A stretch of 64,000 bases of DNA from Vermamoeba vermiformis (taxonomy: Eukaryota). Position 1 is the first letter of the stretch. Each line of letters starts with the position of its first letter. The notes under the pieces were generated by a model that ran no database searches, was not told the DNA's origin, and saw only the letters and a program-made list of their open reading frames with translations. The position numbers and the translations under genes are program-made. Positions 1-64,000 of the stretch are shown here, one piece after another. The stretch spans positions 496,001 to 560,000 of the forward strand of contig JBEWZL010000300.1 of assembly GCA_045837725.1 (NCBI GenBank), written 5' to 3'.

Positions 1-258
1 ACTCTTATTTGCTTGTTTGCTTACCGATTGGACTTGCTGCTGGTGATCCTTCTCTGCTTCTATTGCTCTTTCGTAACTATTTGAGGTCCCAATAGGATTA
101 TTTTCGTGACCCTAAAATTCCAAGTGGATCCAACACCAAAGACGTATGGTGTTAGTTTTAAAGGCACAATGATAGGGCTAGTATAGAAAATATAATATTG
201 TTATTACGATGGGTACAGTTATACTATGACCCAATTATTATAAGTATAAGTAAAGTTG

Positions 259-2694
259 TTATTTCGTCTTCTTGGCAGTGTCCCATTCATTCGTGAAAAT
301 ATCTTCGATGTTGCGTGTCGTACGCATGCTGTTGAGCAGTTGCGAGGCCGACAACTGCGTCGTGAACAAAATGCCTTTGCTGCCACCACTGCCGTAGTAC
401 ACGACCTTGATCAAGAACTGCGGGTCACCGTAGTTGATCAGTCGTCTTAAATTGGCACGCAAAGTATTGTGGGAAAGTCGTTGTTCGCCTTTTTTGCCCG
501 TGCCGAGCTGGATGTAACCCTTGACTCTTGTTTGACCTTTGACAATAGCTGAAGGATTCATTCTATCACAACATTAGTATAATGGTATAAGCATAGTGTA
601 TGTCGTACCTCTTGCCAACGACAATCTTCAACGGGTACATGGCTAACTTCACAGTGGTCAAAACAGCGGATCCGAACATGGAGTCAAGAGCGTTCCAGAA
701 CTCCCTGCTTTCGATATGAATATAAACGCTATTGACCGTGAAATCAGCAGGCTTCGTGCCCTCAAACTCCAACACTAAGCCGTGTTGATCAGTATCTTGT
801 GGCAATAACACATTGAACGCCTTGAGGTTGATCTTGGGTGGCAAGTTTGCATCGATCTATTGAACCATGATTAGATACATTGATTATTACTACAATATAG
901 GTACTTACTACTTCCTCTTTCAATAACTTTGCAATGTACTCGACACCAATGTTCCATAAAATAATGACCAAAAGAATGTACGGCACGAGGGTCAATGGCG
1001 TAGAATAGAACTGTCGTATATTAAGTACCATAACGATAGTATTATAAGAGTATTTAGTACTTACCGGGAGGACCTTAAGGAAGTCAACTTGGCTCGTGAT
1101 CGATTTGAACATGAATGCTGGCCATGCGCTGTAACTGAGGTACCAACGCACTCGTTCACCAATGTAACCACCACCGGTAGGCAGGTAAACGGACAAATCA
1201 GGTGGCATTTGCATCTATTTGGCAAGTGTTAGGCATTGTGTTAATAACATAGATATTGATGACTTACATCCTCGTAGCCAGGAGGCAACAAGACCGACAT
1301 GAGACCGGTACGAATGACACCTTGGTACTTCTGGTATTGAATGCCAGCCATGATGACTCCAACACCAATGCCCATCATAACAAACGGGAACAAAAGCGAG
1401 TTCTAAAAATGAATTGTAAAGTCAGTTTACGTATTGAAATTTCACGGCGAGAAACTCACTTTGAACACGGTGGAAGAGATGTGAGCGAGCCATAAAAACA
1501 AGCAGCCACCGCCGAGCACGATCAACAAACGACTGTCCAATACGATGGCGAGGAAGATAGTGACCGTAGCAATAGGCACCAAGTATCTTAACGACGGTTA
1601 GCTTAAACTATAGTGATGACAAGTCAAATAAGTCATGCACGTACATTCCTTTACGCAACAATCGGCCTAGAATGGTACTCAAGAAACCAAATCCCACGAA
1701 GAAGCCAACGCGAGATTGGAACATGACGGAGATGATAAGTACGAGCCACGTGTAGATCGCGTTAGGCCACAATTTGTCAAAGTGACGGTAGTAGTCGTAT
1801 TTGTAGCCCTAGCAATCGTTAGTGATTGATGACGAGTATGAGTAGGACGTACCACCGTGAGGAAGATGTGGAAGAGAATCGAACTCAAGCCTGTCAAGAC
1901 GAACAAATGGGTCTTGAAAGCGATGGCCAAAGCGATTTGAATGAGTGCAAAAATGAATCTGTAGACGTAGTACCACGTGCGATTGCCGCAAACTTCGACT
2001 TCGAGAATCAATGAGGCAATGTTGTTTGCAGTCACACCAACAAATCCAAGGAAGACTATGAGGTGTCGTCCCGAGAACGAGAAGAAGTACATTGAAATGT
2101 CCTACATCCGAGATCAGCAAAAAGGGTATAAGGGAAGGCCACTTACATATTCGAAGAAATCAGCGCACAAGACTACACCGAGATTCGTGGCCATATGAGC
2201 CAAAGTCAACAACTCGTTGCCGTTCAAGAAGCCCTTGATGGCCACAGCGTTGAAGTCAATGAAGGTGAGAATAGCCAAGAAGTACTCCACATCTCCGCCT
2301 TGGAAGACTGTAGCAGCACGATAAGAAATTGCCAATAAGAGAACCTTTAGGGTAGAAATCAGACGAGGCAAAGTGGCGGATGCGATCCGGTGATACTTAC
2401 TCCGTTCAAAGCAATACTGTAAGTCTCGAAGATACGAGGCTTGTATCTGCCAATATCTACAACCGAGTGGCCGTAGAATGCAATCAAAGCGACGAAGCCA
2501 TAGAACAAGAGCGGGCCGCGTTGGAACACCATCGAGAAGTAGATCATCAACACGTGCAAGGCCAAGAAAGTCATGCGAGCAGATGCTTTCTACATTAGCA
2601 AAGGTGTCAGTGCCAAGTCGTGAAAGCAAAAAAGTGTCAAACAAGCGGACAAGAAGCAAAAAAAAAGATTAGCGAAGCCAGGTTTCGATCCTGG

Positions 2695-2725
<31 letters not shown>

Positions 2726-4606
2726 ACTGCGCCACTTCGCTTTGTTGATTGCTCGAATGCCCGAGCCAAATCAGGTCGTCAAAATGAGCGAGCGCGATAG
2801 AAAGTTGAAAACGGTGACAACACAAGACTGAGTACTATGAAGCGAGGTTGATCAAAATGGCTGGTTGCAGTGCTTAAATCCGAAACTGGGCGTACGGACA
2901 CAGGACCAAAACGCTCCGGGACAAACAAGGAGCAAAATAAGCAAGAGGTGCCTCCTTTTAGATCAAGAAATCTTGGCGCAGGAAGGTGGAGAAAAAACAA
3001 AAAAGAAATTGGATTCGCAGGGTTTCGATCCCCGTACCTCCCGCATGCTAAGCGGACGTGCTACCAAGTGCACCACGAACCCGTTGGTTGATTCGGTCGA
3101 CGGGAGCACGTGACCAGGTCACCAAAGAACATCGCGTTAACAACACCGGCCTCGCGTCACGCTGTGTCCCTCATTCCAACTCCTTGTTCACTAGTTGACT
3201 TACCCTGGAAGGCGGATGAGCCAACATGCCACCAGTGAATGCCAGGCCACCAAACAAGTACAACCAGAAGCTGTAGTCCTATATTCAAATATTAGCATCT
3301 ACCGCCATAACAGTGCAATGCAATCCTACGTACCTGCACTGTTCTCCGATCAATCCACCAAGCCAACAAAAGCATGTTGGCACCGAACACGATCGACACT
3401 TTGGTTCTCTCGGCCCAACCCCAGCCAGTCTTGCCAAACAAAAGGGGTGTCACGTCCATCTATAGGTGCGGCCTTAGTTTAATCTATATGATTTTTACGC
3501 GGAAGACTTACCGACATAAAGAACAAAATGAACGCGATTGGGGCAGTTAAGAACGGGAAGCGAACGTAGTACAACGTGATGCTAGCAACGACCAATGTTG
3601 CAAGTTCCATATATAACCAACCTCCGCTAACGTACTTGGAGAAATCAGCGTAAGATTGCATCAGATCTCCAACTCTGATCTTGAAAGCCTGAGGATATCG
3701 AATGTAAGTAACGTAAAACTCTGTCTGCATCTATTTAGCATTAGATGATCGTACCCTTTGCAAGCCATATACAGCTAAAGGTGTCATGCAAACAGCAATC
3801 GTGTGTAACAGACCACCGACGAGTTGGAACTCGGGCTGGTGCCAGAAGTAATTGGCGACAGCAGTGAAAATGGCCCAATAAGCGAAAGAAATGAAAAATA
3901 TTCCGCCTCCACCAAACGCCTCTAAATAAACGCGTAAATAAGTCGACATATTAGCCTAGCAATCGCGTCAAGATATATTTACCCCATCCGATCGTCATGA
4001 ACAGCGTCCTGTGCCCGATTATTAGAGCAAACTCGATAAATATAATGCAACTTACATTCCACCAATAACGATCAAAGCACCTCCGAAATAGAGCACGCCG
4101 AGAAGACTCACACGAGATGTTACAGCAGTAAAGACCCGAACAAATCGTCCTAGTAAAAAACGTGGTTAATAATATAATACGGTATTTATATATTATTATG
4201 GACTCCGAAAAGTAACCCTGAGATGACTTTTATTCGAATTGACTCATTCGTGAATTTGGTAATTTCACTCATAATTTTACTTCAATTTTAAATAATAGGG
4301 GAATATCATAATAATACATGATACCACTTATAAACTATATCCATAGTTACCTGGTCTTTCGTTGTATTTTTCCAAGCGAGAATCCAACTCCGCCTTTAAT
4401 TTTTGTCGTTGTGTTGCGTCAATTACTTTCTCTTTTTCAGCCCAGGTTAAAACAGAGTTGAAAATGCCTTCGTAAGAGGTGTCTGCCTCTTCGTCAATCT
4501 CGACGCTTGAAGCATCTTCTGCTTTGGCGGATGCCACAACGCTCGTGAACAGCGCAGAGCAAACTAAAGCTAGAATAAGGTATACCTTTAACGAATATAA
4601 CCTCAT
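259..4606 (-). CDS. Multi-exon polytopic membrane protein with signal peptide, DUF2157-like N-terminal half and a long C-terminal extension
   Basis: ATG 4606 (MRLYSLKVYLILALVCSALFTSVVASA, signal-like). Spliced exons give VLTWAEKEKVIDATQ, GVLYFGGALIVIG, FGGGGIFFISFAY, AVCMTPLAVYGLQR, MELATL...RFPFLTAPIAF and DYSFWLYLFGGLAF, motifs I recall from bacterial DUF2157 proteins. Further hydrophobic exons run to TAA at 259-261. The join across the tRNA-containing intron 2590-3203 is in frame (PPSR|KASARMTF). The C-terminal exon structure is only partly checked. Confidence 0.7.
2670..2741 (-). tRNA. Initiator tRNA-Met (CAT)
   Basis: Reverse complement AGCGAAGTGGCGCAGTGGAAGCGTGTTGGGCCCATAACCCAAAGGTCCCAGGATCGAAACCTGGCTTCGCTA: A1:U72 pair, three G:C pairs in the anticodon stem, GATCGAAAC T-loop typical of eukaryotic initiator tRNA, followed by a T-tract terminator. 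Confidence 0.97.
3010..3082 (-). tRNA. tRNA-Ala (AGC)
   Basis: GGGTTCGTGGTGCACTTGGTAGCACGTCCGCTTAGCATGCGGGAGGTACGGGGATCGAAACCCTGCGAATCCA: cloverleaf, G3:U70 Ala identity pair, AGC anticodon, downstream T-tract. Confidence 0.96.
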
Positions 4607-5844
4607 TGCGTGGTTTTGGGAATTAAGAAAATATAAAATTCAAGCAGAAGAACCATTTTTTTGTTTGGCTACGTCAGTGCGCAACCATAAATCAAGACTA
4701 AAGGGAAAACCACATTGTGATTACGTAAGCTCTGGTATTGTGTGGTGCACCGAGAGCATCAACAGCAAGTTCTCGATTTGGAATTTCATGTCCAAAAAAA
4801 ATATCAAGCGCAAAGTGCCGATCCGATCAAGTGCATGTCCCAAGTTCTGTGAAGGCGGTAATAAGTAGTCCTATTATTAATTGATTAGACACCACTAAAG
4901 CTCTCGTGCAAAGGCATTTAAGCTTCTGAAATAATTTTTGTTTAGTTTTTAATATTTCGATCCCGGATTTGCGCGTTATTATTCGGCCTACAAGCTTACT
5001 AAATGACATAATATGCAGAGAAATATATTAACGGTTTATATAGGAATTTTTAAGGAGAACTCATACCTTTCTAATATGGCAAGGGACTAATATCGCTAAA
5101 AATAGTCCGCGATCGAATCATAAACGCAGTATTCTAGCATATTCTAGAAGGCAAAGTGATCCATTCGATGTATTCTTGTAACGCCAATCCCACGTTTTAA
5201 TTAACGGCCCCGTTCTCGCGCTCTCGTGCTAAAGATAGTTGATCCGACTTTCAGACTAATTCACTTTATTATGACACGTGAACCGCAAGACAGTGCATTT
5301 TAGTACATTGCATTCACAAGCTACCTCCAATCATCAATACCTGCAGCTCATACTATGACTGATGCGAATTCATAAAATTTTCTAAAACAAGACACAGCAA
5401 GGATTATTATCCAACGATGGCTATTGTGCTATAAGCACGCGCTGTCTCGGGGTCGGTTTGCGCATTTTTATCTATAACAGGCATCGGCTATTTAAACATG
5501 TGCTTGAAATGTGCGCCGTAGCCCTGATAGAATCACTTTGCATCCAGAAAAGTGTCCTGCCTTTTTGATGAATAGTAAAGCTGTATTTAGGTGACGTTTG
5601 ATTTGAGTGGTCTGAAACTGTGGGCGGTTGGTCGTAGATATTTATCTTGCAAGTCAATTAGTTTATAAGATTCGGTTATGCGCGCTTTCTTTTCGGGTCA
5701 AATCTAATATCTTTGCTTGGATTCGCTGGAAGGTAGCAAATGGGGACTGGATGTTGATTATATAGGACTACTCCTTTAATTTTTCTACTTCGCTGTACAA
5801 GGTTTTAATATTGACAAAATTGTGTTGTGTGGTGGTGGATCTAT

Positions 5845-6376
5845 TCAATAAAACTGATCCAAGGCGATCGCAATAGAAAACTTTTCCCAATTGCAATCAA
5901 TGGCGTCTGGAACGATCACTTGACTAGATGGCTCTTCTTCCATGCTAACAGAGTCGCTTTCTTCATTTTCTTTGTCCGAGTGGGATGCGTTTACTTCCTC
6001 CCCACTTGATTCGGGGCTGAATGACTTGTAGTCGATATCTTCAAACTCCTCTTCGTCTTCCTCGTACCTTCCGGTATCAAGATATTTATCGAAGGTGGTT
6101 AGGAGTATGCTTTCTAACTTCTTCCATCCTCGGACACGTGTGTGGTTCTGGATGTAACGATTTATTTGTGAAGTACTGCGCAGTTGGTTAGTAAGTTAAA
6201 GGCGAAGGTCATGTGAATTAGTACCTCGCTTTGGTGATTTCAGCTATCCGTCTCTGACTCAAGTCGTTTTGTTGTAAGAACTGCAGCAAGAACTTCCTGA
6301 TCTTGGGATCGGGCTTTCGGCTAATAACTTCATGTTTCTTGGATGACTTTGGTCCTACTTGTTTCTTCGCGCTCAT
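5845..6376 (-). CDS. Small two-exon protein with a lambda-repressor-like helix-turn-helix and acidic tail (putative transcription regulator)
   Basis: Spliced: MSAKKQVGPKSSKK...IRKFLLQFLQQNDLSQRRIAEITKA|STSQINRYIQNHTRVRGWKKLES...EEDEEEFED...DQFY*. The intron GTACTA...CTAAC...GCAG restores the frame. Confidence 0.6.
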
Positions 6377-7163
6377 ATTGTTCTCTTGATTTAGGTTGAA
6401 AATACAATAAACAGACCCGAACATTATTTGTGATACTTGAACAACCTGTCAACATGTTGCGGCATAATTAGCTCATTTCCTTTTTAGTAAAGTTGATTCA
6501 CTGAACACGTGTTGCATATGAAAAATCTTAATTACGAAGCAATCGTATCCTATGGATGCGTACCTTGGTCTTGCCGTTGGATCTGTCAGTTCACGGATGC
6601 GCTTCGTCAGATCAGTATATGGTAATATACCTCGTGGATTTGTTTTGCGTTCTGTAGACCATATCGGGTAAACATTTAATTATATGCCCCCTCGTGTTCC
6701 AAATCCAAGTCTTTGTCGCTGCAGTGCCTAAATAACGGTTTGGTGAAGGAAAATATGATCAGATCCTGCGATATGAAGCTTGACTGATCATGTATGACGT
6801 AACTCATATATTGACGGGCATATCCGCGAATTTGTTTGATCAGAAAGCTAATAGTATCTTAGGACTCACATTTGTTTTTGTCCCCAAGTTTCATGAATGA
6901 CTTTTTTAATATGGCTCAATCAAATCTCTAAAATACGGAAAAAACAACTAATTCGTCTACGTATCTTACTTCACCGACCGCAGTTATAAAAAAGTTATTA
7001 GGGTTCGGTGGCATTAATTGATTTCCTAAGATTTTGTCGCCTTAAGTAGTGTGAGCGACTCTAACAACTTTAAGTAATTTCGATCAAAAATTCTATTCGT
7101 TTTACCCGCTTCGGAGTGCATTTCTTAATGAATCGTTAAACGAATTTGCCTAATTTTGATTCA

Positions 7164-10100
7164 TCAAAAAGCGGGCTCCGTTATTGAATCACTTGCGCAA
7201 TATTAGCGCAGATATGTGTATAGATATGTAAATATGATAAAAGGATACGAGCAACTTTCGATGTGTTTGTCGAAGAATCGCGTCAAGTCCTCAAACTGCG
7301 CGAGGTAATTCGAGGTCTTAATTTGATGAAGATCTTGGACCGAGAGATAAGGGGTTGTTTGTAGGATCGATGAATATTGATTAGGTATTAAGCTAAGCCT
7401 ATGAGAGTGGTTAAGGACAACCAGAATACTTAATAGGGAAGTAGATCGGGCCGTGGGATCTTGAATTTTGAAAGGATTGACAGGTTTGGAATTACACTAC
7501 AAATTGTGTGTTCCTGGAGGACTTCCCGCGGCCCGTTAAAAAATAAGCAATAACGTAAGGATACAAAAAGAATCGACCAGGGCAATCCGGCAAGAAGTAG
7601 TAGAATATGGATCTGACAGCCTTCTCGCGTAATGAATGAAACTTCTCCCATTTGGATTTGCCTATTGATTGGACTAGCTTAGGCGCCAAGGCGTCGATGG
7701 AATGTACGGGCTTGACCAGATCCGATTGAAGTTTTTCCTTGCACGTGGAGCACACGTCGCGCGGCCTGAAGTCAGCTCTAACTAATACTTTACGCGGTAT
7801 AATGTCTATAAATGAACAAAATTAATTAGTTGGGAATCATGAAGTGTCACTTATGTTCAATTTATATACCTGTTAGTGTCGCACAAGCGGAACAAAGCGC
7901 TGATCCGCAATTTTGACAGAATTTTTTGTTTCGTGATAGGATATCGAACTTTTTGAACTCGTACTGGCATTTCGAACAATTCTTCGCGTCTTGATCTCTC
8001 TTATATTTCGAAAAATCAAACGGGTTTTCTGGCTTTTCGTTTGTTTCTACATCTGTTCAAGGAAAGTTAATTGTCGCGAACCAGAATCATAATATACGTC
8101 TAATATACTAAATAAATAAAGTATCTATAATAATCTCAGAGATTTAGGATGTATAAATCCAATCTCTGTTTACGAGCTTTTTTTTGTTGCCAAATTTAGC
8201 CGAGCACTATGATTTGGGTGTGTACTTACCATTACACCACGACGGCAATTCAAAGTTCGGCTCATTGATCCAGTTATGAAGATACGGCGCGAAGGCTAAG
8301 ATATTATTGATTACGTTGTCGTTTGACGTAGCCGATGTCGATGCCGTTAACGAAAAATCTTCCCCGTATGGCCATTCATTGGCAAAATGTTGATTCTCTG
8401 CTACAAAATCTCTTTGCTTATATGGACTAGGTAGCTCTACGACCTCGCTGGGACTAATATCTTCCAAGTAAACCTAGCGTAATTACTCCGGTCAATTCCA
8501 AGCGGCAAATTTACGCGACATTTGTACCTCTTGAAAGATTGGCTTGGTATCTGACTTGTTTCTTATGACTATAGGTGTCGTATCATTGATAAAGGGCTTG
8601 ATTATCTGCAAGATTTCGAGTTTTTCAACGATCGTGGATAAAAACTGCTCCTCTGTTTGATTCAATAATTCTTGATCGCTCGCAGTATAGAGCTTATAGC
8701 GCTATATAGTAACGTAGTTAGCATCCGATGGATTCTATTTCAAGCTCGTTGGGAGCTTTTTTAAGAACCGGATCTTAAGTACGATCGTAAAAATATTATT
8801 GCGCTGATGTACCTTTTTGATTTGATTGCTTAATAACAGGAAAAATTTCGTTCGTAGGAAGTTATTACGACACATCTCGTCTTCATCTTCCGACACTGAC
8901 GCGGGGATTAACAGATCTGCTCAAACAAATCAGTACCGGCTCAGCCCGCTCTACAAAATGATGTACGCCAATATGATATATATTACGTACATTTAGAGAA
9001 CATGTACGTTGATTCTTCCAATGAGTTCCCACGTGCTGTGCTCGAAATGGACAGCTGAATTAAGAACAACGCTAAAACATCGTTAGAGCACAAACTAGGT
9101 AATATTTTGCTGTATTATAGGCTTACTTAAGTATTCTAACACGTTCCTATTGACAGATGGTAATTGCGACAGCCAGTCTTCGAAATACTGCGAGCTCGTT
9201 CGGATATTTAACAAGTACTCGGATGCGACTTGCGCAAGTTGCTGTTTGATGTGCGTATTAACTATAATCATAGTACTATTAGTCTAAGATCTCTCTAACG
9301 TATTAGCAAAGAATAACAAGTTGATTACGGAGTTGTGTGTTTTCCCAGGATCGATCCCCAACTCCGATCCGGACCGTCTTTTGGGCTCTTTACGGTGTAT
9401 TTGCGTATGAATAAGAAAAATTGCGGATGATTTTCAGTGAACGAGATGGAATACCGCAAAGGTAAATAACGGCAATTTACGTTATTTTTTGTTGGTTTTG
9501 TATGACGTACCATTGTCAGCTTGAATAGGCTTCCATAAATACTCCCAAATATCTTCATAACACTCAACTTGGATGAATTGAACTAAGGATTTGTATATGG
9601 CGTGTTTGTTGCATAGCTGATCCACTGCTTGATTGAACAAATAAGCCATAAAGTTGATCGCTTGAGAATAGAGCGAATAAAGTACGAGCGGTTCAGGTAA
9701 TTCTTCCAAAAATGATTGTAATAATTTAACGGTGATGTGGATATCGTCATAATTATGCGCTTCGTTGTTGCTAAGTTCAGATTTGACAGATTCGTAGCGT
9801 TGAAAATTATGCGGGATCGTCATGAAAAGAAAATCGACTTTGAGGCCGTTCTTCAATATCTCTTGGCATAAAGATGATAATATACTAGGTATTTGTTCTA
9901 TTTTGCCCATAATTGATTGCGTTGTATCAGCCATTTCGCTCTCCAAAGACGGTTCTGCGATCGTGTCAGAAAATCTTCTGGATTTAGCGTAGAAAAATTC
10001 AGAATAATACTTACGTGCGTTATTATCGCTAAATACAAGCCTTTTCTTGATGCTTTCAAGAAGCGGAGACGATTTTGATAACGCGTACAAAGGAGAGCCA

Positions 10101-10545
10101 AAATTAGGAGTTTTCTAAATTGAAAAAAAAGATTTACATCAGTCAAAAAATGCACAGGTAATTCAAATAATAATATTCACTATTAATTAATTGATCATTG
10201 TTGCAAAAATGTCTCGTGCGAAATTGCAGAGAAATAAATTCTAGGTAGAAAATTTGGAATTTTGATGCGTCAAATAGAAGAATTACCTTATTACTATTTG
10301 GGGTAATATCAGGTGTGTTATAAATATTAACATAGAGCTGTTCTGGATCGACATCCAATTTGGAAACAGATGCTGAATGCCCCGCGCTCCCAGCGGCAGG
10401 AGACAATACATGCCGCTCCATGACCAATTTGTTTAATCAATAAAAATACTTGCGAATTGTGGTCAATTGTTGATTTTGGTGGATCGGACAGAGTTTGTCT
10501 ACCACCGGACAAAAAGTCCATCAATTCGTGTACCGAAAGATCCAC
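7164..10545 (-). CDS. Multi-exon protein: divergent RhoGAP domain plus Cys-rich zinc finger and Rubicon-homology (DUF4206)-like region; ends approximate
   Basis: RhoGAP-like IPSILSSLCQEILKNGL...DIHITVKLLQSFLEELPEPLV...LSQLPSVNRNVLEYL; then CSKC...CQNC...CSAC; then IIPRKVLVRADFRPRDVC...PVHSIDALAPKL and YLSVQDLHQIK...KHIESC, resembling the DEF8/PLEKHM1/Rubicon RH domain. Confidence 0.6.
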
Positions 10546-10932
10546 ATTATCAATTCAACTCGAAACTAATCACCACAGTAAAACGACATTAGATAGAATA
10601 ATATGGCCACGGTAATTTTGATATTCAGAATATTTGGAGCCCAAAAGAAATTGCAACGAGATCTGATCAGTTTGATTTTATTGATTCAACTCCTTTCGGG
10701 CGTATGGTTAAAGTACAACCACCTTTTGTTGTGAACTAAACTTATTTTTTTGGGCTTTTGCGACTGCTGACGTCGGTATTAATTTTATCTGAAACTAGAA
10801 TTACCTACTTTCGTTTTTTAACTAAATATCAACAGCACCATTTATTTTATTATTTTTCGTTTGTTTGTCAAGCGAACAACAAGGACAGATAGAATAAGGT
10901 CGTTGCAAGTAAGCGGCAAGTAACGGTGGAAG

Positions 10933-12946
10933 ATGCAGCACAATAATAACGATAATGACTTATTTGATGGTACGTAAAATTGTCATAAATATGAATATAT
11001 TTTATACGTGATCGTCTTGCTTATGTGCATTTGACGGCATCCGACAAAATTAAATTTTAAAGACGTTTTCAATTTTACCTAAATTTAATTTTTTCGGGAG
11101 TTAACCTATATTGACGGTTATATATAATATGCCTTTATTTTAGATGACGATGTTTTTGGAATGATTAACGAAGAGCGGATCAACGACTTCAAAAACCTCT
11201 CAGCTGATTACAAAAAGCTGTTGGAGGATGCTAAGTCGTCTGACATCACTATAGTGGTCAAATCTGCTGATCTTAGTAATGTCAAGCAATTCAAAGCTCA
11301 CAAATTAATATTGGCGGCTCGATCGAAGTACTTCGAGGCTTTGTTTTTCGGCAACTTCAAGGAGAGCTCTCAAAATGAGATTGAAATTACCGACGTCGAT
11401 CCTGCGGTCTTTGAACTCGTCTTGCAATGGATTTACACTGCTACGATAACCGTTAGCGAACAACACGTGAATGCGCTTATGGAACTCGCCGGACGCTTCG
11501 ATCTGCAAGACGTAAGTACTCCAATACCATCATAATATATTTAAGCACGTTGCTAATTCTTTTTCAGTTGTCCAAGCAATGCGAGTCGTTCACTGGCGAG
11601 GTGCTTTTGACGAACGAAAACGTCTTGGAATATTTGGGCAACTCGTTCAGCACCAATCCTCGCCTTAAAGAGAAGTGTCTGCAGTTCATTGAGATGAATA
11701 TTAGTGAATTGATGGCCTTCCCCGAATTTTTGGACTTGCCTGCGGAGGTCATGTCTGAGATCGTCAAGAGAAGCACATTAGCGACTAAGGACGAGCTCAA
11801 TGTCTATCATCTCATCATTGCTTGGAGGGACCACCATAAGGAACAGGTACTTAGTTATACCAGTCAATTACATACTAAAAATTTGAGCCGAAAAGTAGCG
11901 GATCTGGATCTAGTTCTTACTCACGAAATTTCTTAGAATATTATTCCATTGACTACAATCGAGTCCGATACCAAAGAACTCCTCAAGCACGTGAGATTGG
12001 CACTAATCCAACAGACCGATCTGGTCACTATTCTCAAGCCGAGTGGCTACTTTACCGTGGAGCAGATCTACGACGCGATCGCGTGCCAAATTGCCCCTCA
12101 ACTCTATCCAGACAATATTAACAGAGCTGCACGTCAACCGCCTATCAAGCCTGAACTGCGTTGTTTGATGCTGGGTTTGGATGCCTCTGGCAAAACTACC
12201 ATTTTGTACATGTTGAAGCTCGGCGAGGTTGTTACGACCATTCCTAGTACGTACTCTCTTACTTTTCTATATTAGGCTATTATTAATTATGCCAAATATC
12301 AAATTGAATTCAAAAGCAAAAAACTCTGAGCGAAATAATTATATAATAATAAGGCTTATTTTGTAGAAATATTATTTTTAGTTCCATTTTAGGAAATAAT
12401 TCTTAATTAATTGTTTCCGTAATAGCGATTGGTTTCAATGTGGAAACAATACCGTTGCAAAAGTCCGGCGTACAATTGACGATTTGGGACGTGGGCGCAC
12501 AACCCAAGATCAGACCATTATGGCGCCACTACACTAACGAGACTGATGTCCTTATTTGGGTCGTGGATGCGAACGACGGCGAGCGATTTGAAGAGTCCCA
12601 GATGGAATTGCACAAGTTGTTAGAAGACGAGGGACTGCGTGATACGGCGTTGTTGGTGTTGGCAAATAAGATGGACTTGCCAAATGCCGCGTCTGTTCAA
12701 ACTATTACGGCTGCATTGAATCTTAGCTCGTTGAGAAATCGTCAATGGTTCATCTGCGGTGGAAGTGGTACGATGAACGGTTGCTTCAGCGAAGGTAAGA
12801 CTAAACATGCATAAATACATATGTATTATTGCGAGGAATAAGAAGTTAGGCCGGATCTAATATTTTTTATTAAAGGCTTGGCTTGGATCCACACGGCGAT
12901 GCAAGAGAGAATGAAACAAAAGAAACGCGAATTGAGAAAGCGATAA
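10933..12946 (+). CDS. BTB/POZ-BACK-Arf small GTPase fusion protein
   Basis: BTB: SDITIVV...[19 protein letters not shown]...[28 protein letters not shown]...[11 protein letters not shown]...LLKHVRL. Arf: [52 protein letters not shown] and the Arf start share one exon (11949-12247). Stop TAA ends at 12946. Confidence 0.9.
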
Positions 12947-13199
12947 GGCGTTTTAGAAATATGAAATCTTTATACTCTCTTCTGTTGTAACGATATTAAA
13001 TATTGCCACTTAAACTCACTTGGATTGAGCGGTACAAACTCGCTAGTAGTTATTTGGGGCAAATATAAAGAATCGATGGGGAGGCGTAAAACGCGTAAAA
13101 CCGGATTCCGGCGGTTGCCTCCGAAAAACAGTTTGTCCCGACCATTTTTTATCCGTAAGTCTTGATTTAACCACACATAGACAGCTTTGAAATCGTATC

Positions 13200-14927
13200 A
13201 TGCGGTTGAATCCGATTTGTTTGCTTTTAGTGGGCTTGATAAGCGCCATCATCGCAACGCCACCTGCCGGACCGTTTTGGATATCGCCAAGGACAGTTGC
13301 AAATAATACCGATGGAGGTAAGCCGTAATATATAATTGCATTATAGACAAAATAATATGTATGGTAGCTTTACCAGCAGATTTAAATTTCAAATTTTTAT
13401 GGATCGCTATCCATCAAGACTTTAAAATTCATTTTTGTACATTAATATAAATGCAATATTGAAAGTTTTTTTCATGCAGTTCCGGAGGAATTTGTCGCCG
13501 ATCGAGGCGTTTGGGCAAATCTGTCAACTGGTGCTGGGTCTAGAGCTGGCCTGCCGGTGGTACATATGGATTCAAAGGGCTATCTGTGGATTTACGGTGG
13601 CGTAGCTAGCTTTGACATGAATGCCATGTGGAATTACGATCTCGCTCGAGATCAATACAGATGGGTTGCGGGCATGGCAAATTTTGATGGACAATACAGT
13701 AACTTTGGCCAAATGGGCGTTCCTAGTAACGACACTTTCCCTGGCGGAAAAACTTACTCAGCTCATGCTATCGACAAAAACGATAATATCTGGATTTATG
13801 GCGGTCTTAGCGACAACACGCTGTGGATGTTCAATACGACCTCACTTCAGTTCACTTGGGTGGGTGGCAATAGCTCTAATGAGGTTGCTAAATATGGCGA
13901 GCTTGGTATGGCGTCAGAGGAGTACTGGCCTGGTCAGCTTGTAGGTGCGCGCATGGTCGTGGATTCGAAGAACAATCTTTGGTTGTTTGGGGGCTATATA
14001 GGACAGGTAGAGAGTAACGGCGTGTGGCACTATAACACGACATCGGGCATGTGGAGTCTTCAGTGGGGTGATCCAACAGCGACCCCTCCTTCATCAACCT
14101 TTCCAGATTATCAGAACAAGATCTGGCCTGGTCGATGGGGTCCTGGCTGTACAATCGACGAAGATGATCGTGTGTGGTTGTTTGGTGGCTCAGATAGCTC
14201 AACTGCATACCAGCTTTGGAATGATTTATGGTCGTTTGACACTAGAACTATCACGTGGCGAGTTGACCGAGATGCAGACGCATCAACGCTCTCTGGAAGC
14301 ATGTCATCATTTGATACGTATAGTATTTATAATTATCCTACTCAACGTGACGCAGCAAGTATGGTTGATAGACGTGACGGAACTTTCATAATGTACGGCG
14401 GAAGAAACAAATTTCAATACACCGTCTTTGATGATGTTTGGATATTCAATAAGACCAGCTCTTTATGGAAGTATGTTCATGGCAACGGTACTCAAGCAAG
14501 TCCCGTGTACGGCCAATATCGTGGTGCTGGTTCTAAGTTGGGCTCTCGACAAGCCTATGGTGCCGAGACAGGTCTAAGTGCCAAAGGTAACTTGATCATC
14601 TTTGGCGGCAATGACTTTGGAACCGTTACGTTCAACGACATCTGGATCATTCCGCAAGATCAGTGCGCGATGAATCTTCACGATTGTGATCCCAATGCAA
14701 CGTGTGCAACGACGTCATGGACTTATACATGTACGTGCAATGAAGGCTACGTCGGTGATGGTAAGACTTGCACTGTACCAGTACCTCAAGCCCCGACGAG
14801 CACTCAACCGATATCTAATCCGACTCCGACAAAACCCATTGCACCTACTGCCAAGACTTCCTCTGGATCTGAGGGCTTGATAGCATTTTCCTTTACTCTA
14901 TTCGTAGCTTTGATAGTGTTGTTATAA
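13200..14927 (+). CDS. Secreted, probably GPI-anchored Kelch beta-propeller protein with an EGF domain
   Basis: Exon 1 MRLNPICLLLVGLISAIIA is signal-like; one intron. Repeated W(I/L)(Y/F)GG...ND(L/I)W kelch motifs; EGF CAMNLHDCDPNATC...YTCTCNEGYVGDGKTC; P/T stalk; SSGS followed by a terminal hydrophobic tail. Confidence 0.85.
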
Positions 14928-15044
14928 ATTCAATTCAATTGATCGACCCTAAATTAATTACTGTTGTTGTAAACGGCTTAGGTAAACAGATAATAAATTC
15001 AATGAGGACATACTAAATTGTATTAGTGTTATAATTTGATAATT

Positions 15045-16136
15045 CTATTGTTTATCGATTTCAAAGCCATCAGCAATTAATTTCTTAACTTCTATTAAAT
15101 GAGACACCGTGAAATCAGTCCAGGTATGAATATTCGGATCTTTGTTGTTGTCTTGCTTCAGCAGCACTGTAATATTGCCAGCTTGTCTACCGCACAACAT
15201 ATCGTCTTTGGAGTCGCCGACAAATATGCAGTGTTGCGGATCTACGTTCCAAGTCCTACAAACATGAAGAGCTGGATCCGGACTCGGCTTGAATGGCTTA
15301 AATTCTCTAAACAAATGATGTACCGTCATTATATTGTGCTATTTATATAATATCGCGACTATTAAATATTGTTCGGAGGCAGCTGAAGCTCGTGTAACGG
15401 CTTGCAATTACGGATGTACCAAAAATTTCGTTTGCTCGGATAGTTACCTGGAAATCTCCATAGAAAAGCCAAAGTTAACTTTAGTTTTCATAAATTCGAT
15501 CGCTTCTTGTGAGTTACGAGTGACAATTGCTTTCGGAATCTTATGTTGATCCAAAAACTCCATTAGCTCGTGGACTCCTGCCAAATAGTTCATATTGTTA
15601 GCCCTATACTTATTCATCTTACAGGCATTAACTGCATTATGCAGCCAGTAAATTATAATGTAGTGGATGGAACAAGGCGGTTGCGAAAAATGAGATGTGT
15701 TTTAAAAAAACTTACCAGGCTGCAATTCAAATCGTCTCTTTCCTTCTTCTTCGAATTCTTCAACAATTCTGAGCGCTCGTTGCTTAGCTACCTCATCCAT
15801 TTTTTCGATCTCTTCAAGCATGTCAAGAGGTCTTGGAATGCCTAATGCATTTCTCATACCTTTATGATAATATTAAAGCACTGTATTATGGTCGTTGAAT
15901 AAATAACGCACTAAAAGCTCGATCCAAAATTAAAAATATTTTTGTAAAAGTCGCGTGACTTTGCATGCTACTAATAAGGTAAGCATAATATTGCACATGT
16001 TATTTATATAATTTAAAAAATATTGTTGTGACTTACCGGCGAAATCCAACACAGGCACAGTTAACGTGCCATCCATGTCAAACAGAACACCCTTAATAGG
16101 GATTCCTTTCGTCATGTGAAAGAATAATTTGCTCAT
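15045..16136 (-). CDS. HAD-superfamily hydrolase
   Basis: Motif I GVLFDMDGTLT, motif III KPSPDP and motif IV FVGDSKDDMLCGRQAG, spread across several exons. Confidence 0.88.
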
Positions 16137-16359
16137 TTTAGTTAATAGCGCCAGTTTGATAGTGTTGTCTGCTGGTGTCTTGTTTATGTGGCAGTAAAAT
16201 GACTCAAACAATTTTTGGATCCGTTTTTGCACTTCGGGTACGAATAGCACAAAAGCAAAGAGCCTTTATTAATTCTAGCGCATTGATTGCAACCAAATCT
16301 ATCGTCGAACTCTTACTTCCTCACTAGGTTATTCTTTTTGTTGTTTTGAGGACTGAACG

Positions 16360-17535
16360 TCAAAGCTCCGTTCGATCCTGAGAACCACTAGTACCGATAC
16401 CGTTTGACAGTTGTGAAAGGATCTCTGGCTGGGGAAGTTCTTCCTTGCGCTCCTCGCCTTTGGTTTCGTCTTTACTAGGCGATCCGGATCCGGGTTCTGT
16501 AATAACGTTTAGCACAGCCAGACGGCAGTACCAAGTTGCGATATATGCAACGCTAGCATTATATAAAACAAAATACTGTACCTGCAAGCCCAGCCTTTTT
16601 AAGCTTTCGTTGTGCTTTCGCCTTGTACTTCTCACGTCTCGCTTCAGCTCGGAAATACTCCAAAGTTCTCTCTGAGAGTTCAATTAGTATTTTTTAGATA
16701 AAAATAATTATTGTGCTAATGTCTTGTGTTAAGAAACCGGAGACTTACGTGGGAGATCCTTGGGAAAGGGCAACTCGCGAGTGTATTCTGATAAGTACAC
16801 AAATCAAATTCTCGTAGCTGTCAGTTGGCTCAGCTTGAACGAAGAACTCGATGTCTTGAATGTCTTGTTCTGTAATGTCTTTGACGAATGGTTCCATGAT
16901 GCTAACAGCGGTCGTTCTGACATTCGGAGCAAGGCTTGAAAGTGGTTTGTCGTCATTCGTGACAACCATCATACTTTGGCATAGGCGTCGTTTAAGTAAT
17001 ATGACCGGCATTTTGATATCGCCTAAAACAATCTTAAGACCGCAAATTTTGGATCAGATTTAACTCACCTTGATTGAAAACCTGAAGTTCCGGCTTAATC
17101 TCTCCTAAGACGAAATAAAAATATTAATTAATTAGCGGCATTCCCCATTGACATACCATTTTCAACACAATAGTCGAAGATGCGACTCGCTGATACGCCA
17201 AACATTACCCAAAAGTCTTCGACGTTGCCGGTGAGTTCTTTGGCAGAAACCTTCTTCACAAGTGATATAACGCTCTTCCCCGAGACGAATGAGTCATCAG
17301 GCAGTTGAAGCGCGTCCTTGCAGATCACTTTGAGTTCAGAAATCAACTCGTCAAAGTTGAGCTTAGGATCACTAGGCAAGCTTATAGAAAATGACAAACA
17401 CTTTTCTTGGAGTTTTTTGTATAAACAGAGCGCTTTTTTAGCTACGAGAGAGCAATTAATAATTCGAACCCGAATTGAATCTTGCACGCTGGAAAATCCC
17501 ATTATTCGCTTACTCTCCAGCCAATTTTTCTTCAT
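16360..17535 (-). CDS. Multi-exon hypothetical protein
   Basis: Exon 1 MKKNWLE|; spliced continuation TKKALCLY...FDYCVEN|GEIKPELQVFNQ|GDIKMPVILL...|...QDRTEL*. GT-AG junctions are present; no family recognised. Confidence 0.55.
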
Positions 17536-17717
17536 CAGTGTTGATCAATCGTTGATAATTTTGCAATAAAAAATATTGTTTTGTGCTAAATTTGCCACTG
17601 AGTGCAAATTTGGCAATTTACATGCAAGATCCGAACAACCTAGTTATTTACAAACCATTAATTAAAACATATGAACAACTATACAGCATAAAGGTTGTAA
17701 CAACAACTATACAACAT

Positions 17718-18665
17718 TTACATTTTAATGCAAGCTGGTTCTGTACCATCAAGCGCATCTGACTGGTCGTTCGTTGCAACTCCATCTGATGGGCGCATGC
17801 AAGTTGGGCACACTTGGCGCGAAGAGGACGATGGAGGAATCAACTCTTTCGAGAGCTCGGCAATGCTCTTGTCCTTGGTCTGTTTTTTCGCAGTTAAAGC
17901 CTTCTTCATTTGTTTAGCCTTCGCTTTCAGCTTCATAATTTCGTAACTATGTATCTCTTGGACTGATTTAAGCAGCGCGGTCTCTTTTTTGAGCTCAGCA
18001 GTCTCTTCTTCGAGGCTGGTTACCTCAGTTTCCAGTGTTGTGCTATTCGCTTTGAGCTCGTCAATCTCTTCTCTGCGCTTGGCGGTCTCTTCTTCGAGGG
18101 TGGTTACCCGAGTTTCCAGATTAGCCATCTCTTCTTTGCGATTAGCAGTCTCTTCTTCGAGGGTGGTTACCCGAGTTTCCAGATTAGCCATCTCTTCTTT
18201 GCGATTAGCGGTCTCTTCTTCAAGGGTGGTTACCCGACTTTGCAGCGTTGTGCTATTCGCTTTGAGCTCGTCGATCTCTTCTCTGCGCTTGGCGGTCTCT
18301 TCTGCGATCTTGGTGACCTGGATTTGCAGTGCATCAAATTTTTCGGATTGTTGGCCCATACGAGCGTTGAGGAGTTGAAAGTGACGTTCAAGCGACGCAG
18401 AATTGACAGGACTCACGGTTGCAAAAGGCGGTTCATTATTGTTCTTCGCATCGGGTGGATTTGTCGCTGCGTCAAGCTCTGTGGCAACCACCATTGACGA
18501 GGCCTCCTCCGCTGATTTTTCTCTATTTTTTTCGGAATTGTTGGCGTACTCTTGGAGGCCCTCTCGGTCTGAATCTTTTTTAGGGTTAGCTGCGATAGAA
18601 GCAATTAATAACTACGAACTGAAAGATCCAATTTTTTGCTTACTCTCCAGCCAATTTTTCTTCAT
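17718..18665 (-). CDS. Coiled-coil repeat protein with a C-terminal CxxC
   Basis: Exon 1 MKKNWLE splices in frame to TNPKKDSDREG...MVVATELD. Heptad repeats LETRVTTLEEETANRKEEMAN; C-terminal CPTC. Confidence 0.75.
17985..18305 (-). repeat. Coding tandem repeats (63-nt / 21-aa units) within the coiled-coil gene
   Basis: Near-identical copies of gtctcttcttcgagggtggttacccgagtttccagattagccatctcttctttgcgattagc, and two copies of the EETAKRREEIDELKANSTTL block. Confidence 0.85.
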
Positions 18666-19842
18666 TGCTGTTGATCAATCGTTCAAAACTACAAAATTAA
18701 AAATTGCGCTCGCAACAACAAAAGGCTAAATTTACTCGGAAGTACAAATTTGGCAATTTGCTTCCCAAGATCCCAGTACGCCAGAATCTCATTAGTACTC
18801 CGAAAGATAAAAGATACCAAAAACGGTTTAATATTAGGTAAGCGGCAAAACAAAGCTAAGTTAATTCGTTGCTTAACGCGTTAAGAACCTTCTTTCCGAA
18901 AAAGGAAATCCAATCAACTCAAGTGCTAAGTGCATCAGTAATGAGCAATAATCTCTTTAGTGAATGATCCGTCTCAACGGAGAGTCAGCGATATTATTTA
19001 AATAAATAAAAACCGTTCTATCTTACGGCTAAGAGGGACCACAGCATCTGCGAGACTAGCCTCCCAACTTAAGCCAGAGTAATAAACGCAGTCATCTGCA
19101 GTTCATGTCAAAGTGACCTCGCCGAGATTGCTACTAAAAATAGCGAAATTTCTGACACGCGCCTTGTTAACGCGGACCAAAATATGAGGAGGTTTTGTTG
19201 GAGGCTTCTACCAACGTCTTAATTCTGCTATCTACAAAAAATTGAAGAGAGGTTAGCTATAAGTACTAAATATACTCCTATTATATTATTGGCCAAAATC
19301 TCAATTATTATTGAATTTCAATCGATAAAGGAGACTTACAAGTTCGAGCCACTGGACATCAGTTTGGCGCCTCTTTAATTGTTCTTGACAAATTATGAAA
19401 ACAACACGCGATATTCAGCGTAGGAAGTGACGCGAATATTGTTTTTTTAAACGAAAACAGATTTGTTTTTAATTACGTTATTACCTTTACTATAAATGCA
19501 ATATTGATTTAAGCTTCAAACTGTAATCTAAACAGGACCTTTCTGGTAAAAATAAGTATCGGGAATATCATTTGAAAATTAAATAAAATCGTGACGGATT
19601 CATGTTGCGCTGCCATTGGTATGTTTAGACTTGCTGGTATTTGGTCATACCACCAACATTCTGGTTATACTGCTATCGAAATAACGAAAACGGAAGACAG
19701 GCTCCGCTATTGAAACTAATTGGTGCGTTGTCTTTCGAAAAAACGAAAACGAAAAGGAGCAAATTTAAAAATCGATTTTTTTCATCATTTCAGCTCAGTC
19801 ACCCGTGACGAACACAATAAATCAACATTTCATATATTTGCA

Positions 19843-21160
19843 ATGGATCCTAACCAACAACAGCCTCAATATCCGCCTCAATTCTTTTACCCGGATCCCA
19901 ATCAACAGATGTACCCCCAGCAAGGAGTACAACCAGTGATGATCCAGCCAGGCATGGTCCCTCCTCCTTATCAAATGCCGCAACACCCTCAGCCGGTCAT
20001 TATGGCTCCACAGACCACTGGATACGTGATGCAACCCCAATCGCCAGTCATGACAGTCGTTGCACCTATGGGTCATAATGTCGTGCCCAATACCATCCCC
20101 CAGCAAGTATCTTACGTTACTCCTGCTCCTGATGACGCTTCTTTGCTCTCATCTCCTACCCCAACCAGTTTCCTCGATCGAAGCATCAAAGAACGATTAT
20201 TCGAGGTAAGTCATTTGTCCACGTGTCACGCATATTCGATCGTCGTATTTTACAATTTTTCGAATATTTATTAATTGTGTTGCGCTTTTAGAGAGAATAC
20301 ACTGTGGATACCAGCGCCTGGATCTCAGAAGCTTGGGGCATTTACAAGCAAAACTACGCTTTATTTATTCTATGGACTCTTGTTAGTTTCGTAAGTTATT
20401 CTTGCAGTTCGAAGATAAATTTCCAATTTTTTCGTTTTTTCCAACGGATCTGAAATTTTCAATAATTGTACATCCTCTAACCTTTTATTAAGGCCGTATC
20501 ATGGATTCCTTATGTCGGCATTATTGCCATGACCTTTATGGCTTACTGCTTGATCGCTGCCGTCAACGATAGTTTGAGACCTTCGCGCACCGTTTTGAAC
20601 TTCAAGAACTTTGGCCATCTGTTTGAAGTACGTGCCGTATTGCTTAAAATAACACTTATCTAACCTACTTATAGAGCATGAAATACGCCCTTCATATGTT
20701 AATCTTGACCATCTTGGTGAACTTGATTGTTTGCGCTGGATTCATCGCCTTAGTTGTTCCTGGTTTCTACTTCCTCATTGTCTTGGCGTAAGTACATTAC
20801 CCAAATTTTCTTTTTAACATGTTAAATGCATGCAGTAATACCGTTCTCGCGTCCCTTAAGTTCAGTTGCTAATTTATTTTTAGCTTCACCGTCCCTGTCT
20901 ACCTTGAATACCGCACTTTGGGCTTGCAATTGACCGAAGCCATCTGGGTTAGCGGCAAGGTGCTCCACAAGCGATTCTGCGGCATTTTCGGCTACTTTAT
21001 CGTTTGCTTCTTGTTGATCTTGGCTGGTGCTTTGGCTTTGGGTGTTGGTCTCTTGATCACCTATCCTCTCGTCTATATCAGCATGAGCGTTGCTTTCCGC
21101 GAAATCTTCTCGTTCCGCGAGAACCACTTGTACGCTGCTTCCAACTTGGAACAGATCTAA
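19843..21160 (+). CDS. Integral membrane protein with a Pro/Gln/Tyr-rich N-terminus (DUF975-like membrane domain, tentative)
   Basis: MDPNQQQPQYPPQ... then exons WISEAWGIYKQNYALFIL, WIPYVGII, GFIALVVPGFYFLI and GALALGVGLLITYPLVYISMSVAFREIF; stop at 21160. Confidence 0.75.
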
Positions 21161-22723
21161 GGCGTGTAGCGGATCTCAAAAATTGCAACAATTGACTTAA
21201 TTTTGTTATAATATGGATGCTTAGAGCATTGTCTTTGTAAATAAATCGCGTTATACTATTTATGGTCTACTGTTCAACGCGACACCATAGATCAACCGTT
21301 GACCGAGCGAAAAGACCTTAAGGTTACCGCTGCTCCTATTGGTATCACCGTTAACTCGATTGAATACATTAGCTATGTTTGGTTTGCGTCAATTTCTTGT
21401 TTGACGCGAGACGCCGTGTGAACCAGATCCGCGCGAAGGTTCATCTTTCGTTTTAATTTCCGCGATTGAATGATGCATGTTCTGGTATTCGATGCCATGG
21501 TCAATTAATAGTCGACGGCAACTATACTGAAACGTACTTGATAGAGTCAGTATATGTTAGGTATCCTGTAACGCTAGTCGTGAAACAGCAGATCCAGCGC
21601 AAACAATATTCTCGCCGATTGGCTTCCAAATCCTCGGACTCGTCCGTTCTGCGTTTGAATGCCATTATCGAGCTTAAAAGCGGTAACGATAACGATTGGA
21701 CTCGACGCAATAGGGAGTTTTTTCGACGTCGCTGTACCCGTGCGACTTGTCACATTCCTTTATAATAGGTCGTGGTCACGGAGATTATTTAACAATACTA
21801 CGCGACGTCCGAGGATTAATCGCCGCGGTGCATTGCATATTTCTTCGCTCCTTCATTACAACCTTTTGCAATTATGAGCTGTTGACCGTGATGTTTGCTG
21901 CTCGACTGTCAAATATTGAGTGAGTACGAAGGTTGAAGCAAGTAGGAGTAGGTAGTAGTAGCCCGGTTAAATTCTGTGCAACAACAAAAATTTTCAATCT
22001 GGTTTTGTAAGAATGGAATAGCAACGTTCTTTTGGCCACAAAGTTATTATAATATGATAAAATGGAATACAATTTCTAATCTCGGATGGAGTCGTAAACG
22101 CTCGAGAAAGCAATTTAAATCCACTTTTATGCATTGTTCCGACTAGTTGTGTGCTCGCTAGTAAATTGTCCTAATTACCTAATAAATTAATGAAAGAATG
22201 ACTACATCCGCTGCACAGAATCTTTTTCGAAATTTTTGTAGTGCAACACATCCGCGACCAAGTAAATTTAAATAATGGCTGTATTCGTAACATTGAGAAA
22301 TACAAACAACAAAAAGATTCGTTTCGGATAATCGAAAGATACGAAAGATACGATAATATCGTGGTGATTCGTCAATCAAATCGTTTGACATCTGCTGCAA
22401 GGCAACAAAATCTTTTTGTGAGGATTTTTTACAACACAAAATCAATCTGCAGCTCGCAACCACAGCTCTATAACAAACATATATAAAAGGTAATGTATAT
22501 CGCGGTTCATTTTGTTGCTATAGTGCTGCAAATACCGCTCAACTGCGCCGGATTGAATTTCGGATTTACAAAGAAATATCTCGTTGTCAACCTCGCAATT
22601 TGGCGATTAATGCGACGGAAATACATAATATTATAGAAGTTAAATTTAATACTGAACGAATCGAAGCAAGATTTTGTGGTGATATTTTAAATTTTAAACT
22701 AATCTCGTTTATAAATATTTTAG

Positions 22724-25035
22724 ATGGCAGACGACAAGGATAAGGCCTGGATTGAAGTCCAAAAGAAAGCCTTCACTCACTGGGTTAACACTACCCTCGA
22801 GGCTCGCCACAAGTCAATTACCAACTCTATCGAAGTTGATTTGGCAGATGGAGTTCTTGTTATAGATTTTGTCGAGTTGCTGATTGGAAATACGATTAAG
22901 ACTAAGTGGACTAAGACCCCTTCAAACAGAATTAACAAAATCGAAAACTCTTCAATCGCTCTTCGTTTCCTCAAGGACAATGGCGTTGAAGAAAGGATGT
23001 TGACTATATCCGCTGAAGAACTCGTCGACGGCAACTTAAAATTGATCCTCGGCTTCTGCTGGATGTTATTCAGAAAATTCAGAATTATGAACATGAAGGG
23101 ATCCGAAGGAAGTAAGTTATTTTTTTCTTAAATTTTAAACTTTAAAAAAAAGATTTTTGCGGTTGCGGATGTCGCTTCCCCAAGGCCCGCGAATTCGCTT
23201 CGTAGAATCTTAATAACATAATTTAATACCGGATCTATTCCTATTGGCGTAATCTCCCGCAAGGATTTTTTTGGTGCGGACAACTTTTTTAGAAATTTCA
23301 ACTTAAATTGCTTCTTTTACGCTCTGAAATTGTTTAAATATTATTATAGAGCTTATAAATATATTACATATGATATAGACAAATAATGTGAGCTTTTTAG
23401 ACAAGATTTTTGGTAGATATTTTTTGCAAATTAAGTTGGAAATTTAGCTTTAAATGCGTTTAAATATCGATCCATACATATTCGTGGTATTGTTAATATA
23501 TTTTAAACAATTTTTGATAGTCTAATAAATTACAAAATAAGTTTTTGCTACATCCGGAAATACTTGCAAAGAATACCCGAACTGACTTTGACGGCCTTAT
23601 TAACCGTATTTAACTATTATAGGCAACTCAGCTGAAGACGCATTGCTCAACTGGGTTAGGACCGAAACTGAAGGCTACAAGGGTGTCAAGATCGAAAACT
23701 TTGGAACTAGTTTCAACGACGGCTTGGCGTTCTTGGCCTTGGTGCACAAATTTGATCCTAATCTCTTCGACTACGACAGCACTTACGGCGCGCAACCCTC
23801 GTTGAAGAACGCTGAACAGGCGATCGAGTATGCTGAAAAGCATTTGGGCGTTCCTAAGTTGATTGAAGCTAAGGAACTCGTTGACGGTAAGTTATATCGA
23901 TATTTGAATATTATAGAGCGCTTAAGCGACGAGTTTTTGAGTTTTCTTTTTGCAAACCGAATCTGAATCTGGTTTTTTCTGTCAATAGGCAAAGTCGACA
24001 CTAGAGCCATCGTTTTGTACACTTCATTGTTCTTGCACGCCTTCAGAGCTACTGAAGAGAAGCGCAAGCTCGCTGAAGCTGCTAATGCCTCCAAAACCAA
24101 AGTTACTGGCCTCGAATCTGAATTGCAAAGTGCTTTGTCTGAGAAAGAGAGCCTCGAAAAGAAGTTTAAGGACTTGACTGCCGACCACGACTCTCTCAAG
24201 GTCAAGCTTCAAGAGTCTGAAGAAAAGACTGGCAAGGTAAGAAAAAATTTTTTTTGGGGTCGAATCCGATCTTACTTTAAAACGTTTATTAAGCTTAAAT
24301 GAATTGAAAATACGATACTAATCATGTATATGTAGCTGCAAAGCGAGAAGGAAGAATTGGAGCGTGAAGCCGAAGAGCTCCGCATGAAGTTCAACAGATT
24401 CAAGCAAAAGTACGACGAGCGAGAGAAGACTGACCTTATGGGCTTGGATCTCTTGCTTAAGAACATCCCTGAACACATTATCAACGTTAACGAATTGCAA
24501 GGCTTCTTGGAACTCGAACGTAAGTTCGCGAAATTTTATTTTGAGCCACATCCGCTAAGAAAATCTTTTTTTTGTGTACTACAAATCAGCCTTTATCAAA
24601 ATAATATCTGTAACGATATTATAGCAATTTTGATCAACTTTAAGCGCATATAAGCTCAAATTACTAATTTTCTTTTTCGCAGCATCCAAATCCATTCCGA
24701 AATTTAGCTTCCCTGAAGATTGGAACGGTCGCTTAGAGCAACTTAATAAGGCCGTCGTCACTGAGAACTCAGACCTCGACAAGGCAGTTAAGAACGCTGA
24801 AGGTGGCAAAGCTGCTAAAGAAGCCGCTTTATTCAAGGGAGATCTGAAAGAAAAGAAGGCATCAGACGTAAAACTTGACCTATCGGTAACAAAGACTAGT
24901 CCTAGGGGTGATGAAACTAAACACACACCTAGATCCGAAGCTGAATCTAAAAAGACCCCTAGAGCAGCAGATGACAAGAAAACTCCCCGCGGCGACGATA
25001 AGAAAGCCACTACTCCTCGCGATAAGAAGAAATAA
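22724..25035 (+). CDS. Cortexillin-like actin-bundling protein (two CH domains, coiled coil, basic tail)
   Basis: WIEVQKKAFTHWVN...NLKLILGFCWMLF (CH1) and LLNWVR...SFNDGLAFLALVH (CH2). VLYTSLFLHAFRATEEK closely matches cortexillin LYTSLFFHAYRAKEEK; a coiled coil follows; stop TAA ends at 25035. Confidence 0.85.
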
Positions 25036-25753
25036 GGGAGTTTCACTATATTTATAATATATATCCCCATATAAATAACCCACACTTTTATTTTTATTTT
25101 TTTGTAACGGGATCTGGATCTTCGTTATAAGAAAATTAAAAAATCGACAATAACTGCCTTTGTATAATTTGATATAAGAAGAAAAGAATAATAATCGTCG
25201 AATAATATTTTCTTCTTGTTCAATATTTATAATAACCCAATCAAATTCTCCTCCCTTGTTTTTTTCTTTTGCAAGTAGTAAGATTTCTTATAATAAAGCC
25301 TATTTATTCTCTAATCAATGGCTCTATATACCTTATTATGCATCTCCATATTACCCTCTATTCAAACTAACAAAACAGATCTGGCTTTTTGTAACGACGT
25401 GGATGCAGCAACGCGGCCAAGCTATGGACTAACTACTAACGTCGATTATATTTCAATATTGATAGCAGGTTGGAGAAGAGGTTGAAGGCCCGAAAGCATG
25501 GTTGGAACGGAGTACACATTTTGAAGATCTGGTTGCGCAGCTGGCTGTGGATGTAAGTAATCAGAAAGCTATAATATGCTGGTAATCAAGACGTACAATT
25601 AACCTTTTGATCGAAGAGCACGAGTAGGATGCGATGGCTGTTCACTTGCACAGTGGAGCACGAGCTGCTTGGAGAATGCTTTTTAGATAAAACGCACTAG
25701 GACTACTTTACTAGACTCCAAACAATAAGGTACAATAACGAGCAGTCATATTA

Positions 25754-28700
25754 TTATTCAATAATCACGGTGGCTGTATCGGAGTCACCGAAATTGTCAA
25801 TTTTGTACATCTCTTCGACGTGACAGCTTGGCATCGTGTAGACTCCTATCGAACACATTATTAGTCGCTCAAATCATATCTAATATATCATAGTAGGGTC
25901 TTAAAATAGCAACATACCTTTACGAAGAGCGAGAGCCTTGTACGAGTATATATTTCGACCGTAAAAGTTGTCGGCAAACGCATCCACTCCATCAAGACGA
26001 ATATCAATGTGACTCCACGCACTTCAATAGTATGTATAGCGTTAGTATTGATTATAACTGGATGATTAGTGTTTTTACTAACCTTGATCCGGACCTATAA
26101 TAACGGTGTTCACTGCGCAATTTTTCAAGAGGCTGTTTTACGCGAATAGGTTAGCAATCGAATATAACAATACGAGTGTTATTAATATGATAGTACCTCG
26201 AGACCGGCAGCTACAGGGTCCTGAACAGCAAAGAACTTGGTGGTGTCGTAATGAATGTCCTGTACAATCACTTCAACTGCGACATGTGCGCCGTGTTTGA
26301 CACGATACACGGTGCGACCGTCTTTTTGTTCCACTTTGACGTCGTTTGGATTTTCAATGCCGTACAATCGTCGATCGATGGTGTATCTGTCCTTGAGTGG
26401 TTTCTCACCGACCTTTGAATCGAGCTTTAATTGCGCGCTGTACCACACTGGAGCACCGGTCTGTAGTACCAACACATTAGTTATTTGTCGCAAGCAATAG
26501 GTTCTGTTACGCACCAGCTGCAAAGTTAATTGCGGCAAAGACTTGATGTCGACAGACGGGTCGATGCGAGCTTTCAGTGAAGAGGTACCAGGGATCAACT
26601 CGCCAAGGTAACGCTTGCCGAGCCACACTTTGACCTTGTACTCGCCACCAATGTCTTTCTCGACCTTTTCGTAGTACTGCGCGAGTGCAATCAAGCTCCA
26701 CATGTTGGCGTTAGTGTGGTACCAGTGACCGTTCACTCGGTTGTTCAACAACTCGCCCGTAGTTCGAGTCAGCAAGTCAGCATCTGTATCAGACAGTAAG
26801 CGATGCTAATTCATTCATATTTGTTCGTACCTTTGAACGTGTCCTTGTTCTCGAGCAGGGCAAGAATGGTCAAACTGCACAACTTTGGAGTGTTGCACAG
26901 CATGGACCAGGTGCTGTCACCTTCCTCGGTGTCTGACAAAGCTGAAGAAATGGACTTTTGAACTTTCTTGGCCTATTCGATATATAGATCCTCGTAAGTC
27001 ACAGTCGAAAATTAATAGGATGGGCGAACGTACCAAAGTGTCAATGAGTTTGGTCTCAGGAATTGACGCAAAGAACGCGAGTGCCTGTGAATGTTAGTTG
27101 GGACCAGACTAACGTTAATTTAATGGCAGTTGACTTACCAAGACGCTTTTGGCTGATTTGCCCAGTGTTTTAATCTTTTCAACAAGCTCCTTGGTCAATC
27201 CATCCTTCATCAAGTGCAAAACGTACGCGGCGTATCCCACTTCAACGGTGTCTTTTTTGGCGTTCTCGACGATGTCCTTCACGTACTCTTTGCAGTTGTA
27301 CAAGAGAGCGCTTGACACTTCAAACCTCGCTACAAAGAATACCGTCAGCACGAAAAGAGGTGCCAGAATGAGATTGGATTCGTACCTGATTTTGCCAAGG
27401 CCAACGCATGGGCCACTTGAACATTGACGTATGAATAGTCGTTGTGGCCGCTGCTCCAATACGCGAACCTGCCGTTGCCCATATGACGCAAACTCAGCGC
27501 CCTCACGTAGTCCTTGATATTCGCGTTGATCTCGTGGGCCGATTTTTGATTGGGAGTGCGCACGAATGAGCCTAAGGTCAAGTACGGCAAGGCTACGAGC
27601 AATTGTGAAGACATTTGTTCGCTGCACAGGTGACGATAGTCGCCAAGGTACGTCAAGGCATCTGATCGAGATTTAAATTTCCATATTAGGAAATGTGAAA
27701 GATATGTTGTTGTACGTACCGACACCTTGAGACAAGATCGATGGTGAAATATTGATGTTGATTTCACCAGTGCCAAGAATGTGCTCGTTAATGCTGATCG
27801 TATGAGCACCTGTCTCGTTCTTTTTGTCAAATCTGCCGAAGACGCTTCTTCGCACGCTGAGCGATTTGACTCTGACTGGGAATTCAATTGCGTCACTACG
27901 CTCAACTTCACCACTCGCCCTGCCCACAGCAACGACCTGCAAAGATAAGTTAATGCTACGACACACTTAGACTAAGTCGTACTTGAATAGCGCCATCAAG
28001 GTACTCAGCAGCAGTCAAATCGAATTCGACTGAAGTGCTCGAATTAGCTTTTATCGTGCCGCTGAACCCGTGCGCACCAGTGACCGTCAATGACTTGGTT
28101 CTGGCAGCCACTTTGAAGTGAATGTCGTGTTCTTGTCTGTTGTAAAGTGTCACGGGGAACGATGTCTTGTCACCGATGCACAAGTGTCTGAGCACGAGCG
28201 TGCTGATCGAGAACGGCTTTGTCACATTGAACACGCTTTCTTGCTTCGAAGCAACTGTTGCTCCAATCGCGAGAGCGAAGATCTTGTAGCGCTTGAGCTC
28301 AGTCGGTGCCTCAAACTCAAAGCTCGTTGCCTTGCTGCCTTTAGTGACATTGACAGTCTTGAAAAAGGCAAGTGGTCCATTGCTCTTTCGCACGGTAATG
28401 GGCGTAGCTTCTTGTGTCGAAACAGAACCACCTCCACCGTCACCACGCAGTCTCAGAACAAGGTAGATTTTAGATCCAGGGAGCACGCCTTGGTCCTCCA
28501 ACGTCCTGCACGGCATTCGTAAGAAATAGTTGCCTCAGATTGGTTGTCAACAATTTCGTACCTGTCATCCATTAGCATCTTTCCAAAATAGATCAGACGT
28601 GCTTGGTCAGGTGGAATTCCGGATTGTTCTTCTAACGCTCTTTTTAGCTCCATCAACGTCATGTCTTTGTGCCAAGTAATGGGAACCTCTGAATAGAAGA

Positions 28701-31700
28701 GGTGAGTGTAATTCTTTGAATGAAGTCCTTGATCGGATACTCACGTCTGCCCGTCAAAGTTACGACATAAACTACTCGAGTTGCTGTCCAACCGCATTGT
28801 CGACTGGTGGATGGCACTGCACGGAGTATTATTAATAACACATTAACTCGAAGCCAAGAGTCGCAGTCTATTTTTTACCTGTGAGTGAAGTATGGGCCTT
28901 GTACTGCGTCTTTTTCTTGTTCAAGTATTCCATGGGGTGCTCCAGCTCATACTTGGCCAGCTTCAAAACAGCATCATCGACCGCCCAGACAGTCATTTTG
29001 ACGTCTTCGTTGAGTGGTTGATCAAACTCGCAAGTAACTTGGCTCTTCTCTGCAGGTCCCAGAAGCTTGTTGACGTTCACTGAAAACTTGACATCTCGAT
29101 CGGATCGAATATTCAAAGTGGTAGATCCAATGAGATTCAGGTGACTAAAAGAAGTTAGTGCATGTTCCGGTAGACTTTGGCTTACATTTCTTGCCCTTCA
29201 ACCGAAGCACCAAAGCCAATAATTGAGCAGTAGACTGAAGCTCTCGGGGCCAAGTTATTGTGAAGAGGAATATCGATGGAGAAGTCTCCATTGTCGTCCA
29301 AAGTTTTCGAGATCTTAAGCAATTCGTGTGCTTTGACGTACACATTACACAGTCCGCGTTTGAAATACGTTGGCAAGCCGGTAACTGTAACTTTGGCGAT
29401 CTCATTGGCAACGTACTCGTTCTTATCGAGAGTGACCACAACATTTGACTTCGGCGCCACGTCATTCGCAATACCGAACACTTCAGAGCGTGCTGATGTG
29501 ACGTCTAATAACCCAGTTAGTACTGTCGTTGCTTTGTAGCATGAGACTTACTTCCGTGACTATCGGAGACGTAGGCTTGAATGAAGTATTCTCCCGGTTG
29601 CAAAGCGACAGGAATAGATTCACCTCTGTGAACTTGCTTCACGAACTCCTTGACAACAGAAATCTTTTGGTGCACTTTGGACCAGACCTCAAAGTACACA
29701 TTGGCGCCGTCAACGATCGCATTGTTCTCGTCGATAACGATGGCTTCGAACGAAAAAGGAAACGCGGCGCTGAATACTTGGTCTCGCTTAATGTTAATAC
29801 CAACGGCAAGACCAACAGGGCGAAGATTGGCCACGTGATTTCCATTCAACCGCTCACCGTTCTTTAACTGAGTATCTGCCTTGTATTCAATCGACACGAG
29901 ACTGGTTGAGTTTTGGACATTGAACGATGATTTGATGCGCGATGAGCCTCCCAATTCAACGTTGATTTTCTAGCACTTGTTAGTGTCAAGTCAATCAATA
30001 GTATATATCAATGCTTACGGCCAATGGGTCGATGACAACAGAGGAGAAAGGCGCGGAGTAGAACAAAAATTCGGGGTACTCGGGTAAGGACATGGCATCG
30101 CTACGAAAGTGTTAAAGAGTGAAATTGTTATAAATAAATATTACCTCTTAACAACGAAGCTTCCAGTGGTTGTAGCGCCAGTTACATCATCGCCGATGAA
30201 GGATTTGACCTCCGTATCGATATTCACCGTCTTGCTGGAAATATCTTGAGAAGATGACACAAGCACCTATTATCCCATGTTAGAGCCGTAGTAAAAATGA
30301 TATGACCAGTGAAAAAAACTTACTTCGTTATCGGGAACTCTGAACTCCTTGATCGGGAACTTAATCTGATGACAAACTTCGTCGTCGTACAAGAAACTGA
30401 CTTCGCCACTAATACAAACGCAAGGGTTAATTCACCACGCATCAACTCCGGTGCTACTTACACTCCAGGGTAAGCCGAAGTAGGGACTTGAACCTCGAAG
30501 TCGAAGCTTGGCGAACTTGAAAAAAAGGTTAAAAATGAAACTTATATCGACACCTTAGCTTACCTTTTTGCATCAACAGCACCCTTTGATATTTCAGAAC
30601 CATGTCCGTCTTTCACTACGTATCTCAAGTTATGGCCGAGATAACCTCCCTCTGCAGTGCGAGCGAATCCAATGATGTGAGCCTTCTCGCCAGGTTGGTA
30701 TAATCCGCGGTCAGTAGTAGCGTACAGGTCAATTTTCTGCGCATTTCCTCCAGCTACTACCTCGGGAACGTTGAACACGGCCCAATCACCATTAGCCACG
30801 ACTTTAAAACTCGTCACTAGCTGCTGTTAGTACAAACTAATGGTGCGTGTGATAGTGTCTTACCATTAGCTGGGATAATTGGCTTATCTTTGACGGAAAC
30901 GAACTCGCCCTTCTCATTGGCGTACACGATTGTTGGGTTGCTAATAGGCTTCAAATCTTTAGTGTAAGCAGTGCTGAAACAAATAAACAGTTAGATGATA
31001 CGTAAAAATAACAAGTCGTAGTAAAACTAACTTACATTTCGATGCCGTTTTCGTGCGCAAAAGTGTCAACGATCCAATCTGTCTTTTGTACAAAAAATGT
31101 TGCTTGATTTGGAATAGTAATCGCTAACAGCCTAAAAACTCAACTTAGTATTCGTATCAAAATTTAATTTAACGTTTGTTACGCACTTTTGCTCGGGCGA
31201 GAAATACCGTTCCAAATCGATAGTGAAGATTTGCATCTCGTGATTCAGGTCAGGCAGCACAATGTCACCGCCACCAACACTAGCACCCACTTGCGGCACT
31301 AAGTGCTGATCAAACGAGGCGTTGCAAATCGAGTACTCGTACTTCAACGAGGCAGCAATCATTTGCAATGAGGGTGTAGCGACGTTAGTGATCTTTGCGT
31401 TGCCAGTAGGCATGCATAATATTCCTCGAAATTTCTTGTACTTGCGAGTATAATCGCTGCCGAGGATTGTTCCGTCAGCGCTCATCAAAGAACTCTTGAA
31501 AGTCACTTCAAACTCCATTTCCTTTTGTGGGACCTTAACGCAGATCTGATCACCTTGTACGATAATATCTTCAACGTCAGTAGTCACGCGGATATAATCC
31601 TTGATGGTCGCAACGCATTCGGGGTGAATTGGGGTGGAGAATTGAAAACACGGGTTTGTGTTGATCGGGATGTGGAACCATTGCAAAGGTCGAATAGTGA

Positions 31701-33169
31701 ACGTGGAAGTAATCTATAATATCCTGATTAGAACGATCTATATCGAAACAGAAAAGTAGTCTTACGGAAGTGCTCCGCTTGATGCCTTTTGATGGCAAGG
31801 GTCCTTCGTCGGAGTGACTTCCGGAGTCCAAGATGAACGTCAGTTCTGGACTGCTGAGCGGCCATTTCTCAGGCTGTAAGAACAACACGCTCACTCCGCT
31901 TTCTTTAGCTTTTTCATACGCAGCGATGATTGACGGAGTTTTGTACAGGGTTTTGATGTCTTCAGTTGGAGTGTATGGCTTCATCGCGACATCTACACAA
32001 TAAATCGGAATCTTGCTCTTAATTCGCTGGTTGAATATAACCATGACAACGGGACTCATCGTGGTCTCAATATGCCTGTTAAGCAAAGTCTTAGCTCGGG
32101 TCGGATGTGACGCCTCTCAAGATCTTTTCGAGACTTACACGGAGTCAATATTCACGACTGCAGTCGAAAAAGTGAATTCTTTTTTCGGTTGTTCTTTTGT
32201 TCCATCTTCAAGGACGATTGAACCCAGGGACAGCTTGAACTCGGTAGATCCAGGGAATCGATTGGCACTGTAGATCACTCGGGTTGGACTCACCCATATC
32301 CACTATCATGTAATATTATTGTTAATACGAAGGAGTAGTTAATGTTTTGACGCTACCTTTCCTTCGGGCAGTTCCGGTTTGGATTTGACATGGAAGTCCA
32401 TTTGTTGGACGGGCTGATTAAACTCAAAAGCCAGAAATTGTTTTCCAGCTCCATAGTCTAAGAATGAGTCGTATATTCGCAGAGGCTTTTGAGACTTTTG
32501 CACTTTGCCCTTTGAACTCTTGCCGGATTCGCTCCGCAAAATATTTTCTACCGTAGGAAGCGGTGCTGCATCATTAGAAATCTTAGATTGCGCGCCTTCC
32601 ATTTGAGGTAATCGGTTGAGCAGCGCTGTACATTCTTCAGAACTCAATTCTTCATGCTAGTCAACGTCTTAGTCGTGGATCGAAAAAAATTGGTTTCGAA
32701 TTAATACCAGCACTTACCTTTGTAGTAGCGTCTAAATCTTGTCCTACTGATTCGTGTTTTACGCTCAAAATAGCACCGTTACGGCAAACAAGGTCACCAC
32801 TGACACCGATCGAGTTTAATTTTAGATATTTTGAAGTTGAGTTGCTCAAAAATATTACTTACGCTTGAAGAGAGTAGACACTTGCGCGGTAATACTAAAG
32901 ATACGCAAAGATTAATTCCGTTAAAAGGATCCACAAGAAAAAAATAAATTATTGAAATTTAATTTTACCTTAAACGTCATTGATGCGTATGCTGATATAT
33001 CGATTTTGTCGATAAGGTCTTGGTTAAGCAAAAATATATCGTCAGTTTTGAAGACCTCACGAAGCTTCTGCTGAATCCGATCGCATGTTGGGCTGGAATT
33101 CAGAGTAACAGTCTTCGGCTCGGAGAGTCCCGATGCAGTGATCTCCTGCACTGATATATTAGTGGTCAT
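25754..33169 (-). CDS. Bacterial-type alpha-2-macroglobulin (thioester protein) with a ubiquitin-like domain in the bait region; multi-exon
   Basis: YATTDRGLYQPGEKAHIIGFAR (MG2-type); MTVWAVDDAVLKL...HPMEYL (pre-bait); VRKSNGPLAFF...APTELKRYKIFALA...KPFSISTLVLRHLCIGDKTSFPVTLYN (post-bait MG); YLGDYRHLCSEQMSS (thioester, CSEQ at 27615-27626); GNGRFAYW; WYHTNANMWSLIAL; C-terminal VQDPVAAGLE...YSYKALALRKGVYTMP...EEMY...FG. Junctions around the bait and thioester exons were checked in frame. Confidence 0.9.
28439..28778 (-). other. Ubiquitin-like domain (76 aa, 3 exons) embedded in the alpha-2-macroglobulin
   Basis: Removing introns 28689-28744 and 28506-28561 gives RVVYVVTLTGRQVPITWHKDMTLMELKRALEEQSGIPPDQARLIYFGKMLMDDRTLEDQGVLPGSKIYLVLRLRGD, which aligns without gaps to ubiquitin (32/76 identical by hand count). 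Confidence 0.93.
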
Positions 33170-33444
33170 TGTGTTGTTTGATTGATCATAATAAATAAAA
33201 ATCCGGTTGTAATTTAAAGCCGTTAGAAGACCGTGACTAACGTGGAAATTTCTCGTGTGAGTGACACGTCAGGCCTTTCCTTCGAACCTTCTATAAAAAT
33301 ATCTTAGATTAGATCAATTTAAGTGTTTCTAGAAGCGCTTCTTGGCTTGCGAGTGGAGAATTTTTTCGGCGCCGAGTTATTTTGGGTTCAGAATCGAATA
33401 TCATTTCAATAGTCGGCAACAACCAAGCATTCTATAATATTATA

Positions 33445-34455
33445 ATGGCCAATCATATGATTCAACTTACGCAGCTGCCTCAGTCAGCAGAAGAGTTCGA
33501 AGCAATGCGGAACCAAATGGCAACCACCCCGCAAGGAGGCGCTGCCATGTTCGTGCTTGCCATGGTTGGTACGTGCATTTTATCTAAATATGAAGTATTA
33601 AAGTATGAAACGGGCTTCGGTTCTGGTTAAAGTAATTCGGCCGTTAAGTTTCTTAAGAACGAGCTCCAATAATTTCAAAATATTAGGATTAATTATATTT
33701 CTATCTAGTTTACAGCCAAACCCGCGATCTGGGCCTTCAATGCCTGCTTTTGATGACGGATCAAGCGAATATTACTCAGGACAACGGTGCTGGGTCGTAC
33801 AAAGGTTATCGATTGAATAGCTCGAAAATTAACGATTGGGATAGCCGATTGGGAGGTGCTGTAAGTATATAATTCAGCATTAAACGTAGAAAATTTGGAA
33901 TTCCGGTTCGGCGTTAGCGATCAGGTCCAAAAATGCTTAGACCTTAAATTTGACATTAATACTCTCCAATCCTCGAATGATATAATAGTATCTATCAGAT
34001 ATTACGTACCTAGGACTTAACTCAATTTACTGTCGCTATTTTTACTGCAACTGCTTTAAATTTAATTAACGATACTCAACGTATTATTAATACCTGTTTT
34101 GCACAGAACACTCATATTGCTCGTACTTACATTTTGGGCACGAGCAACGTTAACAACTACGTCTTGCCTGCCATCCCCTGGACTGTCGAGATCGAGATCG
34201 GTAAAAACAAGTACGCACCTGTCACTGATACACAAGCCAAACTATTCATTCGCTGCACTGGTGCCGATACTATGAGGTATGTATCTTTTTCTCTATTGAA
34301 GCGACATGAGCATTTCGAAAAGTAAATCCAATTTTGTACTTACTTGGTACAGACCAATGACGTTGCACAAGAATGACAAAGGCATTTGGAAGGCTCAGGA
34401 ATGGTCGTCGTTGCAGGTTGGTGTTAAAGGTCCTCCCGCCATCGATCCGTTGTAA
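33445..34455 (+). CDS. DUF6935-like protein of bacterial type, 4 exons
   Basis: Spliced: LPQSAEEFEAMRNQMATTPQGGAAMFVLAM...Y...GLQCL...IARTYILGTSNVNNYVLP...KLFIRCTGADTMRPMTLHKNDKGIWKAQEWSSLQVGVKGP. The pattern matches a bacterial family as I recall it (GADSPRP...W...SSL.VG). Confidence 0.65.
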
Positions 34456-34543
34456 GGTACGAGAAGATGCAGATCAGCTAACTTACACTTTATTATCCGA
34501 CCTGATAAATGCGCTTATTGCACATAATACGGAATTAACAGTA

Positions 34544-36030
<1,487 letters not shown>

Positions 36031-36541
36031 GGCGATAGCAAATGTTTCCTCGTAGAATGAGTTAAATGATATAAAGCACTGCCTCTAATACGTGACGTGC
36101 TATTGTAAGCAGTTGTGAGCTAAATACATTTAAATAAATAAATAAAACGAAACAAGAAATAAAATCGGGTTCACAACCGAGAAAACTCGCTTGTGCTCGG
36201 GTGGATACTTTCATTTAACAGCAATCTTGTTCGAAAGTTAACATACTTCAATATTAATATTGATATTCGATTACGACTTTTTAATTCCGTGACTAAAAAG
36301 GAGATCGAGAATTTGATTTTGAGCAGGCTGCAAACGCCATATAGTAAACATATTATTGATGGTAGTCAAATTATGATTGACTGTATTGTGTTGCCGGTTG
36401 ATGTACGGGAGTTGAAATAAACAAAAATTAATTTTACATTCGTGTTGTTCGCTCTAAAGCACCTAGCACGTCTAATAATAATTGAAACCTTTATATTTAT
36501 TTGTATTCGTGCAAATTGGTGGCTAAATATCGAGTACAACC

Positions 36542-39304
36542 ATGGATACAGAAGTAATTGCTAACCAACCTGTCGTCATTGACAATGTAAGCAATTTGCG
36601 TATCAAAAATTCAGCAAAATATTTATGATAGCCAGGATAGCCAATAATGACATTAGTTTCGAAAAATAACGATTTTGAGATTGAATTAAAATTGATCAAC
36701 GGGCAAATTTATTAATTGTTGATTTTAGGGCTCCGGCATTATCAAGGCTGGCTTTGCAGGAGAAGAATATCCAAAAGTTATATTTCCCTCATAGTACGTA
36801 CAGATTTAGACAACGTAGATATTTTTCACCACATCCACGACGAAACCCGAGACAAATAATTCAGTAATTAATTTTAATGTTAAATTATAGTGTCGGACGA
36901 CCAAAACATCTTCAGGTTATGGCTGGTGCCGTTGAAGGAGGCGAATTTGTTGGTCAAAAAGCCGAACAACTTCGTGGCTTATTGAAGTACATACAACCCT
37001 TCTAATTAGTGTCATAAAGGTATTAATATTATATAATAGATTAAGCTATCCTATCGAGCACGGTATTGTTAAAAATTTCTTGGATATGGAGCAACTATGG
37101 AATCACGCGTATCACGAGTTGTCAATCAACCCCGAAGACGTACGTTAATTCACGAACGCGTGCCCAGTAATCTAACTGCATCCAAATAGCACCCTGTGTT
37201 GCTGACAGAACCTCCCTTGAACCCAATCAAAAATAGAGAACAAGCCGCACAAATATTTTTCGAGACATTCAACGTCCCCGCTTTGTTCATTTCTCTGCAG
37301 GCAGTTTTGAGTTTGTACGTGCTAATACTGATCTAGCCTACGCATGATACTAACAATATTTTGCTCAGATACGCCTCTGGCAGAACTACTGGTGTCGTTC
37401 TAGATATCGGTGATGGTGTGACACACGCGGTTCCTATTTACGTACGTGGCTGACTATGTTTACGTCATAATAACATCACGTACAGGAAGGATTTACTATG
37501 CCAAATGCTGTTACGCGAATCGATTTGGCTGGCAGGTAAGGAATTAACAACCTGTAATATCGAGATAACGGAGCTAATAATTGGCGCACAATAGAGACGT
37601 GACTGAACACATGCAATTATTATTGCGAAAGTCTGGATACAACTTTCATACAACAGCAGAGAAAGAGATTGTACGAAACATCAAAGAGAAGACATGCTAC
37701 GTAGCATTCGATCCGCAAAAGGAAGAAGAGTTGTTGGAATCAGAAAAGAGCAGCAAAGCTGTGCAATTCAGTTACAAACTACCCGATGGCAACGTAATTG
37801 AGGTAAGCCCTTTTTTATGGTGATAGCGAATAAGGGAATGAGCTTGTTTTGTCGCTTGGGCAACGGCCGGCTTCCCATTTTTTCAAGCCGACGGAGCATC
37901 AAGCACCTATGGCCGAGTTGGTCTAAGGCGTTAGACTCAAGTTCTAATGGGGGTAACTCCGCGTGGGTTCGAATCCCACTGGGTGCAAGCAATTAATTTT
38001 TTTTTGCCTTCGCTCGCTCTGTTTTGTTGTTCTTGCTACTCGCGCTGGGTGCAAACACGACGAATTTTATTTTTTTTTTTGTCCTCGAGCGCTGTTTTTT
38101 CTTCTTGCGAATAATAGTATAGTTCTTGTAACCGTGACATTTTTTGTTGCAACAAGGTGCGCGAAGTAATTTTTTCTTCGCACGCGACAGGGTTGCAGTA
38201 ATTTTGTTCCCTCCATCCTGGCGGCGGATGACGGGAGCGGCACTGGTCCGTCAACAAGACAGCATGTCCGAGTGGTCTAAGGAGGATGACTAGAAATCAT
38301 CTGGGCTTGCCCGCGCAGGTTCAAATCCTGCTGCTGTCGATTACCTTTTTGCCCGTGCCTTAATCTGTTGAAAATCTTTTGTGTGGCGATCAGCGCTTCT
38401 TCGCTTGATGCACCATGAGACTACTTCGGGCCCGAATTTTTTTTTTCTAGCAAGTGGTTACCCACCAAGTATATTTGAAACCAACTCCAACTCCTATGCC
38501 AGCTGGCCGAACGCCGTTAGGAACTTCTTCGCTCGGGCCCAATTCAATTTTTTATTCGTGGTCTGTAGTTACCTGGTCACGTGCTCCAGCCAATCAACCA
38601 ACGGGTTCGTGGTGCACTTGGTAGCACGTCCGCTTAGCATGCGGGAGGTACGGGGATCGAAACCCTGCGAATCCAATTTCTTTTTTTTTTGTTTTTTGCC
38701 TCCTTGTTCGCCTTTTATGAGCTTAGTTCTTGGGTGCTGCAACAACAGTTAGGAACTCGTTTAGCTGATTGTTCTTTTTACGTGCACGATCAATTAACAT
38801 TTTTTTTTAGATCGGTCCCGAGCGTTTCAGAGCCCCCGAAATCCTGTTCCAACCCGATATTATCGGCGAAGAATATCCTGGTATTCACGAATGCCTCGTT
38901 AACTCGATTCAAAAGTGTGACATTGACATGCGAAAAACTCTGTATGGTAACATTTTGTTATCTGGAGGTTCAACCTTGTTCCCTGGTACGTTAGGAAACA
39001 AACCGCTCGCGCATTATTTTATTAACGTTGTATTTGAAAGGGTTTGGTGATCGGTTGTTGAAGGAGGTCAAAGGACTGTCACCAAAAGACACAAAGATAA
39101 AAATCTATGCACCTCCCGAGCGTAAATACAGTACCTGGATGGGTGGCTCTATTCTCGCTGCTTTGGCAACATTCAAAAAGATGTGGATCTCGCAGTAAGT
39201 ATCCAAAGATCCAAATTCAATGTGCGGTTGAGTAATCCTCCTTTCTTAGCGCGGAATACAAAGAAGATGGCTTCTCGGCAATTCACAGAAAGACTCTTTT
39301 CTAA
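36542..39304 (+). CDS. ARP1: Actin-related protein 1 (centractin, dynactin filament)
   Basis: [88 protein letters not shown]-terminal AIHRKTLF*: centractin-type rather than actin-type residues. Confidence 0.92.
37903..37987 (+). tRNA. tRNA-Leu (CAA)
   Basis: GCACCTA...TGGGTGCA acceptor stem; anticodon arm TTAGA-CTCAAGT-TCTAA; long variable arm; GTTCGAATC; downstream T-tract. Confidence 0.96.
38258..38339 (+). tRNA. tRNA-Ser (AGA)
   Basis: GACAGCA...TGCTGTCG (G73); anticodon arm GATGA-CTAGAAA-TCATC; variable arm GGGC-TT-GCCC; GTTCAAATC. Confidence 0.96.
38603..38675 (+). tRNA. tRNA-Ala (AGC), identical to the copy at 3010-3082
   Basis: Same 73-nt sequence as the minus-strand copy; a long T-tract follows. 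Confidence 0.96.
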
Positions 39305-39404
39305 GCTGTAAATGTACCTTTCTCGTCATCAATACAAACATCCTTCAAACGAAACAGGCGTGCTCGTGATGCTGTTTTGTATTTACATCGCTATTGTTTA
39401 TTTA

Positions 39405-40138
39405 TTACAACAAATGAGCGTCGCTCGCAACTTTCGCTGCAAACCAACGATCTTTATCAAGCCGAACGAGCTTGGTCAATGCACAGTACGGTACTTCCAT
39501 AACGACCGCTTTCGAGTCATACATTTCAGTTAAGATCTGAACACCGTAGCCATGCGTAACGAGAAGCATATGATCGTTTTCGTATAGATTGTGTAACTCT
39601 TTAGCTGTCGAAACATATTTGGCTTCTAATTCGCTAACGGTTTCAGGATATGTCAACTTGTCTTGGAAGAAAGACCGGTACTCGAGATCCAAGTGTGGGT
39701 AAGTATCCACATCAAAGGTTGCGTGATCGAAGCTCGGTAACTCATTAAACCATGCAGCTTTAAGCCACTCTGATAATCCGTATTCGATCTTGATCGGAAT
39801 CCGCAATCGTTTTGCGATCTCGTTGGCGGTTTGCATGCACCGTAAAAACGGCGACGAAAAAACGTGATTAAGGTTGGTTCCCGTGGATAAAATGTATTCT
39901 GCAGTCTGTTGGGCTTGTTTGATACCTAATCCAGAAAATTAATTAAAATTGAATAGTTACACCTTGTAATACCGGTAATAGCTGTTTGACGTTATTCATT
40001 CGTACCTTTTTCAGTTAATGGCGGGTCGAATGGCCTCGCTGCGGTCTTTAACCAATTTTGATCGACTAAATCCGAGCGCTCTCCGTGTCTAAGCAGCCAT
40101 AAAGTCTGCGAATTAATCTTGCTACTACTTGTGGTCAT
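39405..40138 (-). CDS. Histidine phosphatase (phosphoglycerate mutase-like) family protein
   Basis: LWLLRHGERSD, DPPLTEK|GIKQA, VFSSPFLRCMQTA, EYGLSEW, LLVTHG; one intron. Confidence 0.9.
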
Positions 40139-41098
40139 AGCGCAAGCATGTTTCTATTATGATTGGGGTTGCGTTGTGTTTGACTGCTCGTTGAAAAGTT
40201 ACATTATGCAACGCTAGCGCTAGAATAACAACACGTCTCTTCTTCGTACACTAATTAACATAATCTAGTCTAGAATGTGTATATTATTGGTATAATTATG
40301 GTTCGGACGACAGAAAGAGAAGGGGAGCTAATTACGATACGTGTCCAAACTTCTATTGAAAGGTAATTTTAAATTATTCTAATACGCCTCCAAACGGTGT
40401 CTTTAACCGCGATATTATTTAACGTATACTTGTACGTTTTTTAGGTTGGCAACTATAATTTTGGAGAAAACTAATCCGACGTGGCCAAATCCAAGTTATG
40501 GTTTGCGGTTAGTAAGTCGTCAATCAATTCGTCAATCGGTGCTCTCGATTTATAATCTCCGTTAAATTGGAAGCATTCAATTGGGTGACTATTCTGACAT
40601 GTTGCCATTCACAGCCTTTTTTTGCACCTCGCATCATCTCCAATTCTTTTTTTTGTGATTTTTTCAAACTTTTGTTCACGTTTCGCTTTTTTCCCGAGAC
40701 AATACCGTATACTGATAACGTGACTCGACTTAACTACATTGATGCTTTCTTGCGGAACCTCCACTTTTGAAATCGGATTTCATATTTTCTACTGACTTGC
40801 CTTTTATAGAAGCTACCCCCGACAAATCTTCGGAGACGAGCCTTGTCACGTCATTCTACTAACCGGGAGAATAGGAACGTACGCTGCATTGTGCTGTGGA
40901 TTAAAGGTACTCCGTAAAACTAAATCATCAATTCGCAACTTTACCTCGTTAACGAATTAACGCGTAGTCCGCACGTGTTTCCGATTTTTGAATCAACGGA
41001 CCGCCAAATAAATTGGGACGTGGGAATGGTCTTCATTTCATTCACGCCGAGGCGATAACAACACCACACGTCTCGCGGACCAAGCAAAAGACATAACC

Positions 41099-44000
41099 AT
41101 GCAAAAGGTACGTGCTATTGCATTGATGCAATTCTTTGACTACGGTTATTAACCGATGATTCATTTCTTTAGCTAGCCATTTTATTATTCTTGGGTTTGA
41201 TTTCCCTTAATTGTTTTGCCTTGGCCCGCACATCCGACACCTCGGGTAAGCAATTATATAAATTCTAACATACGTCATCCCATTTACTCATATTAACGTC
41301 ATTTGTCATCCAAAGAACCAATCCCAGACGTGCCTCAAAGCGTTCCGATCGCGGAACCAGTTGATCCTTCTACTCTCCCGACCAATGAACCCGTAGCCCC
41401 TCAAGGCAATACCCCTGACCAATCTCCTGTGCCCGATACAACAACGGGTGGCGAGACAACCGTTCCGGTTAGTGAATCTCCAACGAGTATCCCATCCGAT
41501 CAACCTACCGGCGTTCCTGTTAGCGAGACCGGTGGCGATTCAACTATTCCTCAGGGCGAGGCTACTCCTGTGGTTGATTCAACTGCACCAACTAGCCAAG
41601 AGACTATCCCTCAAGGCGACGCTGCTCCTGTTGCAGACTCGACTGCTCCTCTTGCCGACTCAACTGTGCCCACTGGTGTAGAGACTGGTACTCCTCAGGG
41701 CGAAGCTACAACCCCGAGTGACCCGGTACCAACTGGTGACGGGTCAACCACTCCTCAGGAGGCTTCATCGCCGGTCGCATCTACTACCCCGGAGACTTCC
41801 GCTCCTACTGGTGGTGAGTCAAGCACTCCTCAAGGCGACGCTGCCCCTCTTGCCGACTCAACTGTACCCACTGGTGACACGACCACTCCTCAGGGTGAAA
41901 CTACAACCCCGACCGTAGAAACTACTCCTCAAAGCGACGCTGCTCCTGTTGCTGACTCAACTGTACCTACTGGTGGCGAGACCGCTCCTCAGGGTGATGC
42001 CACACCTCTTGCTGATACCCCTCAAGGCGATGCTGCTCCTGTTGCAGACTCGACTGCACCTACTGGTAACGAAGGTACACCAACTGGTGACACGACTACA
42101 CCTCAGAGCGAAACTACTCCTGTTGCAGACACAACTGCACCAACTGGTACTGAGACCACTCCTCAAGGTGATGCTTCTCCTGTTGCAGACTCAACTGCAC
42201 CTACCGGTGATGAGGCTCCTCAAGGCACCACTGCACCTCTTGCAGACTCAACTGCTCCAACTAGTGACACAACCACTCCTCAGGGCGAAGCTACTCCTGT
42301 TACAGACTCTACTGCTCCAACTGGTGATGCTGCTCCTCTTGTGGACACAACTGCACCAACTGGTGGCGAGACTACCCCTCAAGGTGATGCTACTCCTGTT
42401 GCAGACTCGACTGCACCTACTGGTGATACGACCACACCTCAGAGCGAAACTGCTCCTGTTGCTGACACAACTGCACCAACTGGTGGCGAGACTGCTCCTC
42501 AAGGTGATGCCACACCTCTTGCTGATACCCCTCAAGGCGACGCTGCTCCTGTTGCCGACTCGACTGTACTGGTAATGAGGCTACTCCTCAAAGCGACGCT
42601 GCACCTCTTGCAGACTCAACTGCCCCAACCAGTGATGAGGCCACTCCTCAGGGTGAAACTGCTCCTGTTGCTGACTCGACTGCACCTACTGGTGATGCAA
42701 CCACACCTCAGAGTGAAATTACTCCTGTTGCTGACACAACTGCACCAACTGGTGACGAGACTACTCCTCAAGGTGACGCTGCTCCTGTTGCAGACTCAAC
42801 TGCACCAACTAGTGGCGAGACCACTCCTCAGGGCGAAGCTACTCCTGTTACAGACTCTATTGCTCCTACCGGTGATGCTGCTCCTGTTGCTGACACAACT
42901 GCACCAACTGGTGGCGAGACTACTCCTCAAGGTGATGCCACACCTCTTGCTGATACCCCTCAAGGTGACGCTGCTCCTCTTGCCGACTCAACTGCACCCA
43001 CTGGTGACAATACCACTCCTCAGGGTGAAGCTACTCCTCAAAGTGATGTTGCCCCTCTTGCTGACTCGACTGCTCCCACTGGTGGCGAGACTACTCCTCA
43101 AGGTGATGCACCTCTTGCTGACTCAACTGCTCCTCAAAGCGACGCTGCACCTCTTGCAGACACTGCTCCTGCTGGTGATTCCTCTCCTCAAAGCGAGGCC
43201 CCAACTGGTGACACTACAACTCCTGTTGGCGATGAAACCAATTCCCCTGTTGACTCTAGCACTCCTGTTGGCGACTCCACTCCTGTTGGTGATAGCAATC
43301 CTCCTCTTGTGGAGAACACTCCTCTCGCTGACGATAACTCTACTGCTCCACTTGGAGACAGTTCTCCCGTTGGTGACAATTCTCCTGTCGATAGTGCTCC
43401 AGTTGGTGATAACAACCCACCAGTTGACACTCCTCTTGCTGAGAATGATAATGCTACTGTTCCTGTTGGTGAAAGCGCCCCTATTGCCGACAGTGCTCCA
43501 GTCGGAACACCCTTCTTGAGTGATGAAACCAACCCTCCTGTCGATGCACCTTTAGCTGATGATACCAACACCACTGCTCCTGTTGGTGACAACAACCCAC
43601 CAGTTGATGCACCTTTGGCCGACGATACCAACTCCACCGCTCCAGTTGGCAATGAAACCAACCCTCCTGTTGATGCTCCTCTCACTGATGACACCAACAC
43701 CACTGCTCCCATTGGTGACAATGCTCCAGTCGATGCTCCTCTTGCTGATAATAATCCCTACCCCATTGTTCTTTTTGTCCCGCCGGACAATGCTACTGCT
43801 CCAGTTGGCGACAGCAATCCTCCAGTTGATGCACCTTTGGCTGATGACACCAACACCACCGCTCCCATTGGCGACAATACTCCTTCAGTTGATGCACCTC
43901 TTGCTGGCGATGACAACAGCACTACACCTATTGGTGATACCAACCCTCCAGTTGAGGCACCTCTTGCTGATAACGATAACAGTACTGCTCCTTTGGCTGA

Positions 44001-46689
44001 CTCCACTCCAGTTGATGCACCTTTGGCCGAAGACACGAACACTACAACCCCAGTTGGTGACAGCAACCCACCAGTGGATGCTCCTTTGGCTGAAGATAAC
44101 AATGCCACTACACCAATTAGTGATAGCAATCCTCCAGTTGATGCACCTTTAGCTGATGATACCAACACCACCGCTCCTGTTGGTGACAATACTCCTTCAG
44201 TTGATGCACCTCTTGCTGATAATGATAACACTACTGCTCCTATTGGCGACTCAACACCTGTTGATGCACCTCTGGCCAACAACGACAACAGCACTGCTCC
44301 AGTTGGTGACAACAATCCACCAGTGGAAGCTCCTCTTGCTGATACGACAAACACCACCGCTCCCCTTGGAGATGATAGTAATCCTCCTGTTCAAGAGCCG
44401 ATTGCTGAGCCTGTCACTGAGCCAGTTGCAGCTCCCGTTGACGTTCCTGTGTCCACTCCAGTTGATGTACAAACCCCTGTTGATGTTCCAGTTGCTGCAC
44501 CAGTTGAAGTACAGCCTCCTGTTGAAGAGCCAGTCGCCGCACCTGTCTTTGTAGAGGTGCCTGTTAGTGCTCCTGTTGATGCCCCAGTTGATGTTCCCAT
44601 CAGCACTCCAGTCGATGCCCCAGTTGATGCTCCAGTTGATGCCCCAGTTGATGTTCCTGTTGCAACTCCTGTTGACACACCAGTTAATGTTCCTGTCAGC
44701 ACACCAGTCAACGCCCCTGTTGACGTTCCTGTCAGCACACCGGTTGATGCCCCTGTTGACGCTCCAGTGGCAGCTCCTGTCAGCACACCAGTCGATGCCC
44801 CTGTTGATGTTCCTGTTGCAACTCCTGTTGACATCCCCGTGTCAGTTCCTCTCTCTGCCCCTGTTGACACTCCAGTTGACGCTCCTGTTGAAGTTCCTGT
44901 CAGCACTCCAGTTGATACCCCTGTTGATGTTCCTGTTGCAGTTCCTGTCAGCACACCAGTCGATGCCCCTGTTGATGTTCCTGTTGCAACTCCTGTTGAC
45001 ATCCCCGTGTCAGTCCCTGTCTCTGCCCCAGTTACTACTCCAGTTGATGCACCAGTTGATGTTCCTGTTGCAGTTCCTGTCAGCACACCCGTTGCTACCC
45101 CTGTTGATGTTCCTGTTTCGACACCTGTAGATACCCCTGTGTCAGTCCCTGTTGCTGCACCGGTTGACGCTCCAGTCGCTGCACCTGTCTTTGTAGAGGT
45201 GCCTGTTAGTGCTCCTGTTGATACACCAGTTGATGTTCCTGTCAGCACTCCTGTCACTACCCCTGTCGCTGTTCCTGTCTCAGTCCCTGTCAGCACTCCT
45301 GTTGCAGTCCCTGTTGCATCACCTGTGGCCACTCCTGTCGCAGCCCCAGTCAAGGCTCCCACTGCTGCTCCCATCGCAGCTCCTGTCGCCGCTCCAGTCA
45401 AGGCACCAGTCTCTGCTCCTGTTACTGCCCCGACACCTGTTGCTGCCACTCCTGTCTTCGTTCCTCCAGCTCCTCAGTGTGGCAACAACATTGTTGAAAA
45501 TGGTGAACAATGTGATGGTGGCTCAGGATGTGGTGCCAACTGCCAATGTGTCGGCACAGCTCTTCCCACCATGCCATTCAGTCGTGACTGTATCGTCAGT
45601 GCTTGTGGCAACAACAAACTTGACTTTGGTGAGCAATGCGATGGTGGACAGAACTGCACAAGCAACTGCAATTGCGCAGCAGGCTCTGTTCCAACAGTTC
45701 CTCCTTCACCTGCTTGCACTTTGTGCGGCAACGGCAGAGTCGACTCTGGCGAAGATTGCGATGGTGGCAACTTCTGTGTGTCGTGCAAGTGTGCTTCTGG
45801 CTTCCAATCATCTGCTGACGGGTCATGCACACCAATCATTCCTCCCAAGAACGCTCAGGTCGTTCCCATTCTTGAGTGCTTCAAGCCTGCATCGAACGGT
45901 TTCTTCACTGCATTCGTTGGATGGAACAACCTTGACGGCAAGACTCAAACCATTGCTAAAAGTGACATGAACTTCTTCACGCCTGTCACTCCTAACGGTG
46001 GTGACATCACTGAATTCGCCAATGGCCTTCACATCGGCTATCCTTCATCACCCATCGTATTGACGTGGTCAGCAGACACCACAGTGCTCACTTGGAAGTT
46101 GTCTGACTTTGCTCTCGTCATTGACACCACCAACACTGCTGCCCAGTGCCCTGGAGATGTCACGCTCAAGATCTCGCTCTCTGTCGCAACGAACGGAAGT
46201 GCCACTTTGTCTCCTCAACAGCAAGTTGACTTGACATTGAAGTTCGCTGAACTCCTTGGCGTGTCTCCAGCTCGTTTGACTGTCATCATTGACCAAGTTG
46301 TGAGCACCAAGCGAAGCTCTACCTCGTCTTTGTCATTCTTGGTTAAGATCGCTCCTCCTACTAACGACAGCACACCACAACAATCCACCGCTGATGCCGT
46401 GAGCTCATTCCTCACTCGTCTCGACACTGGCGACTCGTTCTTGAAGGACGCTGTTGAAGCGACTGTTCCTACTCTTAGCGTTCAATCAGCTTCGGCCACA
46501 CCTCAACCCTTGCCCACCATTCAAACAGCCAAGACTGGCGTTACTGTGCCTGTTCCTCCTTCAGTCGCCACACCAACAAAGGAACCTATCGAAGCAGGCT
46601 CACGACCTCCTCGTGATTCGGTTTCAAGCTCATCGGTGCTTACTCCTTTGAGCGCGATTACAATTTTTGCTTTGTATATTCTTTTCTAA
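41099..46689 (+). CDS. Very large mucin-like surface glycoprotein with Cys-rich (CGNG..E.GEQCD) repeats and a GPI-type tail; frameshift near 42570
   Basis: MQK|LAIFIILGLISLNCFALA signal peptide; P/T/D-rich repeat stalk of about 1400 aa; three CGN..(V/L)(E/D).GE.CDGG repeats; globular VVPILEC...TAFVGWNN domain; SSSS plus hydrophobic end. Repeat sense moves from frame 2 to frame 1 near 42570, so this may be a pseudogene or an assembly error. Confidence 0.8.
41480..45460 (+). repeat. Successive coding tandem-repeat blocks (TPQGDAAPVADSTAPTG; PPVDAPLADDTNTTAPVGD; PVxx tetrapeptides)
   Basis: Directly visible degenerate repeats; the middle block is dense in NxT/S sequons; the last block has a 12-nt period. 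Confidence 0.9.
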
Positions 46690-49600
46690 ACAAAATAAAC
46701 CGATAATACGTGTTTAGATTAAACTTCGTCTCGTTGCTTAATTGCTGCGTACTAAATAACTTCGTCTTCGGACGAGACGTTTTATTAAGACCCAACGACG
46801 GGTACTGCACAAAAATATTCGCGTCCGTAACCTGGGCCAGCTGGCGGAGCGGAGGCTCGGCACATTTTGATAGCGTCTGCAAAATTGAAGGAGTGCGTGC
46901 CGCATGTAATTCGCTAATGCTTGCCAGCTAGCTATTGCGTAAAGAGCAGGCGTTCTTTTAGTCTAGGCGTACATCTGTTAATGCCATTGTAGTGATTTTT
47001 GAGGGTTGCAAACGGCGCAAAAGTGCAGAGTTGGAGCGTTTGTAATGCACGTGTCATAACGATTGTGTACCGGCTGTGACTTTGACGCCTTTTGTTCCAT
47101 TATAAGCGAGTGTAGTTAACAGTGAGGGACCAGTTATGTACCTAATATTGCTATCAGAGATCAACGTAGCCTCGTAACACTTCGTGTCCGACTTACCCGT
47201 GCAACTGGGATCCGGATCGGAGCTGATCTGAGGCCGATGTATTGATTTGAAGGAGCGAAGCATGAGGACAAGTTGCCCTTATCCAACATTAATTACAACT
47301 AATTATGCAGCCAATTCAAAGTACGTACCCTCACGCCATGCTGCGTGTCTGGTTGAAGATCCAACACGCGAGAGACTCATTCGTGGTGCTATTCTAGCGC
47401 TGTCGAACCAATCGTGGGCTCGACGGTCAAGGTCCACATTGAAAATATACTATGCAATTATAGTTACTGTCTTTGTATTCAAATCTAACTGTCGTAGTGT
47501 GTTTTGAACGAATGACTCTCAGGCTGGCTTGAATGGCCAATCCTTTGACGGAGAAAGTGCGTGGCCGGACTGACCGTTGACTGGACGGTTACAGAGCGAC
47601 TGTCGAACCAATCGTCACTGGTCAAGATCCAAGTCGCGAATGAATCCCTTTGATGGTCACTGTCTTTTGTATTCAGATTTCGTGGTAGTAAATTTTGAAT
47701 GAATAGGCTGCGTTGAATGATCTGTAATGTGCACACGGAGTTGATGTTACTCGGGCCAGTTGTTTGCTCGGACTGGCCGTGGAATTGAGTTCGCGCTCAA
47801 CTTGCACGGGATTAATGTGCTCATTTGATAGCGTGGCTGAGCTGAAAGGTGCAGTACCTCCAGTCCTAGTTATTGATTTGTCTTAATGAGCGTGACATAC
47901 ATCCAGGATCAAATCTAGACAAAAATTATTAATAGTTCATGTAATCGTTATTTAAGGCAAAATATTAAAGCGTACTGTTATTACGTATATTTATGTGTTG
48001 GATTTTAGGTATTGACTTACCGGCTAAACTGGGCAAAGTGCTACGGTCCCTCGATCGGATCCGCTCATTGATACTCAGCGTTATTACTGTAAATTGTTTC
48101 GTTGATATTAAATTATGACTCTTGCGAACAAATACTAGGCACTGGATATCGTATAATATTCAATAATATTGTATGTTCTGTTGAAACTTTGATGAGCGAA
48201 ATTCGCGACAAAACGTTTAATTTAAGAAAATAATTTAATTAGTGCACAAGTATATCTTAATAACATAGTATAATTCGTGTTAATTCGAGGATAAACGTCG
48301 ACCTAATTAACTAAAAATTTTCAGTAATTTAATTATTCATCATTCGATCCAAATAATGTAATAACCGGTCATCTGTGTAATATACCTTGTTACAATATTA
48401 ATATGGCTAAGTCTTAAATTAGACGTGGCTAAGTTAATCTGTTACGGTAAAATCATCCGCCGTGCAACCATACACGGTGATTTCAGATAACTAATGGAGC
48501 TGTTTTTATGATATACAGTGTTCATTCAAGGATAAATATAATTTTGTTTCGCTCTTGTGGTCGCCAGTAAAAGTGCGGGTAAAGAGAGCAGATGGACCTC
48601 CAAAATTTTTCTTTCTCTTCCGTGCGATTTTGTGTTCGTCCTTACAACATGAAAGTATCTATAATTTACAGTCTAACAGATGATCTTTTTAGATAAGCGA
48701 AGAAAGGTAACGGTAAGAGTGATCTGCCCTTATCTTGTAAGTTAAAAATTTTAATCTAACAACGACTTGTAGAGAATTAAATGGTCAAATTATCAATGCC
48801 TCTTTATGCGAGACAAGGGTCGCTACAGGTTTTGCCAAACAAACCCTGATTATCAAATTTATTGACGGGTCTTTGATGTGGGGATTTGTATGCAATACTA
48901 GAGTGGTATTGTTGACTTACATGATTATATTATATAGCATTGAGTGCTATGAGGATCGTTCAACGTTGACCGGAATTATCAAGCGTCCCAGATCGATTTT
49001 TGTCAGCAATAATTATTCGCAAGCAATCTATCATACACAAGCGTATTGCAATTTCAGATGTAGATTTTGCGGAATTGGATGCGATAACGCTGTATTAAGC
49101 CGTCATGGTGGTTAATTAGCAAATTGTTGCGCTGATCGGTAAGTGAAAACAATCAAATAATATTAATAAATTGATTATTAATACTGCAATGCAATTACTA
49201 TCGGCAAAAAAGAATTGCCCATGCGCCAACAAATTAAATAGAGAAAATTCTGGGTTTGTTCTTGATTTTTCCTTCGGCAATACGGCAGACGCTTTAGCCC
49301 AGATCTAACGCCACAAATTTGAGCGTTATCCATTCCTTCGGGTCTCTCGAACGTAAATAGACTATTGGCTAAATTTTTAAAACTAGTTTGAACTGGATGC
49401 GTTTGTTTTATTTTGCCGATTTTGATATGAACTTACATTATTTGATAGGCAGTCCAACAGTGCTCAATGGCTATTGAAATGGGCGCAATGCTTTGAAACC
49501 AAAGGTATAAACTTCCCAACGAGCAATTCTTTTTTTGTGTTTATCAATAGGCGCAACTCTCTTTTCCTCAAAATTCAACGCGCTAGCGCCCTTATATCGA

Positions 49601-50150
49601 GTACCATTAGATTTATTTTATGACCGGAACTATTCGCTGACCGATGACAACGCTAATATCGATTTCGTATTTCCTTATAAGTACATTTTCCGCTTGCCAG
49701 CTTTTGTGAATCTTCCTTCGCAAGATCTGGACTGACACCAAAATAACACATAGTATACGCATACAATAGTATTCGTGATAGCCATATCTCCATAAGTATA
49801 ACTTGATTTCTTTTGATAAATATTTCCCTGGCAAAAAAACGGAACGCGTGCGGTTGGTGTGATCCGAAACGTGTTTTGGAAAGGCGAATCTTTTATTTTC
49901 TAATCGTAGAATAATATATTTAGTACTCGTTCTTTATCATCAGCGAGTATACGGAAGAATTACATGTCACCAACTTACGCTTTTCAATTTTAGACTTACG
50001 TTCTGGATCTGTCATTCATCATTGGAGGTAATGCGGGGTTTGCCCGCTTCCGAAAAAAAACATAAAACGGCGGTCGGAAAGTGGTTGGTTTTATTCGCTT
50101 TCATAACAGTAGACGAGCACCACGCAACCTACTACTAGTCTTACCAAACC

Positions 50151-53100
50151 ATGCAACTCAAAACTGTAAGTAACGCCCAGTGATTTGTTTAATACTAATA
50201 CTTACTCGTCAAATCACTCATAGTCTTTTACTCGTTAATATTCATCCGCTCGTTGTCATCCAGTTACTAACGAAAGCTTTGCAGTTTTGCTTTGTGGTGC
50301 TCTTGGGCATTCTTGCCTTAACTTCCATCGCTTCAGCACAACCTGTAGCTGGTAAGTAGTAAATCAGCGTTGGGAGGCAGAATATTCAATAGAGTTTTGA
50401 TTCATCCAATTCGTCGATCTGATCTAATTCGCCTTTTTCGGACAGATCCGCCCGTGGTCGACAATACTCCTCAAGCCGATAATACCACGATAATCGACCC
50501 CACACCTCAGGTTGACACTACTCCTCAAGCTGATGCCCCGCAAGCCGATACCACACCTCAGGCCGACACAACGCCACAAGTCGATAACACTCCTCAAGTC
50601 GACACTACGCCACAAGTCGACACTACGCCACAAGCTGATACCACACCGCAGGCCGACACAACACCACAAGTCGATAACACTCCTCAAGCTGACACTACGC
50701 CACAAGCAGACAATACTCCTCAAGGCGACGCCGCTCCTCAGGTCGACACTACTCCTCAAGCCGACAACTCACCGCAAGTTGATAACTCGCCCCAAGTAGA
50801 CACTACCCCACAAGCAGATAATACTCCTCAAAGCGACAACGCTCCTCAGGTTGACACTACTCCTCAATCTGATGCCCCTCAAGGCGATAGCACACCTCAG
50901 GCCGACACAACGCCACAAGCCGACAGTACTCCTCAGGTCGACACTACTCCTCAAGCTGATGCCCCTCAAGGTGACAGCGCGCCTCAGGCTGATTCGCCAC
51001 AAGCCGACAATACTCCTCAAGTTGACGCACCTCAAGCCGACAACTCACCCCAGGTAGATAACACTCCTCAAAGCGACAACGCTCCTCAGGTTGACACTAC
51101 TCCTCAATCCGACACCCCCCAAGGTGATAGCGCACCTCAAACCGTCGATACCCCGCAGGCCGATACCACTCCTCAATCTGACACGCCTCAAGCTGATAAC
51201 ACACCGCAAGTCGATAACTCGCCTCAAGCCGATGCTCCTCAAAGCGACAACTCACCACAAGTTGATAACACACCTCAAGCTGATACCACGCCTCAAGGTG
51301 TCGATACCCCTCAAGCGAACTCACCTCAGGCCGACAATACCCCTCAAGTAGACAACTCGCCCCAAGTCGACAATACTCCTCAAAGCAGCGCTCCTCAAGC
51401 TGATGCTCCTCAAGGTGTCGATACTCCTCAAGCCGATAATACCCCTCAAGTCGATTCGCCTCAAGCTGACGCTCCTCAAGCCGATACCACCCCTCAAAGC
51501 ACCCCTCAAGGTGATAATGCTCCTCAAGACAACGCTCCGCAGGTCGACAACTCGCCTCAAGTCGATAACACTCCTCAAAGCACCCCTCAAAGCGACAACG
51601 CTCCTCAAGTAGACACCCCTCAAGGCGATAATGCGCCGCAGGTTGACAACTCGCCTCAAGTTGATGCTCCTCAAAGCACCAACACTCCTCAGGCTGATAA
51701 CACCCCTCAAAGCGACAACTCACCGCAAGTTGACACACCTCAGGCCCAATCACCTCAAGGAGATAATGCTCCTCAAGTCGATGCTCCTTTAGCGAACGAC
51801 AATAACGCCACCACTCCTGTCGGCGACTCTACTCCTCCTGTCGATGCTCCTCTCGCGGACAATGATAACAGCACCGTGCCTGTTGGCGATAATACTCCCG
51901 TCGGCGTTGACACACCTGTCGATGCTCCTCTTGCGGACAACGATAATAGTACCGTGCCGGTCGGTGACAATACTCCTGTCAGCGTTGATACTCCCGTCGA
52001 TGCACCGATCTTCGTCGATGTGCCAATCGCTTCGCCTGTCGTTTCTACTCCGCCCACTGCTCCTGTCGCAGCCCCAGTCAAGGCTCCCACTGCTGCTCCC
52101 ATCGCAGCTCCTGTTGCCGCTCCAGTCAAGGGACCAGTCTCTGCTCCTGTTACTGCCCCGACACCTGTTGCTGCCACTCCTGTCTTCGTTCCTCCAGCTC
52201 CTCAGTGTGGCAACGGTCTTGTCGAGCAAGGTGAACAATGTGACGGCGGCGCTAATTGCACCAACTGCCAATGTATTAATGGCGCTCTTCCCACCATGCC
52301 ATTCAGTCGTGGCTGCCTTGTCCGTGCTTGCGGCAACGGCAACCTTGACTTTGGTGAGCAATGCGATGGTGGACAAAACTGCACAAGCAACTGCAATTGC
52401 GCAGCAGGCTCTGTTCCAACAGTTCCTCCTTCCGCTGCTTGCACTTTGTGCGGCAACGGCAGAGTCGACTCTGGTGAAGATTGTGATGGTGGCAACTTCT
52501 GTGTGTCGTGCAAGTGTGCTTCTGGCTTCCAATCATCTGCTGACGGATCATGCACACCAATCATTCCTCCCAAGAATGCTCAAGTCGTTCCCATTCTTGA
52601 GTGCTTCAAGCCAGCATCGAACGGTTTCTTCACTGCATTCGTTGGATGGAACAACCTTGACGGCAAGAATCAAACCATTCCTAAGGGCGAGCTCAACTTT
52701 TTCACGCCTGTCACCCCCACCACGACCAGCGACGTTACCGTCTTCGCTCCTGACCTTCACATCGGCTATCCTTCGTCGCCCATCATATTGACGTGGTCAG
52801 CAGACACCACAGTGCTCACATGGAAGTTGTCTGACTTTGCTCTCGTCATTGACACCACCAACGCTGCTGCCAAGTGCCCTGGAGATGTCACGCTCAAGAT
52901 CTCGCTTCAAGTTGAAGGTAGCTCTGCCACTTTGACTCCTCAACAACAAATCGACTTGACGTTGAAGTTCGCTGAACTCCTTGGCGTGTCTCCTGCTCGT
53001 TTGACTGTCATCGTCGACCTCGTGGTCGCTACTAAGCGCGCGACCAGCTCAAACCTGTCGTTCTTGGTGACTGTGGCACCTCCTGTTGCCAACACAACTG

Positions 53101-53414
53101 TGGCGCAGCAATCTACCGCTGATGCCGTGAGCTCATTCCTCACCCGTCTCGACACTGACAACTCGTTCTTGAAGACCGCTGTCAAGGATACCGTTAATTT
53201 GACCGTGCAATCGGCTTCAGTCACACCTCAACCCTTGCCCACCATTCAAACAGCCAAGACTGGCGTTACTGTGCCTGTTCCTCCCTCAGTCGCCACACCG
53301 ACGAATGTACCTGTCGAAGCAGGCTCACGACCTCCTCGTGATTCAGTTTCAAGCTCGTCAGTGCTTGTTCCATTGAGCTCAATTGCTCTTTTTGTTTTAT
53401 ACTCTCTTTTTTGA
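50151..53414 (+). CDS. Paralogous mucin-like surface glycoprotein with Cys-rich repeats and a GPI-type tail
   Basis: MQLKT|FCFVVLLGILALTSIASA signal peptide; two 5' introns as in the paralogue; (A/V)D(T/N)TPQ repeats; the C-terminal ~450 aa are highly similar to 45330-46689. Confidence 0.88.
50455..51785 (+). repeat. Coding 15-18-nt tandem repeat, xD(T/N)(T/S/A)PQ
   Basis: Dozens of degenerate cctcaag(c/t)(c/t)ga(c/t)a(a/c) units in a single reading frame. Confidence 0.9.
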
Positions 53415-53530
53415 GCACAATAAACCGATAATACGAGTTTAAAATAGCTCTCGTGATTTGATTTATCGCAAGATTTGTATTTAAATTTCGCTATTTACAA
53501 AATTACAAAGTTCGCAACTCCTTAATTGCG

Positions 53531-54707
53531 CTAAACATTAGGATTTTGTACTAATTGCATTCCGTCCAACGGAAAATCGCAATTAGGGCATCTCAATCCT
53601 GGTATGTTCGGTCCTAACGGCTGGCCAGTCGCAGAATTGGTCACCAGCACATTAGTGTTGTTACCAGATTCGCTGCTGAATTCGTCGGGCTCAACTAAAG
53701 TTAAATCAGCGGTCAACCTTTGCAGCTCTTCCTGATTTTTGCTAACAGCGCTGTCGTACTCAGGAAGCTGCTTTAAGTGCACAAGTGCATCGTAGATCTC
53801 TCGGTACTTTGTATTTTCTTCTGTTTGTAAAGCGAACAGGTAGCTGGCCAAGTCGAAGTCATGGGCACTTTTGTTCCAATGAGCCTTATTGTTTTTGACA
53901 AATGCGAGCAGCGACCCCAACTCCATTTTTGCCTTCGCTTTGAACAGTGCGCAGAACTGAATATCTCCTTGATAGAGCTTCAGGTACTGCACGTACGTTC
54001 CTATTGTTACCCAATTGTTGTCGAGGGTGGGCCCTGGATATTTCGGTAAAAGCTCCTTGCAAACCTAAACCGCAGCAGATAAATCAGCAAGTTCCAACGA
54101 TATCAAACTTAACTTACCACAGAAAGAAACTTTTGTACCAAACCGCGCAAAACAAGCATCCTTTTGCTTGAGACAGTTCGCCGGACTAAGTTCTGGTTTC
54201 AATTAGTAAACATTAGCTAAAGTTACTTCGCAGCGAATGTTTTAAACTTACGACGCTGGCAAGTTTTGTGTTTCTAACGGCAGCGATTTCTCCTTTGAGT
54301 TCTGTGTTTGATTTCGTCAACGAAGCCACTTCCGTCTCTAAAGCTGCGTTAGCCTCAATTAGGCCTGCCTCGGATTTCTTCAACGAAGCCACTTCCGTCT
54401 TCAACGAAGCCACTTCCGTCTCCAACGAAGTCACTTTTGTCTCCAACGAAGTCACTTTCGTCTTCGAGTCTGCCTCGGATTTCTTCAACGAAGCCACTTC
54501 CGTCTCTAAAGCTGCGTTAGCTTCAATTGGCCTGCCTCGGATTTCTTCAACGAAGCCACTTCCGTCTTCAACGAAGTCACTTCCGTCTTCGAGTCCTGCC
54601 TCCACTGCGTAGGATTTCTTCAACGAAGTCACTTCCTGAAAGCCTTTTTCAAGAACGTCCATTCTTGCAAAAAGTTGTTTCATTAAAGTTGCGCTTTCAT
54701 CGCTCAT
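53531..54707 (-). CDS. Coiled-coil heptad-repeat protein with a C-terminal CxxC; multi-exon
   Basis: MSDESATLMKQLFARMDVLE...; 21-nt repeats (E/K)TEVASL; GT-AG introns near 54250, 54115 and 53995; last exon ends LRCPNCDFPLDG...NV*. Confidence 0.7.
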
Positions 54708-55209
54708 GTGATACTAGCTTCCTGCTGCAGGAAATCGCGTGGCTACCCCCCTTGACATTGTTGATTTTTTTATGATTTTTCCTTGGCTTCCGGCGTTAAA
54801 TTGGCTGGCCAAACTAAGTGCTTGATTCGGATTCAGATTCGATCTGGGAAGGAAGGTTTGGCTCAGAGAAGCGCAGAGGCCGCAAAGATCTTTGGGGCAA
54901 GTGGAATCTTTCCGTGAGTGGTTTTCGGCTTAGGTGTGTTGTGTAATGAACCGCGAAAAGTTTCGTTTGTTGTTTTTTGCAGGACGTTATAAGGCCTATG
55001 AACGGGACAGACAATAGCGGTAATGAATTGAGCGAATCCAACTAAATTTTGAGCTCGTAACTGCACAGTTTTAATTACAAAATTGACATAAAACAACTTC
55101 TTCGCAGCGTTTGTGTTAGATATTGTGCTATTCGTGATAATAGCCGAGCCAGACTGTAACGAAAATCCAAAAGCAATATCGAACCAAAACACTCTAGTAT
55201 GGCCACCTG

Positions 55210-57521
55210 TTATTTTTTCTTCAACATTTTGGCGTAATAACCCTTTGCCGACCTGAGTTGCTCGTGATTTCCACTCTCGACGATTTGACCTCGATGCACT
55301 ACGTAGATCTGGTCGACGTTTTGCACGGAGGACAATCGATGGGTTACCACGACAGTTGTAATGTCTTTTGATAGGGAGTCAATAGTACGTTGAATATGAG
55401 CTTCGCTTTGAGCGTCTAAGGCTGAAGAGGCCTCATCGAATAACAACAGCTTAGGCTTTCTTACGAGCGCACGAGCAATGGCTATGCGTTGCTTTTGTCC
55501 ACCGCTGAAATCGGAGGTCAGTTCCGAACGATGTTGTTAAATCGTTTTTTATACCTTAGATTACTGCCTAAATCGCTAATCATGCAGTCGTAGCCTTTGT
55601 CAAGTTGAATGATAAAGTCATGGGCACCGGCCATCTGAACAGAAAAATCAGCATTTTTGATGTTTTGACACGTGTCAGTACGCACCTTTGAAGCCTCAAT
55701 GACATCTTCTAACGATGCGTTGGGACATCCCAAGCATATATTATCGCTGATGGTGCCTTCGAATAGCACGGGCTCTTGTCCAACGTACCCAATCTGACTG
55801 CGATATTCACGCAAGTCAACTGACTTCAGGTCACTGTCACCAACTTTAATGACACCTTAAAAAAGGTCAGAACACGAGAACGATATGCCACATGAAACTT
55901 ACCTGAAGTGGGGTCATATAGCCTCAAAATTAGCTTGATTATCGTACTCTTGCCGCTACCACTTTTGCCGACTACAAGAACATGATGAGCCGCGTTGAAA
56001 TTTCATTGTCGCTAGCAGTACGTACCAAAAGCAGTCGCTTTGCCTTTTTCTAACTACAGGCCTCATACGTTAGTATTAATATACCTATAATTAGAAACCA
56101 TACCTTAAAAGAGACGTTCTTCAGCGCAGAGACTGTCGGTCTAGACGGATATTTGAACTTCACTGAGTCAAAAGTAATGTCTTGATCCAGTGTGACTTGA
56201 CTTCCTTTTTCGCGCACATCAACCGCAGGCTTACTAATATAGGATGTTAGATCGCCTTATACAGGACATTCATATTAGTACTATTTTACCTTTTGATTAC
56301 TGCAAGAATACCAACGGCTACGCCTTTAGCGGATGCGATAATAGAGTTGACCGATAACAACTCAGCCCATCCATTAGCAGCTATAACACTGCTCACGAAT
56401 ATACTAAGCGCATCTCCAGCCCGCAATTTACCGCTGATAATCAGTGTAACGGCGTACCAGAATCCAACACAGTACGATGCTATTGCAATTAATAACAGGA
56501 GGCCCTAATGAATTATATGAGTTAATAAATAAATATACGATAATGTGCTTACCCTTGTAACCCCGTTTAAATGACCTTTGAGCACATCCGCTTTAATTAA
56601 CGGATCGATTGACTTTTCATACTTGGTTATGAACCTTCATATTTATATCAATAAATGAGAGTGTATATAAAGATGGACTTACTCTTCGTGTACGTTCAAC
56701 GATTGAACTGTTTTGTGAGCTGAAATAGTTTCAGCGACGTGTCCGTTCAGCTTAGATTGGTGTTGCACAATGCGCCGTGTTAGCTTAGAGACGAGAATAG
56801 ACTGAGTTATAGCCACTGATATGATCAGGGGTGTTAACGAGAGCATCACCTAATAAACAGTAAGTCAGATCTGGTCCGTTACAAATTATTGCATTGAAGA
56901 ACTTACTAGAGTCATGTCCCAGCCATTATAAATAGATACTACAAGTCCTACTCCGACGCTCGAAAAACTCGCTAAAAATGTCGTTGGCACTTCAAGGCCT
57001 CCTTGCAGTGTAGAGAAGTTGCTCGCCATCTTCGTCAGCAAAATTCCATTTGAATTCGTTTCATAAAACGCAGCCTAAAGAGTGGGGTTCAATATCATTG
57101 ATATCTTTTTTAGATGAGGACTCACGTCTTGATAGATAAGCGAGCGGTAAAATTTCAGTTTCAGTACACGCAAGATCCGCTGTACAACTACCGTCCATAA
57201 AAAGATCGATAAGTACTTGCAGACCATGCCACCGACACCAAGAGCAATCCATATGATGATGTAATCCTTCGCTGTCGCTTCAATTGCATTTACATCCTTT
57301 TCGTAAAAGCTGTTAAAAAGACGACCGAAGAAAAGCGAGAAGATCTGCGTTACAGCTCCACCCGCGAGCGCAAAAATCGATCCTGTAAGCACCAAGCGTT
57401 AGATTATATCCTACGTTACTATCTTAAGGTAGTTACCTAGCACTATCAGCCAAGTGTCAGACGGATTTGTGAACAGAAGTTTCCAATAGGAAACCGGCTG
57501 GTGTTTCTCGTTTTGTTTCAT
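55210..57521 (-). CDS. ABCB (MDR/TAP family) half transporter, TMD-NBD
   Basis: [25 protein letters not shown]...; FKYPSRPTV; Walker [25 protein letters not shown]; signature [27 protein letters not shown]-loop THRLSSV. Confidence 0.92.
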
Positions 57522-57748
57522 TTTCGAAAATTGATTGAAGCCGTTTTCCTAGCGCTCGAGGATAAATAGTCCTGGTGCCTCCCTGCTCGGAGAAGTTCTC
57601 TTCCGTGAAATCTACCTATCTGCACCAAAAATAAGAAAACTTGCCTTTTATGGATAAGAATTTGCTGTAGAAAATCATTATTTTTTTGCGCGTTTTAACG
57701 TTAAATTGTTTTTAAGTGTCATTATTTTGTGAAGGCGAACAAGCACAA

Positions 57749-60093
57749 ATGGCTGAAAAAGGTTCGTAAATCCGGATTTCGTTAACTCCATCTTACCAAG
57801 TTCCGCAGTACATTCGCTCCGGTTGTCGAATACTCTTCGCCTAATAAGGGTTGGCCTTGTGTCGCCTTTATCGCGTGGATCTTTGCTATTGTACGGCTCT
57901 TGGTTTTTGATCTTGCTTCACAGCGGATTCCTGTTTCTAACTGGTCCATTGGTAAGCATGAGTCGAATCACTGAGCTACTACTTACAGCTTGATAGGTGA
58001 AAGAAGTAGCATGCCTAGTCACGTGCAATTGTAGCGGCGCAGAAGGGATCTTGAGCATCCGAAAGCTAGTGATCTACTTAATTATCACTACTGCGGTGCT
58101 TTTGTTCGCCTTAGTATCACAATCACTATCTAGGTATCTCGGTAAGAAGATCTACTAGTAATCATAATTAAGCTAACGATTCTAACGATAACCTTAACAG
58201 CAAAAAGAGCCGGTCTGCATATGCGAAAAAATCTCGTTTTAAAATTGCACGAGAACTATTTGCAAGATAAACATTTTTACGATATAATTTATAAAGAGAA
58301 GACAGTCGTAAGTTCCAAAAAAATTACACTTAGCGATCTCAAAATAAGAAACTTACCTTTTTAGGACAATCCCGATCAACGCATAACATCTGATGTGCAT
58401 GATTTCGTCGAAAATACCATCTCTTTGCAGTCCAATATTATTTCTGCGATCCGTAAGTGAGACACCGTCTTCTGCTAAACCCCAAATTAATATTCATTAT
58501 CTAGTGTCAATTGGCGTTTATACCTACCAAACCCTATCAACGCTAGGCTTATTTGCACTTGTAGTACCATTCACGTAAGTCCTACCGATCACTTACAAGC
58601 ATTCACCATTGATAACAATCTTATCAGGTGGTGTTTCCTCGGCGGGCTTGTTAGTTACTTTCTAGCACGAAGAGTACCTTCAGTAGAATACGCATTAGAA
58701 AAGCGAGAAGGTAACCTTCGTTTCTCGCACATGCGCGTCCGTACTTACGCCGAATCGATTGCCTTTTTTGGCGGTGAGACTCAGGAAAAAGCTACTGTAG
58801 ACACCGTAAGCAAATCGTCAGATTGTTTATATTGCTTGCTTACTTATTGCCTTCTGTAGCAAATCGGCGATGTCATTAGAACCAACGTCAAACTTTATAA
58901 CAGACTCTTGAGCTTGCAAATCGTTCAAAATGTCTTGAGCTCCGGATCCGTCATGATTCCTTACGTCAGTAAGTTCTGTTACGAACTATTGACACCGATT
59001 ATTAACATCTATTGCAGTACCTTTGATCGGCTTCATCAATTCCAACAAGTGCACGCTGAGCACCGGTGATTTAGTGTTCATGATTAGTGTGGTGAGAAAT
59101 CTCGTGCAAGAGCTGACTAACTTGCCCGAGAACTTTTCGACGTTCGGTACACTTGGTGGATTGGCTGCTCGAGTTGGTAAGCGTTAACAAGTACATTTTT
59201 CGAATGAAGTGCTTACTTTGTAATGTTCGTAGGACAATTGTATGACGTGCTTGAAGAGCTAATCAAGAAGAACAAGTCCGAAGACATTGTGTCAGTGCGC
59301 GAATCGGACTACATTGCGCTCGACAATGTTGACGTGACGGCACCTGGCGGCCAATTGTTAATCAAGAGCCTGTCTTTCACTGTAGATAAAGGGCAAAGTA
59401 TCGTCATTACGGGTCCGAGGTGAGTAGCTGTCATAGTGTAAAGTTGACCCAGGTCGCTAACTTTCTCCAGCGGTGTTGGCAAGAGCTCTATTCTCAAGAC
59501 TATTGCCGGCTTATGGAACACTAAGATCGGTACAGTGTATAGACCATCTCTTAATTGGTCTCAAATATTCTTCGTGCCTCAAAGGTAAGCATTAGTCAAG
59601 TATAAAGGAAGACTACTAATCTTGATTCAAGATCTTACCTCGGAGTCGGAACTTTACGCCAACAAATCATGTATCCGAAACACGAAGACAACTCTGTGCT
59701 CGACTTCCACTTATTTGACATTATGCGCCAAGTTGGATTGATGGACCTGCTCAAAAAGTACGTTACTATTGTAAAGTTGGACCTAGATCTTACTCACCAC
59801 AACCATTTAGATACACTTTGGATAGCGAAATCGTATGGGAAGAAGTGTTGAGCCCTGGTGAGTCACAACGAATTGGATTTGCACGTGTATTATTCCATAA
59901 GCCACAGTACGTGTTCCTCGACGAAAGCACGAGCGCGTTGGATCTGGAAACTGAAAGAATGTGCATGGAAGCTTGTCTAGATATAGGTGCAACGTTAATT
60001 AGTATCGCACATCGCCCGACAGTTATTCCGTATCATAAGATCCAACTCGAAGTGCGGTCAGATCAGTCGTATGTTGTAAAGAATATTAACTAA
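57749..60093 (+). CDS. ABCD (peroxisomal fatty-acyl-CoA) half transporter
   Basis: DNPDQRITSDV; EAA loop EGNLRFSHMRVRTYAESIAFFGGE; Walker A GPSGVGKSS; FFVPQ; LSPGESQRIGFARVLFHKP; LDESTSALD; ISIAHR. Confidence 0.93.
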
Positions 60094-60145
60094 AATAAAC
60101 GGTTTATTAGTAATAAAACCTCATAATATAACATATTAACATTAT

Positions 60146-62169
60146 TTACAAACCACAAAATATTTGTGGCGAATCACCTGCGAGCAATAAATCAACATCA
60201 ACATCGCTGAAGTCAATGTTGTTCGAGTACGTTACAATCCCGTCGTTAATATTATTGCTGCTATTGTGGCCAGTATATACGTAGGACCTGCCGTCTCCGA
60301 TAGAAATACTGGCAAACAACGCCGCACATCTATCAAGATACGTTTTTAACGTCGTGTTCAGACCCCTGGATCCAGCGTTAAAAATTTATTGCCCAAATAT
60401 GGTAATATTACTTACTTATTCCACCGTTCAGCTTGTTCATCATGTAATTTCAGTAATTGAGTTTTGACCGAAGCACCGAGCGGAAGTTTGAAATTTGCCT
60501 CGAAGATCTTCACTACATTGTTGAATTTGTCCAGCTTTCTCAGGAAAAGATATAATTGTGCTAGCATCACAAAAGCCGAAATAAAGTACAGAAGGATGAA
60601 GGTCTTCGATCGTTGTTGCTCAAAGGTCATATCAGCGATCTACATCCGGTGACTAACGTTTAAACGAGTGTAAGTGACCGTACCTTTTCAGCAGCATCTT
60701 CAAATCCTCCTAAAAGCACTATCCATGCTTTGCACACGTGCATATAATCGGCAGAATAAGCACTGGCATTAGAAGTTAAAAGAAACTCTTTTTGTTTGAT
60801 TGGATCGCGCACATGCTTACGTTACAGCTGAGGTACTAACCACGTAGTCTATTTCGAATAAATATCTGTTGACCAACTCTTCCGATAGTTGAGGCGAATC
60901 TGAGTGCCAATACTCGACTAACGCTTCGAGCCAAAGCCTGTTGACTTGGATCCCGCTCAATAACGACTGACGATGATAATTATCGTCAAAAGGCAACGAC
61001 ATTTCAGCTTTTTGACAAATTTGGCGAAGTGTTTCTAACCGTTGTTCTCTGTGGGTATGTAAGTTAGTTTTTTTGAAGCAGATCGAGCCCGAGACTTACA
61101 CGTGCAATGGTCTGGCTGCACTAATAGAGCTGACGACGTAGATGTGACTAATATCCACCCAAGGACACTTAATATTCTCTTCTAATAACGATTGCGCAAA
61201 AGTCCTTGCTATAAGTCCGTGGTAGCGAGCCTAAGATCCCGCGTTACAACGTTTTAAAAATTAGTTGCTACGTACTTTCTCAAACTCTGCAAAGATTAAG
61301 TGGCTTTTAGACAGCAAAAAATGAGCGGCTACAACGAGTGAATTGACGGTATGAATTTTTTGCAGCAATTTTCGACCCATTTTCATCATTGGGGAAGCTT
61401 CGGTGCCCTTGCCTGCAGCATATGCTCCGACAGCTAGCATGAGGTACATCAGCATCTTATAGGAGGGGTCTATAATTATATTAGTGCTGTTCTCATTTAA
61501 AGTTGCTAGACTTACCAGGCTGATCGCGTAAAAGTGCTGGATCGCAAAACGCTGGTTGTACCCTAAATGTTGAAAATAATTTCTCTTTGTACATCGCAAC
61601 GTAATGGCGCCACTCTTGAAGCGAACATATTATACGAGGAGAATCCTGTATATTATTTTAGCTTAAGAAATAATAACGCCAATTTACCTACCTTTTTGCT
61701 CTTGGTTTCTTTTGCTTCGTATTCGTTTAATAACCTTGTTTTCTCCTCCAATTGCGCTGTTAATACTTCAATCGTCGCTTTTAGCTCTTCTACTTGTCCT
61801 GTATATACGGCGTTAAAAAAAATATTGAGATCATGGTGGATCGTACCAGCTGCTAACCCTCGCTTTTTTTGTTGTCCATAAAAACAAATTCCTTGTAGGC
61901 CATGCTCAACGCATCGTTTACACGGCAATTCTCCGCTACCTAAAAGATTTTCGAAATTACTAAATTATCTGGTGGTTAGGTGATAACACTCTAGCTTGTT
62001 CTCCAGATCCAGATATGTATTATTATGCACTAGAAATACTCATCTTATTTTTCGTACATTTGATATGCTTAGATCGGCAGTTAGTGCACGCGTTGGAAGC
62101 AACTGTAGTTCTTTGCTTCTTACGAGGTGGTTCCTCACTCGTATCAGTATCCTCGCGCTGCCGCGACAT
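60146..62169 (-). CDS. Zn(II)2Cys6 binuclear-cluster transcription factor
   Basis: Basic NLS PPRKKQR, then ACTNCRSKHIKC|SGELPCKRCVEHGLQGICFY...KKRG (C-x2-C-x6-C-x5-C-x2-C-x8-C), a coiled coil, a helical middle region and an acidic C-terminus. Confidence 0.85.
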
Positions 62170-62297
62170 ATTTCAAATAAATATCAACTAAAACAAGTCA
62201 TTTGTTGTCTTCTGTCTGCTGAAATTAGCTTGAGTGAATCCACGACACAAAAATTGATAGTAACTGTACAGTTTATAATTACAAGAATGAAACAAAA

Positions 62298-63090
62298 CTA
62301 TTTCTTAGCGGTATTCGTATTAGACGGTGCGCTAGTAGCTTCTTTAGTGGTAGACGAAGTTTGTTTTTTAGATTTGGCTTGAGCAGCTTGTGTAGCAGCT
62401 TGTGTTAATTCTTCTGAAGGTTTAGCTAACAATTGTTTTTCCTTTTCTTCTTGTTGCGCTCGTTTTTCTTCTAATTTCACTGCGCGTTGCTTCAATTTCG
62501 TCATCCGTTGGTTCATATTCGCCATTTCTTTCTTCAACGTTTGTAATTTGCTCATATAAAGCGGAATTTTCGCAAACTAAATACATTATAATATTAATAA
62601 ATGCCTTAGCATTCCACTAGAACGAGTTTCAGATCTTGCAACACGTGATCTTGATTGCTTACCGCGTCAAACACTTCAGGATTATATGACTTTAATGCCT
62701 CTACAAGTTGTTCATTTTCTTTAGTTAATTTATCGATCCAGTTTTGTTGGCTTTGGCTGTAAGAAAATTAGAAAAAAATAAATTAGAAAAAATCTTCAAA
62801 TAATTGCAAATATTCTCTTACTCTAATTCCTCGATGTGTTTATTAATGTACTCAATAGGAACGTTGAAAGAGTCCATAAAGGCTTTTGTCAGATCCTCAA
62901 TGGCATTTATGTCTATAATTAACCAGTTATTAATCCGCGCATTGATTCGCGCATTGATAACAAGATAATTAATTATTGAATATAATTATGTTGGTAAGAT
63001 TCCGGATTTGCACAAATAAAAAAATCTACCTGTTTGAGTTTGTTCAAGCACTTTTGCTTGATCTTCGATCGACTTATTAAGCTCTGCCAT
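62298..63090 (-). CDS. BLOC1S6: BLOC-1 subunit 6 (pallidin)-like protein, Snapin/Pallidin family
   Basis: FAKIPLYMSKLQTLKKEMANMNQRMTKLKQRAVKLEEKR...EKEKQLLAKP parallels pallidin YHAKLVNIRKEM...KLKKRALKLQQKR...EREKQLTARP. Confidence 0.72.
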
Positions 63091-63280
63091 GATAATTATA
63101 TAGCGTTTGTAGTGTTCAATGACCGTTTCGTGCCAAGCTGCTTCCGGGGTTTTGGCTAGCAAAAATAAATGTTTTGACAACCAAATTCTGCGTGCTCGCT
63201 GGCCTTCTTCTTAGCTATACGTGTATTATTAGACAACAGTGTATTATATTTGTAAATTTATGGGCGATTAAATAAGCGAA

Positions 63281-64000
63281 ATGGAGCGACTAGAGGAACA
63301 ATTTTCGACCATCTTTCAAGATTTGTGCTTGATGGTCAATTTGGTGACTGAGTTCTTCGAGGAGCTCGTGCGAGATTCAGAAGATGTTACTTCACAATAT
63401 AATCAAGCGAAGAATAATATATTGGCTCAACTTGCCGACATCAAAAAAGTTTTTAGGATGCAGCCCAACCCTGACTTAAAACGGGCTGGAAAAACGGTAA
63501 GCAATATTTTATAATATTTATAATAATATTTTAAGCAAAATCTCGACGGTAACTCTTGCATAAAGTACGCAAGATTTTTTGAATCCTACCGTTGTACCCG
63601 ACAAAATTTTATCGTGAACTCGAGCACTAATATGACCAATACATCTATATTAATATTCTATTTCGTATTAAATCACAAAGTCTCGTTTCGGGCTTTTTTC
63701 TTGTTAGATTTACTTCACCAGCAATTCTAATGAAGCTGTATTACCTCACAATATTCTACGGTAAATCTAATATTACAATATTATATTTAGTTCGTTTCGA
63801 ATGTAGAAGCTTTCGTGCAGAATATTCAAGAGCATTTAGATCTGATCGACATCCCTACCGACTTTACCTCTTCGACTATGAACCAGTATTTAACATCTAT
63901 CGATATATCCATTAAAAATTGCGTGTCTCTTATTAGTGGACGAGGCGTAAGTATCTATTTAAAGGAGATCTCGGATCGCAACCTTGCGTAATCTTTTTGA
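63281..64000 (+). CDS. Partial multi-exon hypothetical protein (runs off the window)
   Basis: ATG 63281, helical exon MERLEEQFSTIFQDL..., donor GTAAGC at about 63497 and further small exons; no family recognised. Confidence 0.5.

Follow-up and report, generated by a model that had tools for sequence, protein, structure and literature searches.

The analysed stretch, referred to as the window, comprises 64,000 nucleotides of Vermamoeba vermiformis DNA. On its minus strand, at positions 25754-33169, a gene encoding an alpha-2-macroglobulin (A2M) with an internal ubiquitin-like domain (Ubl) was located. The gene model was built by homology against P0002, an orthologue with 61% identity and the same architecture, and consists of 30 exons separated by 29 GT..AG introns of 41-74 nt, with the ATG at 33169, a stop codon ending at 25754 (minus strand) and a product of approximately 1932 amino acids. 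Exon 1 (32969-33169, minus strand) encodes the first 67 residues of an N-terminal domain of about 100 residues. The following candidate micro-exon of 32 nt (exon 2, 32863-32894, minus strand; YYRASVYSLQ(A)) was found by hand through homology to the stretch YFRGSVHHTE of P0002, on which its assignment is based; it is absent from the listed joints of run X5. Furthermore, an in-frame intron of 54 nt (26461-26514, minus strand), whose retention would add 18 residues, corresponds to an 18-residue gap in the comparison with P0002.

Splicing was evaluated with the intron-less contigs of run X5, which are labelled 'RNA?' and represent a relative approximately 95% identical to the window gene. Among the joints listed, these contigs skip 15 stretches, 13 of them being model introns exactly and two approximately; agreement at the 54-nt intron is approximate (joint 26461->26518, two letters between). 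Both introns inside the Ubl belong to the 13 exact cases and the Ubl is retained, so that the two 56-nt introns read from the DNA in an earlier note are removed precisely. The listed X5 joints do not include the intron 28878-28817 ahead of the Ubl, which is proposed from homology to P0002. Reads on the gene from three RNA-seq runs with the same species label numbered 9, 2 and 2, were mostly partial and do not weigh either way. The fusion of Ubl and A2M is real, spliced and conserved.

Regarding the A2M framework, the Pfam families MG2 (residues 640-716), A2M_BRD (966-1113), A2M (1254-1340) and bMG10 (1780-1905) were identified in P0002, while the TED family (PF07678) was not detected in this protein at E<=0.01. 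Exon 20 of the window gene matched A2M (PF00207) with an E-value of 1.9e-7. A family profile matched ECAM/YfhM (PDB 4ziq) with an E-value of 2.5e-191 over profile positions 296-1894. Moreover, an AlphaFold model of P0002 residues 741-1920 (pLDDT 78.7) retrieved native ECAM in Foldseek (E 1.6e-49), and the predicted structure is closer to native ECAM and Salmonella A2M (TMq 0.53 and 0.52) than to activated ECAM 4rtd (0.33). Based on these profile and fold matches, the protein is assigned to the bacterial type I (ECAM/YfhM-type) A2Ms, in agreement with the bacterial origin of the framework that had been proposed earlier.

The thioester domain contains the motif CSEQ (27615-27626, minus strand), encoded by TGC AGC GAA CAA and read from 27626 to 27615. 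The window protein, P0002 and all five full-length dictyostelid members described below contain C[ST]EQ, and the Cys, Glu and Gln positions are at least 90% conserved in an alignment of 31 rows. Judged by its sequence, the window gene thus carries the intact CxEQ motif of a putative thioester, as had been noticed before. The C-terminal MG domain contains EEMY (25805-25816, minus strand), corresponding to the EXMY motif, whereas the companion motif RDDR is altered to RLDG (25973-26008, minus strand); the equivalent in P0002 is RRDG. According to PMC4498604, from which the roles of both motifs were taken, EXMY of bacterial A2Ms touches the thioester domain and then the cut bait, and bait cleavage in ECAM untethers the bait and activates the thioester.

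The ubiquitin-like domain in the bait segment

At the end of the A2M_BRD region lies the pre-bait motif WAVDDAVLKLAKYELEHPMEYL (28922-28987, minus strand; WAVDDAVLKL...HPMEYL), which aligns with the bacterial consensus VVDEAVLxLxxYxxPDPxxxFY. The post-bait motif ITVRKSNGPLAFF (28361-28399, minus strand) opens the Pfam A2M (PF00207) macroglobulin domain matched by exon 20 and aligns with bacterial PIxxRxxFxxLAxF. Between them the Ubl of 76 residues, ending in LVLRLRGD, was found in frame (28439-28778, minus strand), as originally reported. It extends from CGA at 28778 to GAC at 28439, the 340 nt comprising 76 codons and the introns 28744-28689 (GTGAGT..TTCAG) and 28561-28506 (GTACGA..TGCAG), and is distributed over exons 18 (28816-28745), 19 (28688-28562) and 20 (28505-27983). 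The last of these encodes Ubl residues 54-76, a linker and the next MG domain without interruption, and this fusion of Ubl and downstream A2M in one exon, on which the earlier note had relied, recurs as a fusion in P0002 and the dictyostelids. Since exon 19 measures 127 nt and the last third of the Ubl shares its exon with the MG domain, the Ubl is not removable by exon skipping.

The 41 residues encoded by the middle Ubl exon alone matched the Pfam ubiquitin family PF00240 with an E-value of 1.8e-7 and 31.3 bits (cut-off 25.4). The Ubl of P0002 matched the same family at E 3.8e-14 over profile positions 1-72, placed between A2M_BRD and A2M, and ubiquitin chains ranked first in a PDB search. 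By hand, 32 of 73 positions (ubiquitin 3-75) were counted as matching, which is consistent with the 32/76 given previously; identity to ubiquitin lies at 30-43%. In the AlphaFold model of P0002, the domain is predicted to adopt the secondary structure of a beta-grasp fold (beta-beta-alpha-beta...beta; pLDDT 79-94).

Two linkers flank the Ubl. Linker 1 (NKKKTQYKAHTSLTVPSTSRQCGWTAT; 28779-28921, minus strand) comprises 27 residues, many of them Lys and Arg, and is split by the 62-nt intron 28878-28817. In linker 2 (GGGGSVSTQEATP; 28400-28438, minus strand), a run of Gly precedes a short flexible stretch. The equivalents of both in the P0002 model (model residues 386-411 and 487-500) show pLDDT values below 50 and are thus predicted to be disordered, yet most of the correctly placed interval between the pre-bait and post-bait motifs is modelled as folded Ubl. 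In 28 bacterial homologues, the segment occupied by the Ubl represents the variable bait segment with a length of 42-114 residues. On the strength of this alignment, the Ubl is considered to replace part of the variable bait. A Gly run at the position of linker 2 is visible by eye, uncounted, in many of these homologues; accordingly, the Gly-Gly found in other family members may be inherited from A2Ms instead of representing a maintained cleavage site.

Relatives and likely location of the protein

The nearest eukaryotic relatives of the window protein occur in social amoebae. Five dictyostelid proteins share the architecture of a Ubl within an A2M, namely those of D. purpureum (XP_003285776/F0ZED6), Heterostelium album (D3B0G9), Acytostelium subglobosum (XP_012760015), Polysphondylium violaceum (KAF2070237) and Synstelium polycarpum (EukProt entry). 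The Ubl directly upstream of A2M (PF00207), followed by bMG10, was detected in all four full-length dictyostelid proteins scanned and in P0106; A2M_BRD itself was detected in two of the five dictyostelid members. These proteins resemble the window protein in this order, in the C[ST]EQ motif and in belonging to the same clade, and differ in sequence (about 30% identity in the region compared), in length (2177-2272 residues), in a clear second Ubl at the N-terminus and in the tail of the inner Ubl (IRL[SY]GG-G[DS], compared with LRLRGD-GGGG in the window). In the phylogenetic tree, the seven full-length proteins with a Ubl in the bait form one clade (SH-aLRT 95) within bacterial A2Ms (99). The architecture had been regarded as undescribed; a full-text literature search retrieved no paper describing an A2M with a Ubl in the bait position, but the five dictyostelid sequences are already public, annotated only as 'ubiquitin domain-containing'.

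Other family members carry unrelated domains at the Ubl position, PT-HINT in P0034 and CarboxypepD_reg in P0154. This is what would be expected if the bait loop simply accepts foreign domains and the Ubl were tolerated there while having no function itself, the protein, if working, serving as a general cytosolic protease trap or scaffold. Such a reading is considered improbable, as the Ubl is in frame, folded according to the model, not removable by exon skipping and has kept its key residues across a clade covering the window lineage and five dictyostelid genera.

The N-terminal domain of about 100 residues is absent from bacterial A2Ms. No Pfam match was obtained for it in the window protein, and a Foldseek search with its AlphaFold model, which is predicted to begin beta-beta-alpha-beta (pLDDT 78), returned nothing at E<=0.001. 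Its dictyostelid counterpart is the second Ubl, which lacks Gly-Gly; N-terminal matches to Pfam Rad60-SLD/ubiquitin were obtained for the dictyostelid proteins P0086, P0091 and P0096. Judged by eye, neither the N-terminus of the window protein (MTTNISVQEITASGLSEPK) nor that of P0002 contains a hydrophobic leader, signal peptide or lipobox. Since the gene model lacks a signal peptide, an intracellular, cytosolic location is likely.

Recognition residues and the proposed trigger

The ubiquitin fold has retained residues used for recognition. With residue numbers taken from the aligned ubiquitin row, the L8/I44/V70 patch as well as R42, R72 and L73 are all found in the window Ubl. Across the eight aligned family Ubls, L8, R42, K48, V70, R72, L73 and G75 are invariant and position 44 is I or F. 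G76, completing the Gly-Gly at 75-76, is present in six of the eight, the exceptions being the window and P0002. In both of these and in X5, position 76 is Asp, giving the tail RLRGD instead of RLRGG; the X5 codon differs synonymously from that of the window (GAC>GAT). The Ubls of window and P0002 are identical at 45 of 78 positions (58%), compared with 61% for the whole protein, and linker 1 at 15 of 27. Ubl and linker 1 hence change no faster than the whole protein, which gives no coarse sign of an arms race. The key residues are invariant despite the 58% identity of the orthologous Ubls, and dictyostelid Ubls are, by eye, far more diverged from that of the window.

Based on these features, a cytosolic thioester A2M of bacterial origin is tentatively proposed, at somewhat less than an even chance, in which the bait is partly exchanged for a Ubl serving as docking site of the triggering enzyme. 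The gene would have come from bacteria and entered a common ancestor of the window lineage and the dictyostelid social amoebae, and part of the bait would have been replaced by a Ubl tethered via two flexible linkers. An enzyme recognising ubiquitin-like proteins would dock via the L8/I44/V70 patch and the R72-L73 tail and cut at or beside the tail. By analogy with ECAM, the cut would free the post-bait segment and release the thioester domain from the C-terminal MG domain; the Cys-Gln thioester would thereby be exposed and bind covalently to the closest nucleophile, the docked enzyme being the most likely one. The trigger might be either a pathogen deubiquitinase, making the protein a decoy trap, or a dedicated host protease in an activation resembling that by C3 convertase. 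Asp76, the possibly inherited Gly-Gly, the lack of accelerated change in the Ubl and the alteration of RDDR to RLDG speak against this mechanism.

Linear ubiquitin fusions mutated at G76 resist deubiquitinases. Asp76 in the window lineage therefore makes an ordinary deubiquitinase an unlikely trigger of the window protein. The reading as a deubiquitinase trap is plausible and is supported by the family-wide conservation of L8, R42, K48, V70, R72, L73 and G75; the tail RLRGD, the low identity to ubiquitin and the unaccelerated change of the Ubl speak against it.

The same tail fits another explanation, which is rated as possible and less probable than docking and cutting. Here, the Ubl remains uncut and tags the protein for docking or clearance, with the proteasome, p97 or autophagy receptors as possible partners, or it offers a built-in K48 acceptor in the manner of a ubiquitin fusion that cannot be cleaved, while the linkers represent the true bait for any cytosolic endopeptidase. 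After capture, the Ubl, together with the N-terminal Ubl in dictyostelids, would send the complex to destruction, a cytosolic counterpart of receptor-mediated clearance of A2M-protease complexes. Asp76 would make the tail uncleavable by ordinary deubiquitinases in the window lineage, K48 is present in all eight Ubls, dictyostelid proteins possess the second, non-GG Ubl, and both linkers are predicted to be disordered, linker 1 being rich in Lys and Arg. However, docking-only Ubl domains of the Rad23 or parkin type usually lack an RLxG tail, whereas R72, L73 and G75 occur in all eight Ubls.

A stricter version of the docking-and-cut mechanism, being a subset of it, holds that the Ubl mimics host ubiquitin and thereby invites cleavage by deubiquitinases, or other proteases attacking ubiquitin, that bacteria or viruses inject; the cleaving enzyme would then be trapped covalently. 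The environmental fragment P0144 is in line with this version, since it carries a ubiquitin at the same place that is identical to ubiquitin at 68 of 73 positions (counted by hand) and ends in RLRGG; the conserved recognition residues likewise agree with it. Ras-like GTPases are another class of proteins often attacked by effectors. A Dictyostelium paralogue contains a Ras-like GTPase between its two A2M blocks (PMC2430557), its probable position in the bait being deduced from published coordinates. An identity of 30-43% would nevertheless make the Ubl a poor imitation of ubiquitin for enzymes adapted to the genuine protein, and neither Asp76 in the window lineage nor the unaccelerated change of the Ubl favours this version, which is therefore regarded as unlikely.

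Comparison with known thioester and ubiquitin systems

Known A2Ms and complement proteins stand guard as secreted or periplasmic proteins, and the bait position holds either a disordered stretch or an anaphylatoxin domain. If a member with a ubiquitin-fold trigger loop acts in the cytosol, it would join thioester immunity and ubiquitin signalling and would point to a way of turning a trap for many proteases towards a single class of enzymes. A host protease as trigger would provide a cytosolic analogue of C3 activation; a foreign deubiquitinase would imply an innate immune sensor of a new kind, on which deubiquitinase traps made of protein could be modelled. Since the family extends from the protist of the window to the easily manipulated Dictyostelium-like amoebae, the idea is directly testable.

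The type I bacterial A2Ms ECAM (YfhM) and Salmonella Sa-A2M (PDB 4ziq, 5a42, 4rtd, 4u48) have the domain order over the full length in common with the window protein, as well as the native-like fold (predicted for P0002), the CxEQ and EXMY motifs and the placement of the bait within the same MG domain. In contrast to them, the window protein has the extra N-terminal domain, RLDG for RDDR and a folded Ubl standing in for a portion of the disordered bait; its gene is eukaryotic and rich in introns, and it lacks a lipoprotein signal, from which it follows that, unlike these two, it is probably not periplasmic.

The closest known parallel is represented by complement C3, C4 and C5, in which the bait position is occupied by a folded domain of about 77 residues, next to which a specific protease cuts. 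As described in PMC9156758, this small anaphylatoxin domain (ANA) substitutes for the bait and its release exposes the thioester; C3, C4 and C5 also carry an additional C-terminal domain, whereas the window protein ends with the bMG10/C-terminal MG domain. The insert of the window protein is a predicted beta-grasp and not a four-helix anaphylatoxin, has no furin site, and resides in a probably cytosolic protein, C3, C4 and C5 being secreted. The likeness is one of logic only.

Within amoebae, Dictyostelium DdiCPRas2 contains a circularly permuted Ras GTPase (residues 2844-3013) between two A2M blocks; its authors, too, suggest acquisition from bacteria and point to a second COG2373-like Dictyostelium protein (Elias and Novotny 2008, PMC2430557). 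It resembles the window protein in being amoebal, of bacterial COG2373/A2M stock and provided with a foreign eukaryotic signalling domain, and differs from it, in the published coordinates, by a GTPase insert instead of a Ubl and about 2100 extra N-terminal residues. The GTPase probably lies in the bait, since the second block is followed by 775 residues, in keeping with the 677-744 residues found behind the post-bait motif in P0002 and P0086. A bolder idea, to which only a small probability is given, is that amoebae possess a family of thioester proteins that are intracellular, complement-like and bacterial in origin and that hold, in the bait loop, host proteins attacked by pathogens (ubiquitin, and the Ras-like GTPase in DdiCPRas2), so that a deubiquitinase or other effector protease cutting the decoy is covalently captured or marks the site. 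If true, the family would include a natural ubiquitin activity-based probe and constitute an integrated-decoy immune system outside plants and animals.

Deubiquitinases recognise the ubiquitin body and the peptide bond at residue 76, and in ubiquitin-based activity probes an adjacent reactive group captures the enzyme covalently. Linear ubiquitin fusions, uncleavable Ub(G76V) fusions and activity probes share with the window protein a ubiquitin body that continues through a peptide bond at residue 76; in the window protein, by contrast, residue 76 is Asp and the reactive group would be a protein thioester located about 240 residues away in the sequence.

Gene structure and splicing of the fusion

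The gene encoding the ECAM/YfhM-type alpha-2-macroglobulin (A2M) occupies positions 33169-25754 on the minus strand. It was modelled by aligning its 61%-identical orthologue, P0002, to the window and choosing the best-fitting GT..AG junctions. The resulting model comprises 30 exons and 29 introns of 41-74 nt and encodes a protein of approximately 1932 aa, which is identical to P0002 at 1190 of 1956 alignment columns (61%). Hand adjustments were necessary at three places: a micro-exon of 32 nt in the 5' part of the gene (32863-32894, minus strand), an exon of 50 nt close to the 3' end, and an intron of 54 nt that is in frame (26461-26514, minus strand). Both the micro-exon and the in-frame intron would be misread by a prokaryote-style or naive gene caller. 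The ubiquitin-like domain (Ubl) is encoded at 28778-28439 (minus strand) by 76 codons interrupted by two 56-nt introns, and the thioester motif CSEQ is located at 27626-27615 (minus strand). Exon 20 combines the last 23 Ubl residues with a linker and the next macroglobulin (MG) domain. The Ubl span, its two introns, the flanking motifs, CSEQ and the shared exon were all found exactly where an earlier note on this DNA had placed them.

Splicing was evaluated using contigs of the run X5, which carry the label 'RNA?' only and share roughly 95% identity with the window. These contigs lack 15 listed window stretches, 13 of which correspond exactly and two approximately to introns of the model, representing at least 15 joints, and seven more exist. 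All 13 exact joints show CT..AC ends on the plus strand, equivalent to GT..AG on the gene strand, and the contigs are therefore considered to derive from spliced RNA. Both Ubl introns are among the exact joints, which bears out the splicing across this domain that had been proposed. For the intron that directly precedes the Ubl (28878-28817), placement follows from homology only. Furthermore, the P0002 cluster contains three members of 1920 aa on contigs of 8-10 kb as well as pieces of 184 aa and 286 aa on contigs of about 0.5 Mb. Since the short pieces run into or through introns at the window's intron positions, they are genomic, and the 1920-aa forms are spliced. Moreover, the Ubl is not removable by exon skipping, because exon 19 measures 127 nt and the final third of the domain lies within the MG-domain exon. 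The 41-aa Ubl exon of the window alone exceeded the Pfam ubiquitin threshold (E 1.8e-7), and exon 20 alone exceeded the Pfam A2M threshold. In three RNA-seq runs labelled with the species of the likely source, 9, 2 and 2 mostly partial reads fell on the gene, numbers that have no bearing on expression. Taking these results and the relatives described below into account, the ubiquitin-in-A2M architecture is confirmed: it is real and ancient, has been conserved, and is expressed in a close relative.

Other genes in the window are ordinary eukaryotic genes, encoding an Arf-family GTPase (12407-12811, plus strand), a kelch/EGF protein (13446-14924, plus strand), a RhoGAP, a two-CH-domain actin-binding protein (22724-24299, plus strand), a protein kinase (34623-35228, minus strand) and a histidine phosphatase. 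Ubiquitin- or protease-linked genes near the A2M gene were not found among the neighbours examined in the window. The source is probably a member of the Amoebozoa. Two very long open frames on the plus strand (41297-46686 and 50349-53411; pieces of 740, 1387 and 1021 aa) are rich in Thr, Pro and Ala and look like mucin-like repeat proteins. Their regions show a GC content of 50-53% and a strongly negative GC skew. The antisense frames 45477-45854 and 52205-52579 are nearly identical; therefore, a duplicated segment is common to both regions.

Position of the Ubl within the A2M fold

Pfam analysis of P0002 revealed the domain order MG2, A2M_BRD, ubiquitin, A2M and bMG10, and the window exons matched ubiquitin and A2M, in agreement with the domain assignment of the earlier note. 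The C-terminal 1021 residues of P0002 (900-1920) as query gave 60 matches; the other 59 are members of the A2M family, 20-27% identical, the named proteins among them being bacterial. The ubiquitin domain PF00240 was absent from all of these 59 proteins. A profile built from P0002 and 28 A2Ms matched E. coli ECAM/YfhM (E 2.5e-191) and the Salmonella A2M (E 3.1e-184) over nearly their whole length. Within this alignment, conserved pre-bait and post-bait motifs enclose a variable segment, and it is here that the Ubl lies. The segment comprises 42-114 aa in the 28 bacterial proteins and, by eye, contains a glycine run in many of them. In ECAM, the aligned segment is the disordered bait, 20 residues of which (Arg923-Leu942, numbering of PMC4498604) lack electron density in the elastase-cleaved structure. 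According to the same source, cleavage untethers the bait, which thereby pushes the thioester domain away from the MG domain at the C-terminus.

An AlphaFold model of P0002 741-1920 (40-row alignment, mean pLDDT 78.7, pTM 0.64) predicts the Ubl as a confident beta-grasp (pLDDT 79-94), bordered on either side by stretches with pLDDT values below 50 (1126-1151 and 1227-1240). The model scored TMq values of 0.53 against native ECAM, 0.52 against the Salmonella A2M and 0.33 against elastase-activated ECAM. For P0002, a folded Ubl between two low-confidence stretches in an overall native-like molecule is thus predicted, consistent with the bait-loop placement suggested previously. Look-alikes in the ESM Atlas were ordinary A2M clusters only, with scores of at most 0.87. 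Both EEMY and the residues of the thioester are conserved, and the RDDR motif is altered to RLDG in the window protein. Inspection of its N-terminus by eye revealed neither a signal peptide nor a lipobox, and for this reason the protein is probably cytosolic.

Relatives, ancestry and other bait inserts

The dictyostelid relatives were recovered solely by an exhaustive phmmer scan with exon 20 of the window against a library of 1.84 billion representatives, yielding 166 matches, of which 150 were listed. Among these 150, at least seven start at query residues 1-3 and thus include the Ubl tail; in all six that were scanned with Pfam, ubiquitin lies directly upstream of the A2M domain. The seventh, P0200 (4507 aa), matching query residues 3-50, was left out, as the sequence around the match resembles an unrelated type of protein rich in repeats. 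Of the six, five are full-length and originate from Dictyostelium purpureum, Acytostelium subglobosum, Synstelium polycarpum, Heterostelium album and Polysphondylium violaceum. All five possess C[ST]EQ and, where descriptively named, bear no annotation beyond hypothetical or ubiquitin domain-containing protein. Together with the environmental fragment P0144, they represent the further A2M-ubiquitin architectures that the earlier note had recommended searching for.

For the N-terminal domain (about 100 aa) encoded in the window, neither Pfam nor Foldseek (E<=0.001) gave a match; therefore, a Ubl nature of this region is established for dictyostelid relatives only. The N-termini (approximately residues 1-130) of three of the five dictyostelid members, P0086, P0091 and P0096, gave a Pfam Rad60-SLD/ubiquitin match, which was the best Rad60-SLD stretch of these proteins. 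This region of the dictyostelid members is interrupted by an extended loop of low complexity and lacks a GG tail.

When the Ubl junction (P0002 1125-1265) served as query in a word-indexed search, P0002 alone was recovered among 992 candidates. Metagenome contigs scanned for the relative's locus with P0002 and P0063 as queries provided 18 and 205 pattern matches, respectively, none of which was confirmed. In the exon 20 scan no match fell below E 1e-30 despite P0002 being 79% identical to this exon, and the P0002 cluster seems to be without a representative in the library.

For phylogenetic placement, a quick LG+G4 tree was calculated from the C-terminal 740 residues (39 rows, comprising 7 Ubl-bait proteins and 32 bacterial proteins that were picked from about 200; 711 columns), the fill filter having removed the Ubl columns. 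All seven full-length Ubl-bait proteins grouped in one clade (SH-aLRT 95) within a bacterial A2M clade (99); the program issued warnings about biased composition and about some long branches. Named bacterial relatives in the tree include Bradymonadaceae, Minicystis and Marinimicrobium. Because the Ubl-bait proteins group as one clade inside bacterial A2Ms, the topology fits a scenario of one bacterial transfer and one Ubl insertion preceding the split between the window lineage and the dictyostelids.

Two further A2Ms harbour other domains between A2M_BRD and A2M as deduced from Pfam, namely P0034 (2147 aa) with a PT-HINT/intein at 1328-1444 and P0154 (2223 aa) with CarboxypepD_reg at 1318-1373; both have bacterial Ig-like Big_5 matches. 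Given these two inserts, it seems that insertions generally favour the A2M bait loop as a hotspot. In P0144 (503 aa, encoded on a 2.7 kb contig), residues 116-435 comprise PT-HINT (E 6.2e-16), directly followed by ubiquitin and then A2M. A self-cleaving module ahead of a bait ubiquitin would imitate how complement C3 is processed in two steps.

Candidate trigger function and known parallels

In an eight-sequence alignment numbered by the ubiquitin row of a structure-database alignment, L8, R42, K48, V70, R72, L73 and G75 are kept in all Ubls, position 44 is I or F, and G76 is kept in six of the eight. The tail reads IRL[SY]GG-G[DS] in the five dictyostelids, RLRGD-GGGG in the window protein and P0002, and RLRGG-GD in P0144, which carries a near-canonical ubiquitin (68/73 identical, counted by hand). 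The GG of the other members may in part go back to the run of glycines in the baits of bacterial A2Ms. In X5, the Asp76 codon shows a synonymous change only (GAC>GAT at 28439).

Every part required for an ECAM-type snap trap appears to be present, and the Ubl is located precisely at the trigger position. On these grounds, and because tail residues read by ubiquitin-specific enzymes are kept across deep divergence, the favoured, albeit tentative, reading is a thioester protein that is triggered by a protease, with the Ubl recruiting the trigger enzyme. This enzyme would dock on the Ubl, and proteolysis would then spring the thioester protein. The main rival reading assumes that the Ubl is never cut and acts as a docking or degradation tag, the linkers representing the bait; this is somewhat less likely. 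Ubl domains that serve solely in docking usually lack the tail residues read by ubiquitin-specific enzymes. Neutral insertion of the Ubl is quite improbable, since the domain is conserved.

The earlier note had proposed more narrowly that the A2M was re-baited with a ubiquitin mimic as a decoy trap for pathogen deubiquitinases; this version is rather unlikely. The Ubl does occupy the bait position, and its recognition residues are kept. However, the window lineage has Asp at position 76, and such a tail makes triggering of this particular protein by ordinary deubiquitinases unlikely. Identity to ubiquitin is modest (32/73 positions in the window Ubl), which is more in keeping with a private Ubl that has a protease of its own than with a mimic. 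Moreover, Ubl and linkers change no faster than the rest: between window and P0002, identity amounts to 58% (45/78) for the Ubl and 15/27 for linker 1, compared with 58% for the thioester domain, 80% for the next MG domain and 61% for the whole protein. The functional reading of the Ubl bait is attractive and testable but hypothetical.

Regarding the claim that this architecture is undescribed, full-text literature searches revealed, among the papers listed, none describing a ubiquitin fold in an A2M bait, but the sequences are already public; the design is thus present in databases, and its description in the literature was not found. In a term search of a 2026 review of A2M evolution (PMC12939704), the words ubiquitin, amoeb and Dictyostelium were absent. 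The CAGE complex (preprint 10.1101/2025.09.22.677704) was set aside, being a different protein with what its authors describe as a new fold, in which only single domains are A2M-like; the portion of the preprint considered mentions neither thioester nor ubiquitin.

Elias and Novotny (2008; PMC2430557) reported DdiCPRas2, a protein from Dictyostelium that belongs to the same bacterial stock and carries a Ras-like GTPase domain between two A2M blocks, as well as a second, COG2373-like protein without the GTPase, and proposed bacterial transfer; the sections of that paper considered here contain no mention of ubiquitin. The GTPase protein has 775 residues after its second A2M block, compared with 677-744 past the post-bait motif in P0002 and P0086. 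Since this C-terminal distance matches the bait position, the published coordinates suggest that the GTPase may also be inserted in the bait. The best known parallel to the window protein is complement, in which an anaphylatoxin domain takes the place of the bait and cleavage beside this domain exposes the thioester, as described in PMC9156758; the position held there by the anaphylatoxin domain is held here by the Ubl.

Follow-up and report, generated by a model that had tools for sequence, protein, structure and literature searches.

A gene of Vermamoeba vermiformis is predicted to encode a bacterial-type alpha-2-macroglobulin with an intact thioester motif, and the bait position of this macroglobulin is occupied by a ubiquitin-like domain. 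The gene lies in the window, the 64,000-nucleotide stretch of DNA that was analysed (GCA_045837725.1 JBEWZL010000300.1:496001-560000). Literature searches found no description of a macroglobulin with ubiquitin in its bait, and the features of the protein suggest an undescribed intracellular trap for ubiquitin-attacking enzymes. The reading tentatively preferred here is a cytosolic decoy trap whose bait would resist ordinary deubiquitinases and could be cut after R74 or in the linker that follows; it is put forward as the leading candidate and falls well short of being probable.

The macroglobulin and its bait position

The gene model was built by tblastn and Smith-Waterman alignment of P0001, a homologue of 1920 residues from another source, against the window, together with solving of the exon junctions, and the assembled frame is open (Table 1). 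It contains 28 GT-AG introns of 41-74 nt each, and a spliced, transcript-like contig of run X5 confirmed four of the four predicted introns in the stretch that it covers. P0001 is colinear with the window protein from end to end and shares its ubiquitin-like domain and tail. The Pfam order in P0001 is MG2, A2M_BRD, ubiquitin, A2M and bMG10, and the window exons show these domains piecewise. In P0001 the A2M domain scores 19.4 bits against a cut-off of 21, but the other three macroglobulin domains are above their cut-offs: MG2 at 35.7 bits (cut-off 32.8), A2M_BRD at residues 966-1113 (E 8.1e-07) and MG10 (PF17973) at 46.3 bits (cut-off 26.2).

Table 1. Features of the macroglobulin gene in the window (positions counted from the first nucleotide of the window)
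Feature	Position	Strand	Remarks
Whole gene, 29 exons, open frame of 1946 residues	25754..33169	-	ATG 33169-33167; stop ends at 25754
MG2 domain (Pfam PF01835)	30575..30730	-	30.2 bits, cut-off 32.8; just under
End of bait-region domain (Pfam A2M_BRD)	28958..29131	-	weak, E 0.044; below cut-off
Ubiquitin-like domain, part 1 (positions 1-11 and first base of codon 12)	28745..28778	-	exon 28816-28745; X5 contig joins 28745 to 28688
Intron in ubiquitin-like domain, 56 nt, GTGAGT..CAG	28689..28744	-	X5 joint 28688>28745 skips 56
Ubiquitin-like domain, middle exon (positions 12-54; IPPDQ, R42, I44, G47, K48)	28562..28688	-	Pfam PF00240, E 1.8e-07
Intron in ubiquitin-like domain, 56 nt, GTACGA..CAG	28506..28561	-	X5 joint 28504>28561 skips 56
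Ubiquitin-like domain, last part (positions 54-75, end LVLRLRG)	28442..28505	-	aligned to ubiquitin 55-76
GAC codon for Asp76 of the ubiquitin-like domain (residue 1229 of the protein)	28439..28441	-	GAT in X5 and second X1 contig
Linker GGGG-SVSTQEATPIT, from ubiquitin tail to conserved VRK.. start of next macroglobulin domain	28394..28438	-	maps by extrapolation onto disordered ECAM bait
A2M (Pfam PF00207), the macroglobulin domain that follows the bait	28106..28369	-	E 2.2e-07, 31 bits, cut-off 21
Thioester motif CSEQ (Cys1466)	27615..27626	-	spliced model
Start of bacterial-type MG10 domain (Pfam PF17973)	26191..26379	-	weak, 20.2 bits
EEMY motif	25805..25816	-	matches EXMY motif of C-terminal macroglobulin domain

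A profile made from the A2M exon matches ECAM, SaA2M and human A2M, and the best Foldseek matches to a model of P0001 residues 960-1400 were ECAM, C3, CD109, A2ML1 and SaA2M. The chain of MG2, bait-region, A2M and MG10 domains that characterizes the bacterial type I family is present, as is the CxEQ of the thioester family, read from the sequence as LCSEQ at residues 1465-1469 of the window protein. In bacterial A2Ms the C-terminal macroglobulin domain, which carries the EXMY motif, contacts the thioester domain according to the available part of the source (PMC4498604).

The ubiquitin tail is followed by 15 residues and then by the conserved PIxVRxNFxPLA that starts the next domain, whose profile matches ECAM from residue 956. 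The disordered bait of ECAM is given as Arg923-Leu942 in the same partial source (PMC4498604), and the mapping of the bait onto ECAM is an extrapolation from the profile match. The site holds a predicted folded ubiquitin-like domain between two stretches with pLDDT <50. The earlier note had called the ubiquitin a bait, and Pfam and the profile match to ECAM place it at the bait position of a macroglobulin.

A hydrophobicity scan of the window protein found no 19-residue stretch above 1.7 and no signal-like N-terminus or membrane segment; judged by that scan only, the export signal or lipobox of the bacterial type I family is missing. Over the first 45 residues, the highest hydrophobicity of any 10-residue stretch is 0.53 in the window protein, 0.53-1.67 in the 10 ubiquitin-bearing members tested and 2.75-3.02 in four of five non-ubiquitin homologues (these four being bacterial). 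The window macroglobulin is probably leaderless and cytosolic.

The ubiquitin-like domain and residue 76

The ubiquitin-like domain is internal (residues 1154-1229) and was read from the minus strand at 28778-28427 with two introns removed, both directly and in the spliced model. Ubiquitin position 1 is at 28778-28776, and the range 28425-28778 given in the earlier note is exact but spans the two GT-AG introns. The middle exon alone, 41 residues, matches Pfam ubiquitin (PF00240) with 31.3 bits against a cut-off of 25.4, and P0001 matches the same family at E 3.8e-14, with polyubiquitin predominating among its PDB matches. By these measures the resemblance to ubiquitin exceeds chance. The AlphaFold2 model gives the ubiquitin-like part the strand and helix order of a beta-grasp, beta-beta-alpha-beta-beta...beta, with 10-residue block mean pLDDT of 75-91 across most of its length and pLDDT <50 in the flanks 158-162, 167-192 and 269-281. 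Sequence match and predicted fold together place the domain in the PF00240 beta-grasp family. It does not have the free C-terminal Gly-Gly of a conjugatable modifier; its tail, LRLRG-D, runs on into the protein, and it is therefore a ubiquitin-like domain and not a modifier.

The residues that the earlier note had listed as kept or lost proved correct to the base. L8, I36, P37, P38, D39, Q40, R42, L43, I44, G47 and K48 are identical to near-canonical ubiquitin, as are S65, V70, L71, R72, L73, R74 and G75 towards the tail. The substitutions are K6>V, K11>R, K29>A, K33>Q, K63>P and G76>D, and Gly4 follows directly at 28438-28427. K27 is also retained, and Q41>A and H68>Y are present.

The Asp codon is GAC in the window and GAT in both the X5 contig and another X1 contig, which has a depth of 155 out of 462 and represents a second DNA haplotype; Asp76 is therefore not a sequencing error. 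The possibility raised at the outset that reads would show GGT GGC at this position fails, as the contigs read one Asp codon or the other. Among the X5 differences shown, 20 of 23 are synonymous, including D76 GAC>GAT, the adjacent Gly and V70. Being 95-99% alike, the X5 contig and this second haplotype contribute little depth. D76 and the Gly run are also found in P0001, which is 61% identical overall to the window protein and is the only independent close relative from which D76 is known. A 25-residue segment over the tail is identical at 18 of 25 positions between the two proteins, a score reached by 28% of such segments, and by this comparison the conservation of the tail is unexceptional. 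The stretch of P0001 equivalent to the Gly4/Ser linker has pLDDT <50. A Gly-rich run ahead of the next domain also occurs in three of six aligned non-ubiquitin homologues, so Gly4 need not be a purpose-built linker.

Relatives and comparable systems

Eleven relatives with a ubiquitin-like domain at the bait site were found, four of them named as Dictyostelia; with the window protein they make 12 sequences, 11 full-length and one, P0078, a fragment with a near-canonical ubiquitin, to which the window domain is identical at 33 of 75 positions. CxEQ occurs in 11/11 full-length members and EEMY in 9/11. All 12 sequences share R42, K48, R72, L73 and G75, which disposes of the alternative that the ubiquitin surface varies at random. 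The earlier note had called for residue 76 to be compared across relatives. Asp is common to the window protein and P0001, but the tail is GG in 10/12, and on this alignment G76D is a trait of one small clade and not of the whole family. R74 is found only in the window protein, P0001 and the fragment P0078, and no full-length member has R74 and G76 together. The window clade retains more ubiquitin-specific residues (IPxDQ, I44, G47, L71, R74) than the GG-bearing clade. The tree did not distinguish one shared insertion event from separate events in the two ubiquitin-bearing clades.

The closest counterparts by architecture are the uncharacterised 'ubiquitin domain-containing proteins' of Heterostelium album PN500 and Cavenderia fasciculata and hypothetical proteins of Acytostelium subglobosum and Dictyostelium citrinum. 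They share with the window protein a ubiquitin-like domain between A2M_BRD and A2M, CxEQ, bMG10 and an N-terminus that is not signal-like. In the whole-protein alignment their identity to the window's first exon is 16-23%, and they form a separate clade in the tree. Their tail, RL[SHYF]GG, leads into an acidic linker; G76 is thus retained and R74 is gone. Unlike the window clade, they have a clear ubiquitin-like match at the N-terminus. Literature searches found no functional study of these dictyostelid macroglobulins.

ECAM/YfhM of E. coli (PDB 5a42, 4rtd, 4ziq) and Salmonella SaA2M (4u48), both type I bacterial alpha-2-macroglobulins, are the best structural and the best profile matches and have in common with the window protein the macroglobulin chain, bait-region domain, CxEQ, bacterial-type MG10 and EXMY. 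However, they are periplasmic lipoproteins with a short, disordered and promiscuous bait, whereas the window protein lacks a signal-like N-terminus, comes from a eukaryotic gene of 29 exons and has a folded ubiquitin-like domain in its bait. The engineered A2Mcap of yeast display (PMC9918453) and A2ML1 with a TEV site (PDB 7q61/7q62) share a principle with it, namely that a new bait directs the covalent trap against a protease of choice; they are man-made and extracellular, whereas the window protein is natural and apparently cytosolic, with a whole folded domain as bait. Dictyostelium DdiCPRas2, a COG2373/A2M-like protein with an inserted cpRAS GTPase domain (PMC2430557), is likewise an amoebozoan homologue of bacterial-type macroglobulins with a foreign signalling domain among the macroglobulin domains. 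Its insert is a GTPase and not a ubiquitin, a word with 0 occurrences in that paper.

Possible roles of the ubiquitin-like bait

In the preferred reading, the decoy trap, the bait loop would hold a folded ubiquitin decoy between two disordered linkers in place of the ordinary bait peptide. By analogy with ECAM or human A2M, a protease would dock on the ubiquitin body and cut the tail or linker, untethering the bait; the molecule would then rearrange and the Cys1466-Gln1469 thioester would couple to the protease. The window lineage keeps the full L71-R72-L73-R74-G75 tail with Asp at 76. Conventional deubiquitinases need Gly76, and thus the amoeba's own ubiquitin-processing enzymes should not spring the trap. 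It had been claimed beforehand that G76 substitutions block such cleavage; this holds for Ub G76V fusions, which are deubiquitinase-resistant and stable in the available extract of PMC9703124, and a block by Asp76 is extrapolated from Val at this position. Enzymes that bind ubiquitin and cut elsewhere could spring the trap. Candidates are R74|G75 clippase-type Josephins of intracellular bacteria, Arg-specific proteases and enzymes that cut the Gly/Ser linker. In line with the earlier claim that some pathogen enzymes cut after R74, bacterial 'clippases' are described as cutting R74|G75 and needing R74 and L73 in the part of the preprint available (bioRxiv 10.1101/2024.07.24.604956); some also need R72, and some are specific for peptide-linked (M1) ubiquitin. 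The window domain, with L71-R72-L73-R74-G75 intact and peptide-linked, has the sequence features that a clippase substrate would require, and cutting would depend on tolerance of Asp at P2' and of the altered residues in the body. The dictyostelid-type relatives apparently take the inverse route to the same end, with GG kept and R74 lost. Of the earlier proposal that the bait is insensitive to deubiquitinases and engages foreign enzymes, the bait position, the real D76 and the conserved surface stand; foreign cleavage and the block by Asp are what we infer.

The main rival, which is possible although we think it unlikely, is that the domain is an uncleavable docking or targeting module, a permanent ubiquitin signal for receptors such as the proteasome, Cdc48/p97, autophagy or ESCRT adaptors. 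It could bring the macroglobulin or its thioester-captured cargo to a disposal machine, or mark its own protein for turnover in a UFD-like manner via the conserved K48. K48 is invariant in 12/12, and the window protein and P0001 both retain L8, I44 and V70. Dictyostelid-type members have a second, N-terminal ubiquitin-like or Rad60-SLD match, and proteasome shuttle factors carry an N-terminal ubiquitin-like domain. However, the window clade has no Pfam ubiquitin-like match at its N-terminus, where the model has a mean pLDDT of 65.5. As far as the excerpted source goes, G76-substituted fusions are ubiquitylated on K29/K48 or extracted by Cdc48 via the hydrophobic patch (PMC9703124), and the window protein resembles them in having a position-76 substitution in a peptide-linked fusion with K48 available. 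The UFD degron described there is an N-terminal uncleavable ubiquitin with K29 and K48 as acceptors, whereas the window domain is internal, with Ala at 29 and Asp at 76, and does not qualify as one. The cleavable-looking GG of 10/12 relatives would be superfluous in a pure docking module, and the exact bait position and conserved thioester hardware argue that cutting matters.

Doubtful is the idea that the domain is a relaxed relic, in which an ancestral GG was cut by a dedicated or general deubiquitinase until, in this lineage, the site was lost through one G>A transition (GGY>GAY). D76 would then have no adaptive meaning, and the protein would now be a generic trap through its disordered linkers or have another role. 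GG is the majority state, one transition suffices, and both linkers, being predicted to be disordered, would be open to any protease. Between the window protein and P0001, identity over the ubiquitin core (positions 1-53) is 52%, below the protein average. However, D76, the flanking LRLRG and the Gly run are the same in these two proteins despite differences at 39% of positions, and tail changes among close haplotypes are synonymous only. Decay would also predict fewer ubiquitin-specific residues in the window clade than in the GG clade, and the opposite is seen.

It is very improbable that Asp created a new motif, either LRGD|G as an Asp-specific, caspase-like site or RGD as an adhesion motif exposed by a flexible Gly linker. 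RGD is an adhesion motif and caspase-like enzymes cleave after Asp; R74-G75-D76 does read RGD, and D76-G77 gives a small-residue P1' context in a segment predicted to be disordered. However, extracellular adhesion is unlikely for a protein with no signal-like N-terminus or membrane segment, Arg at P3 and Gly at P2 are poor for known caspases, and chance alone would yield such a three-residue motif whenever G76 changes to Asp. X1 DNA contigs covering the site, the other Asp codon in the second contig and the X5 contig, the splicing of the latter at the predicted junctions and the colinearity of P0001 throughout rule out, for practical purposes, an error of sequencing or assembly and a mis-spliced gene model feigning a ubiquitin domain.

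The decoy trap may be taken further, to a cytosolic covalent 'mousetrap' for ubiquitin-attacking enzymes in which an integrated decoy is tuned by keeping R74 and changing G76 to Asp. The cell's own deubiquitinases would be excluded, and tail-clipping or non-canonical ubiquitin proteases injected by intracellular bacteria or giant viruses would be captured and perhaps passed to the proteasome. This full version is rather unlikely. If true, it would amount to a cell-autonomous immunity that works through a decoy and covalent capture; in concept this resembles the integrated decoys in immune receptors of plants, with a different output.

The macroglobulin gene and its ubiquitin-like domain

The ubiquitin-like domain of the window belongs to a minus-strand gene of the alpha-2-macroglobulin type, the exons of which match the Pfam families MG2, A2M_BRD (weakly), A2M and bMG10. 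P0001, a 1920-residue protein from another source and the only close relative of the window protein, aligns colinearly to the window between 33163 and 25757. When every junction was solved for GT-AG introns, a gene of 29 exons was obtained with 28 introns of 41-74 nt, mostly of the form GTAAGT...YAG. The encoded protein has the motif LCSEQ, with a predicted thioester cysteine at residue 1466, and EEMY at residue 1927. In bacterial macroglobulins EXMY is one motif of the C-terminal domain that touches the thioester domain (PMC4498604).

Features of the window gene and of the related protein P0001
Feature	Coordinates	Strand	Remark
Open frame, 1946 residues	ATG 33169, stop ending 25754	minus	
Ubiquitin-like domain	28778-28427	minus	coding once introns 28744-28689 and 28561-28506 are removed
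Asp at ubiquitin position 76 (D76)	28441-28439	minus	codon GAC
Four Gly after D76	28438-28427	minus	
P0001 MG2	residues 640-716		Pfam
P0001 A2M_BRD	residues 966-1113		Pfam
P0001 ubiquitin	residues 1155-1227		Pfam
P0001 A2M	residues 1254-1340		Pfam
P0001 bMG10	residues 1780-1905		Pfam

A position-by-position comparison with near-canonical ubiquitin showed that the window domain retains L8, K27, I36-P37-P38-D39-Q40, R42, L43, I44, G47, K48, S65, V70 and L71-R72-L73-R74-G75, and that the lysine positions 6, 11, 29, 33 and 63 are occupied by V, R, A, Q and P. The residues listed in the earlier note proved correct in every item and its coordinates exact when the minus-strand sequence and this comparison were consulted. 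The resemblance to ubiquitin is not chance: the 41-residue middle exon alone matches Pfam ubiquitin with an E value of 1.8e-07, above the curated cut-off, and 33 of the 75 positions are identical to near-canonical ubiquitin.

Evidence for splicing comes from a contig of run X5 that is 95-99% alike the window. It is joined at 27934>27981, 28504>28561, 28688>28745 and 29144>29186, which is every predicted intron in its stretch and includes both introns of the ubiquitin-like domain. None of the indexed runs that contain the stretch is registered as RNA, and X5 is so labelled by guess, with the spliced joints as the ground for regarding it as RNA; the simplest account of a contig from which four canonical introns are missing is a transcript. 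Two RNA runs under the same species label, X15 and X17, gave 13 and 19 reads, all less than 95% alike the window and 30 of the 32 less than 90%, and these cover 28040-28416 only. No read of either run lies on the ubiquitin tail and they are uninformative on residue 76. They apparently derive from a homologue that has diverged and that is thus expressed in material under that species label. The reads also diverge in the linker, where one loose end encodes S-V-T-T-D-A-A-T-P-I.

Several other features of the window were recorded. The macroglobulin gene is adjoined by an exon of a MAP-kinase-like gene (34620-35228, minus, by eye), and an open frame at 13446-14927 (plus) has, by eye, Kelch-like repeats, an EGF-like Cys module and a C-terminal hydrophobic tail. 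Two large paralogous open frames on the plus strand, 41297-46689 and 50349-53414, have a GC content of 0.50-0.53, a strong negative GC skew and long Thr/Pro/Asp-rich repeat arrays; behind the arrays come modules rich in Cys, a C-terminal domain that is conserved, and a tail of hydrophobic residues. Their products look like mucin-like surface proteins. Rfam places five tRNA genes in two small clusters, 2670-3082 (minus) and 37903-38675 (plus).

Bait position and fold of the domain

An AlphaFold2 model of P0001 residues 960-1400, built on a 16-row alignment, reached a mean pLDDT of 77.4, and its best structural matches are ECAM (the E. coli macroglobulin), complement C3, CD109, A2ML1 and Salmonella A2M (SaA2M). 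The ESM Atlas returned only bacterial A2M clusters under 0.9 for P0001 1100-1500. Model residues 194-267 have the strand and helix order of a beta-grasp, and the 10-residue block means of pLDDT in the ubiquitin-like part are 75-91 over most of its length. The pLDDT falls below 50 at model residues 158-162, 167-192 and 269-281, the last of which comprise G75 and D76 together with the Gly run and six residues beyond it. In the model the domain is therefore a folded bead between two floppy strings. A ubiquitin-like domain at the N-terminus of the window clade was also considered; it gave no Pfam match, and the region has a beta-beta-alpha-beta start in a model with a mean pLDDT of only 65.5.

Single exons searched against the PDB gave no macroglobulin match, and a profile was needed to obtain matches. 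To make the profile, the window exon was aligned to 14 short fragments of bacterial macroglobulins; conservation starts at 'PIxVRxNFxPLA', 15 residues past D76, and upstream of this point the bacterial fragments are variable and low in complexity. The profile matches ECAM, SaA2M and human A2M, with 8 distinct sequences at E values up to 0.001, and profile position 78 corresponds to ECAM residue 956. In cleaved ECAM the 20 bait residues Arg923-Leu942 are without density (PMC4498604). Counting back without gaps, the tail and linker of the window domain would fall on this stretch of the ECAM bait.

Relatives and the variation of their tails

When the window exon was searched exhaustively with phmmer, 163 proteins matched at E values up to 0.001, and among the 150 listed nearly all are macroglobulins of the bacterial type, about 2000 residues long. 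The ubiquitin domain was present in 7 of 152 proteins scanned locally, and a word-based search with one ubiquitin-bearing protein gave 46 matches, 7 with PF00240. Four of these 7 have a named source: Acytostelium subglobosum, Heterostelium album, Cavenderia fasciculata and Dictyostelium citrinum; in H. album and C. fasciculata the database name is 'ubiquitin domain-containing protein'. Two scans of metagenome contigs, one with P0001 and one with an alignment of the window exon and P0001, found no further relative. In all, 12 sequences have the domain at the bait site: the window protein, 10 other full-length proteins and one fragment (P0078). CxEQ is present in all 11 full-length proteins and EEMY in 9 of them.

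R42, K48, R72, L73 and G75 are invariant in the 12 sequences, and R74 occurs in the window protein, P0001 and P0078 only. The tail ends in GG in 10 of 12, usually followed by a small residue and then acidic residues; it reads RLSGG, RLHGG, RLYGG or RLFGG in the dictyostelid-type clade and LRLRGG in P0078. LRLRG-D followed by four or five Gly is found only in the window protein and P0001. The replacement of G76 that the earlier note had seen in the window is thus shared with P0001 and goes no further, the other 10 sequences having G76. None of the 11 full-length members has a fully canonical tail, as each has lost either R74 or G76. A tree of the region after the bait, made by a quick method with 29 rows, paired the window protein with P0001 on long branches (support 100); a separate clade (support 100) comprises the nine dictyostelid-type proteins and a third (support 96) the non-ubiquitin proteins. 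The tree is compatible with one origin of the ubiquitin insertion and with more than one.

Two of the relatives have further domains. P0078, which is 503 residues long, has an intein-like Hint domain at the bait position (residues about 105-435, Pfam PT-HINT, E 6.2e-16) that starts with Cys, ends with His-Asn and has Lys, which is not a nucleophile, at +1. Immediately after the Hint domain comes a near-canonical ubiquitin with the ending LRLRGG-GD, and the A2M domain follows. P0154 (3390 residues) has protein-kinase domains (PF07714, PF00069) ahead of the ubiquitin-baited macroglobulin; the fusion may be genuine, or two genes may have been merged in the prediction.

Possible roles of a ubiquitin domain in the bait

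The highest 10-residue hydrophobicity in the first 45 residues is 0.53 for the window protein, and the 10 ubiquitin-bearing members tested all lie within 0.53-1.67, compared with 2.75-3.02 in four of five non-ubiquitin homologues, and a hydrophobicity scan found no 19-residue stretch above 1.7. Because its N-terminal hydrophobicity is low relative to the non-ubiquitin homologues, this crude test points to an intracellular window protein. P0157-P0159, bacterial-type macroglobulins of bdelloid rotifers (Adineta), have no ubiquitin domain; P0157 is also without a signal-like N-terminus and has a Gly-rich run at the bait.

Macroglobulins fire when a disordered bait is cut and untethered (PMC4498604). 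It is possible, and we put it forward tentatively, that the window protein is a cytosolic thioester trap in which a ubiquitin decoy in the bait lures ubiquitin-directed proteases, with one tail determinant disabled per clade; we infer its location, its cleavage and the reactivity of its thioester alike. The enzymes with which the cell processes its own ubiquitin precursors would cut a tail that is fully canonical, and each clade would have one determinant, R74 or G76, disabled. Ubiquitin fusions carrying G76V are resistant to deubiquitinases (DUBs; PMC9703124). Josephin-type clippases of Simkania, Burkholderia pyrrocinia and other bacteria cut ubiquitin at R74|G75, require R74 and L73, and in some cases act on peptide-linked ubiquitin only (bioRxiv 10.1101/2024.07.24.604956). 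The LRLRG tail of the window clade, without G76, could still be attacked by enzymes with a cleavage site ahead of G75 or within the linker.

The main alternative is a domain that always stays intact and acts as a ubiquitin signal built into the protein, directed at receptors or at turnover. G76V fusions are degraded via K29 and K48 or extracted by Cdc48 via the hydrophobic patch (PMC9703124), and the invariant K48 and the retained I44 patch agree with such a role; less in keeping with it are the GG found in most relatives and the location at the bait, and we consider it somewhat unlikely. Neutral loss of the cleavage site is less probable again. D76 is known from one independent close relative, P0001, which is 61% identical to the window protein (1190 of 1953 columns) and exactly alike from V70 to the Gly run. 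The tail and linker are conserved like a folded domain and unlike a fast-evolving generic bait, because identity is 71% in ubiquitin 54-76 and 79% in the linker against 78% in the following domain (52% in ubiquitin 1-53). This conservation is not exceptional: a 25-residue stretch over the tail has 18 identical residues, 28% of such stretches are equal or better, and the idea of an exceptionally conserved tail was dropped. A new Asp-dependent or RGD motif is very improbable.

An artefact can practically be dismissed, and the sequencing error at position 76 for which the earlier note had allowed is ruled out: in the contig of X5, and likewise in another contig from the DNA run X1 (depth 155 of 462), position 28439 is A on the plus strand, so that GAC becomes GAT, still Asp; both have GGC as the next Gly codon and GTC for V70. 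Among the differences listed for X5, 20 of 23 are synonymous (48 further differences were found across all runs). X1, probably the run from which the window derives, contains two contig versions of parts of the gene; at 28349-28532 their depths are about 307 and 155, and the lower-depth versions have 8 differences in 184 nt at 28349-28532 and 15 in 172 nt at 29072-29242; X1 also has a 3-base deletion at 28833, within an intron. The two versions suggest two haplotypes or a mixed culture.

Full-text searches of a literature collection short of most subscription journals turned up no description of a macroglobulin with ubiquitin in its bait, and an earlier account may exist elsewhere. The dictyostelid ubiquitin-bearing proteins are already in public databases under uninformative names. 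The nearest known systems are a macroglobulin-like protein of Dictyostelium into which a GTPase is inserted (PMC2430557) and macroglobulins with engineered baits (PMC9918453). A preprint on the CAGE complex (10.1101/2025.09.22.677704) was set aside as a prior description; it concerns a different family, and neither ubiquitin nor thioester occurs in it.

The contrast between the clades, GG without R74 in one and R74 without G76 in the other, gives a testable hypothesis on how the trap would avoid the cell's own enzymes. If the proposal of a cytosolic decoy trap is true, the protein would be a ready-made natural scaffold with which to capture covalently and identify ubiquitin-directed proteases.

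Alpha-2-macroglobulins are extracellular, broad-spectrum protease traps. Intracellular pathogens inject deubiquitinases and ubiquitin clippases that disarm host defence, and amoebae are the natural hosts of many intracellular bacteria. A leaderless, ubiquitin-baited macroglobulin would carry the trap mechanism to the cytosol and aim it at deubiquitinases and ubiquitin clippases, which, if true, would give these hosts a form of cell-autonomous immunity that is new in kind.
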